DNA of 64,000 nucleotides from the NCBI GenBank assembly GCA_965243025.1, contig CBDETY010000003.1:4032001-4096000 (forward strand), written 5' to 3'. The translations under genes were made by a program, and so were the position numbers. Each line of letters starts with the position of its first letter. The first letter of the stretch is position 1. The notes beneath the pieces were generated by a model. The model saw only the letters and a list, made by a program, of their open reading frames with translations, did not search any database and was not told the DNA's origin. Below are positions 1-64,000 of this stretch, in pieces. The DNA comes from Candidatus Latescibacterota bacterium. Its GTDB lineage: Bacteria; Latescibacterota; UBA2968; UBA8231.

Positions 1-873
1 GTCCACGCCGAGTGGCTCGACCAGCGCCACCAGCAGGAACTGAGCCGCCGGCTCCCCGACGGCATCGAGCTCGTCGTCGGGCTCGGGGGCGGCACTGCGC
101 TCGACGACTCCAAGTTCTGCGCCCTCGACAAGGACCTGCCCCTCGTCCTCGTGCCGACCATCGTCTCCACCGGGGCGATCATCCACGGCATCTTCGCCCG
201 CTGGGAGGGCCACCGCACCGTCGGCGAAGCCGCCGACTGGCCCTGGGTCGACTGCGAGCACGTGCTCGTCGACAGCGACGTGGTGCTGGCCGCTCCCCCC
301 TGGCTCAACACCGCCGGCATCGGCGACATCCTCTGCGGGTACGCCGGCATCGCCGAGTGGCGGTGGCGCGCCGCCCGGGGCATCGGACCGGCCGTCGACG
401 AGTCCTGGGCAGAAAGCCTGCACGCCTACCAGGAGAAACTGGCCGCCGACTTCGAGGCCACCCTGGACCCGCAGGGCCGGCTGACCGGGGAAAGCGTGCG
501 CCTCATAACCCTGGCCCTGCAGGAGCGGGACGGCATGCTCGCCGGGGCCGGCGGCGGCAGCGGCGACCACCCCTTCTGGCTGGCCCTGGAGGATATCAAC
601 CGCCGCACCTGGATCCACGGCGAGATCGTCGCCCTCGCCGCCCTGGCGATCGCCTGGCACGCCGGCGAGTCCCCGGAGCTGCTGGCCCAACGCCTGCGCC
701 GCTGCCAGGTGCGCTGCGCCCCCGAAGCGGTCGGAGTCTCGCGCCGCGAGTTCGACAGGGGCCTGGAGTACGTTCCCCGCTACATGGAGGAGCGCGGCAT
801 CGACTCGATCCTGCGCCGCGAGCCGATCGCCGGAGAGCGCGCCTCCGAGCTGTGGGACTTCCTGCACTCCTGA
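1..873 (+). CDS. Glycerol-1-phosphate dehydrogenase-like / dehydroquinate synthase-iron ADH superfamily protein (5'-truncated by window)
   Basis: Frame open from base 1: ...VVGLGGGTALDDSKF...LVPTIVSTGA, AGIGDIL, SGDH and IHGEIVAL motifs typical of G1PDH/glycerol dehydrogenase. Confidence 0.7.
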   Translation, partial: VHAEWLDQRHQQELSRRLPDGIELVVGLGGGTALDDSKFCALDKDLPLVLVPTIVSTGAIIHGIFARWEGHRTVGEAADWPWVDCEHVLVDSDVVLAAPPWLNTAGIGDILCGYAGIAEWRWRAARGIGPAVDESWAESLHAYQEKLAADFEATLDPQGRLTGESVRLITLALQERDGMLAGAGGGSGDHPFWLALEDINRRTWIHGEIVALAALAIAWHAGESPELLAQRLRRCQVRCAPEAVGVSRREFDRGLEYVPRYMEERGIDSILRREPIAGERASELWDFLHS

Positions 874-1078
874 CTTTCGCGGCGTTTCGGCGGGAGGGCC
901 CTCCCCTGCATCGGCTGGCCGCCCTTCGTTTCTGAATTCGATTGTACCGGCCCTGGCAGTGGTCCCGGCGCTTCAGCGGCTGCCGCCGGACTCGTCCCGG
1001 GATCCCGGTTGCCTTTGAAGCGGCGGCCGCAGGAATCGCCCGGGGCTCCCCTACGTCCCCACAGGGTGGTCCGGTACG

Positions 1079-1113
1079 AAAAAATCCCCCGCCAGCCAGC
1101 GCCGGCGGGGGAT
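1079..1113 (-). terminator. Intrinsic terminator of the DUF5069 gene
   Basis: Stem ATCCCCCGCCAGC (1084-1096) pairs with GCCGGCGGGGGAT (1101-1113) at 12/13 positions; followed on the minus strand by TTTTT (A run 1079-1083). Confidence 0.7.
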
Positions 1114-1145
1114 CGGATCTTGTCGACTGAACCAGGTTCGGAGGC

Positions 1146-1574
1146 TCAGCCGAGCGAGCTGTGGAGCTCGGTCCAGTCGTCGAGGTTGTTGAGGTTGACG
1201 GCGTCCTTGATCGAGCCGTCGTCGCCGATGCCGGCCGCCGACAGGATCCCGCCCCGCGTGTCGTCGTCGTGGTCGTACCCGGCGATGGCGGCGTTGGATG
1301 CCTCGATCTCGCTGGCGGGAATGCTGCCGCCGCGCTGGTCGACGACCCACTGCTCGAACTGCGGGTAGGTGGCGTTGTTGTCCTTGATGAAGGCGACCGC
1401 GGCGTCGCGGTCGACCTTGAGCCCGTCCAGAACCATCTGGTCGAAACCCATGCCGCACTCGTCGTACCCCTCCTCGAGCTGCCCGTGGGCGCTCAGCAGC
1501 ACCTTCGACCAGAGCCTGGGGAGGTGGATGGCGCCGAGAGGTCCTGCGACGCCGGAACTGATGGTGGGGATCAT
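1146..1574 (-). CDS. DUF5069 domain-containing protein
   Basis: GPLGAIHLPRLWSK...GFDQMVLDGL pattern of DUF5069; strong AAGGAG RBS upstream. Confidence 0.75.
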   Translation of the reverse strand: MIPTISSGVAGPLGAIHLPRLWSKVLLSAHGQLEEGYDECGMGFDQMVLDGLKVDRDAAVAFIKDNNATYPQFEQWVVDQRGGSIPASEIEASNAAIAGYDHDDDTRGGILSAAGIGDDGSIKDAVNLNNLDDWTELHSSLG

Positions 1575-1726
1575 GGTTGGTCTCCTTGGTTTTTCAGGCC
1601 TCTCTCGAGGCCTTGGGGAAAGCCCCGGCCGGTTGCAACCGCCGGGACGGGGAGAAACGGCTTCGGAACGCCGGTATCAATATCGCCCATGCCGGGGAAG
1701 CATCCAAGAACCGGCCTTTGGGCGCT

Positions 1727-2605
1727 TCAGCTCCTTTCGCCCGGCTTCCGCAGGCCCGGATCGGAGACCGAGTAGGGCCAGCCCGACCCCCCGGCCTGCC
1801 GGAACTCCTCGCCCCTGCCGCACATCCAGGTGAACATCTCCGCCACCCGCGGCACCGACTGCCACTTCCGCGTGCTGCCGCGGAAGTAGCCGTTCTCGTA
1901 CGAATAGTCCGCCCGCGCCGGATCGAACCCGGGCTCGGGCAGCCAGTCCCGCCGCGGCGGCTGCGTCCGCCAGTACACCCACTTCAGGAGGTTGCGGACC
2001 CCTGGGGCGATCTTCTCCGACTGCCGGTGCCAGATCGAGTAGGCGGTGAAGAAGACCGAGCCCGCCGGCGCCGCGGTCGACACCTGCCCGGCGAGGTGGC
2101 CGTAGTGCTCCAGCTCCTCGCGCGCTATCGGCACGAGGTGCGAACCGGGCAGGAAGAGGGTCGGCCCCATCTCCGGGGTCACCGTCTGCGGCAGGTAGAA
2201 GACCTGCAGCAGCTCGCAGGTGCGCTCGAACCGCGAGCCGCCGTCGATGTGCCAGCGGCCGATCGGCCTGGGGCCCTCGAGCCGGTGGTTGGCCATCCAG
2301 TCCGGTAGCTGAAAGCCGGCGCCGAGCAGCGCCCTGCTGACCCCGGCGACCTCCGGATGCAGCAGAACCTCGGCGGCGAAGCGGTCCTCCCGGACCAGCT
2401 CCCCGGCGTTGGCCACCGAGTCGTCGGAGCCGGCCTCGAGATAGTTTCGGACCCACTGGTTGGTCGACTCGGGAATCACCGCCTCCAGGGTGAGCAGCCC
2501 TGTCTTGCAGAACTGCAGGACCTCGGAGTCGCCGATGGTCGCGGCGACCGGACCGGCGCGTCCGCCCCTCTCCACAGAAGTCATGATCCCGGCCCTGGCG
2601 GTCAT
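1727..2605 (-). CDS. Phytanoyl-CoA dioxygenase (PhyH) family Fe(II)/2OG dioxygenase
   Basis: WHIDG (HxD), GPTLFLPGSH, AGSVFFTAYSIWHR; ATG at 2605 overlaps the upstream stop (ATGA). Confidence 0.85.
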   Translation of the reverse strand: MTARAGIMTSVERGGRAGPVAATIGDSEVLQFCKTGLLTLEAVIPESTNQWVRNYLEAGSDDSVANAGELVREDRFAAEVLLHPEVAGVSRALLGAGFQLPDWMANHRLEGPRPIGRWHIDGGSRFERTCELLQVFYLPQTVTPEMGPTLFLPGSHLVPIAREELEHYGHLAGQVSTAAPAGSVFFTAYSIWHRQSEKIAPGVRNLLKWVYWRTQPPRRDWLPEPGFDPARADYSYENGYFRGSTRKWQSVPRVAEMFTWMCGRGEEFRQAGGSGWPYSVSDPGLRKPGERS

Positions 2606-2967
2606 GGTCGCCACCTTTCGAGCACGAATTCGCAGGTGATGTGGGCGTCCTGGGTGTGTCCGGCGGGCAGCTGCACCGGGAAGCGGACGACGCGCCAGCC
2701 GTCCTCCATGGCCTCGAGGACGGCCTGGTACGGCCACGCGGCGGCATCCATGGCGCCGTCGGAGACCTTACCCCCGGCCACCAAGGACATGCCGATAACC
2801 TCGCTGGTCACAGAGGTCGTCGCCGTCTGCAGGTAGAGGAGCTCCTGCCGCTGCCCGGTGGAGGAAGAGGAGGCCGCGGCGAGATCCCGCAGGTCCGCCT
2901 CGGTGAGGGATCCCCGCTCCAGCAGGGCTATGCAGTGTTCGAGTTTCTTCCGCGATGTCTCGTTCAT
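2602..2967 (-). CDS. Hypothetical protein, translationally coupled to PhyH
   Basis: 121 aa ORF with host-like codon usage; ends in an ATGA overlap. Confidence 0.7.
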   Translation of the reverse strand: MNETSRKKLEHCIALLERGSLTEADLRDLAAASSSSTGQRQELLYLQTATTSVTSEVIGMSLVAGGKVSDGAMDAAAWPYQAVLEAMEDGWRVVRFPVQLPAGHTQDAHITCEFVLERWRP

Positions 2968-3140
2968 GGCGTGGCCGCGCGAGGGCGGCGTGTTTGGGAC
3001 GGCCGGAAGATAACCGCGGCGGCCTTCCCATCAATTGCCGGCAGTGGATCGACGAGGTGGCTTGAAAAAATGCGTTGCCATTGTCCACAACCGCGGTTGA
3101 CCTTGAACCCTGGGACATATCTACCGCAGGGGGATCATCC

Positions 3141-3397
3141 ATGGGTCGGATTCCGCACGCGTTCCCGATAAGCTTGTCAAGGCACTGGACTCCGCCGCTT
3201 CGGAGCTGAAGCGAAGCCGCGCCGACATCATTCGCTCGGCGTTGGAACAATATCTTGAAGATTTCGACGACCACACCGTTGCCCTTAAGCGGCTTCACGA
3301 CACTTCCGACCCAGCCCTGAACTGGGACCTTGTCAGGGACGAGCTGCCCGTTCCGGTTAGAGTCTCAGGAACCCGATGGAAATGCCCATCAGATTGA
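3141..3397 (+). pseudogene. Frameshifted CopG/ribbon-helix-helix antitoxin
   Basis: RBS plus ATG at 3141; one base missing near 3153. The shifted frame reads ARVPDKLVKALDSAASELKRSRADIIRSALEQYLEDFDD...LNWDLVRDEL, an RHH antitoxin pattern. Confidence 0.65.
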
Positions 3398-3519
3398 AAC
3401 TGTGTCTGATTGGTTTGTATCTGGCTGTAATGCTGTTTGTGGCGGCTGGTTTTTCCTCGGGTGCCTTCTGCTGATCCTGAGACACAAGACGGCAGACCGG
3501 CGCATGACGAAAGCCTTCC

Positions 3520-5481
3520 GTGCCGAGGACTGATCTCGAGTTCTGGAACCGCCGCGCGAGCGCCGGCAGCATAGCCGCCAACCTGCTCTGGACCTGGGGC
3601 CACATCCGGGCCCACGGGAAACTGGCGGCGTTCGGCGTGGTCGCCGTCCAGCTCCTGCTGGGCCTCCAGCCCGCCCTGCTCATCCACGTCACCCGGAACC
3701 TCGTCGACACCGTGGTCACCGCCGCGGGGGGCGGCTCCGCCGGCTTCGGCGACGCCCTCCCCTGGCTGATCGCCTTCGGTCTGATCCTGCTGCTGACCAA
3801 CGAAGTGATGTGGAATGTCCGCGACCTCCTGAACCTGCGGCTGGAGCAGAACCTCTCCCACGTTCTGGGCCGCCGCCTTCTGGCGAGATCCTCGCGGCTG
3901 CCCCTGCTGTTCTTCGAGGCGAGCGAGACCTACGACCGCCTCGAGCGGGCGCTGGACCCGGGGCGCAAGGTCCACCGGCTGTTCTTCGCCGCCATGGAGT
4001 TTTCCCGGGCCGTTGTCACGGCGGTTTCCGTGGCCGCCATGTTCGCCCCGGTCTCTCCGTGGATCTCCCTGGCCCTGCTGGCGGTGCTGGTCCCGCAGAT
4101 CTACCTCGAGGTCGAGCACAACCGCATGTTCATGGCATTCACCTACGGCGAGACGCCGGAGGAACGCCGGGCCGGGTACGTCGACCGCATCCTCACCGGC
4201 CGGGGAGAGCAGAAGGAGATGCGCCTCTTCGGCCTGCACCCGCTGCTGACCGAACGCTGGCGGGGGATGCGCCGGGTGCTGCGGGAACGGCTGTTCGAGC
4301 AGCGCCGCCGCCAGTTCGCCGGGATGGTCCCGGTCACCGGGCTGCGCATCGCCGTGGGGGTCGGGGTAGCCGGCGCCCTGGCGTACCTGCTCGGCGACCG
4401 GGTCCTGACCCCGGGACGTTTCGTCGCGCTCTTTCAGGGGGTCGACGACATGATCAGCGCCGGCGGCAGTCTCGCCTACAACTCCAGGGAGCTGCAGACG
4501 CGGTCCGCCGAGGTCGGGTACGTGCGGGAGTTCCTCGACCTGCCGGAGGAGAGCGGCGCCCTGACCGAAGCGCCGGCTGCCACCCGAGGGCTCGGCACTG
4601 TAACTGAAGCCCCGGCTGCGACAGGACCGCCCCGGAATGCTCCCTTTCCCCGGCCGCTGCGCCAGGGGCTCACCGTCGAGGACCTCCACTTCTCCTACCC
4701 TGCGGCAGGGTCCGATGAGGTGGATTCCGGCAGGGCTCCGGCGGTGCTGCAGGGGGTCAGTTTCCACCTCGCCCCGGGAGAGCGCGTCGCCCTCGTCGGC
4801 GAGAACGGATCCGGCAAGTCGACGCTTGCCAAGATCCTTCTCGGTCTCTACCCGCCCGGCGCAGGACGCGTAACGGCCGACGGGCTCGACTACGCCGGGA
4901 TCGATCCCGGCAGCCTGACCGCCTCCGTGAGCGCCGCCTTCCAGGACTTCTACCGGTTCGAGCTCACCCTCGGGCACTCGATCGGCATCGCCGCGTTGGC
5001 CCCGGAGGAAAAAGGGCCCTCCCCGGATCTGTGGCCCGGGTGGCTGCAGCCCGACCCGGCTGCGGTCGCCGATGCCGCGCGCCGCTCCGGAGCCGAGGAG
5101 CTCGCCCAACGCCTTTCCGGGGGCTACGACACCCCTGTCGGGCACGTCCTCGACGGCGGGCAGGGCCTCTCCGGGGGAGAGTGGCAGCGGGTCGCCATCG
5201 CCCGCGCCTTCACCCGCAACCCGGAGCTGCTCATCCTCGACGAACCGGCCGCGGCCCTCGACGCCGTGGCCGAGGCCGAGCTCTACCGGCAGTTCGCCGA
5301 GCTCCTCGGGGGGCGCACCGCCCTGCTGATCAGTCACCGCCTCGGCTCGGCGCGCATGGCCGACCGCATCCTCGTGCTCCAGGATGGCCGCATCGTCGAG
5401 CAGGGCCGGCACGACGAACTGCTGGCGGAGAACGGGGTGTACGCCGCCATGTGGGAGGAACAGGCGTCTTGGTACCGGTAG
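3520..5481 (+). CDS. ABC exporter, fused permease/ATP-binding subunit 1
   Basis: N-terminal TM helices; GENGSGKS, LSGGEWQR, ILDEP, SHRL. Confidence 0.92.
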   Translation: MPRTDLEFWNRRASAGSIAANLLWTWGHIRAHGKLAAFGVVAVQLLLGLQPALLIHVTRNLVDTVVTAAGGGSAGFGDALPWLIAFGLILLLTNEVMWNVRDLLNLRLEQNLSHVLGRRLLARSSRLPLLFFEASETYDRLERALDPGRKVHRLFFAAMEFSRAVVTAVSVAAMFAPVSPWISLALLAVLVPQIYLEVEHNRMFMAFTYGETPEERRAGYVDRILTGRGEQKEMRLFGLHPLLTERWRGMRRVLRERLFEQRRRQFAGMVPVTGLRIAVGVGVAGALAYLLGDRVLTPGRFVALFQGVDDMISAGGSLAYNSRELQTRSAEVGYVREFLDLPEESGALTEAPAATRGLGTVTEAPAATGPPRNAPFPRPLRQGLTVEDLHFSYPAAGSDEVDSGRAPAVLQGVSFHLAPGERVALVGENGSGKSTLAKILLGLYPPGAGRVTADGLDYAGIDPGSLTASVSAAFQDFYRFELTLGHSIGIAALAPEEKGPSPDLWPGWLQPDPAAVADAARRSGAEELAQRLSGGYDTPVGHVLDGGQGLSGGEWQRVAIARAFTRNPELLILDEPAAALDAVAEAELYRQFAELLGGRTALLISHRLGSARMADRILVLQDGRIVEQGRHDELLAENGVYAAMWEEQASWYR

Positions 5482-7286
5482 AGCCGGACCCGCTGCTGGA
5501 GCGGCCGCCCGGTCCGCGGACTTTCCTCCGCTTCCTGGGATGGATGATCCGCACCGACCCCTGGCGCGCCAGCGTCTCCCTGGGGCTGCAGTTCACCGGC
5601 GGCCTGCTGCCTGCCGCTGCGGTCCTGGCCGTCCGGGAGATCTTCGACCGCGGCATCGACCTGTACGAAGGCCGGCTTTCCGTGGAGGCCGTGCTTCCGT
5701 GGCTGGCCCTGTGGGCTGCCGTGACCCTGGCCGAGACCGGCATCCAGATGTGGTCCCGGACGATCCTGCTCGAGCGGCTGAAGCAGGAGATGGAGGACCG
5801 GCTCCTCGAGCAGCTCCAGGTCAAGTCCCGGTCCCTCCGCCTGGAGGTCTTCGAGCGGGCCGACTTCCACGATCTCCTGCGCCGCGCCCAGGAGGCGGCC
5901 ACCCCCGGATTCTTCCTCAACGTCCTCTTCGCGATCTACACCATCATCACGGGAACCCTGGCCGCGGTCTCGGTCGCCGTCGTCGTCGGGCTCTGGGACC
6001 CCCTCCTCCTCGTCGCCATCGTTCTCGTCACCCTGCCTCACCCGCTTGCCGCACTGGTCCACAACATCCACGAGTTCTACCTGCATCGCGGCCAGACCCA
6101 GTCACAGCGCCTGCGCGGGTACCTGGAGCGGACGCTGACCGGACGGGACGCGGCCAAGGAGGTGCGGGTGTTCGGCCTGGGCCCGGTCCTGACCGGGTGG
6201 TGGGAGCACCTGTACTGGAAGGTCGCCGACCTCGTCTACCGGCAGCGCCGCAGGCACTACGCCATCGGGGGTTTTCTGTCCGCCTTCAGCCTCCTGGGGC
6301 TGGCCGCCGGGGTGGGCTGGTCGGCGTGGGCGGTTCTCGAAGGCGGGCTGTCGGCAGGGCAGTTCGCCGCCATGATCGTCGCCCTGCGCCAGGTGCGGCT
6401 CGGCGTCTCCCACCTCGTCAACCGCATGAGCTTCCTTTCCCTCCGGCTTCTCAACATCGCCGACCTGTTCATCTACCTGGACCTGGGCCCGGAAGAGCCG
6501 CGGGAGGGGAAGGACATCGGCGCCCTCGCCCGGACGCCCATCTCCGCCCGCGGCCTCTCCTTCAGGTATCCGCAGGCGGACCGCCCCGCCCTCGAGGAGG
6601 TCGCCTTCACCATCCGGCCCGGGGAGCGCGTCGCCCTGGTCGGGGCCAACGGCTCCGGCAAGACCACCCTGGTCAAGGTCCTGCTGGGGATGTTCCGCCC
6701 CACCGCCGGCGAGCTGAGCTACGGCAGTCTCGAGGCCGAACAGGCAAACCGCGGCCAGCTCTGGGACCAGTCGGCCGCGGTCTTCCAGGACTACACCCGC
6801 TTCGCCTTCACCCTCGGCGAGAACATCGGCTTCGGCCGCTACGAGAGGATGGGGGAGTCGGGCGAAATCGAGCGCGCCGCGCGCCAGGGCGGGGCCGACA
6901 GCGTCGCCGGCCGGCTCCCGGAGAGGTACGGCACCCTGCTAACCCGGGAGTTCGAGGGGGGCACCGAGCTGTCCGGCGGCGAGTGGCAGCGCGTCGCCAT
7001 CTCCAGGGGGTTCATGCGCGATGCCGGTTTCGTCGTCCTCGACGAGCCGACCGCTTCCCTGGACCCGCAGGCCGAGGCGGAGGTGTTCCGCCGCTTTCTC
7101 GCCATGGCCGGGGGGCGCACCACCATCGTCGTCTCCCACCGCCTTGGCTCGGCGCGGCTGTGCGACCGCATCCTCGTCCTGAAAGAGGGGCGGCTGATCG
7201 AGAACGGGACCCACGACGAGCTGGTCTCCCGTGACGGGGAGTACGCCCGCATGTGGGCGCTGCAGGCGGGGTGGTACGACAGGTAG
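5469..7286 (+). CDS. ABC exporter, fused permease/ATP-binding subunit 2
   Basis: TM helices; GANGSGKT, LSGGEWQR, VLDEP, SHRL; probable TTG start at 5469 behind GGAGG, overlapping the previous gene. Confidence 0.9.
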   Translation: MVPVEPDPLLERPPGPRTFLRFLGWMIRTDPWRASVSLGLQFTGGLLPAAAVLAVREIFDRGIDLYEGRLSVEAVLPWLALWAAVTLAETGIQMWSRTILLERLKQEMEDRLLEQLQVKSRSLRLEVFERADFHDLLRRAQEAATPGFFLNVLFAIYTIITGTLAAVSVAVVVGLWDPLLLVAIVLVTLPHPLAALVHNIHEFYLHRGQTQSQRLRGYLERTLTGRDAAKEVRVFGLGPVLTGWWEHLYWKVADLVYRQRRRHYAIGGFLSAFSLLGLAAGVGWSAWAVLEGGLSAGQFAAMIVALRQVRLGVSHLVNRMSFLSLRLLNIADLFIYLDLGPEEPREGKDIGALARTPISARGLSFRYPQADRPALEEVAFTIRPGERVALVGANGSGKTTLVKVLLGMFRPTAGELSYGSLEAEQANRGQLWDQSAAVFQDYTRFAFTLGENIGFGRYERMGESGEIERAARQGGADSVAGRLPERYGTLLTREFEGGTELSGGEWQRVAISRGFMRDAGFVVLDEPTASLDPQAEAEVFRRFLAMAGGRTTIVVSHRLGSARLCDRILVLKEGRLIENGTHDELVSRDGEYARMWALQAGWYDR

Positions 7287-7319
7287 ACAGGGGGAATCGT
7301 GCGGGGGGTGCAGTCGGTC

Positions 7320-7512
7320 GGCATCCGCTCAGGACCGGCCCGAGCCGCTGAGCGGGGGCTCCGGCAGCGCCGGGGGAAGGGAAATTTCCGGCCCCGCCGG
7401 AGGATGCTGAAGCTGCCCGGGATCGATGGGGCCGGAGAGATCCGGCATCCGCTTGGAACCGGCCGGAGCCGAAGAAAGTTGAAGCCGCGGGGATCGATGG
7501 TGCCGGAAGATA
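7320..7512. repeat. Imperfect intergenic direct repeats (A-B-A'-B')
   Basis: GGCATCCGCTCAGGACCGGCCCGAGCCG 7320-7347 vs GGCATCCGCTTGGAACCGGCCGGAGCCG 7444-7471; TGAAGCTGCCCGGGATCGATGGGGCCGGAGAGAT 7408-7441 vs TGAAGCCGCGGGGATCGATGGTGCCGGAAGATA 7480-7512. Confidence 0.6.
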
Positions 7513-7595
7513 CGGGGCGACCTCCGCGGCCGCCGACGCGCCGAGGGAAGGGAGGGGCCGGCCGGAGCGGGATTCCGGCTTCCCGGCCGGCGTGC

Positions 7596-8216
7596 TCACC
7601 CTCCCGCCTGATCCGGGGCGGTGGCCTGGGCGACTCCGACCATGGAGTCGCGGCTCACCAGGGGAACCAGCTCTTCCTCGCTGAGGTCTCCGGTGCCGGC
7701 CGGCCTGAACGGAAGCACCATGTAGCGGATCTCCGCGGTGCTGTCCCACACCCGCACCTCCACCGACTCGTCCAGCTCCAGGCCGAACTCCTGCAACACC
7801 GAGCGGGGCTCGGAGACGGCGCGGGAGCGGTAGGCGAAGGACTTGTACCAATCCGGCGGGAGGCCCAGCAGCGGCCAGGGGTAGCAGGAGCACAGGGTGC
7901 ATACCACCATGTTGTGGATGCCGGGGGTGTTCTCCAGCACCACGATCTGCGCCCCTTCGCGGCCGACGAACCCCATCTCGGCGATGGCGGCGGTGCCGTC
8001 CTCCAGGAGCCTCTTTCTGTATTCCGGATCGCACCAGGCGCGGGCAACGACTTTCGCCCCGTTCATCGGACCGACATCCCGCTCGTAGGTTTCGACGACG
8101 GCGTCGACGGCGTCCGAAGCGATCAGCCCTTTTTCCACCAGCAACGACTCGATCGCTTTGGTGCGCAGCGCCCCCGGGGACTCCGGGGCCTCGTGGTGGC
8201 GGTGGTGGTCACTCAT
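7596..8216 (-). CDS. nthA: Nitrile hydratase alpha subunit (cobalt type)
   Basis: Metal site VCTLCSCY (T and Y indicate Co-type); [32 protein letters not shown]. Confidence 0.96.
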
Positions 8217-8907
8217 CAGATACCTCCTGTGCGCGTGCGGGTTCGAGATAGCTGTCCCAGAGGTCGATGTACACGCCGCCCCTGCCCTCGGCCGATTCCC
8301 CCCAGAGCTCGGCCGCGTCGAATTTCACGCTGTAGAGCGCCTCGGGGTTGCGGTCCCCCCGGGCCATGTCGTCCGCGAGGTCGTGATAGCCGTGGTGCCT
8401 GGCGATGGTGCCGCGGCGCCCGCGCGCGTAGCGCGGCATCCGGTGGTGCCCCCCGGGGTGCCCGTTCCGGGTGCGGACCGCTTCCCCCACCCGGAACCTG
8501 GGAGGTCTGCCCGAGTCCCGCGGCGGCGGCAGGCGGTTGCGCATCCTCTCCATCACCTGGCCGGCGGCGGCAGGGTCTTCGCGGCGTGGAACTTCCGCGT
8601 CGGGATGCCGACGGTAGAATCGGATGCGGTCATCCAGCTCTTCCCGGGTCAGGATGCCCAGTTCCAACAGGCGTCTCTCCATGCGCGCCAGCCAGCGCTC
8701 GTAGTAAGGGCTGCTTACGTATTCGGCGGGATCGAGCAGCTCCAGGGCGTAGCGGGCGGCGTCGCCGGTGGGAAACAAGGGGACCATTCCCGACATCTGC
8801 ATGCCGAAGAGGCGGCCTTCCCACGGCTCGTGAAAGACAGGCTCGTTCTCTTCCCGCTTCACCGGGCCGAAGCCGTGCATGCCCCCCATGTCATGGATGC
8901 CGTTCAT
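8209..8907 (-). CDS. nthB: Nitrile hydratase beta subunit
   Basis: [48 protein letters not shown]. Confidence 0.96.
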
Positions 8908-9145
8908 GTCGCCACCTCTTCTCCGGGCTCAATATATCCGGATTATCCACGATCCCGGCAACGACCCCGGCGTTGAGAGGCTGCTACCCCGTTCGCCCGA
9001 TCATCGCCATGGATGTTTTTCAGGCCATTGATCAGCAGGGATTCGGCTGACGGGAATTCGCTGGAGCCGGCGGGAAACAAGCAGTTTTTCCCCCGAGACC
9101 GCATCTTACCTGCAACTCCACCAGCCCACCCATGCGCTGCAACCC

Positions 9146-11440
9146 TTGAACCTGTCCTCCATTCTCAAAAGCGGCCTCCTTCTCGCGTTGCTCGCCGCAC
9201 CTGTCCGGGCCGGGGAAGCCCCGGTCCTCCAGGCCGCCCGCGCGGCCGAGCCCCCGCGCATCGACGGCCGCCTCGACGATGCGGTCTGGAGCCAGGCCCC
9301 GGTCACGGACCGCTTCTTCCAGCGCGAGCCGGTCGAAGGAGCCCCGCCCACCGAGGGAACCGAGGTCCGCGTCCTTTTCGACGACGGCCACTTGTACTTC
9401 GCCGTGCGCTGCTTCGACAGCGAACCCGGCCGCCTGGTCGCCAACCAGATGCGGCGGGACGCCGACCTCGAGGAGAACGACAACGTCCAGATCATCCTCG
9501 ACCCCTACAACGACCGCCGCGGCGGCTTCTACTTCAGCACCAATCCCCTCGGGGCGCGCCAGGACCTGCTGCTCACCGACGAGGGCCGCACCCGCAACCA
9601 GGCCTGGGACAGCGTCTGGCGCAGCCGCGCCCGCGTCGACAGCCTCGGCTGGAGCGCCGAGGTCGCCATTCCCTTCGACCAGCTGCGCTACCCCGACAGC
9701 GAACAGGCGGTCTGGGGCATCAACATCGGGCGCGCCATACGCCGGAAGAACGAAGAGGTCTTCCTGGAGCCGCCGCCGCAGTCCTACGGCTTTTGGGGGC
9801 GCTACCGCACTTCGCGCCTGGCGGTGCTCAAGGGCCTGGGCAGGCTTCGCAGCCGGCCGCCGATGGCCGTCGTCCCCTACCTGCTGAGCGGCTCGCGGCG
9901 CGATTTCACCGGGGACGATTCCAATGAGTACGCCCTCGACCCCGGCCTCGACTTCAAGTACGGACTCACCCCCTCGCTGACCCTCGACCTGTCCTGGAAG
10001 ACCGACTTCGCCCAGGTGGAGACGGACCAGGAGCAGGTCAACCTCACCCGCTTCAGCCTGTTTTTCCCCGAGAAACGGGACTTCTTCCTCGAAGGGGCAG
10101 GGATTTTCGAGTTCGGTGAACGGGTCGAAAGGCAGGGTCTGGGAGGCCCGCCGCCCACCCTGCTGTTCTACAGCCGCCGCATCGGCATCGAGGAGGGGCA
10201 CAACCTTCCCGTGCTCGCCGGGGGAAAGCTCACCGGCCGCGCCGGACCGTACCAGATCGGCGCCCTGCGCATGACCACGCAGGCCATGACCTTCGTCGAC
10301 GAAGAGGAAAAAGACCGCTTCCTCACCGACGGCGGCGACCTCCTCGACGAGGAGCAGGCCGAACTGAGCGGGGAGGTTATCGTCGACACCTTGGAGGTCG
10401 ACGTCCTCGACACCCTCGACGTGGCCCGGACCGACTTCACCGTCCTGCGTCTCAAGCGGGACCTGCCGGGCAGCTCCAACGTCGGGCTGATCGCCATCGA
10501 CAAGCAGCCCGGCTCCGAAGCCGGCTACAACCGCACCGCCGGCATGGACTTCTCGCTGTCGCTGCTGCAGGCCGCCCTCAACCTGCGCGGCTTCGCCGCC
10601 GGAACCTGGAGCCCCGCGGCGGAGGACGGGGACGGCGCCGGCCTGCTGGAACTCGACTACCGCCGGGGCCGCTTCCGGACCAGCGTCAGCTACCTAGACG
10701 TCGAAGAGGACTTCTCGCCCGAAGTCGGCTTCGTCCCGCGCACCGGCATCCGCCGGATCAAGGGGGACGGGCGCTACCGCCCCCGGCCTGAGGTCGGCTG
10801 GATCCGGCAGTTCTCCCTCGGCCCCTGGTTCACCTACCTGACCGACCGGAACAACACCCTGCAGAGCGGGGAAGCCGGGATCCTGGCCTTCGTCAACCTC
10901 GAAGCCGGAGACTGGTTGGGTGGGCGCTACCGCCGCCGCTACGAGGTTCTGGAAGAGGCGTTCGAAATACGGGAGGGACAGGAAATCCCCCCGGACACCT
11001 ACGAGTTCGACAACTGGCATTTCAACTTCTTCCCCAGCTCGAACCGCCATTTTTCGGGTATCCTCTCCCTGGAGCGGGGCGGCTTCTTCAACGGCACGCG
11101 CAGCGGCGTTTCCGCGCGCACGGTCTGGCGCCACTTCGTTCGCCTGGAGCTGGAGGGGGATTACGCGTTCAACCGCATCGAACTGCCCGACGGCGCTTTC
11201 AACACCCACCTGTTCGGGCAGCGCTTCCTGTATTCCTTCTCCCCGGAAATGTTCGTGCGCGGTTTCCTGCAGTGGAATAGCGCCCGCGACCTGGTGGGGG
11301 GGAACTTCCTCTTCAACTACCGCTTCCTGCCCGGCAGCGATCTGTTCGTGGTCTACAACCAGGTCTGGGATACCGAGGGAGGGCTGCAGCAGGCGGACCG
11401 CTCGCTGCAGGTGAAGGTGTCCTGGTTCTGGAAGAGGTGA
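9146..11440 (+). CDS. DUF5916 / CBM9-like domain outer-membrane protein
   Basis: Signal peptide; IDGRLDDAVW (CBM9-like), WSAEVAIPF, TDFAQVETD, FFPEKRDFFLEG, LFYSRRIG; beta-barrel-like C-terminus. Confidence 0.85.
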   Translation: MNLSSILKSGLLLALLAAPVRAGEAPVLQAARAAEPPRIDGRLDDAVWSQAPVTDRFFQREPVEGAPPTEGTEVRVLFDDGHLYFAVRCFDSEPGRLVANQMRRDADLEENDNVQIILDPYNDRRGGFYFSTNPLGARQDLLLTDEGRTRNQAWDSVWRSRARVDSLGWSAEVAIPFDQLRYPDSEQAVWGINIGRAIRRKNEEVFLEPPPQSYGFWGRYRTSRLAVLKGLGRLRSRPPMAVVPYLLSGSRRDFTGDDSNEYALDPGLDFKYGLTPSLTLDLSWKTDFAQVETDQEQVNLTRFSLFFPEKRDFFLEGAGIFEFGERVERQGLGGPPPTLLFYSRRIGIEEGHNLPVLAGGKLTGRAGPYQIGALRMTTQAMTFVDEEEKDRFLTDGGDLLDEEQAELSGEVIVDTLEVDVLDTLDVARTDFTVLRLKRDLPGSSNVGLIAIDKQPGSEAGYNRTAGMDFSLSLLQAALNLRGFAAGTWSPAAEDGDGAGLLELDYRRGRFRTSVSYLDVEEDFSPEVGFVPRTGIRRIKGDGRYRPRPEVGWIRQFSLGPWFTYLTDRNNTLQSGEAGILAFVNLEAGDWLGGRYRRRYEVLEEAFEIREGQEIPPDTYEFDNWHFNFFPSSNRHFSGILSLERGGFFNGTRSGVSARTVWRHFVRLELEGDYAFNRIELPDGAFNTHLFGQRFLYSFSPEMFVRGFLQWNSARDLVGGNFLFNYRFLPGSDLFVVYNQVWDTEGGLQQADRSLQVKVSWFWKR

Positions 11441-11638
11441 GGGTCGCGTTCAGGGATGGCCGCGATTGCTGATGCCTACACATGCAAGTCACTTGCTACC
11501 CGGAAGCTGTGTGCGGGCAGCACTCAAAATCCTCCTGGAATGGTCTGGATATGTCCAGGAGCATATCCTTGAATAAGGCCAAGGACATAGGGGCAATCGA
11601 CAATTCTGTGGTGACCTCGGTTCGAAGGAATCAGCTCG

Positions 11639-13243
11639 ATGGCAACCGCACCAAAAAAACATAGAACCACCAAAGCCAAGACTAAACCGGACGACACCGT
11701 CGTTCCCGACTACAGGCCCGAGCTGTGGCGGATGGCCGACGCCCTGCGGGGCAGCATGGACGCCGCCGAGTACAAGCACGTCGTCCTCGGCCTGATCTTC
11801 CTCAAGTACATCTCCGACGCCTTCGAGGAAGCCCACGCCCAACTGGAGGCCGAGGCAGACCAGGGAGCGGACCCTGAAGACCCGGACGAGTACCGCGCCC
11901 AGAGCATCTTCTGGGTGCCGCCCGAGGCGCGCTGGACCAAGCTGCAAGCGCAGGCCCGCCAGCCCACCATTGGCCGTGCCGTGGACGACGCCATGACCGC
12001 CATCGAGCGGGACAACCCGGCGCTCAAGGACGTGCTGCCCAAGGATTACGCCCGCCCCGCCCTGGACAAGACCCGCCTGGGACAGGTGGTGGACATGGTG
12101 AGCAACATCAAGGTGGGCGGGGCCGAGGCCCGCGCCACGGACGTGCTGGGCAGCGTCTACGAGTATTTCCTGGAGCAGTTCGCGCTGGCCGAGGGCCGCA
12201 AGGGCGGCGAGTTCTACACTCCGCGCTCGGTTGTTCGCCTGCTCGTGGAAATGCTGGAGCCGTACCAAGGCCGGGTCTACGATCCTTGCTGCGGCTCTTC
12301 CGGCATGTTCGTCCAGTCGGTGGAGTTCATCCGCGCCCACGCCAGCGGCAACGGCAACGGCGGCAATGCCAGTGCGGACATCTCCATCTACGGCCAGGAG
12401 TCCAACTACACCACCTGGCGCATGGCCCGGATGAACCTGGCGATCCGGGGAATCGAGGGCCGGATCGAGCACGGCGACAGCTTCCACAACGACCGCCACC
12501 CCGACCTGCGGGCCGACTACATTCTGGCCAATCCCCCCTTCAACGTCTCTGACTGGGGCGGCGATCGGCTGCGCGACGACAAGCGCTGGGAGTACGGCGT
12601 GCCGCCCGTGGGCAACGCCAACTTCGCCTGGGTGCAGCACTTCCTCTACCACCTGTCGCCCCGGGGAACCGCCGGCTTCGTGCTGGCCAACGGCTCCATG
12701 TCCTCGAACCAGTCCGGCGAAGGTGAAATCCGCAAAAACCTGATCGAAGCCGACCTTGTGGACTGCATCGTTGCCCTTCCGGGTCAACTGTTCCGCTCCA
12801 CCCAGATACCGGCCTGCCTCTGGTTCCTGTCCCGGGGCCGCCGCAACGGAGAACACCGGGACCGGCGGGGCGCAACCCTGTTCGTCGACGCCCGCAAGCT
12901 GGGCCACATGGTGGACCGCACCCACCGCGACCTGTCCCCGGAGGACATCGCCCGCGTTGCCGACACCTATCACGCCTGGCGCGGCGGTGAGGGCACCGGC
13001 GAGTACGCCGACGTGCCCGGCTTCTGCAAGAGCGCCTCTCTGGAAGAGATCCGCAAGCACGGCCACGTCCTCACCCCCGGCCGCTACGTTGGAGCCGAGC
13101 CGCAAGAAGACGATGGGGAACCTTTCGAAGAGAAGATGGCCCGCCTCGCCAAACAATGGCGCGAGCAGCAGGCCGAGGCGAAAAAGCTGGACGCTGCAAT
13201 CGAGGCCAACCTGAAGGCACTCGGGTTCGGAGACAGTCAATGA
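11639..13243 (+). CDS. hsdM: Type I restriction-modification methyltransferase M subunit
   Basis: [52 protein letters not shown] (m6A). Confidence 0.97.
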
Positions 13244-14979
13244 ACTACAGCGACCAGGAGATCGCTCGGCAACTTCGCCTGGGCGAGGACAGCCAATGGG
13301 AATTCAAGCAGACCGAGTTTTCCGGTAGCCGTCCAAGAAGCCCGAGCCGCAATGATTGGGCGGATGAGATCGCCGCTTTTGCCAACACGGAGGGAGGCGT
13401 TCTGCTCTGCGGAGTTACCGACGAAGGGGAGGTGCAGGGCATGTCGCGGGAGCGGATTGTCGGCCTGGACTCCCTTCTGGTCGAGGCCAGTACCGACTCC
13501 ATCAGGCCGGCGGTTCGCATCAGTACCCATCACAGAGAACTGGATGGCAAGCGGTTGCTCCTGGTCGAAGTACCTCGGAGCGAATCGCAGCATGACAGCC
13601 CGGGTGGAAGCTACGTCAGGGTAGGCGGGTCAAAGCGCCGAATGACAAGCGAGGAGCGGTTGCGGCTGGCACAGCGGCGCAGCCAGGCGCGGTTCCTGTG
13701 GTTCGACAAGCAGTCCGTGCCAAACACCGGATTGGGAACGCTGGACGAAGCGCTTTGGAGACCGTTGTTGAGCGCGGAAGGCAGGGCAGATCCGGAAACG
13801 GCGCTGGAAAAAATGGGCCTTCTCGGACGGGACGAACACGATACGATGCGAGCGACCGTCGCCGGCCTCCTCTTTTGCAGTCAGGCACCGGAGGAATGGC
13901 TGCCCAACGCCTGCATTACGGCCACCCATTACCGCGGTACGGATCGGGCCTCCGGCCAACTCGACACCCAGACGATCACCGGCCCCCTCAACCGGCAAAT
14001 TGCCGAAGCTGTCGCCTTTGCCGTGCGCAACATGCGCGTCGGGGCCTACAAAGATCCGGCCCGCATGGATTTGCCACAGTACAGTTCAGAGGCCCTGTTC
14101 GAGGCCATCGCCAATGCCGTTGCCCACCGGGATTATTCGATGCTCGGCAGCCGGATTCGCCTGTCCATGTTCGCCGACCGGTTGGAAATCCAGTCGCCCG
14201 GTTCCCTGGCCAACAGCCTGACAATAGATGAGCTGGAATTCCGGCAGGCGACGCGCAACGAGGTGCTTGCCTCGGTCTTCGGACGGATGCCGACCAGCGA
14301 TATCCAGGGAGCCGGTGGCCGGGTTTTCATCATGGAACGGCGCGGCGACGGCGTCCCCGTCATCCGGCGAGAGACCCGCGAACTCGCCGGGCGCCTGCCT
14401 CGCTTTGATCTGGTTGGGGGTGCGGACCTTCGCGTCACCCTTCCGGCGGCCTCCACCGAGCCGAGTCCTGCCCGTGTTGTCGTTTCCGTATGCGCTGGCA
14501 CCGAGCCGCTTGCCCATGCGGAAGTACTGGTGCTGTTCCCGAACAAGACCTGGAAACAGGCAACAACGGATGCGCTGGGCCAAGCCGTAATCGGCCTGTA
14601 TACGGTTGATCTGCCGATGACGGTGTTCGCGGCTGCCCGCGGTTTTGCCGCCCACTGCGAACGCGAATGGCGGCCTGCTGAAGGTGAGCTCACGATTGAA
14701 CTTGAGCCGCTTCCCGGCGGCGGTTCCGTCATTCTTTCGGAAGACAGCGGCCAAATTCCGGGGCTGAAAGGATCGCTGAATCCGATTCGAGACAACCTTG
14801 ACCGGACCTATCTCTACGCCTCGAACATCGCCATCAACCAAGGCCAGCAGCAGCCGGTACATATTGTGCTCGGCGAAGACCTGCGGCTCACCGATGTCAA
14901 TGGCGTCGAGATTACAGCGCGTATCGTGGAGATCCTGGGACGATCGGCACTGGTCGGGTACCGGCCGTTCAAGCCCTAA
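13240..14979 (+). CDS. Schlafen/AlbA_2 + HATPase_c_4 (RecG-C-like) protein with an extra C-terminal beta-rich domain
   Basis: ATG at 13240 overlaps the hsdM stop; [31 protein letters not shown] (AlbA_2); [36 protein letters not shown] (HATPase_c_4). Confidence 0.85.
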
Positions 14980-15034
14980 CCAGGAGGAGCGGGATTGGTA
15001 GGTTCAAACGGGCTCTTCGTCACAGTGACTAGAC

Positions 15035-16465
15035 TTGTGGGGCGAGATGCCTGATCAGATCAGAGGGGGAATTGCGGCCGATGATGTGGTGTTGCCAACA
15101 GAAAGCCTGTACCCGACAACCTTAGGATTCGAAGATGAAAAGGTAACACTGAAAGATCTCCTGATTTATACGCGTGATGGTGAGTGGGGAGCAGGAGATA
15201 TAAAACCAGATCTTATTCCCATGCGAGTTATTCGAGGTGCTGATTTTGACCCTGTAAGCCAAGGAAATTTTGAAACTGTTCCGACTCGATACATTGAACC
15301 CTCTGCGGCTGCCAGAAAGACACTACGTCCCTGGGATATACTTATTGAAACGGCAGGAGGTGGGAGAAATAGGCCGACGGGTCGCACACTGTTAATTCGC
15401 CCCCGGATCTTGCAGAGTACGAAAATCCCGGTAACGTGCGCAAGTTTTGCCCGGTTTCTACGGATCGATGACAAGCGGGCGAATCCGGAATACATCTATT
15501 GGTTCCTTCAGTACCTTTATTCCCTAGGTGAAATGGAACGGAATCAAGTTCAGCATACAGGTGTTGCTAGATTTCAATTCACTAGTTTTGCAGAGAGCAT
15601 AAAAGTCCCTCTACTTCCTTTTTCCGAACAAGACGCCATCGCCCGTATCCTCGGCACCTTTGACGACAAGATCGAACTCAACCGGCGAATAAACGAGACG
15701 CTGGAGACGATGGCGCGGGCACTGTTCAAATCGTGGTTCGTGGACTTCGATCCGGTCCACGCCAAGATGGAGGGCCGGTGGCGGCGAGGAGATTCGCTTC
15801 CCGGCCTGCCTGCCGATTTCTACGACCTCTTCCCGGATCGGCTGGTGCCCTCCGAGTCCGGGGAAATACCGAAGGGGTGGGAAATGAAAACGGTGGGAGA
15901 GGTCGTAGACGTAGTAGGGGGAACTACTCCGAGCACAAAAGTCGTCGAGTACTGGAGTGGTGGAATCCATTCTTGGGCGACCCCCAAAGACCTCTCGAAC
16001 CTCTTTTCACCAGTACTATTGGACACCGAGCGAAAGATCACAGAAGCTGGTCTGGAAAAGATTGGATCGGGTCTTCTCCCCACTGGTACCGTGCTTCTAT
16101 CGTCGAGGGCGCCAATTGGCTACGTTGCAGTCAGCGAGGTCCCTGTCGCTATCAACCAAGGTTTCATCGCCATGCCACCAAAGGATCGGATCTCCAACTT
16201 GTTCCTGCTGCACTGGTGTAACGTATTCCATGACGAAATAGTCAACCACGCAAATGGCTCCACATTTCTCGAAATCAGCAAGGGGAATTTTCGGCGTATC
16301 CCAATGCTAGTTTTCGGAGAGTCGGTAATGAAAGCATTTGACATGCAAGTCCGGTTCCTCCATTTACGCATCGCGACCAATGAACACCAGAACCGCACCT
16401 TGGTCGCCAAGAGGGACGCGCTGTTGGCGAAGCTGGTTTCCGGAGAACTTCGACTAACGGCTTAG
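15035..16465 (+). CDS. hsdS: Type I restriction-modification specificity subunit
   Basis: [44 protein letters not shown] spacer, [29 protein letters not shown]; exact start uncertain (15035 or 15047). Confidence 0.93.
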
Positions 16466-16488
16466 ACTTCACACTTAGAAGATTGCAA

Positions 16489-16899
16489 ATGAAACACTGC
16501 TGCAAAAACTTCCGTTTTCTCGCACAAACCCACGTTGGACAGTCATCGGTGATGAACATCGATTTTCATGGGATCCTCACGAACCATCCGAGTGCCATCT
16601 CGGTGGTCATTATGCGGCGGAATGCGCCAAGGGAATCTGGAGTACAAGAATTGACCCACACTTGAACTCACCCCTAAAGGATCTATTGTTTCAAGACAGA
16701 AGACATCGCTGCTTCTTTATTGAAACTCACAGAGGAATCCTTTGAAGCAGCCAGTGAGCTTCGTCGGCTCAGAAACGACAATCGTCAGCTAAAGCAAAGC
16801 TACCGATACACTCAGATCGGCTTATGGACTGCGGCCATTGGCGTTGTTGCAAGTGTAATCATGCGATTGCTCGAAAAGCTAGGATGGATTCCTCAATAA
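16489..16899 (+). pseudogene. Probable doubly frameshifted Cys-containing membrane-anchored hypothetical gene
   Basis: Three consecutive frames join into MKHCCKNFRFLAQTH / ...AECAKGIWSTRIDP...RCFFIETHRG / SFEAASELRRLRNDNRQLKQSYRYTQIGLWTAAIGVVASVIM (C-terminal TM) stop. Confidence 0.4.
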
Positions 16900-16937
16900 G
16901 TGTAGAACCAGGCAATGGCGTCACGACGATTGGACAG

Positions 16938-17013
16938 ATGAATAACGGAGGATCCCAGCCCTGGCTGATGGCAAGGTCCTCGTCTACGAGGCACCGAGAC
17001 GTGGTGCGCCTAG
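16938..17013 (+). pseudogene. 5' remnant of rhuM/Fic-like gene (left part, interrupted by IS)
   Basis: GKVLVYEAP / DVVRL continues after the ISs as LDVPVGRETFRL, resembling the RhuM-type N-terminus. Confidence 0.45.
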
Positions 17014-18182
17014 TGTCCTGTCGTGTAAGTAACTGTACAAACAATTGAAGGTGCCGTAGGTTTCTCTTGATCCTCTTTCTGAAAGGAGAGACCTATGGTG
17101 ACGGGGCGTCCATTAACGCCGTTAGAGCTGAGTCCGTCGGACCGGGAACGATTGGAATCGATGGCCAAATCACGGAGCCTTTCCCACGGGTTGGTGCGGC
17201 GAGCCGAGATTATTCTGCTGGCCGCCGAAGGCTGGCCCAATGAAGCCGTCGCGGCCGCGGTGGGTGTGACGCGTGCTACGGTCGGCAAGTGGCGCCGGCG
17301 CTTTCTCGAAAACGGGCTCCAAGGCTTGTATGATGAGCTGCGCTCAGGGGCGCCGCGATCGATCACGGACGAGCAGGTAGCCGAGGTGGTATACAAGACC
17401 CTGAAGACCAAGCCCAAAGACCAAACCCAGTGGTCGCTGCGCTCCATGGGCGAGGAAACCGGCCTGACCAAGGATGCCGTTCATCGCATTTGGCGCACGT
17501 ATGGTTTGCAGCCCCACCGACACAAGCACTTCAAGCTTTCCACCGATCCTTTCTTTGTCGACAAAGTACGGGATATCGTCGGCTTATACCTGAATCCCCC
17601 CGAGCACGCCATGGTGCTGTGCGTGGACGAGAAGAGCCAGATCCAGGCGTTGGAACGAAGTCAGCCCATGCTGCCCCTGGGACTGGGATACGTGGAAGGG
17701 GTAACGCACGACTACAAGCGGCATGGCACCACCACCCTGTTCGCCGCACTGGACATCGCCACCGGCGCCGTGATGACCCAGTGCAAGTCTCGTCATCGTC
17801 ACCAGGAGTTCCTCCAGTTCCTGCGCCACATTGAGGCCAACGTCCCCGCTGACCTGGATATTCATCTTGTCGTCGACAACTACGCCACGCATAAGCATGC
17901 CAAGGTCAAGCGATGGCTGGCACGGCGGCCTCGATTTCACGTTCACTACACCCCCACCTATGCTTCGTGGCTCAACCAAGTGGAGATTTGGTTCAGCATC
18001 ATTACCCGCCAAGCTCTTCGCCGGGACTCGTTCCGTAAGGTGTCAGAGCTCATCGGGCGGATCGAACGCTACACGGCCAAATGGAACGCCAACGCACACC
18101 CGTTCGTCTGGACGGCTACGGCCGATTCCATCCTTGCGAAAATCAAGAGACTTTGCGAACGAATCTCTGCGACACAACACTA
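17011..18182 (+). mobile_element. IS630 family insertion sequence
   Basis: Ends CTAGTGTCCTGTCG (17010) and CGACACAACACTAG (18183) are imperfect inverted repeats with TA target in CTAG; contains a single transposase. Confidence 0.9.
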
Positions 18183-18183
18183 G
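17095..18183 (+). CDS. IS630 family transposase
   Basis: HTH N-terminus; [47 protein letters not shown] (DDE); the stop codon is the terminal TAG. Confidence 0.96.
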
Positions 18184-19740
18184 CAGGCTGTTGAAAAAGT
18201 CCTATTTCCTAATAAAAACATAGCCTCAGACGATTGCCCGTCGTACCCGCCCTTTTCTAGATTTATGAAAGATCCAAGAAAAACGAGCCGATGCCCCAAG
18301 GAGGCCGGTGATGTCGATGAGCAAACGTCGGAAAAGTCAGCAGCAGGAGATCTGGGTGCCGACCCATACCCTCCCCGAGACCCCGAGCCATCCGTTTTAC
18401 ACCCAACTCAACCGGCTGCTGGAAGAGCATGGGTTTGATTCCTTTGTAGAAGAGCAGTGCGCCCCGTATTACGCCCAGAGGTTGGGCCGTCCCAGTATTG
18501 CTCCCGGGGTGTATTTCCGCATGCTCATGATCGGCTATTTCGAAGGCCTGGGATCGGAGCGGGCCATTGCCTGGCGGGTCGCCGATTCGTTGGCTCTGCG
18601 TCGCTTTCTCGGCTACGCCCTGACCGAGTCCACCCCGGATCATTCGAGCCTGTCGCGTATTCGTCAGCGCCTGCCCGAAGCGGTGCACGAAGCGGTCTTC
18701 GACTGGGTGCTGAAGGTGTTGTCCGACCGGGACCTGCTGCAGGGAAAGACGGTGGCGGTGGACGCCACCACGCTGGAGGCCAACGCGGCGATGCGCAGCA
18801 TCGTGCGCCGGGATACGGGCCAGGGCTACCGCGAGTATCTGGAAGGGTTGGCCCGGGCCGAAGGCATTCCGGAGCCGACCCGGCAGGAGGTGGCCCGGCT
18901 CGACCGCAAGCGGGCCAACAAGGCGTCCAACCGGGACTGGGCGCATCCCCATGATCGGGAGGCCCGCATAACCAGGATGAAAGACGGCCGCACGCATATG
19001 GCCCACAAGGCCGAACATACGGTCGATCTGGACACGCAGGCGCTGGTGGCCCTGCAGGTGTGCGGCGCCGATGAAGGGGATACCGCGTCGCTGCTGTGGA
19101 GTCTGGTGCAGGCGGACCGCAGCCTGAAAGAGGTCGGTGTCGATGAGCAGATCAGGCTGAGCGAAGTGGTGGCGGACCGGGGGTATCACAGCAATGACAC
19201 GATGAAGATGCTGAGGACGGCGGAGATCCGCAGCTACGTGGCCGAACCGGATCGCGGTCGGCGCAACTGGAAGAAGGATGCGCCGGCCAAGACGGCGGTG
19301 TATGCGAATCGTCGGCGTATACGGGGAGACCGCGGCAAGAGGCTGCAGCGGCTTCGCGCCGAGCACGTGGAGCGCAGTTTCGCTCATACCTACGAAACGG
19401 GAGGCATGCGCCGCACTCACCTGCGCGGCCACACCAACATCTACAAGCGTCTGTGTATTCATGGCGGCGCCTTCAATCTCGGGCTGGTGATGCGCAAGCT
19501 CACCGGAAAGGGAACGCCGAAAGGGTTGTATGGATTGGCATCGGTTTTCTCGACTTTTGCCGATCGCGCAAACGCTCTTTTGGGTCGAATTTTCGGTTAT
19601 TTGCGATTGTTGAGCTGTCCTTTTCGGGACCATTTCTATAAATGGGAATGTTTAGCCTGATAACCGATTTTCTTGGGAAAGGAAATCATACATCCGCGAC
19701 GTCCGGGGTTTCCGGAATAACCCGGATTTTCAACGGCCTG
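18184..19740 (+). mobile_element. IS5/IS1182-like insertion sequence with CTAG target duplication
   Basis: IRs CAGGCTGTTGAAAAAGTCC (from 18184) and GGATTTTTCAACGGCCTG (to 19740); CTAG on both flanks (18180-18183, 19741-19744). Confidence 0.9.
18308..19660 (+). CDS. IS5/IS1182-like DDE transposase (DUF772 N-terminus)
   Basis: GRPSIAP...SERAIA...PDHSSLSRIRQR, AVDATTLEANA, VADRGY, HVERSFAH. Confidence 0.92.
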   Translation: MMSMSKRRKSQQQEIWVPTHTLPETPSHPFYTQLNRLLEEHGFDSFVEEQCAPYYAQRLGRPSIAPGVYFRMLMIGYFEGLGSERAIAWRVADSLALRRFLGYALTESTPDHSSLSRIRQRLPEAVHEAVFDWVLKVLSDRDLLQGKTVAVDATTLEANAAMRSIVRRDTGQGYREYLEGLARAEGIPEPTRQEVARLDRKRANKASNRDWAHPHDREARITRMKDGRTHMAHKAEHTVDLDTQALVALQVCGADEGDTASLLWSLVQADRSLKEVGVDEQIRLSEVVADRGYHSNDTMKMLRTAEIRSYVAEPDRGRRNWKKDAPAKTAVYANRRRIRGDRGKRLQRLRAEHVERSFAHTYETGGMRRTHLRGHTNIYKRLCIHGGAFNLGLVMRKLTGKGTPKGLYGLASVFSTFADRANALLGRIFGYLRLLSCPFRDHFYKWECLA

Positions 19741-19857
19741 CTAGATGTGCCTGTGGGCCGCGAGACATTTCGACTTGTCCGCCCCGACGCTTCAGAACCA
19801 AGCGCTGGTGGGCGACAGCGGGTTGGCCGCACTGGGCGTGCCGGCGGAGGCTGACGA

Positions 19858-23001
<3,144 letters not shown>

Positions 23002-23093
23002 GAGGGATGCCCGGTTCCTCTATTCAATGCTCCCCAACAGGGCCGTGGGGAATCCAAGCTGAGCCTGAATGAGTTCTGCGGGTAGAAGGCTGA

Positions 23094-23309
23094 ATGAAGT
23101 ATTCAGTGGTAGTCCATCAGGCTGAAGAAGGCGGTTTCTGGGTAGAGGTTCCGGCTCTGCCCGGCGGCTATTCCCAAGGCGAGTCGATAGGGGAAACTCT
23201 CGAAAACGTCAGGGAAGCCATCGAGCTGTACCTGGAAGTGCTCAGAGACGAAGGTCAGGACGCGCCCAGAGACACCGATGTAGTCTATCAAATAAGCGTG
23301 GCTGTGTAG
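23094..23309 (+). CDS. hicB: HicB-family antitoxin (no hicA adjacent)
   Basis: YSVVVHQAEEGGFWVEVPALPGGYSQGESIGETLENVREAIELYLE. Confidence 0.88.
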   Translation: MKYSVVVHQAEEGGFWVEVPALPGGYSQGESIGETLENVREAIELYLEVLRDEGQDAPRDTDVVYQISVAV

Positions 23310-23482
23310 CCGAACCAATGACGGCCATGCCTGTCAACACTGGTTTCCTCGTCCGGTGCATCAACACTCTTCAACCACCCCTCGAGACAAACGACAGCGC
23401 GGTGCGGGTGCTTGGGGACCGGGGATAAGCTGCACTCCGGCACCCTGCATCAGAGCATTGCTCTTTCCTCTGTTCAAAAATT

Positions 23483-23511
23483 TTGCACCTTTGCCGAGTA
23501 CTCCTTACTAT
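23483..23511 (+). promoter_or_regulatory. Sigma70-type promoter of higBA
   Basis: TTGCAC (23483-88), 17 bp spacer, TACTAT (23506-11); overlapped by a weak CTCC...GGAG inverted repeat (possible operator). Confidence 0.5.
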
Positions 23512-23562
23512 ATTTGGGAGCAATTTACATTATATCATTTGTGGGAGGATCGTTGGGCGGTA

Positions 23563-23856
23563 GTGAGAATCCTTTCGAGACGGGTGCTCAGGGATTTCTG
23601 GGTGAGGCACCCCGATGCCGAGGAGCCCCTCAATACCTGGTTCAAGAGGGTCCGCAGCGAAGACTGGTCCACTCCCGCCATCCTGCAGGAACTCTGGCCA
23701 AGGGCCAGCATCGTTGGCCGAGATCGGGCTGTGTTTCGAATCAAGGGCAACCACTACCGCCTCGTCGTCAAGGTCTCCTACCCCGGACGTGTGGTGTATA
23801 TACGGTTCGTGGGCACTCACGCCGAGTACAACCGGATCAACGTTGAAGAGGTGTAA
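23563..23856 (+). CDS. higB: HigB-family mRNA interferase toxin
   Basis: GTG start; RILSRRVLRDFW...HPDAEEPL...RAVFRIKGNHYRLVV...IRFVGTHAEYNRI. Confidence 0.9.
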   Translation: MRILSRRVLRDFWVRHPDAEEPLNTWFKRVRSEDWSTPAILQELWPRASIVGRDRAVFRIKGNHYRLVVKVSYPGRVVYIRFVGTHAEYNRINVEEV

Positions 23857-23858
23857 AA

Positions 23859-25103
23859 ATGGCAGCCATCCGACCGATCCGCACCGAGGAAGACTACGAA
23901 GCGGCATTGGCCCGCATATCGGAGCTCATGGATGCTCTTTCCCCGCCGGAGGGGCAGATCGAGGACGAAGACGATCCTGGCAGACTCGAGCTCGATGTCC
24001 TCTCCGACCTGGTTGAGCGATACGAAGACAAGCACTATCCCATCGGGCTCCCCAGTGTAACCGCCGCCATCGAATTCCAGATGGACCAGATGGGCATGAC
24101 CCAGAGGGACCTCATACCGTTCCTCGGAAGCAGCGCCAAGGTGTCCGAAATCCTGTCCGGCAAGCGTTCCATCACCATGGCCATGGCCCGGGCGCTGCAT
24201 CGCCATCTCCGGATACCGGCGGACCTGCTGCTGCAAGAGCCCGGCGCAACGCTTCCCGAAGAACTGCCCGGTTTCGAGTGGACCCGGTTTCCGCTGAAGG
24301 CGATGGCCAGGGCGGGCTGGATTCCCGACATCCCCGACCTGAAGGACCGCGCCGAGGAACTGATCGGCGGCCTGATCGATCGGGCCGGGGGACGAGAGTT
24401 CGCCACCCAACCGATGTACCGCAGGAACGACCAGCGGCGAATCAACGCCAAGACCGACGACTACGCCCTGCAGGCGTGGTGCTGGCAGGTGATCGCAAGG
24501 GCCCGGGAGCCCGCAATGAAGCCCCGCCCACCCAGCGCGGTTACCCCCGAGTTCCTGCGGGAGGTTGCCCGTCTGAGCACGTCGGAGGACGGTCCGGTTC
24601 GGGCCCGCGACTTCCTGGCCGGGCACGGCATCGGCTTGGAGTACGTGCCCCATCTGCCCCGGACCCACCTGGACGGCGCGGCCCTCCGGCTCCCCGACGG
24701 CCGGCCGGTGGTCGGGCTGACCCTTCGCTACGACCGTATCGACAACTTCTGGTTTACCCTGTTACACGAACTGGGCCACGTCGGGCTACATCTGGGCGAC
24801 GGCAGCGACGAGACCGGGTTCGTGGACGACCTCAGCCTGCGAGGTGTTGAATCCGGCGGAACCCATCCAACGGAACACGAAGCGGACCAACTCGCACAGG
24901 ACGCCCTGGTTCCGGCGAAAGTCTGGGACGACGGAACCATCCTGGAAAACCCGGGGCCGATGGCGGTGCTGCAAATGTCGTGGGAAGCCCAGGTCCACCC
25001 GGCAGTCATCGCCGGCCGTGTCCGCCATGAGTCGGGAAACTACCGGCTATTGTCTCAATTCGTGGGGACGGGAGAGGTGCGCCGGCAGTTTGAGGGAGGT
25101 TAG
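23859..25103 (+). CDS. higA: HigA antitoxin fused to an ImmA/IrrE metallopeptidase domain
   Basis: IRTEEDYEAALARI, HTH (KVSEILSGKR), LRYDRIDNFWFTLLHELGH (HExxH). Confidence 0.88.
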   Translation: MAAIRPIRTEEDYEAALARISELMDALSPPEGQIEDEDDPGRLELDVLSDLVERYEDKHYPIGLPSVTAAIEFQMDQMGMTQRDLIPFLGSSAKVSEILSGKRSITMAMARALHRHLRIPADLLLQEPGATLPEELPGFEWTRFPLKAMARAGWIPDIPDLKDRAEELIGGLIDRAGGREFATQPMYRRNDQRRINAKTDDYALQAWCWQVIARAREPAMKPRPPSAVTPEFLREVARLSTSEDGPVRARDFLAGHGIGLEYVPHLPRTHLDGAALRLPDGRPVVGLTLRYDRIDNFWFTLLHELGHVGLHLGDGSDETGFVDDLSLRGVESGGTHPTEHEADQLAQDALVPAKVWDDGTILENPGPMAVLQMSWEAQVHPAVIAGRVRHESGNYRLLSQFVGTGEVRRQFEGG

Positions 25104-25334
25104 AGGAGACGGTTCCACCATTTCCATTAACCAAGCAGCAGCCGGAAAATTTGTTCTTGGGGAGGACCTGGGGCTCACCGATGTCAAAGGCATTCAACGT
25201 CCTAATTCCCCCCAAGGGCGTACTTGGGACGATGGCCTTGGGCTCTGCTCGGAGGCGCTTTACATACATGCAGCGCACCGGCAAGTCTGCCGCCAATCTG
25301 GACGATCTATCCCTTTTTTGCCATCGAGAAAGAA

Positions 25335-26198
25335 ATGCCTTCAACAGCATCACGACTCCGTTCGGATTTTGATTATCTAATCGAAAGGTTGGATGACCTT
25401 ATTCGGGACCTGCCAGTCAAACGACGTAATCGAAATGGGGGAGGGTTGTTAATCATCGCTCCGGAGTTTTATTGGGGTGAGCCGTCTGCCGAACACCTTA
25501 ATCGTCAACTAGCGATAAAGCGAGATTATGAAGAATGGTTCGAGGTTTTTCAATCTATTTTTGTCACCGCCACTGACGACATTAACAAAAAAATCGAAAA
25601 GGCTGATAAACGCCTTCGGATGTGGATCGAACTAAGTTCGAACTGGTCGCTTAGGCAAGACTCCGCATCAAATGCAGAAAGCCTCCTCGCAGATGCAGAG
25701 CTCTTTCGGAGGATATTTTCAATAATTGAAGCCGGTGGAGGTGATTCTTCCCCAATTCTAATTCCTGATACAAACACGATAGCTGACTGGCAGGACCCGA
25801 CTCTTTATAGGGACATCATTGGGGATGACAGGTTCGTATTTTTTTTGTTACCGACCGTTCTTGCTGAGTTGGATTCACTGAAAAATTCTCACCGGAATGT
25901 CGAATTTCGCGAGAAGGTGAAAAAGGTAATCAGGAGAGTAAAGGGATGGCGGAATCAAGGCACTCTTCGCGATGGCGTCATAGTAGATGAAACCATCACC
26001 GTCAGGGCAGTCGCAAACGAACCGGATATGGAACACACTTTACCTTGGCTCGATAAAGACAATCGTGACGACCGGATCATCGCGTCTGTTTTAGAAGTCC
26101 AATCTGCTCATCCTACCACGAGTGTGATTCTCGTAACAGGAGATATCAACTTGCTGAACAAAGCTGATGTTGCTCGGATAGAAACTGCCGAACTTTAA
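25335..26198 (+). CDS. PIN-domain protein with N-terminal helical extension
   Basis: ILIPDTNT, LPTVLAELDSLK, NRDDRIIA, LVTGDINLLNKA (four acidic PIN positions); AT-rich. Confidence 0.82.
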   Translation: MPSTASRLRSDFDYLIERLDDLIRDLPVKRRNRNGGGLLIIAPEFYWGEPSAEHLNRQLAIKRDYEEWFEVFQSIFVTATDDINKKIEKADKRLRMWIELSSNWSLRQDSASNAESLLADAELFRRIFSIIEAGGGDSSPILIPDTNTIADWQDPTLYRDIIGDDRFVFFLLPTVLAELDSLKNSHRNVEFREKVKKVIRRVKGWRNQGTLRDGVIVDETITVRAVANEPDMEHTLPWLDKDNRDDRIIASVLEVQSAHPTTSVILVTGDINLLNKADVARIETAEL

Positions 26199-26321
26199 AG
26201 GAAATGTAGAGGGATTTTTGGGCCGCATCGAAGGAGATTCCCCAATGGTTACCATAGGTCTTTCCCACCCAATGACCGCTGAATCCCTGCCATCCATGAT
26301 CCCAATCCCGGGAGGCATTCC

Positions 26322-27116
26322 ATGCCGATGAAGGAGCGCGTTCACCATCTCCTGGCCGTATCGACCGACGGAGACCCCCACAGCCGGGCCGTGGACCTCG
26401 GCATCCTCGGGCTGATCTTCCTCAACATCCTGGCGCTGACCCTGGAAACGGTGGAGCCGGTCTATTCCCTGAGTCCGGCCGCCTTTCACTGGTTCGAGCG
26501 GATCTCCCTGATCATCTTCAGCATCGAGTACTTCCTGCGCATGTGGTCCTGCACCGCTGACCCGAAGTACCCCCGCCCCATCCTCGGCCGGCTCCGGTTC
26601 TTCGCGACGCCGCTGGCCCTCATCGACCTGCTCGCCATCCTGCCGCTCTACCTGCCCCTGATGGGCATGGACATGCGGTTCATCCGCATCGTCCGCATGC
26701 TGCGCTTCTTCCGCCTGGCGAAGCTGTTCCGCTATTCGAGCGCGCTGAGGCTGCTCGGCCGGGTGATTCTCGGCAAACGGGGAGAGCTGACCAGCATCTT
26801 CTTCGTGCTGCTGACGATGCTGGTGATCTCCTCCTCGCTCATGTACTTCGCCGAGCACGACGATCAGCCGGACAAGTTCTCCAGCATCCCGCAGACCATG
26901 TGGTGGGGGGTGATCACCCTGACCACGGTGGGGTACGGCGACTACTACCCGGTCACGGCGATGGGGAAGGTCATCGCCGCCTGCATCGCCGTGCTGGGCA
27001 TCGGCATGTTCGCCCTGCCCGCAGGAATCCTCGGGGCCGGCTTCGTCGACGAGCTGCAGAGCCGGCACGAGCACGCGCGGCACTGCCCCAACTGCGGGCA
27101 CAAGCTGGAAGACTAG
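26322..27116 (+). CDS. Voltage-gated potassium channel (6TM)
   Basis: Arg-rich S4 RIVRMLRFFRLAKLFR; TTVGYGD filter; C-terminal CPNCG. Confidence 0.93.
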   Translation: MPMKERVHHLLAVSTDGDPHSRAVDLGILGLIFLNILALTLETVEPVYSLSPAAFHWFERISLIIFSIEYFLRMWSCTADPKYPRPILGRLRFFATPLALIDLLAILPLYLPLMGMDMRFIRIVRMLRFFRLAKLFRYSSALRLLGRVILGKRGELTSIFFVLLTMLVISSSLMYFAEHDDQPDKFSSIPQTMWWGVITLTTVGYGDYYPVTAMGKVIAACIAVLGIGMFALPAGILGAGFVDELQSRHEHARHCPNCGHKLED

Positions 27117-27156
27117 GGGGCCATGCAAATCCCGCCACCCGGATTTTTCCGCAGGT

Positions 27157-27966
27157 ATGACTCACCCTGATGTGAACCACGCCGGGTCCCATTCGCAGGA
27201 GATCGAGCGCGCCGCCGGTTTCCTGCGCGGATGCCGGAGCCTGCTCTTCGTAACGGGGGCCGGCATCTCCGCGGATTCCGGCATTCCGACCTACCGGGGC
27301 GTGGGAGGGCTCTACGACGTCGATCCCACCGAGGACGGCATGCCTATCGAGAGGGTGCTGTCGGGGAATACCATGAGGCGGGACCCGGCGCTCACCTGGA
27401 AATACCTGGGACAGATCGAGTCCGCCTGCCGGGGGGCGCGGTTCAACCGGGCCCACGCGGTGGTGGCGGAGATGGAGAACCACTTCGAACGAGTCTGGAC
27501 CCTGACCCAGAACGTCGACGGGTTCCACCGCGCCGCCGGTTCGAGGAACGTGATCGACATACACGGAGACCTCCACCGGCTCATGTGCACGGCCTGTGCC
27601 TTCCGGGAGACGGTCGAGGACTTCCGCCACCTCGAGCTGCCGCCGCTCTGCCCCCGCTGCGAAGCCATGCTGCGGCCCGACGTCGTGCTGTTCGGGGAGA
27701 TGCTTCCCCTCGACAAGGTCCAACGGATGAAGGCAGAGCTGGCAATCGGGTTCGACTGCGTCTTCACCGTTGGCACCTCCAGCCTCTTTCCCTATATCTC
27801 GGGGCCGGTTGAGGCAGCCCGCCGGCAGGGCCGGCCCACCATAGAGATCAACCCGGGCTCCAGCGACGTGTCCCACCTGGTGGACGTGAAGGTTCCCCTC
27901 GGGGCCGCCCGGGGCCTGGACCTTGTCTGGAGCTGTTACCGCGAGCAGGAGAAGGTGCCCGCATGA
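27157..27966 (+). CDS. cobB: NAD-dependent protein deacylase (sirtuin, CobB-like)
   Basis: TGAGISADSGIPTYRG, TQNVDGFH, IHGDL, CxxC...CxxC, RPDVVLFGE, VGTS, IEINP. Confidence 0.9.
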   Translation: MTHPDVNHAGSHSQEIERAAGFLRGCRSLLFVTGAGISADSGIPTYRGVGGLYDVDPTEDGMPIERVLSGNTMRRDPALTWKYLGQIESACRGARFNRAHAVVAEMENHFERVWTLTQNVDGFHRAAGSRNVIDIHGDLHRLMCTACAFRETVEDFRHLELPPLCPRCEAMLRPDVVLFGEMLPLDKVQRMKAELAIGFDCVFTVGTSSLFPYISGPVEAARRQGRPTIEINPGSSDVSHLVDVKVPLGAARGLDLVWSCYREQEKVPA

Positions 27967-30476
27967 GAAAGATTCGCCACTACTTGTCGATGGCCGCTTT
28001 CGCCCTGGCCCTGGCCTTCCCGGGGCCGGGGAATGCCGCCGACTCCGGCTCGCCGCCCGTGCTTTCGGCGCTCCTCGCCGACTTCGAGGACGCCGAAGGG
28101 ATGGCGCGCTGGGAACTGGCGCCCACCCTGACGCCGATGCGCTGGGAGCTCGACACCGACCGCGTCCGCCACGGCCGGGCATCCGCTCGGCTCGCGGTCC
28201 CGTCCGTCAGTGAGGGCGGAGTCTCCACGGACGAGACCTGGAAGGGCCGCGGCTGGCCGGCGGTCCACCTCACCGAAGAGAAGCTTCCGGTGCGGGACTG
28301 GTCCCCCTACCGGCACCTGGTCTTCGAGGCATTCAACCCCGCCCGACTCCAACCCGTGCACCTGTGGATCCGCCTCGGCAACCACCCCAAGCTCGAGCAG
28401 GCCGTCCTGCAGCCGGGCTGGCAGACCGTGCGCGTCGACGTCGACCATGTCTCGGCCATCGACGAGCTGCGCTTCTTCTTCGCCGATCCCCCGCGGAAAA
28501 TCGAGATCAACCTCGACCACGTCCGTCTCGAGACCGGGGACCTGGGGGACGTGCGCCGGCTCGCTGGCCGCGCCGCCGAGCTCATCGCCGGCATCGAGGA
28601 GGAACCGCGAACCCGCCACGTGCGCGCCAACCTGCGGGAGATCGAAGGGGAGCTCGACAGGATCGCCGGGCAGTGGACGCAGATCGCCGCGGACCGGGAC
28701 GAAGCCGCGGCCGGGCGCTGGGCGGGACAGGTGCGCGGGATCCGGAACAGGCTGGCGCGGGTGGTTGTCCGGGCAAAGGAGGACCGGTTCGCGGTGCAGG
28801 CCGGGGAGACCGGCTGGGGGTACGGCTGGACCCACGGCATGACGAAGGTCTTCCGCGATTCCCGGGAGCTGCCGTTCGCCGGCGAGATCGGCGGCACCGT
28901 GCGGGTCGAGCTGGCGGCCAACGAGAGCGAGGGGGTGCAGCTGGTTCTGCGCTACCCCGCGGTCCCCGCCACCTATCCCCTGCGGGACGTGCGCGTTGCC
29001 GTCAGCGACCTGGACGGACCTGACGGAAACCGCATCGAGTCGGGGCAGGTGGAGGTGCTGCCGGTCGGCTACGTCAACACCCGGCCGCCCCCCTACCACG
29101 TCGAGCACGAGGGCTGGTGGCCGGACCCGCTGCTCGACTTCCTCGACGGCTTCGAGCTCGACGCCAACGTCTGGCAGCCGGTCTGGCTCGACGTGCGCAC
29201 CGCGCCCGACCAGGCGCCGGGTCTGTACTCCGGCACGATCACCGTCACCGCCGGGAGCCGCCGCGGCGAGGAGGCGCTGCCGCGGCTCGAGGTGCCGTTC
29301 GAGGTCGAGGTGTGGGACTTCGCCGTTCCGGTGGAGCACCACTTCCCCCTCTCCCTCACCTACTGGCCGCAGTCGAGCGGCGCCTTCTACTTCGACGACT
29401 ACGCCGACCTGGAGAAGATGCTGAAGTACATCGGCGGCCGGCTCGACGAATCCGGGCTCACCCCCCGGGCCCGGCACGTGGCCGAGGTCCATCGCAAGAG
29501 CGTCGACCTCGTGCTCGCCCACCGGATGTTCCCGGACGACATCTTCCGCTACCGCAAGGCCCCGCCGACCGAGTGGGTGCGGCTCTGGCACGAGCACGGC
29601 GCCCGCAGGTTCGTGCTGCTCGCCGTCCAGGCCTACGGCAACCTCCCGCGCGAGGAACCCTACCCGGCCGGACGCCGCAAGGTCCTGTTCGAGGCGCTCG
29701 CCGAGGGGGTGCCGCGCTTCCGGGAAGCGGGCCTGCTCGACATGGGCTACATGTTCACTTTCGACGAGGTGTCTGAGAACCGCTTCGAATCCATCATGGA
29801 CATCCACGGCGAGATCAAACGGCTGTACCCGGAAATCCCGCTGATGACGACGGCGTACGACGACTCCTACGGCATCGACACCGGCCTCGATCCCTACGTC
29901 GACATCTGGGTGCCGGGAATCAACGCCTACAACCAGACGACGCCGGGGGTTGCCGCGGCGCGCGAGCGGGGCCGCGAGATCTGGTGGTACATCACCGCCG
30001 GGCCGGACGAACCGTACCCGAACGTCCGCATCGAGGACGGCGCGGTCGAGCACCGGCTGCTGATGGGGTTCATGCCCTACCGGGCGGAAAGCGACGGCTT
30101 CCTCTACTGGTGCCTCAACCAGTGGTCGGAGACGGTCAACCGCGGGCCGCTCACCAACGCCCGCGGCGCCGGCACCGGCAGGTACAACGGCGCCGGCGTC
30201 ATCTTCTACCCGGGCCCGGACGGGCCGGTCGCCTCGATCCGCATGAAGAACATGCGGGACGGGCTGGAGGATTTCGAGTACCTGTGGCTGCTGGAGCAGG
30301 CCGCCGCGAAGGTCCGCAGCGGCGAGCTCGAGGTTGGGGAGGGGTGGCTGGAGCGCGCCGGGGCGGCCCTGGCGATCGACGACCGCCTCGGCTCCCTCAC
30401 CGACTACAGCCGCGACCCGGTTGACCTGCTCGAAGCTCGGCGCGAGATCGCGGCGCTCCTGGCCGAAGCTAACTGA
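27963..30476 (+). CDS. Secreted DUF4091-domain (GH123-like) glycoside hydrolase
   Basis: Signal peptide; AANESEGVQL, WPDPLL, QPVWLDV, FDEV, WWY, GFLYW, SIRMKNMRDGLEDFEYL. Confidence 0.8.
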   Translation: MRKIRHYLSMAAFALALAFPGPGNAADSGSPPVLSALLADFEDAEGMARWELAPTLTPMRWELDTDRVRHGRASARLAVPSVSEGGVSTDETWKGRGWPAVHLTEEKLPVRDWSPYRHLVFEAFNPARLQPVHLWIRLGNHPKLEQAVLQPGWQTVRVDVDHVSAIDELRFFFADPPRKIEINLDHVRLETGDLGDVRRLAGRAAELIAGIEEEPRTRHVRANLREIEGELDRIAGQWTQIAADRDEAAAGRWAGQVRGIRNRLARVVVRAKEDRFAVQAGETGWGYGWTHGMTKVFRDSRELPFAGEIGGTVRVELAANESEGVQLVLRYPAVPATYPLRDVRVAVSDLDGPDGNRIESGQVEVLPVGYVNTRPPPYHVEHEGWWPDPLLDFLDGFELDANVWQPVWLDVRTAPDQAPGLYSGTITVTAGSRRGEEALPRLEVPFEVEVWDFAVPVEHHFPLSLTYWPQSSGAFYFDDYADLEKMLKYIGGRLDESGLTPRARHVAEVHRKSVDLVLAHRMFPDDIFRYRKAPPTEWVRLWHEHGARRFVLLAVQAYGNLPREEPYPAGRRKVLFEALAEGVPRFREAGLLDMGYMFTFDEVSENRFESIMDIHGEIKRLYPEIPLMTTAYDDSYGIDTGLDPYVDIWVPGINAYNQTTPGVAAARERGREIWWYITAGPDEPYPNVRIEDGAVEHRLLMGFMPYRAESDGFLYWCLNQWSETVNRGPLTNARGAGTGRYNGAGVIFYPGPDGPVASIRMKNMRDGLEDFEYLWLLEQAAAKVRSGELEVGEGWLERAGAALAIDDRLGSLTDYSRDPVDLLEARREIAALLAEAN

Positions 30477-30477
30477 A

Positions 30478-32271
30478 CTAGCCCGAAATCCCGTCCCGGA
30501 TCAGGGCCAGAAACTCCGGATCGTCGCGAACCGGATCGAACACGGCCGCCTCGAACCACCGCTTCGCCCCCCCGAAGTAGATCCATTTCTTCATTGCCGG
30601 TTTCGGAGAGCGGTGCATACGGCGGATTGCTTCGAGGGCACCGGCTTTGTCCCTCTTCCCCATGTAGCCGCACGCCAGGGCCATATGCAGATTTCCGTTG
30701 TCCTCGGCTGTCAGCGCCTTTTCCGTGAACTCGATGGCTTCGTCGAAGAGCCCGATCCGGTGCAGCGGCCCGGCGAGGTTGCCGTTGGCGTATCCGTAGA
30801 ACTTCCGGTATTCGGCCTTCGCCGCATCATCGGGCGCCTCACGCCATTCCTTCTCGTACTCGTTCGCGTTCTCTCTGGCCGACTGGACCCCGGCATCAAC
30901 GGCCGATTCATCCCCGGATTCATGATGGCTTTTGATCGAGTACGCCAGAATATGGGCGATCCACCAGCGCCGCTGAACGGGATCCTCGACTTCCTCGCTC
31001 TCCAGTCGGCGCAGGAAGACCTGCCCGGTCTCGATCGCCTTCCGATGCTCACCCATCCTGCCGAGCAACGACATACGATCTCGATGGTAGATGTAGTGAT
31101 CGATTGAGAGAGGCAGGCCCAACTCCGGCGACAGGGCCTCGGTCTCGGACAGCCACAAGTCCCCCTGGCCGACGTTGAAGTAGATTTCCAGCCGAGCCGC
31201 GAAATAGGTCCTCAAACGGTCTTTCGGCTCCATACCGTCGATGGCGAGGGCCTTGCGGTGGAGATCGAATGCCAGGCGATCGTCGATTCCCCGGTAGCTC
31301 CAGGAGGCCTGCTCAAGGGCGCGGAACGCCTTCCCGGCGTCGTCTGTCGACTCCCCGAAAACCCGGAGCACCCGTCCTCTATCGCCACGCCGGTTGAGGC
31401 GGCTGTACAAACCGGCCAGGTTCCACGCCGTCTCCTCGTCCCGGGCGCCAAGGCGAAACGCCTCCTCGTGCGCAGCCAGCGCCTCCTGCAGGAGCTTGTT
31501 GTCGATATCCTCCACCTGACCGCGCATCATGGCGTGCACCTCCCCTTCCAGGGCCCGGGCAAGGCCCCGCTGGGCATCCGGATTCTCGCGGACCGTGGAA
31601 GTCACCTTGCGGAACTGGGCCTTGGCCTCGGTCCACCGCTGCTCTTCGAGAAGCGCCCGGCCGCGCTCGAGCGCGGTCCGGATCACCTCGTCGGTAAACC
31701 CATCGAGCAGCTTCCCGCCTCCCAGGGTTTCCTCGACCATGTTCAGCATCTCCTTTCTCAAATGATTGCGGGCCCGGTAGAGCCGCTGGTTCACCGCCTG
31801 CGGCGCCAGGTCCAGGAACGCGGCGATTTCCTTCTGGGACAGGCCCTCCAGGTAGAACAGGGTGATCAGCTGCTGCTGCTCCTCGCCGAGGGTTCCGAGA
31901 GCGGTGAGCACCGCGCGCCGGCCCTCGGCCGCGATCGCCGCCTCCTCCGGCGATTCTGCGGGCGATACCAAGGTTTTCTCGACCGACTCGGGCAGCGGCT
32001 CGGCTCGCCGCCGGTACCCCATGCGGCACTCGTTGACGGCGATCTGCCTGAGCCAGGGAGCGAAGCGGTCGCCGGCCTCGAGGTTTCGCAGCTTCAGGAA
32101 GGCCTTGATGAACGCCTCCTGAGCTGCATCCTCGGCCGCATCGAAGTCCCGCGTGCAGCTCAGGCAGAGGCCGAAAACCGCGTAGCGGTAGCGCTCCACC
32201 AGGCGGGCAAAAGCCTGGACGTCTCCGCCGAGACTGGCCTCGACCAGATCCCTGTCGCTCGTCGTCGACAC
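30478..32271 (-). CDS. ECF sigma-70 factor with long C-terminal TPR-like extension
   Basis: DAAEDAAQEAF, FAPWLRQIAVN (region 2); LFYLEGLSQKEIA...VNQRLYRAR (region 4); about 420 aa helical tail. Confidence 0.88.
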   Translation of the reverse strand: MSTTSDRDLVEASLGGDVQAFARLVERYRYAVFGLCLSCTRDFDAAEDAAQEAFIKAFLKLRNLEAGDRFAPWLRQIAVNECRMGYRRRAEPLPESVEKTLVSPAESPEEAAIAAEGRRAVLTALGTLGEEQQQLITLFYLEGLSQKEIAAFLDLAPQAVNQRLYRARNHLRKEMLNMVEETLGGGKLLDGFTDEVIRTALERGRALLEEQRWTEAKAQFRKVTSTVRENPDAQRGLARALEGEVHAMMRGQVEDIDNKLLQEALAAHEEAFRLGARDEETAWNLAGLYSRLNRRGDRGRVLRVFGESTDDAGKAFRALEQASWSYRGIDDRLAFDLHRKALAIDGMEPKDRLRTYFAARLEIYFNVGQGDLWLSETEALSPELGLPLSIDHYIYHRDRMSLLGRMGEHRKAIETGQVFLRRLESEEVEDPVQRRWWIAHILAYSIKSHHESGDESAVDAGVQSARENANEYEKEWREAPDDAAKAEYRKFYGYANGNLAGPLHRIGLFDEAIEFTEKALTAEDNGNLHMALACGYMGKRDKAGALEAIRRMHRSPKPAMKKWIYFGGAKRWFEAAVFDPVRDDPEFLALIRDGISG

Positions 32272-32294
32272 GTCGGTTTTCCTGAACTCCTGAG

Positions 32295-32324
32295 TAAGAT
32301 GCGCGAACAGCAGGGAACGTAACG
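32295..32324 (-). promoter_or_regulatory. Possible ECF-type autoregulatory promoter
   Basis: Minus strand CGTTACG-N16-CATCTTA about 25 nt before the sigma GTG start. Confidence 0.35.
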
Positions 32325-32348
32325 CCCGAGCGTGATATAATTCTCGGG
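32325..32348 (+). promoter_or_regulatory. Extended -10 promoter within an inverted repeat
   Basis: TGATATAAT (32333-32341) flanked by CCCGAG (32325-30) and CTCGGG (32343-48). Confidence 0.5.
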
Positions 32349-32429
32349 ATGCTGTTCGAACGGTTTCCCCGCAGCCGGCAGCTTGCTCGAAGGGCAGATT
32401 TCCCCGGCTTCGACTGAAGCCTGTATCAG

Positions 32430-32450
32430 CAGCCCGTTGAAAAAAAGTCC
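32430..32450 (+). mobile_element. Solo IS5/IS1182-like terminal inverted repeat
   Basis: CAGCCCGTTGAAAAAAAGTCC closely matches the ends of the IS at 18184-19740; preceded by TCAG. Confidence 0.5.
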
Positions 32451-32546
32451 ACCCTGGGTTGCGGCCGGCCGGGAACCCCCTTCCGCCGGTCCCGTTATTC
32501 TGGTATCAGTCCGGCTTCGAGCTGTCGACCTCGACCAAGGCCGCAA

Positions 32547-33314
32547 TTGCGATTACTTCCGCTTTCACTGGTTGTCCTCTTCTCCGTCTCCCATCCCGCA
32601 CCCGCCCAGCCGGGCGACAGCCTCATCGTCGGCGGCAAGCGGATGCTGCGGGCAGGGGTGAATGCCGGAAGCCTCGATTCCATGTACGCGGCCAGGGGGA
32701 TGTTCGAGCGGGTCCTCGCCGATACCGGTCTGTCAGCCTGGGGCCACTACTACACCGCCCTGGCCGACCACAGCATCGTCAACTACCTGCTGGGGCGAAC
32801 CGGCGACAGGGAACAGGCTTCCCGGCACCTGAAGTCCGCGGTCCATCACTTGCGGGAAGCCATCCGGCTCGATCCCCGGTCAGCCGAAGCCCACGCCCTG
32901 ATGTCGAGCGCGTACGGAAGGCAGATCTCCCTGAACCCCGTCAAATGGATCTTCCTGGGCCGCAGAGTCGGCAAAGCCCTCGAAAAGGCCCGGGAGATCG
33001 CCCCGGACAACCCGCGCGTGGTGCTGTGCGCGGCCCTGAGCGATTACCACACTCCCCAGGTGTTGGGAGGAAGCAGGGAGAGGGGAATGCAGGGGTTCCG
33101 GCGGGCCGCGGAGCTGTTCGCCCTCGGAGCGCCGGCCGATCCCATCCGGCCGGAATGGGGGCACAGCCAGGCCTGGGCCTGGCTGGGGATCGCGCACAGG
33201 GACAGGGGTGAAACAGAGCTGGCGCGCGCGGCCTTTGAAAGGGCCCTGGAGATCAACCCCGAGTTCGGCTGGGTCAGGAACGGGTTGCTTTACGAGCTGG
33301 ATATAGGGAAGTAG
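32547..33314 (+). CDS. Exported tetratricopeptide-repeat protein
   Basis: Signal peptide; AIRLDPRSAEAH, AWAWLG...AFERALEINPEF TPR motifs. Confidence 0.8.
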   Translation: MRLLPLSLVVLFSVSHPAPAQPGDSLIVGGKRMLRAGVNAGSLDSMYAARGMFERVLADTGLSAWGHYYTALADHSIVNYLLGRTGDREQASRHLKSAVHHLREAIRLDPRSAEAHALMSSAYGRQISLNPVKWIFLGRRVGKALEKAREIAPDNPRVVLCAALSDYHTPQVLGGSRERGMQGFRRAAELFALGAPADPIRPEWGHSQAWAWLGIAHRDRGETELARAAFERALEINPEFGWVRNGLLYELDIGK

Positions 33315-33429
33315 CCCCGGCGCGTGGTGCCGGGAGACCTGCGACCGCCCGGTCACGCAGATGAAACCCGTGCAAGAACAATCCGCAACTGGCGCCGGCG
33401 ATTGTCGCCATGAGCGCCCTCGTGCGCGC

Positions 33430-35988
33430 TCAGACGCCCGAATCGTCCAGCCCGGCCGCCTCGAGCATGGCGCGAACCTCCTCCACCGTCCTGCCCATCA
33501 CCGGAAGTTCCCAGCCCAGGCCGTCCCCGTTCGGAGTGAACCCCCCGCCGTCAACGTCGACCCAGATCGGATTGGTGTAGGCTACCGGCTTCATTCCGGC
33601 CTGCCAGCTGCTGCCGTATCCGACGGAGAGGTCGTGGCTTTCCCCGGTCGCCACCACGATGAGGTGGCTGTCCCTGCTGAGAGGAACGTCGATGTCGCGT
33701 TGGAACTTCACCACCCCGTCGTCGAACCAGTCGGGGTGGGACTGTCTGGTGAAGTTGACGTCCTCCCGCTGTCTGCCGTTTACCAGGACCTGGACGCGGT
33801 CGATGTCGATCCAGTCGGTGCACTGAACCTTCACCCGCAGGGTGACGGATCCCTGGGCCCGCGCGCTTCCCCCCGGCAGCACGCCGTCTCCGGTCGCCGC
33901 GGTGAGGAACGGACCGTTGGTGATCAGGACCCGTCCCGCCTTGGCGTTGCGCACGATCTCCTTCCAGTCGACGCCTGCCGGCCGGTCGCTGCTGCTGGTT
34001 ACGTAGCTCCGCCAGCCTCCGACGCCGTTTCCGTGCACCTTATGGGCGTCGGATACCGAGATGGCCGTGTAGCGGTGGCCGCGGTTGAGCAGCTGCAGCC
34101 AGATGAACTCGCGCCGGTGGCGCACCTGCTCCTCGCCGTTGCGCTCCCGGATTCGCCACGGCGAGCGCGCGAGTATCTCCTCGCCCCAGGCCTCGGCCCC
34201 GTCGATCAGCTCGGCCAACCCCCGGTAGCCGCCGTCCTCGCGGCCGTCCCGGTCGCGGTCGACGAAATCGAGGGAAATGTCGGGGTGGTTGAGATGCACC
34301 CAGCGTTCCGGCATGAGATCGGTCCAGTGGCGCTGGAAATCGCGCAGCACGATGGCGTTGACCCGGGGGTCGAACTGCCATTCGGGGGCGCCCCCGTCCT
34401 GGCCGTACGGGTCGGGCTCGTAGGGAAAGGCGTTCAGGTGGGCGCCCCGGCCCGTCAGCTCGATACCGGGAATGGTCACCAGCTCGTCCGCGAGACCCAG
34501 CTCCTCGATGAACGGCTGCCAGTCGAAAAGCCGGTTGTGCTCGGTCGTCGGCGCGAACTCGATCTGCTCGGCCGCCAGGTTGATCACGCGGTCCCGGGAA
34601 TGGGTCACGTTGTCTCCGCTCGGCGTCGAGTGATTGTGGAAATCGGTGCTGATCCAGCCCCGCGTATCGACGAGGCGGCGCAGCTTCGCTTTCACGAGTT
34701 CGGTCCGGCCGGGGCGCAGGCTCACCTCTTTCGCCAGGTGGGAAAACTCGATGCCGCGCGTCACCACCACCCGGTAGTCTCCCGGGGCGACCGGCACTTC
34801 GAACCGGCCGCTTTCGGAGTGATACTGATCGAGGCAGCCGTGCGCGCGCGTGGCCGGTCCGAGATCGGGGGAGGCGGTCCCGTCGATGCCGATGAACTGC
34901 ACCTTGCAGGGAATGCCCTCGCCGCTGCCGTCGCGAACGTCGAAAGCGATGACCGAGGCCCGGTCCATTTCGAGACCGAGCGACCGCGTGTCGCCCGCCC
35001 CGAGCTCCAGGGATTCCGAGACCGCGGAACGCCCCATATCGCTTGCCGAGACCTGGTAGGACCCGGGCGGCAGCTGCAGGCGGAACGTTCCGCCGGCGTC
35101 CGGATAGGCGGTCAGCGTGTCGCCCGCGCCGGTGATCTCGACCCGCGCCGAGGGAACCGGCTCTCCCCGCGGACCGGTGACCGATCCCGTTACCGAGCCG
35201 GTGGCTCCCTGACGCCCGGCCACCAGCCCGAAAGCTTCCGCGGGCGAGCCACCCACGGCGAGGAAGCGCTCGAAGGAGACCTCTTCCCCGGGCTGCAGCT
35301 CGAGCGTATCCGGTGGAGATTCCCCGATCCAGCCGAATGCGTACCCCACCTTGTCGGCCGGGTCGATGGCGTCGGCGACGGTGTTTCCCCCCGCCTTGCG
35401 AACGTCGGCCAGCCAGTGAATGCGGTCGGCAGTGGCAACCCTGTGAGTGGAATCGGCCTGATTGCGGAACGCCGTCTCGATGAGCAGCCCCTGCCATCCG
35501 TCCCGAAGCCGGAAGAGATGGCGCTTGTACAACCCGCGGTTTCCCGCCGCGGAAACAACGGTTTCGATACTCGCCCCGTCCGCCGACCCTGCGAGGATGC
35601 GGACGTGGCTGACGCCACCCTCCTGGTTCGAGGGAGCAAACAGGGTGAGCTGGTCGTTGCCCGACCCCCGCAGCGCCAGGTCGTACACGCAGCCCGGGGT
35701 AATCGCATTCCAGTTCGTTCCAAAGTTCGCCTTGCGCTTGGGCAGATCGCCCGAGATGGTCGCCTCTATCAAGTCGTTGCGCAGCACGAAATCGCCGCGG
35801 ATCCCGTCCGCCTCCTTGCCGCCGGGAAGCTCCTCCGTGTTGGCCTCGCCGATCTCGAAAGCCTCGGTGAGAGCAGCCGCGGGGCGGACGAAGAGAAGGG
35901 ATGGCAGCAGGATCAGCACCGCGGCGGGAAGGCATGCCTGGTGCGCGATGATCCGGAGCAAGGGTTTCCAGAAATGGAGTGCGGGCAT
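33430..35988 (-). CDS. CehA/McbA-family PHP metallohydrolase with carboxypeptidase-regulatory-like domain
   Basis: Signal-like N-terminus; STDFHNHSTPSGD, TEHN, HLNAFP, NHP, SDAH, YTNPIWVD. Confidence 0.82.
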   Translation of the reverse strand: MPALHFWKPLLRIIAHQACLPAAVLILLPSLLFVRPAAALTEAFEIGEANTEELPGGKEADGIRGDFVLRNDLIEATISGDLPKRKANFGTNWNAITPGCVYDLALRGSGNDQLTLFAPSNQEGGVSHVRILAGSADGASIETVVSAAGNRGLYKRHLFRLRDGWQGLLIETAFRNQADSTHRVATADRIHWLADVRKAGGNTVADAIDPADKVGYAFGWIGESPPDTLELQPGEEVSFERFLAVGGSPAEAFGLVAGRQGATGSVTGSVTGPRGEPVPSARVEITGAGDTLTAYPDAGGTFRLQLPPGSYQVSASDMGRSAVSESLELGAGDTRSLGLEMDRASVIAFDVRDGSGEGIPCKVQFIGIDGTASPDLGPATRAHGCLDQYHSESGRFEVPVAPGDYRVVVTRGIEFSHLAKEVSLRPGRTELVKAKLRRLVDTRGWISTDFHNHSTPSGDNVTHSRDRVINLAAEQIEFAPTTEHNRLFDWQPFIEELGLADELVTIPGIELTGRGAHLNAFPYEPDPYGQDGGAPEWQFDPRVNAIVLRDFQRHWTDLMPERWVHLNHPDISLDFVDRDRDGREDGGYRGLAELIDGAEAWGEEILARSPWRIRERNGEEQVRHRREFIWLQLLNRGHRYTAISVSDAHKVHGNGVGGWRSYVTSSSDRPAGVDWKEIVRNAKAGRVLITNGPFLTAATGDGVLPGGSARAQGSVTLRVKVQCTDWIDIDRVQVLVNGRQREDVNFTRQSHPDWFDDGVVKFQRDIDVPLSRDSHLIVVATGESHDLSVGYGSSWQAGMKPVAYTNPIWVDVDGGGFTPNGDGLGWELPVMGRTVEEVRAMLEAAGLDDSGV

Positions 35989-36266
35989 GGTCGGCCTCGT
36001 AATCGGGGTGGATGTGCGTTGGTGCAGTTGATGGTCGGAAGCGGCCTGCACCATGGCAAGCGGAAAACAATCTCGAAGAATCCCGGCATCCCCTGCCGCC
36101 TGATGGTGGCGGAACGCCCCTGGCGGTTCCACCCCAGAGGCAGTTACTCGCGCATCATGCCGCGCTCATGAGAAGCAGGCCTGGGAGAATCCATTGCCGG
36201 TGGTTTGTGATTACTATATTTCCGGAAGAAGTGAATGAAAAAAGCAAATTTTACAGGATAAGAATC

Positions 36267-36491
36267 ATGACTATTCTGACAGATCGTATCACCGTAAATC
36301 CAAAGCAGTGCGGGGGGCGACCCTGTATTCGAGGTATGCGGATTCGCGTCACGGATGTGCTGGATTTACTCGCCCACGACGCGACCATCGAACAGATCCT
36401 GGCTGAACATCCCGACCTTGAATCCGAGGATATCCGCGCCTGTCTTCGCTTCGCCAGTGAGCGGCTCAACCATCCCGTAATTGCTGCATGA
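36267..36491 (+). CDS. DUF433 antitoxin
   Basis: RITVNPKQCGGRPCIRGMRIRV...HPDLESEDIRACL. Confidence 0.9.
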   Translation: MTILTDRITVNPKQCGGRPCIRGMRIRVTDVLDLLAHDATIEQILAEHPDLESEDIRACLRFASERLNHPVIAA

Positions 36492-36829
36492 CCCTTTGGC
36501 TCGACGCTCACATTTCCCCGAGACTCGTCCCCTGGATTCGCGATTCCTCAGGCATGGATGTTATCCATGTGCGCGACCTGGGTCTCAGGGAGGCTGAGGA
36601 TCTCGATGTTTTCAATTCAGCGCGGGAAGCTGACGCGATTGTGATAACCAAGGATCGGGACTTTGTCGAGCTGTTGGGACGTCTGGGATCACCCCCGAAA
36701 GTAATCTGGATTACCTGCGGAAATACTTCTAATGCACGGTTGACCACGATCTTGTCGAAAACCCTTCCGGATGCACTGGAGTTGGTAACCAAGGGGGAGA
36801 TTCTGGTTGAAATCCGCGAGGCGGGTTGA
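36488..36829 (+). CDS. DUF5615 PIN-like toxin
   Basis: LWLDAHIS, HVRDLGL, ITKDRDF, PPKVIWITCGNTS; ATGA overlap with DUF433. Confidence 0.88.
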   Translation: MTLWLDAHISPRLVPWIRDSSGMDVIHVRDLGLREAEDLDVFNSAREADAIVITKDRDFVELLGRLGSPPKVIWITCGNTSNARLTTILSKTLPDALELVTKGEILVEIREAG

Positions 36830-36915
36830 CCGAGAGATTTGTTGAGCCCCGTAATCATGCCGCTGGCGAGATCAGCAGACTGTCCGCGTCGCGAAGGCAC
36901 ATAATCTGACCCTGC

Positions 36916-38031
36916 ATGAATCTCTTTGCAGGAGACGATTGTGTCGTTCTACGAGATACGGCGCGCCCGAGCATAGGCGTGTTCCCGTCCATCTTTCGCC
37001 ACTCCGCGACTGCGGCCCTGGCGCTGGCGGCGTTCGCCTGCGGGGAGCTGCCGACCGAGCCGCCGGCTCCGGCGCCCCCCGGATCGTTCACCGCTCTCCA
37101 CGTCGAGGGGAACCGCATCGTCGACGCCAACGGCGCCGACAGGATCCTGCGGGGGGTGGCCGTCGTCGATCCGCTGGTCGGCCGCGCTTCCCGCTACGGC
37201 CCCAACCCCAGCGAGCGGGAGATCGAAACCCTGGCGGTCGAGTGGAACGCCGGCATCGTCCGCGTGCCGATGCATCCCGACCTGATGTTACACAATCCCG
37301 ATTACCTGCGGGATCACGTCGATCCACTGGTCGAGTGGGCGGGGGAACGGGAGCTCTACCTGCTGCTGGGGTACCACGCCCACGGCAACCCGCTGACCGG
37401 AGAGGTCGAGGATACCCCCTGGGGCTCTACCCCGCCCTGGAACGGCAACCCCTACAACCCCGACCTCGGGCTGGCGCTCGCCTTCAATGCCGAGATCGCC
37501 GCCCGCTACCGCGACAGGCCGTGGGTCCTCTACAGCGTCTTCAACGAGCCGGCCTACATCTCCTGGAGGGACTGGCGCCCGGTGGCCGAACAGCTCGTCG
37601 ACGCGGTGCGGGACCACCACCCCGAGGCCCTGATCCTGGTCTCCGGCGTCGACTTCGCCAGCGAGCTGGACGGCGCGCTCTCCGACCCGGTGCGCCGCGA
37701 CGGCATCGTCTACGAGATCCACCCCTACCCCTGGGTCGGAGAGTCCTGGAAGAGGGTGGTCTCCGAGCTGTCGGCGACCTTTCCGGTGTTTCTCGGGGAA
37801 TGGGGATTCGGCGCCGGACACCCGGCGAACATGCGCAGGTACGGGGAGGCCCTGGTCCGCTACTGCGAGGAGCTTGGGCTCGGCTGGACCGCCTGGATCT
37901 GGGACCACTCCTGGACCCCGAGCATGTTCACCTCCTGGAGACGCACCAGGCTCACCCCTTTCGGGGCCCTGGTGAAGCGGGCCCTGGCGCCCGCAGAACC
38001 GCTGTCATTCCACTCCGGCGGGGACGGTTAG
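36916..38031 (+). CDS. Glycoside hydrolase family 5 (cellulase-like) lipoprotein
   Basis: Lipobox-like LAAFAC; VRVP, FNEP (acid/base), EIHPY, FLGEWG (nucleophile), WTAW; start may be the GTG at 36979. Confidence 0.85.
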   Translation: MNLFAGDDCVVLRDTARPSIGVFPSIFRHSATAALALAAFACGELPTEPPAPAPPGSFTALHVEGNRIVDANGADRILRGVAVVDPLVGRASRYGPNPSEREIETLAVEWNAGIVRVPMHPDLMLHNPDYLRDHVDPLVEWAGERELYLLLGYHAHGNPLTGEVEDTPWGSTPPWNGNPYNPDLGLALAFNAEIAARYRDRPWVLYSVFNEPAYISWRDWRPVAEQLVDAVRDHHPEALILVSGVDFASELDGALSDPVRRDGIVYEIHPYPWVGESWKRVVSELSATFPVFLGEWGFGAGHPANMRRYGEALVRYCEELGLGWTAWIWDHSWTPSMFTSWRRTRLTPFGALVKRALAPAEPLSFHSGGDG

Positions 38032-38565
38032 CTTTCTCAGGACAATCGCGTGGCCTCCGAACAACTGGTTGGGCGCGGAGGAGGACAGGAAGGAGAGCAG
38101 GGTGTCGGAGGGGCTCGCCAGGACCACTTCCGTCTCTCCTGATTCCTTCTTTACCTGTCCGCGCAGCTGCCCGGCGGCGATGGCGCGCTCGAACTCCTCG
38201 GTCGGCTCAAGGAGGAGGACCAGATCCCCGTTGGTTGCGAAGTCGTAGTTCAGCAACTCCCAGAAAGGAATTTCGTCGTCATCGAACCCCAGGCTCGCGT
38301 AACGGCCCTCTCCCGCGTGGGCGACGACGAACTCGCCGCGGCTGACGCGGAACTCGCCATTCTTCCATTCCAAAATTGCCATCCGGCCGACGTTGTCTTC
38401 GCCGAACTTCAGGTGGATGATGTCGTCCTCGAAGAGCCACGCCCCTTCGAGCCGGTCCTTGTCGAGCGCCTCGGGACGGTCCGTCACCGGGTGCTCCGTC
38501 TTCACCGACGAGCAGCCCGCGGCTGCCACGGCCAGGATCGCCAGCCAACGGCTTTTTGCGGTCAT
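38005..38565 (-). CDS. Hypothetical lipoprotein
   Basis: GGGAGGGAG RBS; MTAKSRWLAILAVAAAGC lipobox. Confidence 0.7.
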   Translation of the reverse strand: MTAKSRWLAILAVAAAGCSSVKTEHPVTDRPEALDKDRLEGAWLFEDDIIHLKFGEDNVGRMAILEWKNGEFRVSRGEFVVAHAGEGRYASLGFDDDEIPFWELLNYDFATNGDLVLLLEPTEEFERAIAAGQLRGQVKKESGETEVVLASPSDTLLSFLSSSAPNQLFGGHAIVLRKLTVPAGVE

Positions 38566-38770
38566 GTCACTCCCTCCCGTTTTTGCGATATTGTGCCCTG
38601 TCAGCCCGCTGAAAGAGTCCAAACCGGGCCGCGGCCGGCCCTGACGTTCGAAATACGGCGTCCGGGTTCGACCGCCATGAACCCGGCCTCCTCCCCAGAC
38701 TTTCAACCGGCCATTTCGAGACGTTCGAGTTCGCCTCGAGTTCAATAAACAGACCAGGGTGCACCCCCGC

Positions 38771-39556
38771 ATGAGCTGGAAAATCGAAACCACCGTCAGC
38801 GACGAGCAGGTCCGCTTCTACCGGGAAAACGGCTACCTGACCTTCGGGCGCATCTTCACCGAGCCGGAGCTGGATGAGCTGCGCGACTACGTCGGCGGAA
38901 TGATCGCCGCCCTGCCGCCGGAGCGGCGGCCCGAAAGCCTCGACGTCCCCCACTTCGAGCACCCGTTCCTGTTTCGATACCTCACCCACCCGCGGGTGCT
39001 CGACGTCATCGAGCGCTTCATCGGGCCCGACATCGTGCTCTGGTCCAGCCATTTCATCAGCAAGCGCCGCGACGACGGCCTCGCCGTGCCCTGGCACCAG
39101 GACGGCGTCTACTGGGGGGACCGGCTGCAGCCGATGAAGGTGATCACCATGTGGCTGGCGGTCGACGAGTCCCGCGTCGAGAACGGCTGCATGCGCGTCG
39201 TGGCCGGCAGTCACCGCCGCCGCGGGCTGGCCTACGAGGAGATTCGCGAGGAAGGGTACCTGTTCGGGAGGGAGGTAGCCGGCGGGGAGGTCGACGAAGC
39301 CGACGTCGTCGACCTGGAGCTGCGGCAGGGGGAGAGCCACTTCCACGACGCCTTCACCCTGCACGCCTCCAATGCCAACCGCTCCGCGGAAAGGCGTTGC
39401 GGATACACCATGCGCTACTTCCCCGCCGGCGTGCGCCACCACCATCCACCCGGCAACGCCCGGAACCACTACATATACCTGGTGCGGGGAGAGGACCGTT
39501 CCGGCGGTCACAACCAGTACGCCCCGGTGCCGGCAATCGAAGAGAGGACAGCATGA
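38771..39556 (+). CDS. PhyH-family dioxygenase
   Basis: YRENGY, PWHQDGVYW, ENGCMRVVAGSH, LHASNANRS..RR. Confidence 0.9.
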   Translation: MSWKIETTVSDEQVRFYRENGYLTFGRIFTEPELDELRDYVGGMIAALPPERRPESLDVPHFEHPFLFRYLTHPRVLDVIERFIGPDIVLWSSHFISKRRDDGLAVPWHQDGVYWGDRLQPMKVITMWLAVDESRVENGCMRVVAGSHRRRGLAYEEIREEGYLFGREVAGGEVDEADVVDLELRQGESHFHDAFTLHASNANRSAERRCGYTMRYFPAGVRHHHPPGNARNHYIYLVRGEDRSGGHNQYAPVPAIEERTA

Positions 39557-40395
39557 GCGAGGACCCGCTGCGCATTCTCGTCGTCGTCGCCCACCCGCAC
39601 GACTTCACCCACTGCGCCGCCACCTGCGGCATTCACGCCGCCCGCGGCGACTCGGTCACCGTGGTCACCGTCACCAGCGGCGCCCAGACCCACAACGAGC
39701 GGCTCCACGACGAGCTGATGAAACCGGAGGCGGAGCGCGATTCGGAGGTGGTCGGCCAGAGCCCGGAGGAGTACGCCGAGGTCAAGGCGGCCGAGGTCCG
39801 GCGCGTCTGCGCGCTCTTCGGGGTCACCGACGTGCGCATCATGCAGTGGCCGCAGCCGTTCCGCATCGAGAACTGCCCCGGGGTCGTCGTCGACCTGAGA
39901 CAGGTCTTCTACGACGTGCGCCCGCACGTCCTGCTCACCCAGAAGCCCTACTACAACGCGCGCAACGGCATGGCCCTCATGTCCCGCGACGACCACAACG
40001 AAACCGCGATCGCCGTCCTCGAGGCGCGCGGCCTCGCCTCGATGCCCAACTACCAGACCCGGCAAAGGCCCCACACGACCGCGGCGACCTACTACCTCGG
40101 CGTCTACTTCACCCGCGAGGAGATCGACTTCTACGTCGACATCACCGAATGGCGCGACAAGCGCATCGAGGCGGAGGTGATGTTCGAGAGCCAGGGCCAG
40201 TTCGAGGAGTTCGCCCGCAAGCGGGTGGAGATCGGGGCGGGAAGCGCCGGCTGGCACGCCCACGTCGGCTACGCCGAAGCCTTCGTCCGCGCCGAGGCCG
40301 AGGTGCTGTCGGAGCTGCGCGTTCCCGAGATGGCGCTCCGCCGGGCGGAAGAACCGCGCGAAACCGGGCTGCGGCGCATGGCCGGGCTGCCGTGA
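39553..40395 (+). CDS. PIG-L/LmbE-family deacetylase
   Basis: ILVVVAHPHD, DDH, YVDIT, YAEAF; ATGA overlap with PhyH. Confidence 0.85.
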   Translation: MSEDPLRILVVVAHPHDFTHCAATCGIHAARGDSVTVVTVTSGAQTHNERLHDELMKPEAERDSEVVGQSPEEYAEVKAAEVRRVCALFGVTDVRIMQWPQPFRIENCPGVVVDLRQVFYDVRPHVLLTQKPYYNARNGMALMSRDDHNETAIAVLEARGLASMPNYQTRQRPHTTAATYYLGVYFTREEIDFYVDITEWRDKRIEAEVMFESQGQFEEFARKRVEIGAGSAGWHAHVGYAEAFVRAEAEVLSELRVPEMALRRAEEPRETGLRRMAGLP

Positions 40396-40619
40396 TGAGG
40401 CTGATCCAGCGCCTGGAATTCCGGAAACTTCAAGCCTTCCGTTGAACGCACGTCGGGCGGGATCCTTCGACCCCCCTCACCGGTCTGAACAGCTGCGGCA
40501 GGACCGCGGGAATCCAGGCGGTCGGGAGCAAGGCCCGAAGAACGGGAACGGGGTGACGGGAGCCGGGCCCGGAGATCTCCGCTCCGTTCCCCGGGGGAAC
40601 CTTCAGTGAGGAGGCGAAC

Positions 40620-41981
40620 ATGACAGACAGCAGGAAATCCAATCCGGAGCTCGCGAGGTTCATGGAGGGCCTGGAGGTCCGCAACCCGGGAGAGGTGGAG
40701 TTCCACCAGGCGGTCCGCGAGGTCGCAGAGACGCTGATCCCCTACATCGACCGCCACCCCGTCTACCGGAAGTACCGCATCCTCGAGCGCATGACGGAGC
40801 CGGACCGGATCGTCTCCTTCCGCGTCTCCTGGCAAGACGACGCCGGCGAGATCCGCGTCAACCGCGGCTACCGCGTGCAGATGAACAACGCCATCGGCCC
40901 GTACAAGGGCGGGCTGCGCTTCTCGCACACCGTGACCCCGAGCGTCCTCAAGTTCCTCGCCTTCGAGCAGACCTTCAAGAACAGCCTGACCGGCCTGCCG
41001 ATGGGGGCCGGCAAGGGGGGCGCCAACTTCAATCCCAAGGGGAAGTCCGACGAAGAGGTGATGCGCTTCTGCCAGGCCTTCATGTCCGAGCTTTACCGCC
41101 ACGTCGGTTCCCACGTCGACGTTCCCGCCGGCGACATCGGCGTCGGGGCGCGCGAGATCGGCTTCATGTTCGGCCAGTACAAGCGCATCACCGGGGCCTT
41201 CGAGGGGGTGCTCACCGGCAAGGGGCTCGAGTTCGGGGGCAGCCTGATCCGCAGCGAGGCGACCGGGTTCGGGGCGGTGCTGTTCCTGTCGCACATGCTC
41301 GCCGAGGCCGGCGAGGGGATCGAGGGGCTGCGCGCCAACATCTCCGGTTCGGGCAACGTCTCGCTGCACGCCGCCGAGAAGCTGATCCAGTTCGGGGGGA
41401 AGGTGCAGACGCTGTCCGACACGGGGGGCTTCGTGCACGACGCGGACGGCATCGACGAGGAGAAGCTCGCCTTCCTCAAGGAGCTCAAGGAGGTCCGCCG
41501 CGGGCGCATCTCGGAGTACGCCGAGGCCTACCCGGGGGTCGCCTACCACGAGGGGGCCAGGCCCTGGGGCGTCCCGTGCGACGCCGCCCTTCCGTGCGCC
41601 ACCCAGAACGAGCTGTCGGCCGAGGATGCCGGGGCGCTGATCGGCAACGGCGCGCGCGCCGTCTGCGAGGGGGCCAACATGCCGAGCGAGTCGGAGGCGG
41701 TCGAGCTGTTCCGCGAGGCAGGGGTGCTGTTCGGTCCGGGGAAGGCGGCCAACGCCGGCGGCGTCGCCGTCTCCGGTCTCGAGATGAGCCAGAACTCCGC
41801 CCGCCTCTCGTGGACCCTCGAGGACATGGAGCGGCAGCTCGAGCAGATCATGGCCGACATCCACGGCCGCTGCGCCGGGCACGGCCGCGGCGACGACGGA
41901 CGCATCGACTACCTCGCCGGGGCCAACATCGCGGGCTTCCGCAAGGTCGCCGACGCCATGCTCGCCTTCGGCATCGTCTGA
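40620..41981 (+). CDS. gdhA: Glutamate dehydrogenase (GdhA type)
   Basis: EFHQAVREV, GPYKGGLRF, LPMGAGKGG, DVPAGDIGVG, PCATQNEL, EGANMP, GKAANAGGVAVSGLEM. Confidence 0.95.
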   Translation: MTDSRKSNPELARFMEGLEVRNPGEVEFHQAVREVAETLIPYIDRHPVYRKYRILERMTEPDRIVSFRVSWQDDAGEIRVNRGYRVQMNNAIGPYKGGLRFSHTVTPSVLKFLAFEQTFKNSLTGLPMGAGKGGANFNPKGKSDEEVMRFCQAFMSELYRHVGSHVDVPAGDIGVGAREIGFMFGQYKRITGAFEGVLTGKGLEFGGSLIRSEATGFGAVLFLSHMLAEAGEGIEGLRANISGSGNVSLHAAEKLIQFGGKVQTLSDTGGFVHDADGIDEEKLAFLKELKEVRRGRISEYAEAYPGVAYHEGARPWGVPCDAALPCATQNELSAEDAGALIGNGARAVCEGANMPSESEAVELFREAGVLFGPGKAANAGGVAVSGLEMSQNSARLSWTLEDMERQLEQIMADIHGRCAGHGRGDDGRIDYLAGANIAGFRKVADAMLAFGIV

Positions 41982-42088
41982 GACTGGTTTGCCAGCCGGA
42001 TCCCCGGGGTTGCCGACGCGCGGGCATACCGCGCAACATATGCCAGACCCGCCCGGGCAAGCATGCCCGGCCAGAAAAAGGAGATGAC

Positions 42089-43117
42089 ATGGCCGACGAC
42101 ACGTTGCGGGCCGCGGTAATCGGAGGCGGACTCGGCGGCTCCCACGCCTACGCCTACGCCCGTTCCCCCCGGTACGACCTTGTCGCAATCTGCGACATCG
42201 ACCCCGGGGTCATGCCGCGGTTCTACGAGCGGGCCGAGATCCCCGCGGGCAGCATCGCCGAGTACACCGACTACCGCCTCATGCTGGAGCGGGAAAACCT
42301 CGACGTGGTCAGCGTCGCCACTCCCGACCACCTGCACGCCGACGCCACCTGCGACGCCTCGGAGGCCGGCGTCAGGGGGATCTTCTGCGAGAAACCAATT
42401 GCCACCACCCTGGAGGACGCCGACCGCATGATCGCCGCGGTGGAGGGGAACAGCACCTGCATGTCCGTCGACCACACCCGCCGCTGGATGCCCCGCTACC
42501 GGGAAATGCGCCAGGCGGTGCGCGACGGCGCGGTGGGAACCCTGACCCGCATCGTCGCCCACATGGGAGGGCCGCGGTCAATGCTCTTCCGCAACGGCAC
42601 CCACATCGTGGACGCGGTCTGCTACTATGCCGAGGCCGAGCCGGTCTGGGTGATCGCCGCCCACGAACAGGGCTTCGAGGAGTACGGCGTCGTGTACGAC
42701 GGCAAGGGGGGACGGGATCCGCAGTACGACCCGGGCTCGACTCTGGTCATCGAGTTCGCCAACGGCGTCCGCGCCCTGGTCAACAGCGCCAAGCTGACGC
42801 CGCAGTTCTCCGAGTACGACCTGATGGGGCCGGACGGACGCATCGTTGTCAGCGACCAGCACTGCCAGGTCTGGACCACCTCCGAGTCCCAGGGAAACCT
42901 TATCCCGGTCTCCTCCGACACCAGCCCCTCCTACCGGACACCCTTCGGCACCGCGCTCATTCCCCCGGTAGAGGAGCTCGCCGAGATGATCGCCGGGAGG
43001 GCCGAGAGCAGCTCGCCCCCGCGTCGGGCGCGCGACACCCTGGAAATCATGCTCGCCGCCCTGCGGTCCCAGGCACGGGGCAACGCGAGAATCGACCTGC
43101 CCCTCCGGAGGGAATGA
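42089..43117 (+). CDS. Gfo/Idh/MocA-family oxidoreductase
   Basis: AAVIGGG, VATPDHLH, CEKP, NGTHIVD; AAGGAG RBS. Confidence 0.9.
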   Translation: MADDTLRAAVIGGGLGGSHAYAYARSPRYDLVAICDIDPGVMPRFYERAEIPAGSIAEYTDYRLMLERENLDVVSVATPDHLHADATCDASEAGVRGIFCEKPIATTLEDADRMIAAVEGNSTCMSVDHTRRWMPRYREMRQAVRDGAVGTLTRIVAHMGGPRSMLFRNGTHIVDAVCYYAEAEPVWVIAAHEQGFEEYGVVYDGKGGRDPQYDPGSTLVIEFANGVRALVNSAKLTPQFSEYDLMGPDGRIVVSDQHCQVWTTSESQGNLIPVSSDTSPSYRTPFGTALIPPVEELAEMIAGRAESSSPPRRARDTLEIMLAALRSQARGNARIDLPLRRE

Positions 43118-43917
43118 CCATGGCCCTGACCCCTGAACAGAAGACCCATTTCGAGGAACAGGGCTACCTGCCCTTCGGCCGCGTCCTCTCCGACGGAGAG
43201 CTGAGCGCCCTGCGCCGGCGCAGCGAGGAGATAGCCCGGGGAGAAGCCGGCCACGTACCGGAGCGCTACGTCCAGCTGGAAGCCGCTTTCCGCCAGGGGG
43301 AGGGAGACGGCGTCGACCGCCTCGACCGGGTGCGCAAGATGACCCACCTGTGCTACTTCGACCCCCTGTTCGAAGCGGCCGCCCGCAGGGAGGCGATCGT
43401 CGACGTCATCGAGGAGCTGATGGGGCCCGACATCAAGCTCTACTGCGACCAGCTGATGATGAAGGCCCGCTACCACGGCACGGTCACCGACTGGCACCAG
43501 GACTCGGTGGCCTGGCCCCAGTTCGCGCCCCAGGACCACGTCTCCTGCTGGGTGGCCCTCGACGACGCCACGGTGGCCAACGGCTGCATGACCGTGCTGC
43601 CGGGAAGCCACAAGTGGGGGCCGATCACCCGCGAGCGGAAAGCCCGTTTCCTCGCCGATCCCCTGCTTCCCGAACCGGTGCCGGTGGAACTGCCGGCCGG
43701 CTCCTGCCTGTTCCACCACGGCCTCAACTTCCACCGCACCGGCGCCAACACCACTCCGGACCGGCGGCGCGGCCTGGCCCTGCACTACATCCGTTCCGAG
43801 ACCATGTACCTCGGCGCCGCAAGTGAGGACAACCGCATGTTGATGGAGTGCGAGAAGCCGCCGGGGGAGTTCCGCTTCATGCTGATCCGGGGGCGGGAGT
43901 TCGAGGGCCGGGTTTAG
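43114..43917 (+). CDS. PhyH-family dioxygenase
   Basis: FEEQGY, WHQDSVAW, NGCMTVLPGSH, FHRTGANTT..RR. Confidence 0.9.
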   Translation: MTMALTPEQKTHFEEQGYLPFGRVLSDGELSALRRRSEEIARGEAGHVPERYVQLEAAFRQGEGDGVDRLDRVRKMTHLCYFDPLFEAAARREAIVDVIEELMGPDIKLYCDQLMMKARYHGTVTDWHQDSVAWPQFAPQDHVSCWVALDDATVANGCMTVLPGSHKWGPITRERKARFLADPLLPEPVPVELPAGSCLFHHGLNFHRTGANTTPDRRRGLALHYIRSETMYLGAASEDNRMLMECEKPPGEFRFMLIRGREFEGRV

Positions 43918-44007
43918 TCAGGAATGGCTTGGAAGGGAAAGGCTGCGGCCTGGATGGCTGAATCAGATAACCATTGTTTTTCTACAGCACCCGAGGAGAT
44001 AACCAGA

Positions 44008-44247
44008 ATGGGAGCCAGATCCCATATCGCCAGATGGGGCGCCAGCCTGGCCGTGCGCATCCCCAAGCCAGTCGCGGAGCAGTGGGGCGTACAGGAAGGC
44101 TCCGCCATCGAGATGATCTCGCAGGGCGACCAGGTCGTGATGCGCAAGAAGGCCTATGACCTGGATGACATGGTGGACCGGGTGACGGAGGGCAATCTCC
44201 ATCCCGGGGCCGACACCGGCCCGGCCCGGGGCAACGAGGCTTGGTAA
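44008..44247 (+). CDS. mazE: MazE/AbrB-family antitoxin (no toxin downstream)
   Basis: IARWGASLAVRIPK...YDLDDMV...NLH...GNEAW; GAGGAG RBS. Confidence 0.85.
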   Translation: MGARSHIARWGASLAVRIPKPVAEQWGVQEGSAIEMISQGDQVVMRKKAYDLDDMVDRVTEGNLHPGADTGPARGNEAW

Positions 44248-44278
44248 TTTTTCCCGATCTGATCCAACAGGTTCAAGA

Positions 44279-45511
44279 ATGAAAACATCGGACTTCCTCG
44301 TTGTCGGCGGCGGCATCTGGGGGCTTAGCACCGCCTATCACCTCGCCGCCCGCGGCGCCGGCAGCGTGCGCCTGCTGGAGCGCAACGCCGAACTCGCCGA
44401 CGAGACCACCCCGAGGGCCGCCGGCCTCGTCGGGCAGATCCGCTCCTCTCCGACCATGTGCGCGGCCATCCGCTACGCCCTCGACCTGCTCGAAGGTTTC
44501 GCCGCCGAGACCGGACACGACCCCGGCCTGCGCCGGCCCGGAAGCCTGTTGGTGGCCCTCACCGAAGAGCGCATGGAGGCGTACCGGAGGCTGATAGACC
44601 TCGCCGGCAGAACCGGGGTGCGGGCGTCGCTGACCGGCCGCGGCGAGATGAAGCGGATGTGCCCGGAGATGGAGGTCGAGCGGCTGGAAGGGGGCCTTTT
44701 CGTCGAGGGGGACGGGTACGTCGACGCGCGCCAGTGCGCCCTCGCCTACGCCGCCGCGGCGAGGGAGAAGGGCGTCGAAATCGAATGCGGGGTCGAGGTG
44801 GACGGCTTCACCTTTCAAGACGGCAGCGCGTGCGGCGTCAGCACCGGCAGCGGGCCAAGGGCCGCCGGGCGGGTGATCGTCACCTGCGGCCCCTGGACCG
44901 GGAGAATCGCCCGCATCGCAGGCCTCGAGCTGCCGATGCAGACGATCCGCCACCAGCGGGCCCGCACCGTGCCGGTCGGCGGCATCCCTGAGGATCACCC
45001 AACGGTCCGCGTCACCGACGCCAGCTGCTACCTGCGCCCCGACCAGGGCGGGTACCTCTTCGGCTTCTTCGAGCCCGAGCCCCACCTCGTTGACCTGGAC
45101 GAGCTCCCCGCCGGCTTCCGCAGCAGCGACGTCGCCGAGCCGCGGGAGACCATTGCCGAGGCCCGGCGCCGGCTGATTCCCTGCTTTCCGGTGCTCGCCG
45201 GCCTCGAGATTGCCGAGTACCGCCAGGGAATCACCAGCTTCGCCCCGGACGGCCGCTACCTCATCGGGCCGGTTCCGGGAGTCGAGGGGCTGATCGTCGC
45301 CTCGGGTTGCGCCGCGGTCGGCATCGCCGGGTCGGCCGCGGTCGGCCGCTGGCTCGCCGAGTGGGCAACCGGCGGCGAGCCCGGCGAGGAGCTGGAGGAG
45401 TTCGGGCTGCTCCGGTTCGGGGAACAGGCCGGGGACCGCGGCTGGGTGCGCGAGCGGAGCCGGGAGTTCTACGCCGGCTACTACAGCATCGAGTCCATGG
45501 AGGGCGGCTGA
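44279..45511 (+). CDS. FAD-dependent oxidoreductase (DAO / sarcosine-dimethylglycine oxidase-like)
   Basis: VVGGGIWGLSTAYHLA, TTPRAAG, DGYVD, FAPDGRYLIG. Confidence 0.88.
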   Translation: MKTSDFLVVGGGIWGLSTAYHLAARGAGSVRLLERNAELADETTPRAAGLVGQIRSSPTMCAAIRYALDLLEGFAAETGHDPGLRRPGSLLVALTEERMEAYRRLIDLAGRTGVRASLTGRGEMKRMCPEMEVERLEGGLFVEGDGYVDARQCALAYAAAAREKGVEIECGVEVDGFTFQDGSACGVSTGSGPRAAGRVIVTCGPWTGRIARIAGLELPMQTIRHQRARTVPVGGIPEDHPTVRVTDASCYLRPDQGGYLFGFFEPEPHLVDLDELPAGFRSSDVAEPRETIAEARRRLIPCFPVLAGLEIAEYRQGITSFAPDGRYLIGPVPGVEGLIVASGCAAVGIAGSAAVGRWLAEWATGGEPGEELEEFGLLRFGEQAGDRGWVRERSREFYAGYYSIESMEGG

Positions 45512-45550
45512 TCGGCCTTCGAGAAAACATGAGACAGGACGACAGAATAC

Positions 45551-46600
45551 ATGAGTGACGTGCGGATCGAAGAGGGGCGGCTGCAGGAGTTTGCGACGCG
45601 GATATTCACCGCCCTGGGAATGCCGGACGCCGACGCCGCGCTCGAGGCCGAGGTGCTCGTGTGGAGCAACATGCGCGGCGTCGACTCGCACGGCGTGCAG
45701 CTCGTCGAGGCGTACATCGACTGGGTCGACAAGGGGTACGTGCGGCCGCGGCCGAACGTGCGGATCGAGAAGGAGACCCCGGCGATCCTGCTGATGGAGG
45801 CCGACCACGCCTTCGGGCCGGTCGTCACCGTGCCGGCGATGAACAAGGCGATCGCCAAGGCCCGTGACGTCGGCATCGGCTGGGGCCTCATCCGCAACAC
45901 CCGCCACCAAGGATGCATGGCCTACTACACCCACCTGGCGGCCGCGCAGGGAATGGTCGGCATCGCCGTGGTGACAAGCTGCCCGGCCAACATGGCGCCC
46001 CCGGGGGCGAAGACGGGAGGCACCCACAACAGCCCGATCGCCATCGCCGCCCCGGGGCGCAACCGCGTGCCGATCAGCCTCGACATGGCGACCAGCGTCG
46101 TCGCCCAGGGCAAGATCGGCGTGGCCCTCGACAAGGGACTGGCGATTCCCGACGACTGGGCCCTCGACGAGGACGGCAACGTCACCACCGACCCGGCAAA
46201 AGCGGAGTTCGTGCGCCCCGCCGCGGGCTACAAGGGGTACGGCCTGGCGCTGCTGTTCGAGTGCATGTCGAGCCTGATGTCCGGCAACCCGCTGCTGACG
46301 ACGTGGCTGCACGGCGGGGACGTCGGCTGGGGCACGCAGAACAGCTTCGTCGCCGCCCTCGACATCGCCACCTTCACCGACCTCGACGCCTTTCGCGACG
46401 ACGTCGACCAGCTCGCCGAAACCATGGCCGGACTGCCGACCCACGAGGGGGCCGGTCCGCTGAAGGTCCCCGGCGACCTCGAGCAGGAAGCGTTCGAAGA
46501 GAGATCGGCGCGCGGCATTCCGCTGCCGGCCGGAACGGTGGCCAAGCTGCAGGCCGCGGCCTCCCGCTTCGGACTCGACCTGCCTTCCGAGCTGGCCTGA
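45551..46600 (+). CDS. Ldh_2-family (malate/L-lactate/ureidoglycolate-type) dehydrogenase
   Basis: RGVDSHG, LDMATS, GYKGYGL, VPG. Confidence 0.9.
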   Translation: MSDVRIEEGRLQEFATRIFTALGMPDADAALEAEVLVWSNMRGVDSHGVQLVEAYIDWVDKGYVRPRPNVRIEKETPAILLMEADHAFGPVVTVPAMNKAIAKARDVGIGWGLIRNTRHQGCMAYYTHLAAAQGMVGIAVVTSCPANMAPPGAKTGGTHNSPIAIAAPGRNRVPISLDMATSVVAQGKIGVALDKGLAIPDDWALDEDGNVTTDPAKAEFVRPAAGYKGYGLALLFECMSSLMSGNPLLTTWLHGGDVGWGTQNSFVAALDIATFTDLDAFRDDVDQLAETMAGLPTHEGAGPLKVPGDLEQEAFEERSARGIPLPAGTVAKLQAAASRFGLDLPSELA

Positions 46601-46620
46601 AACCGAAACAGGAGAACAGC

Positions 46621-47421
46621 ATGCGACTCAAGGACAGGAACGCCATCGTCACCGGCGCCGGGGGCGGCATGGGCCTAGGCATATCGAAATGCCTGACGCG
46701 CGAAGGGGCCGCCATCGTTGCCACCGACATCGACGGCGGCAGGGCGCAGGCCACCGCCGACCAGCTCGGGAGCGAGGGGGCAACCGCAATCGCCATCGCC
46801 GCGGACATAACCGATGAATCCGCCTGCCGGGACCTCGTCTCACAGGCGATCGAGCGCCTCGGCGCCATCGACATCCTCGTCAACAACGCCGGCCACTTCG
46901 GCACCATCGTCGGCGCCCCGTTCACCAACTTCACCGGCGAGGAGTGGGACAGCAACTACGACGTGCACGTCAAGGGCCCCTTCTTCCTCTGCAAGGCGAT
47001 CGCCCCGCACATGATCGAGCGGCGCTACGGCAAGATCGTCAACATCTCTTCCGCCGCCGCCAGACGCGACCCGACCTTCCTGCCGACCTACGCGGCGGCC
47101 AAGAACGCCATGCTCAGCCTGACGCGGCTGACCGCCAAGGACCTGGGACCGCACAACATCACCGTAAACGCCGTGTGCCCCGGGTTCGTGTGGACAAACT
47201 TCTGGCACACCCTGGCCCCGAAGATCGCCGAGGTCGATCCCGCCTATGCCGGCAAGACCCCCCGCGAGGTGTTCGACCTGTTCATCGCCAACTCGACGCC
47301 GATGCAGCGCGAGCAGTCCCCGGAGGACATCGGCAACATGGTCGCCTTCCTCGCCTCGGACGAGGCGCGCAACGTCACCGGCCAGACCATAAACGTCAGC
47401 GGCGGAATGGTCCTGGACTGA
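46621..47421 (+). CDS. Short-chain dehydrogenase/reductase
   Basis: TGAGGGMG, NNAG, YAAAK, VNAVCPG, VTGQTINVSGG. Confidence 0.93.
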   Translation: MRLKDRNAIVTGAGGGMGLGISKCLTREGAAIVATDIDGGRAQATADQLGSEGATAIAIAADITDESACRDLVSQAIERLGAIDILVNNAGHFGTIVGAPFTNFTGEEWDSNYDVHVKGPFFLCKAIAPHMIERRYGKIVNISSAAARRDPTFLPTYAAAKNAMLSLTRLTAKDLGPHNITVNAVCPGFVWTNFWHTLAPKIAEVDPAYAGKTPREVFDLFIANSTPMQREQSPEDIGNMVAFLASDEARNVTGQTINVSGGMVLD

Positions 47422-47545
47422 AAGCCCGGCTCAGTCCGGCTGCTGGGTCTGGAACGGCCGCGGTCATGTGCCGAGTCCCGGGATAAAACAGTCGGCCGCA
47501 ATCCCGGAAGGCCCTTCCCTGACCGTAACCGGAATCGGTCGAAGG

Positions 47546-48277
47546 TCAGAAGTGGTTCCGCATCAGGTGCGTGATCTCATTGGCGCGGCAGTAAAACCTG
47601 GCAGTTTCCGCATCCTCCGACCGGCAGAGACGGCGGGGAAAGATGGTGTGGTTGGCCATCGCCGGCTGTGAACTTCGCCCGATCCAGCAGTGGACGGAAC
47701 GACGCTCCTCTGCGGTCTTCCTGAAATTCAACGCGTGGAGAATCGCCCCGTTGCACAGGATTGCGGTGCCCGGTTCTCCGGTTATGTGGACCGCCGAATC
47801 CAAGTCATAATCCTCGATGGGTGGGAACTCCCGACCTTGTGAGCTTCCGGGGATCACGCTGAAGCAATGAGTATCGTCCCCTACCCGCGTCAGGTAGATG
47901 ACCAGATGCAGCAGGTAGGTGTAGCAGGGAGGCGACATCGGCCTGGTCCCGTCCCGGTGCCATTCGCACTGTGACGGGCCGTCCGGATTCGGCGGCCGGA
48001 TAACGACCTCATGCTGGTCGGCGCAAAGGTCCGCCCCCATGATTCCTTCCATCAAGGGAACCAACCCCGGCGGTCGCATGGTCACGTCGAACTCCGGACG
48101 GGACAACAACACGAGACTGTTGCGCACACCGGGGTAATGCCCGCGACGCCACAGCCGCCGGTTCTCCCTCAGGTCCGCGTCGATGGCGGCGTTGATTTCG
48201 CCGACTTCCTCGAGGCTGAGCGAGTCCGGGATTACGCAGTACCCGTCCCGAGCGTAGTCGGCCAGCTGGTTTTTCAT
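47546..48277 (-). CDS. PhyH-family dioxygenase
   Basis: YARDGY, WHRDG, VIPGS, ILHA. Confidence 0.82.
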   Translation of the reverse strand: MKNQLADYARDGYCVIPDSLSLEEVGEINAAIDADLRENRRLWRRGHYPGVRNSLVLLSRPEFDVTMRPPGLVPLMEGIMGADLCADQHEVVIRPPNPDGPSQCEWHRDGTRPMSPPCYTYLLHLVIYLTRVGDDTHCFSVIPGSSQGREFPPIEDYDLDSAVHITGEPGTAILCNGAILHALNFRKTAEERRSVHCWIGRSSQPAMANHTIFPRRLCRSEDAETARFYCRANEITHLMRNHF

Positions 48278-48300
48278 GGTTCACCGATGTGAAGGGGGGT

Positions 48301-49054
48301 TCATCCGCCTCGGACGGCATCAGGCGTGAATGCCAAAAGGATGGTGTCGGAGAACATCCGCCAAACCACGGCAACCTCGTCAAATCCGGCCCGGTCCATC
48401 GTCCTGATCAGGTCCTCGGAGGCATGGCCGTATTCAACGTCCTTTCCGGCGGCCTTCATCTTTCGCTTGAAATCCATCCGGGCGTCGATCTCCGCCCGGG
48501 TAGCTTCCCCGGAAGCGATTGCCCGTTGGAAGTGAAGCTGACGGAAGCGGGACGACTGCATGCGGACCTTCTCTCCCGGAGCGGGTCCCATGCTCATCGC
48601 GTCGAACAGGATGAAACAGCCACCGGGACTCAGCGCGCCAGCGATCCTTGCAAACAGCGCCGGGAGATCGTCCGGATTCACGTGGTGAATGGCTTTGGCG
48701 GAAATTGCAAGGTCACACCCCGGGATTTCACAGTTGACCATGTCGGCTTCCCCCCCCACCACCCGGCGCGAATGCATCTCGAGCTTCTTTCTCCGCGAGA
48801 GAAAGCATCTCCGGTTCGCTGTCCATACAGGTCCCGGTGGCGTTCGGGAACCGTTCCAGCACACGTGCGGTCGGTTCCGCCGTACCGCATCCAAGTTCCA
48901 CGAACTTGAAGGTATCGTTCGGATCAAAGGGGATGAGATCCACCATCATCTCCAGACCCTTGCTGTAGGGCGGGCTCAGAATGGGTTGAAGCCGATCATA
49001 CGACTCCGCGACAGCTGCGAAATACTCGCCACTTACAGTTGGCTGAAAATCCAT
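48301..49054 (-). pseudogene. Class I SAM methyltransferase split by a +1 frameshift near 48794
   Basis: N-half VELGCGT...DSEPEMLSLA; C-half RKKLE...SAKAIHHV...LSPGG in another frame. Confidence 0.75.
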
Positions 49055-49109
49055 GTTCCATTCTTTCCGGCGGACGCTTTCCGATCACCAGGGATTCCTG
49101 AGTCGTGGT

Positions 49110-49667
49110 TCATGCGGTGCCCGGACAGCTCTTTTGGGTTGAACCCTGCGTTCTGTCCCGCTCCAGAGTGTCGAGGAACCTGGCCACATCGCCATTGGAC
49201 TGCAGGATCACGACCCTCTTTTCGTTCATCACCCCTTCCAGCAGCTGCAATACGCCCGGCAAACGCGTCTTCGGGTAGTCCCAGATCCACTCGAGGAATT
49301 CGCGATCCGGCAGCTTCTCGATGCAGCCAGGATGCAGGTCCGGACGACTGCGTCCCCTGCCTTTGAACCCCCGCTTGAACACCCGGTACAAACAGGTGAA
49401 CCGAGACAGGGCCATCAGGATTACCGTGTCGCTGGCGGCTATCCGTTCCTTCATGGTGCCGCCGTAGTTGCCGTCCATTATCCAGGACTCGCGAGCGAGA
49501 AGTTCCCGATGCCGGCGTTGCCATTCCTCCGGCGGGGGCCTTTCCCAGTCGGGTCCCCAGAAAACGGAATCGAGGTGGATGACCGGCAGATTCAGCAGGG
49601 ATCCCAGTTCGACGGCCAGGGTAGACTTTCCCGCACCGCCGCAGCCGATAATCGAGACCTTTCGCAT
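49110..49667 (-). CDS. Adenylate-kinase-like P-loop protein (FlaR / topology modulation family)
   Basis: IIGCGGAGKSTLA, IHLD, WIMDGNY. Confidence 0.85.
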   Translation of the reverse strand: MRKVSIIGCGGAGKSTLAVELGSLLNLPVIHLDSVFWGPDWERPPPEEWQRRHRELLARESWIMDGNYGGTMKERIAASDTVILMALSRFTCLYRVFKRGFKGRGRSRPDLHPGCIEKLPDREFLEWIWDYPKTRLPGVLQLLEGVMNEKRVVILQSNGDVARFLDTLERDRTQGSTQKSCPGTA

Positions 49668-49786
49668 TTGATAGCCGGAACGCTCTGAGTCCATGCCGGA
49701 GAGCTCTCTCCCGCCTACCGAATCGGCATCATCTTGCGGCTCCTGGCCCGGTCATTGTGGCAGCGACCGTCCAGCGCCTGGCCATG

Positions 49787-50482
49787 TCATGGCGCCTTCC
49801 CTGCGATCGAACGGATCGCCGAAGGCAGGGACTCCAGGTCCGTAATAGTGGCATCCGGGAGCTCATCCGGAACCCGCGGCTCGAGGGCGGCGTACCTGCC
49901 CTGCCGGAACCATACGGTCCGGAGCCCCAGCCTTTTTGCCGGGATGATATCGTTGTCCAGGCGGTCGCCGATCATGACCGCTTCCGAGGGGGAACATCCG
50001 GCGCGTTCGAGGATTGTGCGGAAGAAAGCTTCGTCAGGTTTCTTGATCCCCAGACTTCCCGACACCTCCCTGTGGCGGAACCAGCGCAACACCCCCAGTT
50101 CGTCCAGGTTCTCCGTGATCCTCGCCGGGGCGTTGCCGGCCAGCGCAAGCGTGTACTCTTTGGCCAGCTGTTCGAGGACCGCCGCGATTCCGGGATGCAA
50201 CCTGAACCCGAGAGCCCAGATTTCCGGATAGTGTGACCGCACTTTCCTGGTGATCTCGTTGAACAGGCGCACGTCGGGCCTGGCATAATGCCAGGTTATG
50301 GCGTGCATGGGACTCGGGACGAACTGCCGCATTTTTTCGTGATCGAGCTGCCGGTATTCTTCCGTCGACAGCTCGAAGCCAAATCTGGCAAGAGCAGCTC
50401 GATGCGCCTCCTGCAGGACTTCCTGGTGCCCCGGGGTGTCCAGAATGGTCTCCCCGACATCGAACAGCAGCAAAGAAATCAT
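49787..50482 (-). CDS. HAD-family hydrolase
   Basis: FDVGET, KPD, IGDRLDNDI. Confidence 0.88.
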   Translation of the reverse strand: MISLLLFDVGETILDTPGHQEVLQEAHRAALARFGFELSTEEYRQLDHEKMRQFVPSPMHAITWHYARPDVRLFNEITRKVRSHYPEIWALGFRLHPGIAAVLEQLAKEYTLALAGNAPARITENLDELGVLRWFRHREVSGSLGIKKPDEAFFRTILERAGCSPSEAVMIGDRLDNDIIPAKRLGLRTVWFRQGRYAALEPRVPDELPDATITDLESLPSAIRSIAGKAP

Positions 50483-51330
50483 CGCACTTTCCGGTTGATT
50501 TTCGGCAAGTGTCCCCGGCGGGCAAGCAGGACAACCGTACCACCGCCATTCTCCCTGCGCTCTTCCCAGATCAATTCAGATGACAGAAATCCCGCCTCCC
50601 GCAAAACAGCGGTGTGCTCCTCGAGGCTGAGGGTGACGTCGTAGTTCCAACCTGACCGGTCTCCATCGGGCAGCTTTGAAACGTAGTCGTGGAAAACATG
50701 ATCGTCTTCAAACCGGTCGCCCGGATGGGCAGATTGATCCCCTTCGACAAGAAACCCGTTTGGCTTCAGGGCTCGAAGAATCCTGGTATAGACCACTTTT
50801 CGATTCGGCGGCGGAAGGTGGTGAAGAGCGAGTATGGAGATAGCATAATCGAAGGCTTGTTCACCCATGTCGATGTCAAGACAGTTCCCGTGAATCAGGG
50901 AAATCTGATCCATATGGTTTGAAAACTTCCGCTGCAGGCGTTCAAGCATTCCCCTGGCTATATCAATACCGGTGACATGGGCATGTGGCGCCCTTTTGAA
51001 GAGATATGGCAGCGCCAGTCCAGTTCCACATCCGACATCCAGCACCTTCAGTTTTTCTTTGGTTTCCGGAATTTGACCAAGGACCGCTTCATAGAACGGA
51101 TCAACCTCTTCGGGAATCCCGAATTTCTCATCCCAGACTTCCGCAGTTGCGCTGAAAAACTCTTCGAGATGCTGCATTCCTCCATCGAGCATCCAATCCG
51201 GCAGGACGGCGTTCTCCGGTATGGGGGCCCTGGTCACCCTTCCGGCGATTTCTTCGAACCTCTGATTGACTCTTTCTCTGTCTGTAACTTCTTCAACCAC
51301 GTGCTTTCTCTTTGTTAATACTTTGCCCAA
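50479..51330 (-). CDS. Class I SAM-dependent methyltransferase
   Basis: VLDVGCGTG, GIDIA, ALHHL, LKPNG. Confidence 0.88.
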   Translation of the reverse strand: MGKVLTKRKHVVEEVTDRERVNQRFEEIAGRVTRAPIPENAVLPDWMLDGGMQHLEEFFSATAEVWDEKFGIPEEVDPFYEAVLGQIPETKEKLKVLDVGCGTGLALPYLFKRAPHAHVTGIDIARGMLERLQRKFSNHMDQISLIHGNCLDIDMGEQAFDYAISILALHHLPPPNRKVVYTRILRALKPNGFLVEGDQSAHPGDRFEDDHVFHDYVSKLPDGDRSGWNYDVTLSLEEHTAVLREAGFLSSELIWEERRENGGGTVVLLARRGHLPKINRKVR

Positions 51331-51396
51331 TCTCTTTTAGGCAACCTCCTGGCGGCTTCCGGAGGGCGATGCCACTCGGCGAAACGTCGTGGATGG

Positions 51397-52245
51397 CTAC
51401 TCTACATCCGTGTCGGTCGTGAAACCGGTACGGGCGGTTGCGACATCAATATCGGGACGGCATGCCTCAACGAGGCCGAAGATCTCGAGAACGATTGTTT
51501 CCAGCTCCTTTATGGCGTCAACGGATCCGTTCTGAAAAACGGACTGCCACCTGCCCGGGATGTTGGGTGGCGCCGCCTCCAGTCGGGACAGAAGGAGCGG
51601 GACCCGCTTGTACTCGCTCGGCTGATACATCCGGTTGAGGCCGTGGAGCAGGCCGAGGATGGAGTTTCCCACGCCGCTCATCGCCTCCAACAGATACAGG
51701 TGATCCTCCCGATTCCGGGCGTAGATCTCCGGGATCCAAAGAGGGTCCATGGAAAGGTTCTCCTCGAGCACGTTTCGCTGCAGTCCGTCGGGGTACCTGG
51801 AGATCTTCGACTTCCATTTTTCGATAACCCCGGTGTCATGCAATGAAAGGGACTCGAGCAATCCTCCCAGGAGGCCTTGCTTTTCGCGATCGGTGTCGTG
51901 GCGGCACATGACATCTTCGATTGCAGACTCATAACTGCTTACGCGTACGTGTTCGATATCGACCCGATGCCCCGCGGCCCGAAAGCAGTCCCTCAAAATC
52001 CCCCGATCCAGCTTGTTGTCATGTTGTTTCCACCCTTCCCCCTGAAGTCCAGCGACGACTTCGGACCGAAAACGTTCGCTCGGGTAGTCATGGCAGAAAA
52101 CGAAAAGGTCGAGATCGGAACTTGGATCGGCAATGCCCCGCGCTACCGACCCGCCAAGGACTACTCCGGCCACCTCGGGCAGTTCAGTGTAGCACTTGGC
52201 GATCTGCGCACCGACCTTCACCCCGCTCTCGGACTCAGGGGTCAT
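51397..52245 (-). CDS. Pol-beta-type nucleotidyltransferase (DUF4037-like)
   Basis: LGGSVARGIADPSSDLDL; YPDGL; LHGLNR. Confidence 0.82.
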   Translation of the reverse strand: MTPESESGVKVGAQIAKCYTELPEVAGVVLGGSVARGIADPSSDLDLFVFCHDYPSERFRSEVVAGLQGEGWKQHDNKLDRGILRDCFRAAGHRVDIEHVRVSSYESAIEDVMCRHDTDREKQGLLGGLLESLSLHDTGVIEKWKSKISRYPDGLQRNVLEENLSMDPLWIPEIYARNREDHLYLLEAMSGVGNSILGLLHGLNRMYQPSEYKRVPLLLSRLEAAPPNIPGRWQSVFQNGSVDAIKELETIVLEIFGLVEACRPDIDVATARTGFTTDTDVE

Positions 52246-52854
52246 GGCTGTGCTTTTCCGACTGGTCGGGGTTCACCGCTTCGTCCCAGGGAATCGAGTT
52301 CGTTTCCACTGCCCGCCGGACACTGCCAAGCCAGACGGGCCAGTACCAGGAAGTACTTCCCCCGCCGGGAAGCAGCCTCTTGTCAATTGGAGGTCTCTCC
52401 TCGTGTTCGGCCCGACTTTTCAGGTACGGCTCGAGCTCGGAGTACGGAATCCATGCGTACGGACCTCTTTCAAGATAGGATTCATTGTCGTTTGGGAGCG
52501 GATGGTTGGTCACAAGTTGTGCGGGAACAAAGGGAACTTCCGCGAAGAACAAGGCAAAGCCATTGTCTATCACTGGCTCCTGGTCCCTGATCGTGGCGAG
52601 CAGATCATCCCGCAGGAAGTAGCCTCTTGTCTCTTCCTCCGTTTCTCTGGCCGCTGTTTCAGCCGCGCTCTCCCCATCATACGGACTTCCTCCGTAACCG
52701 GCCCAACCTCTGTCCTTTTCCCGGTGATCCGCGAGAAGCAGAAATACCTCATCTCCGGCTTTGAAGTAGAGCACCATCCCTGCCGGACTCTAGCCTGGAC
52801 TGCGAAACGTGAACCGACAACAACTAGGCATACGACGAAGAGTTTTCCGAACAA
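52235..52854 (-). pseudogene. Signal-peptide NUDIX hydrolase, frameshifted near 52790 (catalytic ORF 52235-52777)
   Basis: Nudix box GSPYDGESAAETAARETEEETRG; the signal-like MFGKLFVVCLVVVGSRFAVQA lies in another frame behind a strong RBS. Confidence 0.6.
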
Positions 52855-52890
52855 TTTCCCTTTCTCCTATTCTCCTGGTATCAACCCATC

Positions 52891-54101
52891 TCACCTCTTT
52901 GCCTTGTACCGGCCTCCCATCTTGCTGGGCTGAATCAATCCATATGCCAGTGCGTTGACGTAAAGTTGGTTGGAATAACAGGGAGCATTCGAAATAAATC
53001 TCGGTACCCCTGAAATCGCTATCAATCGACCATCCAATTGCAAGCCAGCAAGGGGCGAAACCCCGGGACAGATTGAAGAACGGTCTCTGTATTCAGTAAT
53101 ATCGAAATAGGAGTGGAACAGGGGATGTCCCAATTCAACGGATACCATCTCAACCCGCGTACCAACCCTGCGCTCCAACTCCTGCTGAAGGTGTGAATAC
53201 TGCCCTCCTTTCAGAATGACGAACCCGCCTTCCCTCAGGTAACCCACCATAACATCGGTGGATCCCACATCGATGTGCTCCATATGCAGAAGGGGATACT
53301 TGCGAATGACCTGAAAGGGCAGCTTTCTCCGTTCGAAAAACAGGGGAAATCCATGGATGGGGTCGGGCACGGGTTCCCCTTTGAGGGGGATCCACTTCTT
53401 TGCCGCAGGCCCAGATGGTACCAATGGATCCGGTTCTCAAAAGGAGGCCAGGAGGGCAACAACTTTCCCCGCTCGATCATATCCAAGGCCTCTGCCAATT
53501 CCCTGCCACCACTCCCCCTGTAGCAAGGAATGTGCAGATATGCCTTCTTCAGTTTTCCGGTGACCGGATCGATCAGGACGACTGTTCGCTCCCGGGCTTC
53601 CGCAGCCAGCCCTACCAGGTCCAGGGCAACAGGCAACTCGGTCACATGCTCGAGAAGGCTCAGGCGCGCATCCAGCGTATCTCCTTCGCCTGCACTTCGC
53701 CTCCACTCCTTTTTCGCAAGTATGATTCCCTCGTCCAGCTGGGGGATTTCCAATTCAGGCAGAGGGGCCACTTCGTCCCTCCCCGGATCCATTTCCAGGT
53801 CGGACAGATCCTGCTCCGCGCGCAAGCGCTCAAGCAACTGATGCGGCACGGGAATCGGAGGACGAGGTTTCAGGCGTTCGATCTCCATCTTGCGAACAGG
53901 CACCCGGACCCTGAAAACCCGTTTCTCGAATTCCTCGGGAATCAGTAAATAAGCCAACCAGACCCCCAGTCCGTGCAGCAAGGTAGATGCCAGGAGAGCA
54001 ATGGTTGCCCGTCGATGTCCTGCGGACCTTGTCACCTTGGTAAGCGAACCCCGCGCTCTCGGGGATCCAATGTTTTGTTTACCTGAGATCAGGCAGCCCA
54101 A
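52891..54101 (-). pseudogene. Membrane-anchored DUF4159-like protein, frameshifted near 53400-53425
   Basis: N-half with TM helix (ALLASTLLHGLGVW); C-half YLREGGF, HPLFHSYFDI, GLQLDGRL, VNALAYGL in another frame. Confidence 0.6.
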
Positions 54102-54126
54102 AAACTACCCGGAAGCCTTCAGGCCC

Positions 54127-54573
54127 TCACTTCCCCAAGTTGGCCAGCCTCTCGTTCAGCTCCCAGAGGGCCACCCGATTGCTGTCCCATGTAAGGAGGG
54201 ACACGGCTTTGTCGTAAGGCACCCACCTGACCTCGTCGTGTTCGAAGGACAGTACCAACTCCCGGTCCCCTACATCGACGGCGAACGAATGCTCGGGCAC
54301 AACGAACAGATCTTCCGGCCAGTGTTCGGTCCCCGAAAATGCTGTCCTTGGAACCGAAGCAACCGAATCCAGCTGAACGAACGCCAAGTCACCCGGTATG
54401 GACGCCTCTTCTTCCGCCTCCCGCCGGGCAGCCTGCATTGCGTCTTCCTGGTCCTCAACGCCGCCGGCGATGAACTGCCACATCTCCTCGTCCGAACGGT
54501 GAAACACCGCAAATTCGGGGTCAGATCCCATGCGGAATGGAATCACCAGCACTTGAAGCGGTTTTCTCGGCAT
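54127..54573 (-). CDS. NUDIX pyrophosphatase (NudB-like)
   Basis: WQFIAGGVEDQEDAMQAARREAEEEA, LSFEHDEVRW, WDSN. Confidence 0.88.
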   Translation of the reverse strand: MPRKPLQVLVIPFRMGSDPEFAVFHRSDEEMWQFIAGGVEDQEDAMQAARREAEEEASIPGDLAFVQLDSVASVPRTAFSGTEHWPEDLFVVPEHSFAVDVGDRELVLSFEHDEVRWVPYDKAVSLLTWDSNRVALWELNERLANLGK

Positions 54574-54592
54574 ATTCCTCGTTTCCCCGCGT

Positions 54593-55375
54593 TCACGCCA
54601 TCTCCGCCACCATCCACTGCATGGGGCGCCGCCGCATGACCCGGCTGAACGGGAGGTTCCCCGGTTCTGCGAGGAAGCAGAGAATCTCACCCGACGTGGA
54701 TGGCCGCATCACTGCCACATGGAGGCCGTCGGCCCAGGTGCACGGCCATTTCGGGGCGCCTATCGCAACGAGGTCGCAGTTGGACTGCACATGGCCGTCG
54801 CGGATGAGCGGCTGCATTGTCGTAACAAACGAGATGTGCGCTGGCCCGTCAGTGGTATCCCCGGCCAAACCGAACAGTTGCCGGACTCCTGCCTGGACGG
54901 AGTGCCCCAGCCGGACATGCTCTTTCAGTTCCTCCAGATCGCCGCGTACGGGATTGCCGTCGGCATCGTGTTCGTAGACCGTTCGCCAGCGGTCGCAGAC
55001 AAACCACCGGTATATCCCGTACGGATAGGCCTGGCTCTCATCCAGGCGCACATCGCCCGGCATCCACTTCACGTGTGAAAAGCTCCCGGACTCGTCGTAT
55101 TTGAAGATGCTGATGTATGGCTGCTCTATGTCCTTGCCGCGGTGCACATAGCTGTGGTGGTGGCTCATGAGTCCTGCGAACGCGCCATCCTCACCGGCAT
55201 AAGTCTGCTGGAAATACAGGGTTTCCTCGTACAGGTCCGTGGTCATGTAAAGCCGGAGATCCGCGCCACGGCGTACCGCTGCCGCCAACCCGGAAACCGA
55301 ACCATGGGACGGGGTCAGGTCCGTCTGCTGTTCAAGGGCAAGCGTCCAGCAGTGACCCATAAGTGCGCCCTCCAT
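54593..55375 (-). CDS. Hypothetical protein
   Basis: 260 aa ORF co-oriented with its neighbours; no recognisable motif. Confidence 0.65.
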   Translation of the reverse strand: MEGALMGHCWTLALEQQTDLTPSHGSVSGLAAAVRRGADLRLYMTTDLYEETLYFQQTYAGEDGAFAGLMSHHHSYVHRGKDIEQPYISIFKYDESGSFSHVKWMPGDVRLDESQAYPYGIYRWFVCDRWRTVYEHDADGNPVRGDLEELKEHVRLGHSVQAGVRQLFGLAGDTTDGPAHISFVTTMQPLIRDGHVQSNCDLVAIGAPKWPCTWADGLHVAVMRPSTSGEILCFLAEPGNLPFSRVMRRRPMQWMVAEMA

Positions 55376-55448
55376 TCGCGGCGGCGTGCCTGACTATACC
55401 AGGCCCATGCGGTATGTACACGTCTATCGGGGATATTCCGAAACAATG

Positions 55449-56003
55449 TCAAACGCTGGTCTTGGCCCAACGAGTGCTCGAGTTGTTTTCGACCGTGTCT
55501 TTCTGACACAGGTCGTGAGCGACAGCGTTCCATCGTCTGAATGCGCATTCCCCGCCGGTCTCCAGCGTGAAATGCACGAACACCGGGCCACGCAGCTTTT
55601 CCAGGCAACTTCTGGCCTGTTCAACTCCTTCACGCAGCGGGGGATGGTGCACCCGGCGCCAGCCATTGATGTAGTATGCCGTCCACAGATAGTCGGACAC
55701 TATCGTGATGCTCTCACCCGGCCGGCAATTCTCCAGACCCAGCAGGACACCGTCCAGTTCGGCAACCGCGCTGTTCGACCGTGATCCGCGCCGCCCCGCT
55801 ATCCGGTGCTCTTCGATTCCCGGACGCACAACGACAGCGGAAAACCTCCCGTCTCCGCCTCCATCCGTGAAGACCCAGGTTCGGCCCGAATCCGTTGACC
55901 ATTTCCGGCGCAGGGTGATCGGCCAGATTTCACGTTCGCGGTTGAAGGTGGCCAACCGGGTTGTCTGCACCCTGAGCGGGAATCTGTGGTCGGCCTGTCT
56001 CAC
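55449..56003 (-). CDS. RNase H-like protein
   Basis: VFTDGG, NSAVAELDG, IVSDY, WNAVAHDL match RNase HI motif spacing. Confidence 0.7.
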   Translation of the reverse strand: MRQADHRFPLRVQTTRLATFNREREIWPITLRRKWSTDSGRTWVFTDGGGDGRFSAVVVRPGIEEHRIAGRRGSRSNSAVAELDGVLLGLENCRPGESITIVSDYLWTAYYINGWRRVHHPPLREGVEQARSCLEKLRGPVFVHFTLETGGECAFRRWNAVAHDLCQKDTVENNSSTRWAKTSV

Positions 56004-56099
56004 GTTGGGAAGCTTCAGGACTGGCGCTTACGTTTCGGGTTTTGAACCTGCCAAGCGCACTCAGGACAGGATGGCGGCATCGATGCCCAGTGCAGCGCC

Positions 56100-57461
56100 C
56101 TACGGCATTGCAGCTATCTCGGACACCTCGAACGCAACCTCGGAATCGTGCGCGTACAGCAGCACCCGGTCGCCGCACTGTTCCGGACAACGATCGATGA
56201 GCGTCCTGCGGCCGTCGATGCAAACGTCAACGATGTCGTCCCTGAGAACTACCTCCAGGGAGAAGGGGCGGTCCAGCCCATCGACCCCAAAAATCCACTG
56301 ATCGTTCAGGCTGGCGACCCGGTCACAGGGTGAGAAGCGCAGGTCGTACCCGGAGTCGAACGTCTCACCCGCCCTGAGACGAAGCCCGAAATCATGGGAG
56401 GCGGCCCGAGGAAGAACGCGGATTGCCAGCCGCGCGTTGTGCGGAATGCCTGGGCACCTGGCCGCTGCCAGGCCTTGCCGGGCTGCCGCGTGGACCCTGC
56501 GTCCCTCAACTCTCGTATCGGCATCGAGCGCGGACAGTTTCAGAGCGGACAACGGCTCACCGCCGGGGGTCAACTCGCCCGGAAACTTCGCACCAAGGGT
56601 GCCGTCGTCATGTTGGATCAGTTCCCGGAAAACGGCGTTGCCTCCCCACTGGAACGGTCCATCGTCCCGGTTGTTCTCGCGTGTGCCGATCCAGGCAACG
56701 CCAAGGCGTCTGCCTTCCCCGAACGGCGCTGTCTTCATTACCCGTGCCGCATCTCCGTCAATGGCGTCGACCTGCGGCCGAAGCCAGGGTCCGAACGGCT
56801 CTCGCGACATTCTGTAGCGGGCGACGCCGCGGTTGCTGAAAAGGAGATAGTACCAACCGTTCCAGAAGAAATAGTCCGGACATTCGGGCGCCCCCGGCAG
56901 ACCCGGGACGATGAACGGCTTCCTGTTCTCCCAGTGTTTCAAGTCGGGTGAGACCAGGTGGGCAAGGCACCCGCCGCGATCGATGATGGGCCAGTCTTCC
57001 AGCCACGCGGTAACGAGCATGTGGAACAGCCCCTCACTGCGATCCTGGAAGACGAACGGGTCACGGTAATGGACCGGGTCGTAGCCGGGAGGCGGCGAAG
57101 CGAAGGGGTTGGGTTCGGCCTTCTCGAAGCGGACGCCGTCGTGACTGGCGGCAAGACCCAGGTGCTGCGTCCGGTCGCGCATTCGCGTCGCGTAGAATCC
57201 GTAGTATGTCCCCTCGTGGAAGAACACCGAACCGGTGCAGATGGAACCTTCACGTTCCTCGGTGATCGGGATGGCGAGCGGATGGTGGTCCCAGTGAACG
57301 AGGTCCGTCGTGCTGGCCTGTGCCCACTGATGGCCTCCCAACCCGCCGAGCGCCCCGTGGTGGCCTTCGTCCAGAAGGTAGAAGAGCCGGAAGACACCAT
57401 CGTGGCAGAAGGGCATGCAGTCGCCGACGAAGAAGTCGCCGTCAGGTGTGAAGTATTGCAT
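56100..57461 (-). CDS. Glycoside hydrolase family 32-like (five-bladed propeller)
   Basis: GDCMPF, TGSV, YRDP, ECPD. Confidence 0.85.
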   Translation of the reverse strand: MQYFTPDGDFFVGDCMPFCHDGVFRLFYLLDEGHHGALGGLGGHQWAQASTTDLVHWDHHPLAIPITEEREGSICTGSVFFHEGTYYGFYATRMRDRTQHLGLAASHDGVRFEKAEPNPFASPPPGYDPVHYRDPFVFQDRSEGLFHMLVTAWLEDWPIIDRGGCLAHLVSPDLKHWENRKPFIVPGLPGAPECPDYFFWNGWYYLLFSNRGVARYRMSREPFGPWLRPQVDAIDGDAARVMKTAPFGEGRRLGVAWIGTRENNRDDGPFQWGGNAVFRELIQHDDGTLGAKFPGELTPGGEPLSALKLSALDADTRVEGRRVHAAARQGLAAARCPGIPHNARLAIRVLPRAASHDFGLRLRAGETFDSGYDLRFSPCDRVASLNDQWIFGVDGLDRPFSLEVVLRDDIVDVCIDGRRTLIDRCPEQCGDRVLLYAHDSEVAFEVSEIAAMP

Positions 57462-57579
57462 GGTTCTTGTCCATCCATCAGGAGGACCGGCCCAGCGTAA
57501 AACGACGGAGAGCTAACCCTTGCCCGCAAAACCGTGGTTTTCAGGGCGAGGTCCGCGCCAGGTCCGTATTGTTGCTCCC

Positions 57580-57921
57580 TCAGTCCCCGCCAATACCGAT
57601 GTGGTTCCCATCCGGATCATGGAGGACGAAGTCGGTCATTTCGAATTTTTCGCGAAAGGCGATGTCATCTGCGAATTCAACACCTCTTGCGGACAACTCC
57701 TCATGGATTCCCCTGACATCATCTACCCAGATGTAGCAGCTTCCTGTCCCGGCCGGCCGTCGCTGCGAAGCAAGCTGCAAGCCTATTCTGACGGCGCCGC
57801 GTCGAACCAGGGCAAAAACGGGGTGATTCTGGAAACCGACACTGAACGCCAGCTTGTCCCGATAGAACCCGACAGCTTTCTCCACATCCGATACCGGAAG
57901 TGTGGGCGCAATCTCTTTCAT
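57580..57921 (-). CDS. VOC/glyoxalase-bleomycin resistance family protein
   Basis: VSDVEKAVGFYRDKLAF...F.LHDPDGN. Confidence 0.88.
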   Translation of the reverse strand: MKEIAPTLPVSDVEKAVGFYRDKLAFSVGFQNHPVFALVRRGAVRIGLQLASQRRPAGTGSCYIWVDDVRGIHEELSARGVEFADDIAFREKFEMTDFVLHDPDGNHIGIGGD

Positions 57922-58000
57922 TCTGGAACCCCTTGTGAACGTTGGGTTTTGCAGCTACACGGTGATGGACAGCTTCTCCGTTGGTCATGGAGTCAAAACC

Positions 58001-58756
58001 CTACCCTGTCCTCAGAAGCTTCCTGGCGGATTCAGGCCAGTCTCGCTTGAGCTCGGGGGCTATCGGAAATCGCTCGTGCGCATGAGGGAACACCCGCACG
58101 TAGCAAATGTCGAGCATCGGACGAATGGTGTCGCTTCTGTTCGGCGTACGAGCGTGCCACAGCCGCATGTCACGCAACAGCAGGGAGCCCATGGGCATGG
58201 TCGCCTGCAACGATGGAAGGTGTCTCCCCCGCTCTCCGAGATGCCTTACATCCGATGGAGGGTTGTCCAGGATAAGGTGTGAACCGGGCCAGATCCTGGT
58301 GGCTCCATTTTCCAGGCTGAAATCGATCAACGGAATGTCAACGTACACACCTGAGACTGGAAGAACGCACGACAGTTCGGGAAACAGGTGGTCTCCATCT
58401 CGGTGAGGGTCGCGTTCAGCTTGTTCACCGGCGCTGTCCGGTGGAGAGGCGTGAATCAATACCAGAGCCAAAGCGGTCTTCTTGCCCATCGCGGCTTCCA
58501 GCACCTGAAGAGCGAAGGGGTTGGCGAGAAGCTCATGCCGGAGAAATGGCATTTCCATGGGCGACCGGATCTCCCGGCCCCTGCCATTCTCGATTGCCTC
58601 GAAAAAGGCGGATTGCACTTCCTCGACAATCTCGAGAGGCACGGCGTTCTCGAGGATGACGACGCCAGCTTCGCGCAGATGCCGGAGAGCGAGTTTCCCG
58701 GTCGATTCACACATGCTTTCCGAAACTCGCTCCTGATCAGTGATCTTGATGCGCAT
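58001..58756 (-). CDS. PhyH-family dioxygenase
   Basis: HRDGDHLF, ENGATRIWPGSH, RDMRLWH, PNRS..RP. Confidence 0.87.
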   Translation of the reverse strand: MRIKITDQERVSESMCESTGKLALRHLREAGVVILENAVPLEIVEEVQSAFFEAIENGRGREIRSPMEMPFLRHELLANPFALQVLEAAMGKKTALALVLIHASPPDSAGEQAERDPHRDGDHLFPELSCVLPVSGVYVDIPLIDFSLENGATRIWPGSHLILDNPPSDVRHLGERGRHLPSLQATMPMGSLLLRDMRLWHARTPNRSDTIRPMLDICYVRVFPHAHERFPIAPELKRDWPESARKLLRTG

Positions 58757-59534
58757 CTTCAAACATCCTGAGAGTATGTCCCTGGTCAGTAATTCCAGGT
58801 AACGATGTTCTGCAGAATTCGCCGACTGCCTTCAGCTCTCCAACGATTGGCATGCTGTTTCGAAGCCTCTCCTCGGCATTCAGAAACACCTCGGGGAGGT
58901 CATTTCGGACAACCTCGCGTGTTCCGTTGTCCCCCTCCACCCTGAACCCCTGGAGACTCAGTAATCCGGGATCCACCTCCGAACAGATCAATAACTCATG
59001 ATGTCCCTGCATCGGGAGCAGATGATCCAGGCGAATCTTCAAGTTGTCGCGAAATGAAAGGCTGGTCGCCCAGTATGCTTCGGACGAAACCGGTTCCATC
59101 TTTTCCCTGAAGTAGGCTTTTCTCTCCTCCGTATCGAAGTACCCTGCCTCCTCCGGGCAGTACACCATATCTGAAAACTGGACGCAGGCTGTCCAGGTCC
59201 GTTCAGTGATATGGTCTGTGGCCTCAATGCCGAGGGTCACGCCATTGACTTTGCCATTCACAATTCCGCCAGAGCCTCCTTGCCTGGCGCGGTTCATGAA
59301 ACCGAAAATGCACCGTCTCGGATCCACCCAGTCTGGAATGGATTTGGGCCGGTACCGGTAGTGAGAATTGTAGATGGTTTCATGACCATCTCTTGCCCTG
59401 CTGAATTTGGGAATGAGCCCTTTCTGGAAAATACGGGCGAGGTTTTCAAGCTGACTTCCGTGGTAGATCAACCCGGTTTCATCAAAGTCAGGCAGAAGCC
59501 AGTTCATTTCTTCCCATGTCATGACACCCGGCAT
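58737..59534 (-). CDS. Hypothetical protein, possible ADP-ribosyltransferase (Tpt1/DarT-like) fold
   Basis: GGAGG RBS; IYHGS..NL..IFQKGLIP near the N-terminus and HELLI...VDP late. Confidence 0.5.
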   Translation of the reverse strand: MPGVMTWEEMNWLLPDFDETGLIYHGSQLENLARIFQKGLIPKFSRARDGHETIYNSHYRYRPKSIPDWVDPRRCIFGFMNRARQGGSGGIVNGKVNGVTLGIEATDHITERTWTACVQFSDMVYCPEEAGYFDTEERKAYFREKMEPVSSEAYWATSLSFRDNLKIRLDHLLPMQGHHELLICSEVDPGLLSLQGFRVEGDNGTREVVRNDLPEVFLNAEERLRNSMPIVGELKAVGEFCRTSLPGITDQGHTLRMFEDAHQDH

Positions 59535-59556
59535 ATGGTCGCCTCCCTCACCGAAG

Positions 59557-60444
59557 TCACAGGAATCTGTCGAGGACTGCCCGCAGCCGGTCGTGAGGAA
59601 CGCCCCCTTGACCTTCCACCATCGCCAGGTAGAACGGCAGGCGCCATAATTCGCGCCGCTCGGTAAAACCTTCATCGATCGGCAGCACGCCGGTGTATGC
59701 GGAAAACAACCCCTCTGGCACGGGCTGAAAATAATCGACGAAGGCCAGGTCCAGCTCGGGGTGGCCGAAATGGACATTCGGGTCTACGAAAACAGGCCCC
59801 TGGCGGGTACTGAGGATGTTGTTCTGGTGTGCGTCTCCGTGCAAAAGGGAGGGGTCGACAGAAGGACCCCGGATTGAATCGAGGCGATCCCTCAGCCGCC
59901 CGACTTCCTTCGCAAGATCAACTGTCAGGTGTCCTTTATCCAGGCCGTACGCAATCTTCGGTTCGATCCAACGTTCCCAGAAGAAGGTATCCCAACTGTC
60001 GAGCGGTCGATTGTCCTGCCGGAAATCGCCCCAGTAGCTATCCCCGTCGAAACCGAATCGGCGCCCTTTCACAGAGTGGATTCGGGCCAGGGACCGCCCC
60101 GCTTCCTCCCACCCTTTCTCCGAGCGTTCGATGACATCTACAGCTTTCAGCACCAACAGCCTTCCATGGGGTATCGTCAGGCAGTCGACGACCTCGGGAG
60201 TCAGGACACCGGCCATTTCAGAAATTGCCGACAACCCTGCAGCTTCGCAGCGGAACAGCTCGGCGGCGCAAGGGCCAACTCCGAGTTTTGCAAAGACTCC
60301 GAACTCTCCGTCCGACAGGACGGCGGCTGGGTGAGAAGACCTCCCGGCCTGGTCCTGAACCTCGCTGACGTGCCACTCCCTGCCCAGATAGCGGCTGACG
60401 CTGGCTTCGATCAGGGCTCGATGATCGAGTAGCCTTCTCTGCAT
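59557..60444 (-). CDS. Fructosamine-3-kinase family protein
   Basis: FAK, EAAGL, FGF, SLLHGD, FVDP..HFGHPELDLA, ERRELW. Confidence 0.87.
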   Translation of the reverse strand: MQRRLLDHRALIEASVSRYLGREWHVSEVQDQAGRSSHPAAVLSDGEFGVFAKLGVGPCAAELFRCEAAGLSAISEMAGVLTPEVVDCLTIPHGRLLVLKAVDVIERSEKGWEEAGRSLARIHSVKGRRFGFDGDSYWGDFRQDNRPLDSWDTFFWERWIEPKIAYGLDKGHLTVDLAKEVGRLRDRLDSIRGPSVDPSLLHGDAHQNNILSTRQGPVFVDPNVHFGHPELDLAFVDYFQPVPEGLFSAYTGVLPIDEGFTERRELWRLPFYLAMVEGQGGVPHDRLRAVLDRFL

Positions 60445-60612
60445 GCTGTTGTCAGCCGGGCAGGCATCGTGGTTCCCAGGCCTGGCCTCATGCCCTCAAT
60501 GATTGCAGGAACTCTGACTCGCGGGCAAGATGTTCCCTCCAACCCCAGGTCATGATGCGAATTATCTTCAGGATCTTCGAGCATGACCTGGCCTGTTGTC
60601 ATCTTGCCGGTC

Positions 60613-61446
60613 TCACTCGACTGGATGCTCGGAGAGCTCCTCGATCACACCCGAGAGATAGCTGTTTGTGTGGGGGGCGTCCGAGTCGTAAAGCCAGCTG
60701 TTCTTCTCAAATCCGTACTGCTTAAAGTCCTGGCGATACAATTCATAAACGGAATCCGCGAGTTCCCGGTCATAGGCGAGAGGATGGTGCACGGGGAGCG
60801 TCACATTTCGCCTGACGGAAACCCTCCTGGTGACCTCCTGCGGTGCGTTGAAACGCTGGAGAATCCCCCGAAATTCGTCGACGAAGTAGAAAAACCATTT
60901 TATGGAATCATAGTTGATGAGGTCGTGCGCCAGGATTTTGGACTGCAGATTGAAATGACCATCGCCACCGACTCGATCCCAATGGGAAACCAGGTAGCGC
61001 ACGAAGTCTCTGAACGCGGGAATTGCCTTCCAGCCCTGGGGATGGATCGGGTAGTCGTATGCCGCCTTGATTTCCTCCTGTAACCAGCCGTATTCGTCTC
61101 CCCAGATCCCGACTTTGGACTTGTAGGCCGACAGGAGACGGTCATAGGGATTTCTGACAAACGCAAAGCGGAACCATTCCGGGGAGGTCAGCATCTCCAC
61201 GTTCTCATCCACGGTGAAGTCACTCAGGTGCAGGCCTCGATCGTGAATGTCTCCGAGATCCTCGGGATCTGGCTTGCCTTCCAACTGGTTCAACAGAAGT
61301 TTGATGGTCGAGCAAGCCACCTTCGGTACAGTCATGCAGATATACTTGTGCTTGACAGACACCCACGAGTGATACGAAAAGCTCTGGTGGAGGTCGGTCT
61401 CACGTGCTTCTGAAATTTGGGCTGCCAGTGCTTCAGTGTCAGTCAT
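60613..61446 (-). CDS. Sulfotransferase family 2 protein
   Basis: VPKVACSTIK (5'-PSB), FVRNPYDRLLSAY (3'-PB), YRQDF..YGF. Confidence 0.88.
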   Translation of the reverse strand: MTDTEALAAQISEARETDLHQSFSYHSWVSVKHKYICMTVPKVACSTIKLLLNQLEGKPDPEDLGDIHDRGLHLSDFTVDENVEMLTSPEWFRFAFVRNPYDRLLSAYKSKVGIWGDEYGWLQEEIKAAYDYPIHPQGWKAIPAFRDFVRYLVSHWDRVGGDGHFNLQSKILAHDLINYDSIKWFFYFVDEFRGILQRFNAPQEVTRRVSVRRNVTLPVHHPLAYDRELADSVYELYRQDFKQYGFEKNSWLYDSDAPHTNSYLSGVIEELSEHPVE

Positions 61447-61509
61447 TCCGGCACCATGGGGATACGATAGACTTGGAAACCACCGCTCTGCGTGGGTATA
61501 TCTCTATCT

Positions 61510-61539
61510 ATTCTGAGAGACGCGCCGAAACATTGTCAA
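61510..61539 (-). promoter_or_regulatory. Sigma70-type promoter upstream of the sulfotransferase
   Basis: Minus strand TTGACA, 18 bp spacer, CAGAAT. Confidence 0.45.
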
Positions 61540-61715
61540 CCAAATTTTCCCAAGTTGCCTTGACCTCCTCACAACTCACGATCCCGCACATGCGGGTTGG
61601 CGCAGCCCGGAGGCCAAGCGACGGGGGACGAATCGGGAGATATACGATATGGGATTCCGGCTGTTCAGCCGTCCTCCGTGGTGGTGCAGATGAAAGGTTG
61701 ATACCTGGAGTTTGG

Positions 61716-62624
61716 TTAGCCAAGGGTGATCCTCAATACTGGACACTTCCGGCGAGCTCCGCGGGGAAGGGTTCCGATGGCATCGACTTTCGTTCCCATC
61801 TGTTCGAACTGCCTGCGAATCTCATCGCACATGTCCATGGAAATCAGCAGTATCAGCCGTCCGGTGTTCTTCAAGACCCGTAACAGCTCAGGCAACGAGT
61901 CCATGACCGCCTGACGGCAGGAGTTCCGAAAGGGAGGTTCCGTTACGATCAGATCGAAATGGCCGCTCGGTGCTGGCAGGTTTCTGGCATCGGCAAGGAC
62001 GTACGATTTCGGGAAGTTCACGGAGAGGCCGGGAAACAGGCTGTCATCGATATCGGACACGATGACCGTGAGTCCACGACGTCTCCCCTCGAGAGCAAGC
62101 CCGCCAAACCCGGCAAACGGATCCAGGACGACATCCGATGGCTTTGGATCAGCGACGTTGAAAAGAAACCGGGCATCCAGGGCAGACACGGCTCGATGCC
62201 AGTTGTGTCCTGACACGACCCGCCTGTCTCCATTCTGAAAGATCTCGAACTGCCGGTTGCTCGGGGCATACGCCAGCAGCGCCTCCTTGTCCTGAACGTA
62301 AACTTCTGTCTGATGCACCTTGTAGTCACCAATCCGAATCCAGCCAAGAAGCCACCGTCCGCTCGGAACGGCAGAGATCTCCCCTCCACGAAAGGGTTCG
62401 AAATGCTGGCCGAGGATTGCTTCAGTAAACCCGAGGTCGCTTGCCAGTGCCGCCACCCGATCGGGAATGAGCGGAAGCTGGATCGACATCCGATGCCGCG
62501 ACGGCCGGTCCTTCTTCAGTTCGAGACCAAACCGTTGGTAGACAGCCAGGAATTCCGTCTTCGCCAACTCATACGGAATGCCGATTCCTCCACGGCTGGT
62601 CCGGAAGTAAATCTCGTACCGCAT
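61716..62624 (-). CDS. Trm11/UPF0020-like amino-methyltransferase
   Basis: VLDPFAGFG, SDID, DARNLP, IVTEPPF. Confidence 0.75.
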   Translation of the reverse strand: MRYEIYFRTSRGGIGIPYELAKTEFLAVYQRFGLELKKDRPSRHRMSIQLPLIPDRVAALASDLGFTEAILGQHFEPFRGGEISAVPSGRWLLGWIRIGDYKVHQTEVYVQDKEALLAYAPSNRQFEIFQNGDRRVVSGHNWHRAVSALDARFLFNVADPKPSDVVLDPFAGFGGLALEGRRRGLTVIVSDIDDSLFPGLSVNFPKSYVLADARNLPAPSGHFDLIVTEPPFRNSCRQAVMDSLPELLRVLKNTGRLILLISMDMCDEIRRQFEQMGTKVDAIGTLPRGARRKCPVLRITLG

Positions 62625-62647
62625 CTCGCCTCAGACCCGGACAGGCG

Positions 62648-63436
62648 TCAATGCCCGGTTCTGGTAATTCGTTGTGTAATGACAATCCGGGGCGCACTGC
62701 CGCAGTTCGGAGCCGCGGCATGGAAGATCCAGGGGTGCATGAGTATGACATCTCCGGCTTCGCCGGTGAACTCGACTGCCTTCACTGAAACCCCGTCAAA
62801 TCCGACCCCATTTCGCAGGTAGCGTTCCTCGCGGTCGACAGTGGGGTCGCGAGACCACAGGTCTCTCAGGCTGGGCACCGCCTTGTCAACGGCTTTCCGG
62901 ATGTCCCCGGAACGGCCTTCTCCGATAAGCTCCGGGTACTTGGCGAGGCGACGGACAAGCCGGTGCGACCCCGACAAAGCAACAGTTGCGCCCCCCTTGG
63001 GGACGAGCGGCTCCAGAATGGCGAAAACCTGAATACCGGGAATCTCGCCAGCTCCTGGCCAAACAGCGCAACCAGCCAGATCCAAATGCCACGATTTGTC
63101 AGGTAGAGACCAGGGACCTTTCGAAGGAAAGGAAATCAGAACGGATCCCCAAGGAACCGGCTTTTCCCAGCAGCCCGGCCCAAGCAGATCGTCTATCGCA
63201 TCCTGGACTGCGGGACTGCAAGTGGGGCCGAAAATTCCGGACCGGGCAAGTTTATTGATTCCCTTGGGGTTCATCGCGGGCCAGGTCTTGGGATCACCGC
63301 GGAGTGCCCCGCACCGCTGTTTCAGGTCCTCCCAAATCCGGGCAAGCACCAGTTCAACGTCTCCTTCTGGTACCGCCCCGCGAAGACGCAGAAAACCAAG
63401 ATGGTCAAATTGGGATCTCTCGGTCGGCGTCAACAT
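62648..63436 (-). CDS. PhyH-family dioxygenase
   Basis: FDHLGF, WHLD, GGAT...GSH, GEAGDVILMHPWIFH..APN..PR. Confidence 0.87.
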   Translation of the reverse strand: MLTPTERSQFDHLGFLRLRGAVPEGDVELVLARIWEDLKQRCGALRGDPKTWPAMNPKGINKLARSGIFGPTCSPAVQDAIDDLLGPGCWEKPVPWGSVLISFPSKGPWSLPDKSWHLDLAGCAVWPGAGEIPGIQVFAILEPLVPKGGATVALSGSHRLVRRLAKYPELIGEGRSGDIRKAVDKAVPSLRDLWSRDPTVDREERYLRNGVGFDGVSVKAVEFTGEAGDVILMHPWIFHAAAPNCGSAPRIVITQRITRTGH

Positions 63437-63594
63437 TGCTGTCTTCGGTTCGTAGGCTTTCAGTGACGATCCACAACACCGGCTCTGACGGTCCGCGTTG
63501 GGAGGCCGAATGAAGCGCCGGGAAACGTAGAGTCGGCTATGCGATCCTTCGAGCGTACAGCACAGCGTCCCCGTTTGTTTTCACGCCGAAGGCC

Positions 63595-63999
63595 CTACTG
63601 CTTCCACCCCAGGTAATGTCCCTCGGTCTTGTCGCTGACCACTATCCTTACGTCGGGACGTTCCCGCACCTCGGGACGCAAACTCGTTCCCAGGCCGGGA
63701 CCTTCGGGGGCCAGCAGATACCCGTCCTGTATGTTTGGGTTCGTCGTCACAAACTCCCCGTACCAGCCTTCGTAATACTCGCGAATCGTCTCCATCAGCA
63801 TCGCGTTGGGCACGTTCATGCAGATATGGGCGCACGCAAACACGTTTACAGGCCCCGTGCAATCGTGGGGGCATACCGGAAGCTGATAAGTCTCCCCCAG
63901 AATCGAGATCTTCTTCGTCTCCGATATGCCGCCCGTCCAGATGAGATCGGGCATCAGAATTTCCACGGCGCCCTTCTCGATAAATTCCCGGAACTGGTA
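63595..63999 (-). CDS. Mandelate racemase/muconate lactonizing (enolase superfamily) enzyme, 5'-truncated
   Basis: ILMPDLIWTGGISETKKI, PHDCTGP, MET, PEGPGLG. Confidence 0.88.
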   Translation of the reverse strand, partial: YQFREFIEKGAVEILMPDLIWTGGISETKKISILGETYQLPVCPHDCTGPVNVFACAHICMNVPNAMLMETIREYYEGWYGEFVTTNPNIQDGYLLAPEGPGLGTSLRPEVRERPDVRIVVSDKTEGHYLGWKQ

Positions 64000-64000
64000 G

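Follow-up and report, generated by a model that had tools for sequence, protein, structure and literature searches.

Recognition of bacterial Schlafen nucleases as antiviral effectors dates only from 2025-2026. The 'Schlatpase' supradomain, a combination of a Schlafen_AlbA_2 domain with a GHKL ATPase (PF13749), was described in 2026 and is equal to the His-kinase class of pSlfn proteins (bioRxiv 10.64898/2026.05.29.728809). According to the same preprint, the Schlafen-GHKL unit of RzAgo requires ATP-driven tetramerization, cleaves tRNA and protects against phage. The legend of its Extended Data Fig. 1b gives HTH domains for more than 90% of the Schlatpase tails, followed by TPR and Ig-like domains, and stand-alone Schlatpases are reported in restriction-modification (R-M) operons of Poribacteria; on the evidence of this source, neither the Ig-like tails nor the link of Schlatpases to R-M is new to the literature. 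The pSlfn classification (Perez Taboada et al., Nat Microbiol 2026, PMC13056530) gives 2017 members for pSlfn1 (pSlfn.His_Kinase_A). Seven systems were tested in that work and two were protective, neither of them a Schlafen-HisKinase fusion. In RorSlfn5, the C-terminal Ig-like domain, described as integrin-ectodomain-like, is a swappable sensor of a phage tail assembly chaperone, and the sensor is the divergent part of pSlfn5 (PMC13056530). The available text of the Schlatpase and pSlfn literature gives no trigger or stand-alone defense phenotype for the Schlafen-GHKL proteins, which form the largest class. The closest solved structure is that of DIP2311 of Corynebacterium diphtheriae (PDB 3LMM), a Schlatpase-type protein from structural genomics. 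PrrC and RloC, in which an ABC-type ATPase head is joined to a C-terminal anticodon-nuclease domain, accompany type I R-M systems. The discussion of PMC13462974 mentions PrrC.

The window analyzed here is a stretch of 64,000 nucleotides from the genome of a Candidatus Latescibacterota bacterium (contig CBDETY010000003.1). A stop-free reading frame on its forward strand encodes a protein of 579 residues and is placed between hsdM and hsdS of a type I R-M operon, in which hsdM, hsdS and hsdR are all present at full length (Table 1). Its start codon ATG at 13240 shares bases with the TGA that ends hsdM (13241-13243; context caATGAac), confirming the overlap and the operon slot that an earlier note on this DNA had described. 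The genome has a single copy of the gene. A scan of positions 11000-23500 for promoters and terminators was uninformative, its counts not exceeding the means of the shuffles, and no tRNA genes that could serve as island borders were found in window positions 1-40000.

Two insertion sequence (IS) transposase genes split hsdS from hsdR, a detail absent from the earlier note. For the second of them the plus-strand frame was preferred to a minus-strand frame at 18263-19633, which had no match.

Table 1. The 579-residue protein, its parts and the surrounding operon, in window positions
Feature	Position	Strand	Basis
Schlafen-GHKL ('Schlatpase') gene with C-terminal beta module	13240..14979	+	579 aa
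Schlafen/AlbA_2 nuclease domain, residues 16-136	13285..13647	+	Pfam SLFN_AlbA_2 (PF04326) 9.7e-22
Middle alpha/beta region, residues 137-300, linker between Schlafen and GHKL	13648..14139	+	covered by 3LMM match, E 2.1e-17
N-box E288/N292, just upstream of HATPase_c_4	14101..14115	+	invariant in 68/68 relatives
GHKL-type ATPase (HATPase_c_4, PF13749), residues 303-401	14146..14442	+	Pfam 8.4e-19; histidine-kinase structural matches
CTM1, predicted transthyretin/CarboxypepD_reg/Cna-B-like beta sandwich, residues 405-493	14452..14718	+	structure-search matches to predicted fold
CTM2, eight predicted strands, residues 494-579	14719..14976	+	pLDDT 95-98; near-invariant motif around R522
hsdM, type I R-M methyltransferase subunit, 534 aa	11639..13243	+	N6_Mtase 1.7e-105, HsdM_N 6.6e-28; PADLOC MTase_I 1.8e-215
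hsdS, specificity subunit, 476 aa, two target-recognition domains	15035..16465	+	Methylase_S 3.7e-29 in 2 stretches; PADLOC Specificity_I 5.3e-93
IS630-family transposase, between hsdS and hsdR	17095..18183	+	NCBIfam transpos_IS630 4.5e-82; DDE_3 4.6e-23
Second transposase (DUF772 + DDE_Tnp_1_6), between hsdS and hsdR	18308..19660	+	DUF772 2.1e-20
hsdR, restriction/translocase subunit, 1047 aa, all domains present	19858..23001	+	TIGR00348 3e-176; HSDR_N, SWI2_SNF2, T1RH-like_C

Pfam assigns only SLFN_AlbA_2 and HATPase_c_4 to the 579-residue protein, and NCBIfam assigns no family; the domain calls of the earlier note were right. The Schlafen match, to the domain that pSlfn nucleases carry, scores 78.2 bits (cut-off 25.3). 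The catalytic motif EDSQWEFK (E16-x4-E21-x-K23, at 13285-13308), noticed earlier as intact, has the Ex4(E/D)xK form defined in PMC13056530. All of 68 aligned full-length relatives have E16, and 66 each have E21 and K23. Foldseek matches the Schlafen domain to SLFN11 (E 2.9e-5) and SLFN13 (3.8e-5) and more weakly to SLFN14 (1.7e-4) and SLFN5 (2.8e-4). The middle region is the best-conserved stretch of the protein, with a mean majority frequency of 0.78 over the 68 relatives, and E288, N292, H296, R297 and D298 are invariant in all of them. The E and N of the N-box form the ATP/Mg-binding motif of the Bergerat fold.

The protein is thus a Schlatpase: the Schlafen domain is followed by the PF13749 domain in one chain, the N-box is intact, and the overall fold is like that of 3LMM, which is matched over residues 29-404 by phmmer (E 3e-6) and over about 415 columns by Foldseek (E 2.1e-17). 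The architecture had earlier been taken for one outside the named systems; its core, however, carries the name of the Schlatpase supradomain, that is, of the pSlfn His-kinase class, and by Pfam content the protein would belong to pSlfn1. The PADLOC pAgo model PDLC02394 matches residues 43-405 (1.2e-16), perhaps through the Schlafen-GHKL head of SLFN-pAgos. With the Schlatpases and the RzAgo SLFN-pAgo the protein shares the same two Pfam families, and Poribacteria hsd operons of the kind reported for stand-alone Schlatpases occur among its relatives; a pAgo core and an HTH are absent. With pSlfn1 and pSlfn5 it shares the nuclease motif and the fusion to putative sensor domains, and with RorSlfn5 a C-terminal beta-sandwich domain. 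Its layout is nevertheless not that of pSlfn5: about 270 residues, comprising the middle domain and the GHKL ATPase, separate the Schlafen domain from the tail, whereas pSlfn5 as listed is without an ATPase and the 'pSlfn.Immunoglobulin-related' rows are about 290-460 residues long (PMC13056530). The string 'His_Kinase_A.Immunoglobulin' has no occurrence in Supplementary Table 2 of that paper.

The full-length AlphaFold2 model has a pLDDT of 88.8. The match to 3LMM ends at about residue 405, leaving uncovered the remaining 175 residues (405-579), which are called here the C-terminal module (CTM) and are divided into CTM1 and CTM2. A separate AlphaFold2 model of residues 400-579 (pLDDT 94.1, pTM 0.87) has 16 strands in two sub-domains, no helices of four or more residues and no HTH. 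The earlier description of about 170 beta-rich residues in place of a winged HTH therefore agrees with the predicted all-beta tail, and structure prediction with Foldseek, the check that the earlier note had proposed, gave no HTH-regulator fold. The name 'Ig-like' holds in a broad sense, as structure searches place the predicted CTM1 among the transthyretin, CarboxypepD_reg and Cna-B-like sandwiches. A Pfam scan of residues 405-579 assigned no family, and the CTM1 sequence lies below Pfam detection when tested against CarboxypepD_reg (PF13620). Known domains of this type (e.g. 5AQ0, 9HFJ, 8BDW) serve mostly as spacers or binding domains outside the cytoplasm and have no counterpart of CTM2. 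By description, a transthyretin-like sandwich with a second domain is also set apart from the integrin-ectodomain-like tail of RorSlfn5, and such a two-domain beta tail is not characterized in the available text of the Schlatpase preprint (bioRxiv 10.64898/2026.05.29.728809).

CTM2 has no Pfam, PHROG or significant PDB-profile match. The best non-significant matches of the PDB profile search, for which 41 CTM2 sequences were aligned, were ApaG (1xvs, E 0.85) and a fluorescent protein (E 1.3). A feature search of the ESM Atlas with residues 492-579 returned only unnamed clusters at 0.83, which is inside the tool's stated chance range. The structure lists obtained with the tail model (VIA-wide, Foldseek) were filled by CTM1 (model residues 8-93) and barely probed CTM2. 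By eye, the CTM2 motif was also compared with that of PilZ domains, but the spacing does not agree and the idea was dropped.

As predicted, the CTM is a confident two-domain module in which a transthyretin/CarboxypepD_reg-like sandwich is followed by a very conserved beta domain. Its conservation is about equal to that of the catalytic domains. CTM1 is the most variable segment of the protein in the alignment of 68 relatives and CTM2 is among the best-conserved parts, with an entropy of 0.93 overall and of 0.2 over residues 521-530; 14 columns are invariant among the 41 CTM2 sequences. In pSlfn5, by comparison, the sensor is divergent; conservation of this degree would be explained less well by a sensor in an arms race than by a ligand that is itself conserved, or by a structural role. 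With a pI of 5.0 the CTM is acidic, which disfavors general nucleic-acid binding.

The CTM is not confined to Schlatpases. At 52-84% identity the same module follows TIR domains (P0217, P0221 and P0224, from Pfam and alignments), AAA_14-DUF4143 (L061, L067 and L071) and a membrane Ser/Thr kinase; in P0190, P0225 and P0262 it lies between GHKL and wHTH domains. A near-invariant stretch of 12 residues in CTM2 is common to the fusion classes, and CTM identity between the TIR protein P0217 and the Schlatpase proteins reaches 84%. The kinase protein (P0153) has a hydrophobic segment and two CTM copies, with the CTM behind the membrane segment; P0258 starts with a hydrophobic stretch and carries a dockerin-like repeat besides the CTM. 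Both proteins are apparently extracytoplasmic with respect to the CTM, which argues that the module is not defense-specific. Five Poribacteria genomes each have, a few kb apart on one contig, two separate genes of which one matches the TIR half and the other the CTM half of P0217. The relatives include several Poribacteria hsd operons (L021, L042 and others), and at L021 and L042 both of these matches are within one hsd operon. Five pairs of TIR-CTM and Schlatpase-CTM proteins with CTMs about 80% identical have equal longest-contig sizes (11665, 15272, 10329, 6779 and 518957); from the sizes alone, this suggests that the members of each pair share a contig. A metagenome scan with P0217 for a locus having both genes gave only two distant TIR relatives. 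As to whether the CTM came from phage, none of 54 pattern matches in IMG/VR contigs was confirmed as a relative, and the tail has no PHROG match.

These fusions make it possible, although doubtful, that the CTM is an undescribed portable input module, built of a variable transthyretin-like sandwich and a near-invariant beta domain, which would pass one conserved cue to interchangeable effectors (Schlafen-GHKL RNase, TIR NADase, AAA_14-DUF4143 ATPase and membrane Ser/Thr kinase) and would be shuffled within mobile type I R-M operons across many phyla. Schlafen, TIR, kinase and AAA+ proteins are all known as effectors activated by oligomerization. The CTM, found fused to each of them, might instead be an assembly or scaffold domain gathering effectors, or a tether to a conserved cellular structure, with the trigger sensed elsewhere, e.g. 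in the GHKL or middle domain. The high conservation of CTM2, with its stretch common to the fusion classes, and the apparent presence of TIR-CTM and Schlatpase-CTM on the same contigs would fit such a role. We consider it rather unlikely, since the variability of CTM1 is that expected of a recognition surface and the beta tail is the sensor in the one characterized analogue, RorSlfn5 (PMC13056530). A two-copy complex prediction for residues 400-579 scored 0.00, the mark being 0.42, and is evidence neither way on self-association.

A search for relatives of the whole protein found 4200 proteins at E<=1e-3. The best 120 of the 4200 all carry both Pfam domains, so the pairing of the domains is far beyond chance; among these 120 matches listed, 118 are 545-700 residues long and two are longer. 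The family is mixed over at least 10 phyla. Co-occurrence with hsd genes is seen at 26 of 58 well-flanked loci; at the other 32 hsd genes are absent within up to 9 kb, and Pfam scans of 122 neighboring reading frames in 31 hsd-free loci gave mostly metabolic and housekeeping genes. Besides hsd, the defense context of the relatives includes neighboring MazF-type toxin, AbiEi, Eco57I-type and DUF1156/DUF499/HEPN genes.

The earlier note coupled the protein functionally to hsdM and had it sense R-M inhibition in the manner of PrrC. In such a guard the nuclease would be held latent by HsdM/S/R, with the CTM docked on the Hsd complex, and would fire when a phage anti-restriction protein disables the type I enzyme. 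PrrC and RloC likewise offer a latent RNase gene inside a type I hsd operon and the idea of a second line of defense. The ATGA overlap with hsdM speaks for a guard, as do the relatives in hsd operons, in 16 of which the HsdM match ends -10 to +60 nt from the gene start; moreover, R-M linkage clusters on the protein tree, none of 500 label shuffles being as low. The same tree of 68 proteins, however, has at least 11 R-M label changes forced by supported branches, and the nearest relatives, L001 and L002 (CTM identity 89% and 87-88%), are solitary. The slot in the operon also varies: besides M-X-S, the orders S-X-R (L056, L062 and L072) and X-M-S-R (L069) occur. R-M linkage is therefore facultative, whereas the constant hsd embedding of PrrC and RloC is matched in the window but in less than half of the well-flanked relatives. 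Furthermore, the same CTM is carried by AAA_14-DUF4143 proteins among housekeeping genes, and the domains of PrrC and RloC are unrelated to those found here, the Pfam scan having detected no ABC-ATPase or HEPN-type families. A PrrC-like guard is thus quite improbable.

The solitary copies among metabolic genes raise another possibility, namely that the protein is a regulatory or housekeeping nucleic-acid-processing ATPase and a passenger beside R-M. Database names such as 'putative DNA binding domain-containing protein', 'predicted HTH transcriptional regulator' and 'ATP-dependent DNA helicase RecG' point in the same direction, and 30.4% of pSlfn genes are reported to lie away from defense genes (PMC13056530). 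But the tail model has no HTH, the Pfam scan of the 579-residue protein found no helicase domain, and the nuclease and ATPase motifs are intact. The tail is common to TIR effectors, and a patchy phylogeny mixed across phyla, an IS-interrupted copy (L022) and the presence of only one copy in the genome are typical of an accessory defense gene. A role outside defense is, on balance, very unlikely.

By combining these observations, a probable, if by no means certain, picture is that of a single-chain defense enzyme of the abortive-infection type belonging to the Schlatpase class, with a latent Schlafen RNase, ATP-driven assembly by the GHKL domain and input through the CTM, traveling as cargo in a mobile type I R-M operon and independent of the R-M enzyme. 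By analogy with published relatives, the Schlafen domain (E16, E21 and K23) would be a latent RNase, most likely cutting tRNA. The GHKL domain, with its N-box E288/N292, would bind ATP and drive the oligomerization that assembles the active nuclease. The CTM would replace the usual winged HTH as the input: an infection-related ligand, which is likelier to be a protein than a nucleic acid, might bind to it and release the nuclease. The gene would be co-transcribed and translationally coupled with hsdM in this operon, and the R-M enzyme would not be needed. The 'nuclease-ATPase-sensor' proposed in the earlier note fits, by analogy, the 2026 publications on the relatives RzAgo and RorSlfn5. Most likely, the protein is a self-contained effector of the Schlafen tRNase type with an exchangeable sensor or adaptor tail, and R-M cargo rather than a PrrC-like guard.

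The present analysis adds to the published picture the two-domain CTM, its portability, the mixing of the family over phyla and the proportion of loci with hsd. The locus is a clear case of genes embedded in type I R-M operons as exchangeable cargo, not as dedicated partners of the restriction enzyme. The CTM is a compact handle, confidently folded as predicted and swapped at high identity among Schlafen, TIR and other effectors, and its fusions would give a natural chimera series for sensor-effector modularity. As the module is swapped among effector types, identifying its ligand would explain the activation of several effector classes.

The gene between hsdM and hsdS encodes P0001, in which a Schlafen domain and a GHKL ATPase are followed by a C-terminal beta module (CTM, residues 405-579; see table). 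The overlap of its start codon with the hsdM stop, and its place ahead of hsdS, are as the earlier note had read them. The Schlafen motif, also described there as intact, corresponds in EDSQWEFK to E16-x4-E21-x-K23, i.e. to the Ex4(E/D)xK motif, which the available text of PMC13056530 gives as the catalytic signature of prokaryotic Schlafens. An alignment of 68 full-length relatives was made from the window protein and 67 ORFs of tail-relative genome loci (560-600 aa, with the Schlafen match beginning within query residue 6). E16 is kept in 68/68 rows and E21 and K23 in 66/68 each; all 68 rows keep E288 and N292 of the GHKL N-box as well as H296, R297 and D298.

The full-length AlphaFold2 model of P0001 (pLDDT 88.8) is nearest to PDB 3LMM in Foldseek (E 2.1e-17). 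For the N-terminal domain the next matches are SLFN11, SLFN13, SLFN5 and SLFN14, and for the ATPase they are histidine kinases. A PDB sequence search agrees (3LMM, E 3e-6). NCBIfam returned no name for P0001. The pAgo model of PADLOC matches residues 43-405 (1.2e-16), presumably through the Schlafen-GHKL head of SLFN-pAgos.

Features of the window, of P0001 and of a second defence-like locus (P0001 positions in residues, others in nucleotides)
Sequence	Feature	Position	Strand	Remark
Window	hsdM	11639-13243	+	stop overlaps ATG of Schlafen-GHKL gene, read as caATGAac
Window	Schlafen-GHKL gene (P0001)	13240-14979	+	ORF, 579 aa
Window	hsdS	15035-16465	+	next gene after Schlafen-GHKL gene
Window	IS630-family transposase gene	17095-18183		between hsdS and hsdR
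Window	DUF772/DDE_Tnp_1_6 transposase gene	18308-19660		between hsdS and hsdR, beside IS630-family gene
Window	hsdR, full length	19858-23001	+
Window	HigB/RelE-like toxin ORF	23356-23856		166 aa; Pfam match spans residues 88-161 only
P0001	SLFN_AlbA_2	16-136		Pfam 9.7e-22
P0001	HATPase_c_4	303-401		Pfam 8.4e-19
L041	defence-like cluster around a Schlatpase+CTM gene	1452-12916		SNF2/ResIII helicase with NOV_C, DUF1156 protein, DUF499 protein with N-terminal Swt1-like HEPN domain

The earlier view that this architecture is not a recognised named system does not hold for its core, which is that of the Schlatpase class; both R-M copies and Ig-like tails are in print. The available text of the preprint bioRxiv 10.64898/2026.05.29.728809 describes the Schlafen-GHKL 'Schlatpase' unit, which can end in an HTH, TPR or Ig-like tail, and also reports Schlatpases standing alone in Poribacteria R-M operons. 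The term was found in that preprint only in a full-text literature search. In the available parts of PMC13056530 the largest class is pSlfn.His_Kinase_A, and a class combining His_Kinase_A with Immunoglobulin is absent from them, including Supplementary Table 2.

The Schlatpase-CTM gene is present in one copy in the window's own genome. The G+C content is 0.54-0.57 at 14-18 kb of the window, 0.65-0.71 upstream (0-14 kb) and more mixed downstream (0.58-0.71). The side-by-side IS transposase genes (17095-19660) may uncouple hsdR from the operon. A 414-aa ORF without a Pfam match directly follows the HigB/RelE-like toxin ORF, the pair spanning window positions 23356-25103.

The family is large: the indexed search with P0001 found 4200 proteins at E<=1e-3, and a separate whole-protein search gave 413 clusters (50% identity) at E<=1e-30. 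A genome scan confirmed 253 tail relatives, the best 80 of which were kept as loci; these come from Gemmatimonadota, Latescibacterota, Poribacteria, Chloroflexota, Acidobacteriota, Pseudomonadota, Verrucomicrobiota, Nitrospirota, Rhodothermota and Binatota. On the protein tree these phyla are intermixed, which indicates horizontal transfer. The nearest relatives of the window gene are L004, which has R-M and is 91% identical, and L001/L002, which are solitary and lie next to a DUF6785 gene.

When typed by tblastn searches that used the domains of P0001 and the Hsd proteins of the window, the 80 loci comprise 72 with a full Schlafen-GHKL-CTM gene, 4 cut by contig ends, 1 Schlafen-less (L028) and 3 of the AAA_14 type. 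Co-occurrence with hsd genes is partial: Hsd matches occur in 26 of the 58 well-flanked loci (flanks of >=2 kb before and >=3 kb after the gene), HsdM in 25 of these 26, while the remaining 32 lack them. In 16 well-flanked loci the end of the HsdM match falls between -10 and +60 nt relative to the Schlatpase start. The operon slot is mostly M-X-S, with S-X-R in L056, L062 and L072 and X-M-S-R in L069. On the protein tree the R-M label changes 13 times (at least 11 forced by supported branches), a count that is approximate because some rows without R-M have short flanks; the shuffle mean is 22.8, and 0/500 shuffles were equally low.

Pfam on 122 neighbour ORFs from 31 of the 32 loci lacking hsd genes (all but L073, a near-copy of L052) found chiefly metabolic or housekeeping families (PurL, PurT, Cpn60, TrkH, transporters), and a minority that are defence-like or mobile, including transposases. 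The defence-like neighbours are a MazF-type toxin in L001, AbiEi together with a second Schlatpase in L014, the cluster listed in the table for L041, an Eco57I type in L080 and an HNH in L059. The gene is found with type I R-M far more often than chance would give, yet the association is facultative and labile and the slot varies, as with exchangeable cargo carried by mobile R-M operons and unlike a dedicated guard. The earlier suggestion that P0001 might sense R-M inhibition, in the manner of PrrC, the anticodon nuclease guarding type I enzymes, is not favoured.

In L022 (5946-9534) a DDE transposase gene of opposite orientation interrupts the Schlatpase+CTM gene. The cargo-packed, co-directional Poribacteria type I R-M operons (L021:6167-18537, L042:6188-18193, also L079, L025, L064 and L038) run hsdM, Schlatpase+CTM, hsdS, one or two TIR-X genes (503-512 aa, the C-terminal ~350 aa without a Pfam match), TIR+AAA_21/AAA_15 (556 aa), DUF4276 (216-217 aa), hsdR. 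In the Dehalococcoidia/Chloroflexota clade (L018, L031, L043, L044) hsdM and the Schlatpase gene are ~630 nt apart, perhaps with a further small gene in between; three of these loci (L018, L031 and L043) also have a short repeat of the HsdM C-terminus after the Schlatpase gene.

The tail matches no Pfam family (residues 405-579) and is acidic (pI 5.0). The predicted model of residues 400-579 (21-row alignment; pLDDT 94.1, pTM 0.87) has 16 strands in two sub-domains and no helix of >=4 residues, in agreement with the beta-rich two-domain tail first read behind HATPase_c_4. In the model CTM1 (~residues 405-493) forms a sandwich resembling transthyretin, CarboxypepD_reg and Cna-B domains (Foldseek TM 0.77 to 5aq0_A), so that for it 'Ig-like' holds in the broad sense. 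For CTM2 (residues 494-579) there was no structural match in the Foldseek lists, which barely probe it, no significant match in a PDB search with a profile of 41 CTM2 sequences, and none above chance in an Atlas search. In the 68-row alignment CTM1 is the most variable part of P0001 (mean entropy 1.40); CTM2 is among the most conserved (0.93, falling to 0.2 at residues 521-530).

The CTM also occurs on other proteins. Among representatives retrieved by whole-protein search, with CTM identities of 43-57% (77% for one N-truncated fragment), it is attached to TIR domains (P0217, P0221, P0224) or separates GHKL from a C-terminal wHTH (P0190, which also has DUF4062; P0225; P0262). P0153 (758 aa) has a protein kinase, then a strongly hydrophobic stretch of 19 residues (Kyte-Doolittle 2.27) and two CTM copies; in P0258 (241 aa) the CTM follows a hydrophobic N-terminus and a dockerin-like repeat. 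From these sequences, the CTM should apparently be outside the cytoplasm in both. Three of the 80 genome loci (L061, L067, L071) carry it behind AAA_14-DUF4143. A Schlafen-less variant (middle domain, GHKL and CTM) begins ~30 nt after hsdM in L028 (6665-9534) and recurs, at 407-408 aa, in P0322, P0323, P0363 and P0392. No description of the tail as a module common to TIR, AAA_14-DUF4143 and kinase proteins was found in searches not aimed at this point.

A search with the CTM of P0217 found 2187 proteins at E<=1e-3. The best 120 of these comprise 101 with both Schlafen and GHKL families, 9 with GHKL only, 8 with TIR families and 2 with neither, and CTM identity between TIR and Schlatpase proteins among them reaches 84%. 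In five Poribacteria genomes (G001-G005), P0217 residues 170-373 match the end of a 585-587-aa Schlatpase ORF (64-79%), and residues 1-185 match TIR-X genes (51-71%) on the same contig, a few kb off; TIR-X and Schlatpase genes share one operon in L021 and L042. P0217 therefore has the look of a product of recombination between two cargo genes within one R-M operon, the N-terminus coming from a TIR-X gene and the tail from the Schlatpase gene.

Two observations speak in earnest against an arms-race protein sensor: CTM2 is highly conserved, and the CTM also turns up in proteins that are apparently extracytoplasmic. They would suit a CTM serving as an assembly or adaptor part, an unlikely though not negligible reading. 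As far as the available text of the two sources goes, ATP-driven assembly and tRNA cleavage have been shown for the Schlafen-GHKL unit of RzAgo, an SLFN-pAgo (bioRxiv 10.64898/2026.05.29.728809), and the tail of RorSlfn5, the one studied beta-tailed Schlafen, is a swappable phage-protein sensor (PMC13056530). Given this core class and this precedent for a beta tail, the reading ranked first, with a probability somewhat better than even, is that P0001 would act by itself as a Schlafen tRNase-type effector of abortive infection, the CTM being its input module. Judged by its sequence, P0001 belongs to a known class described only recently, and its tail is distinctive and as yet unstudied.
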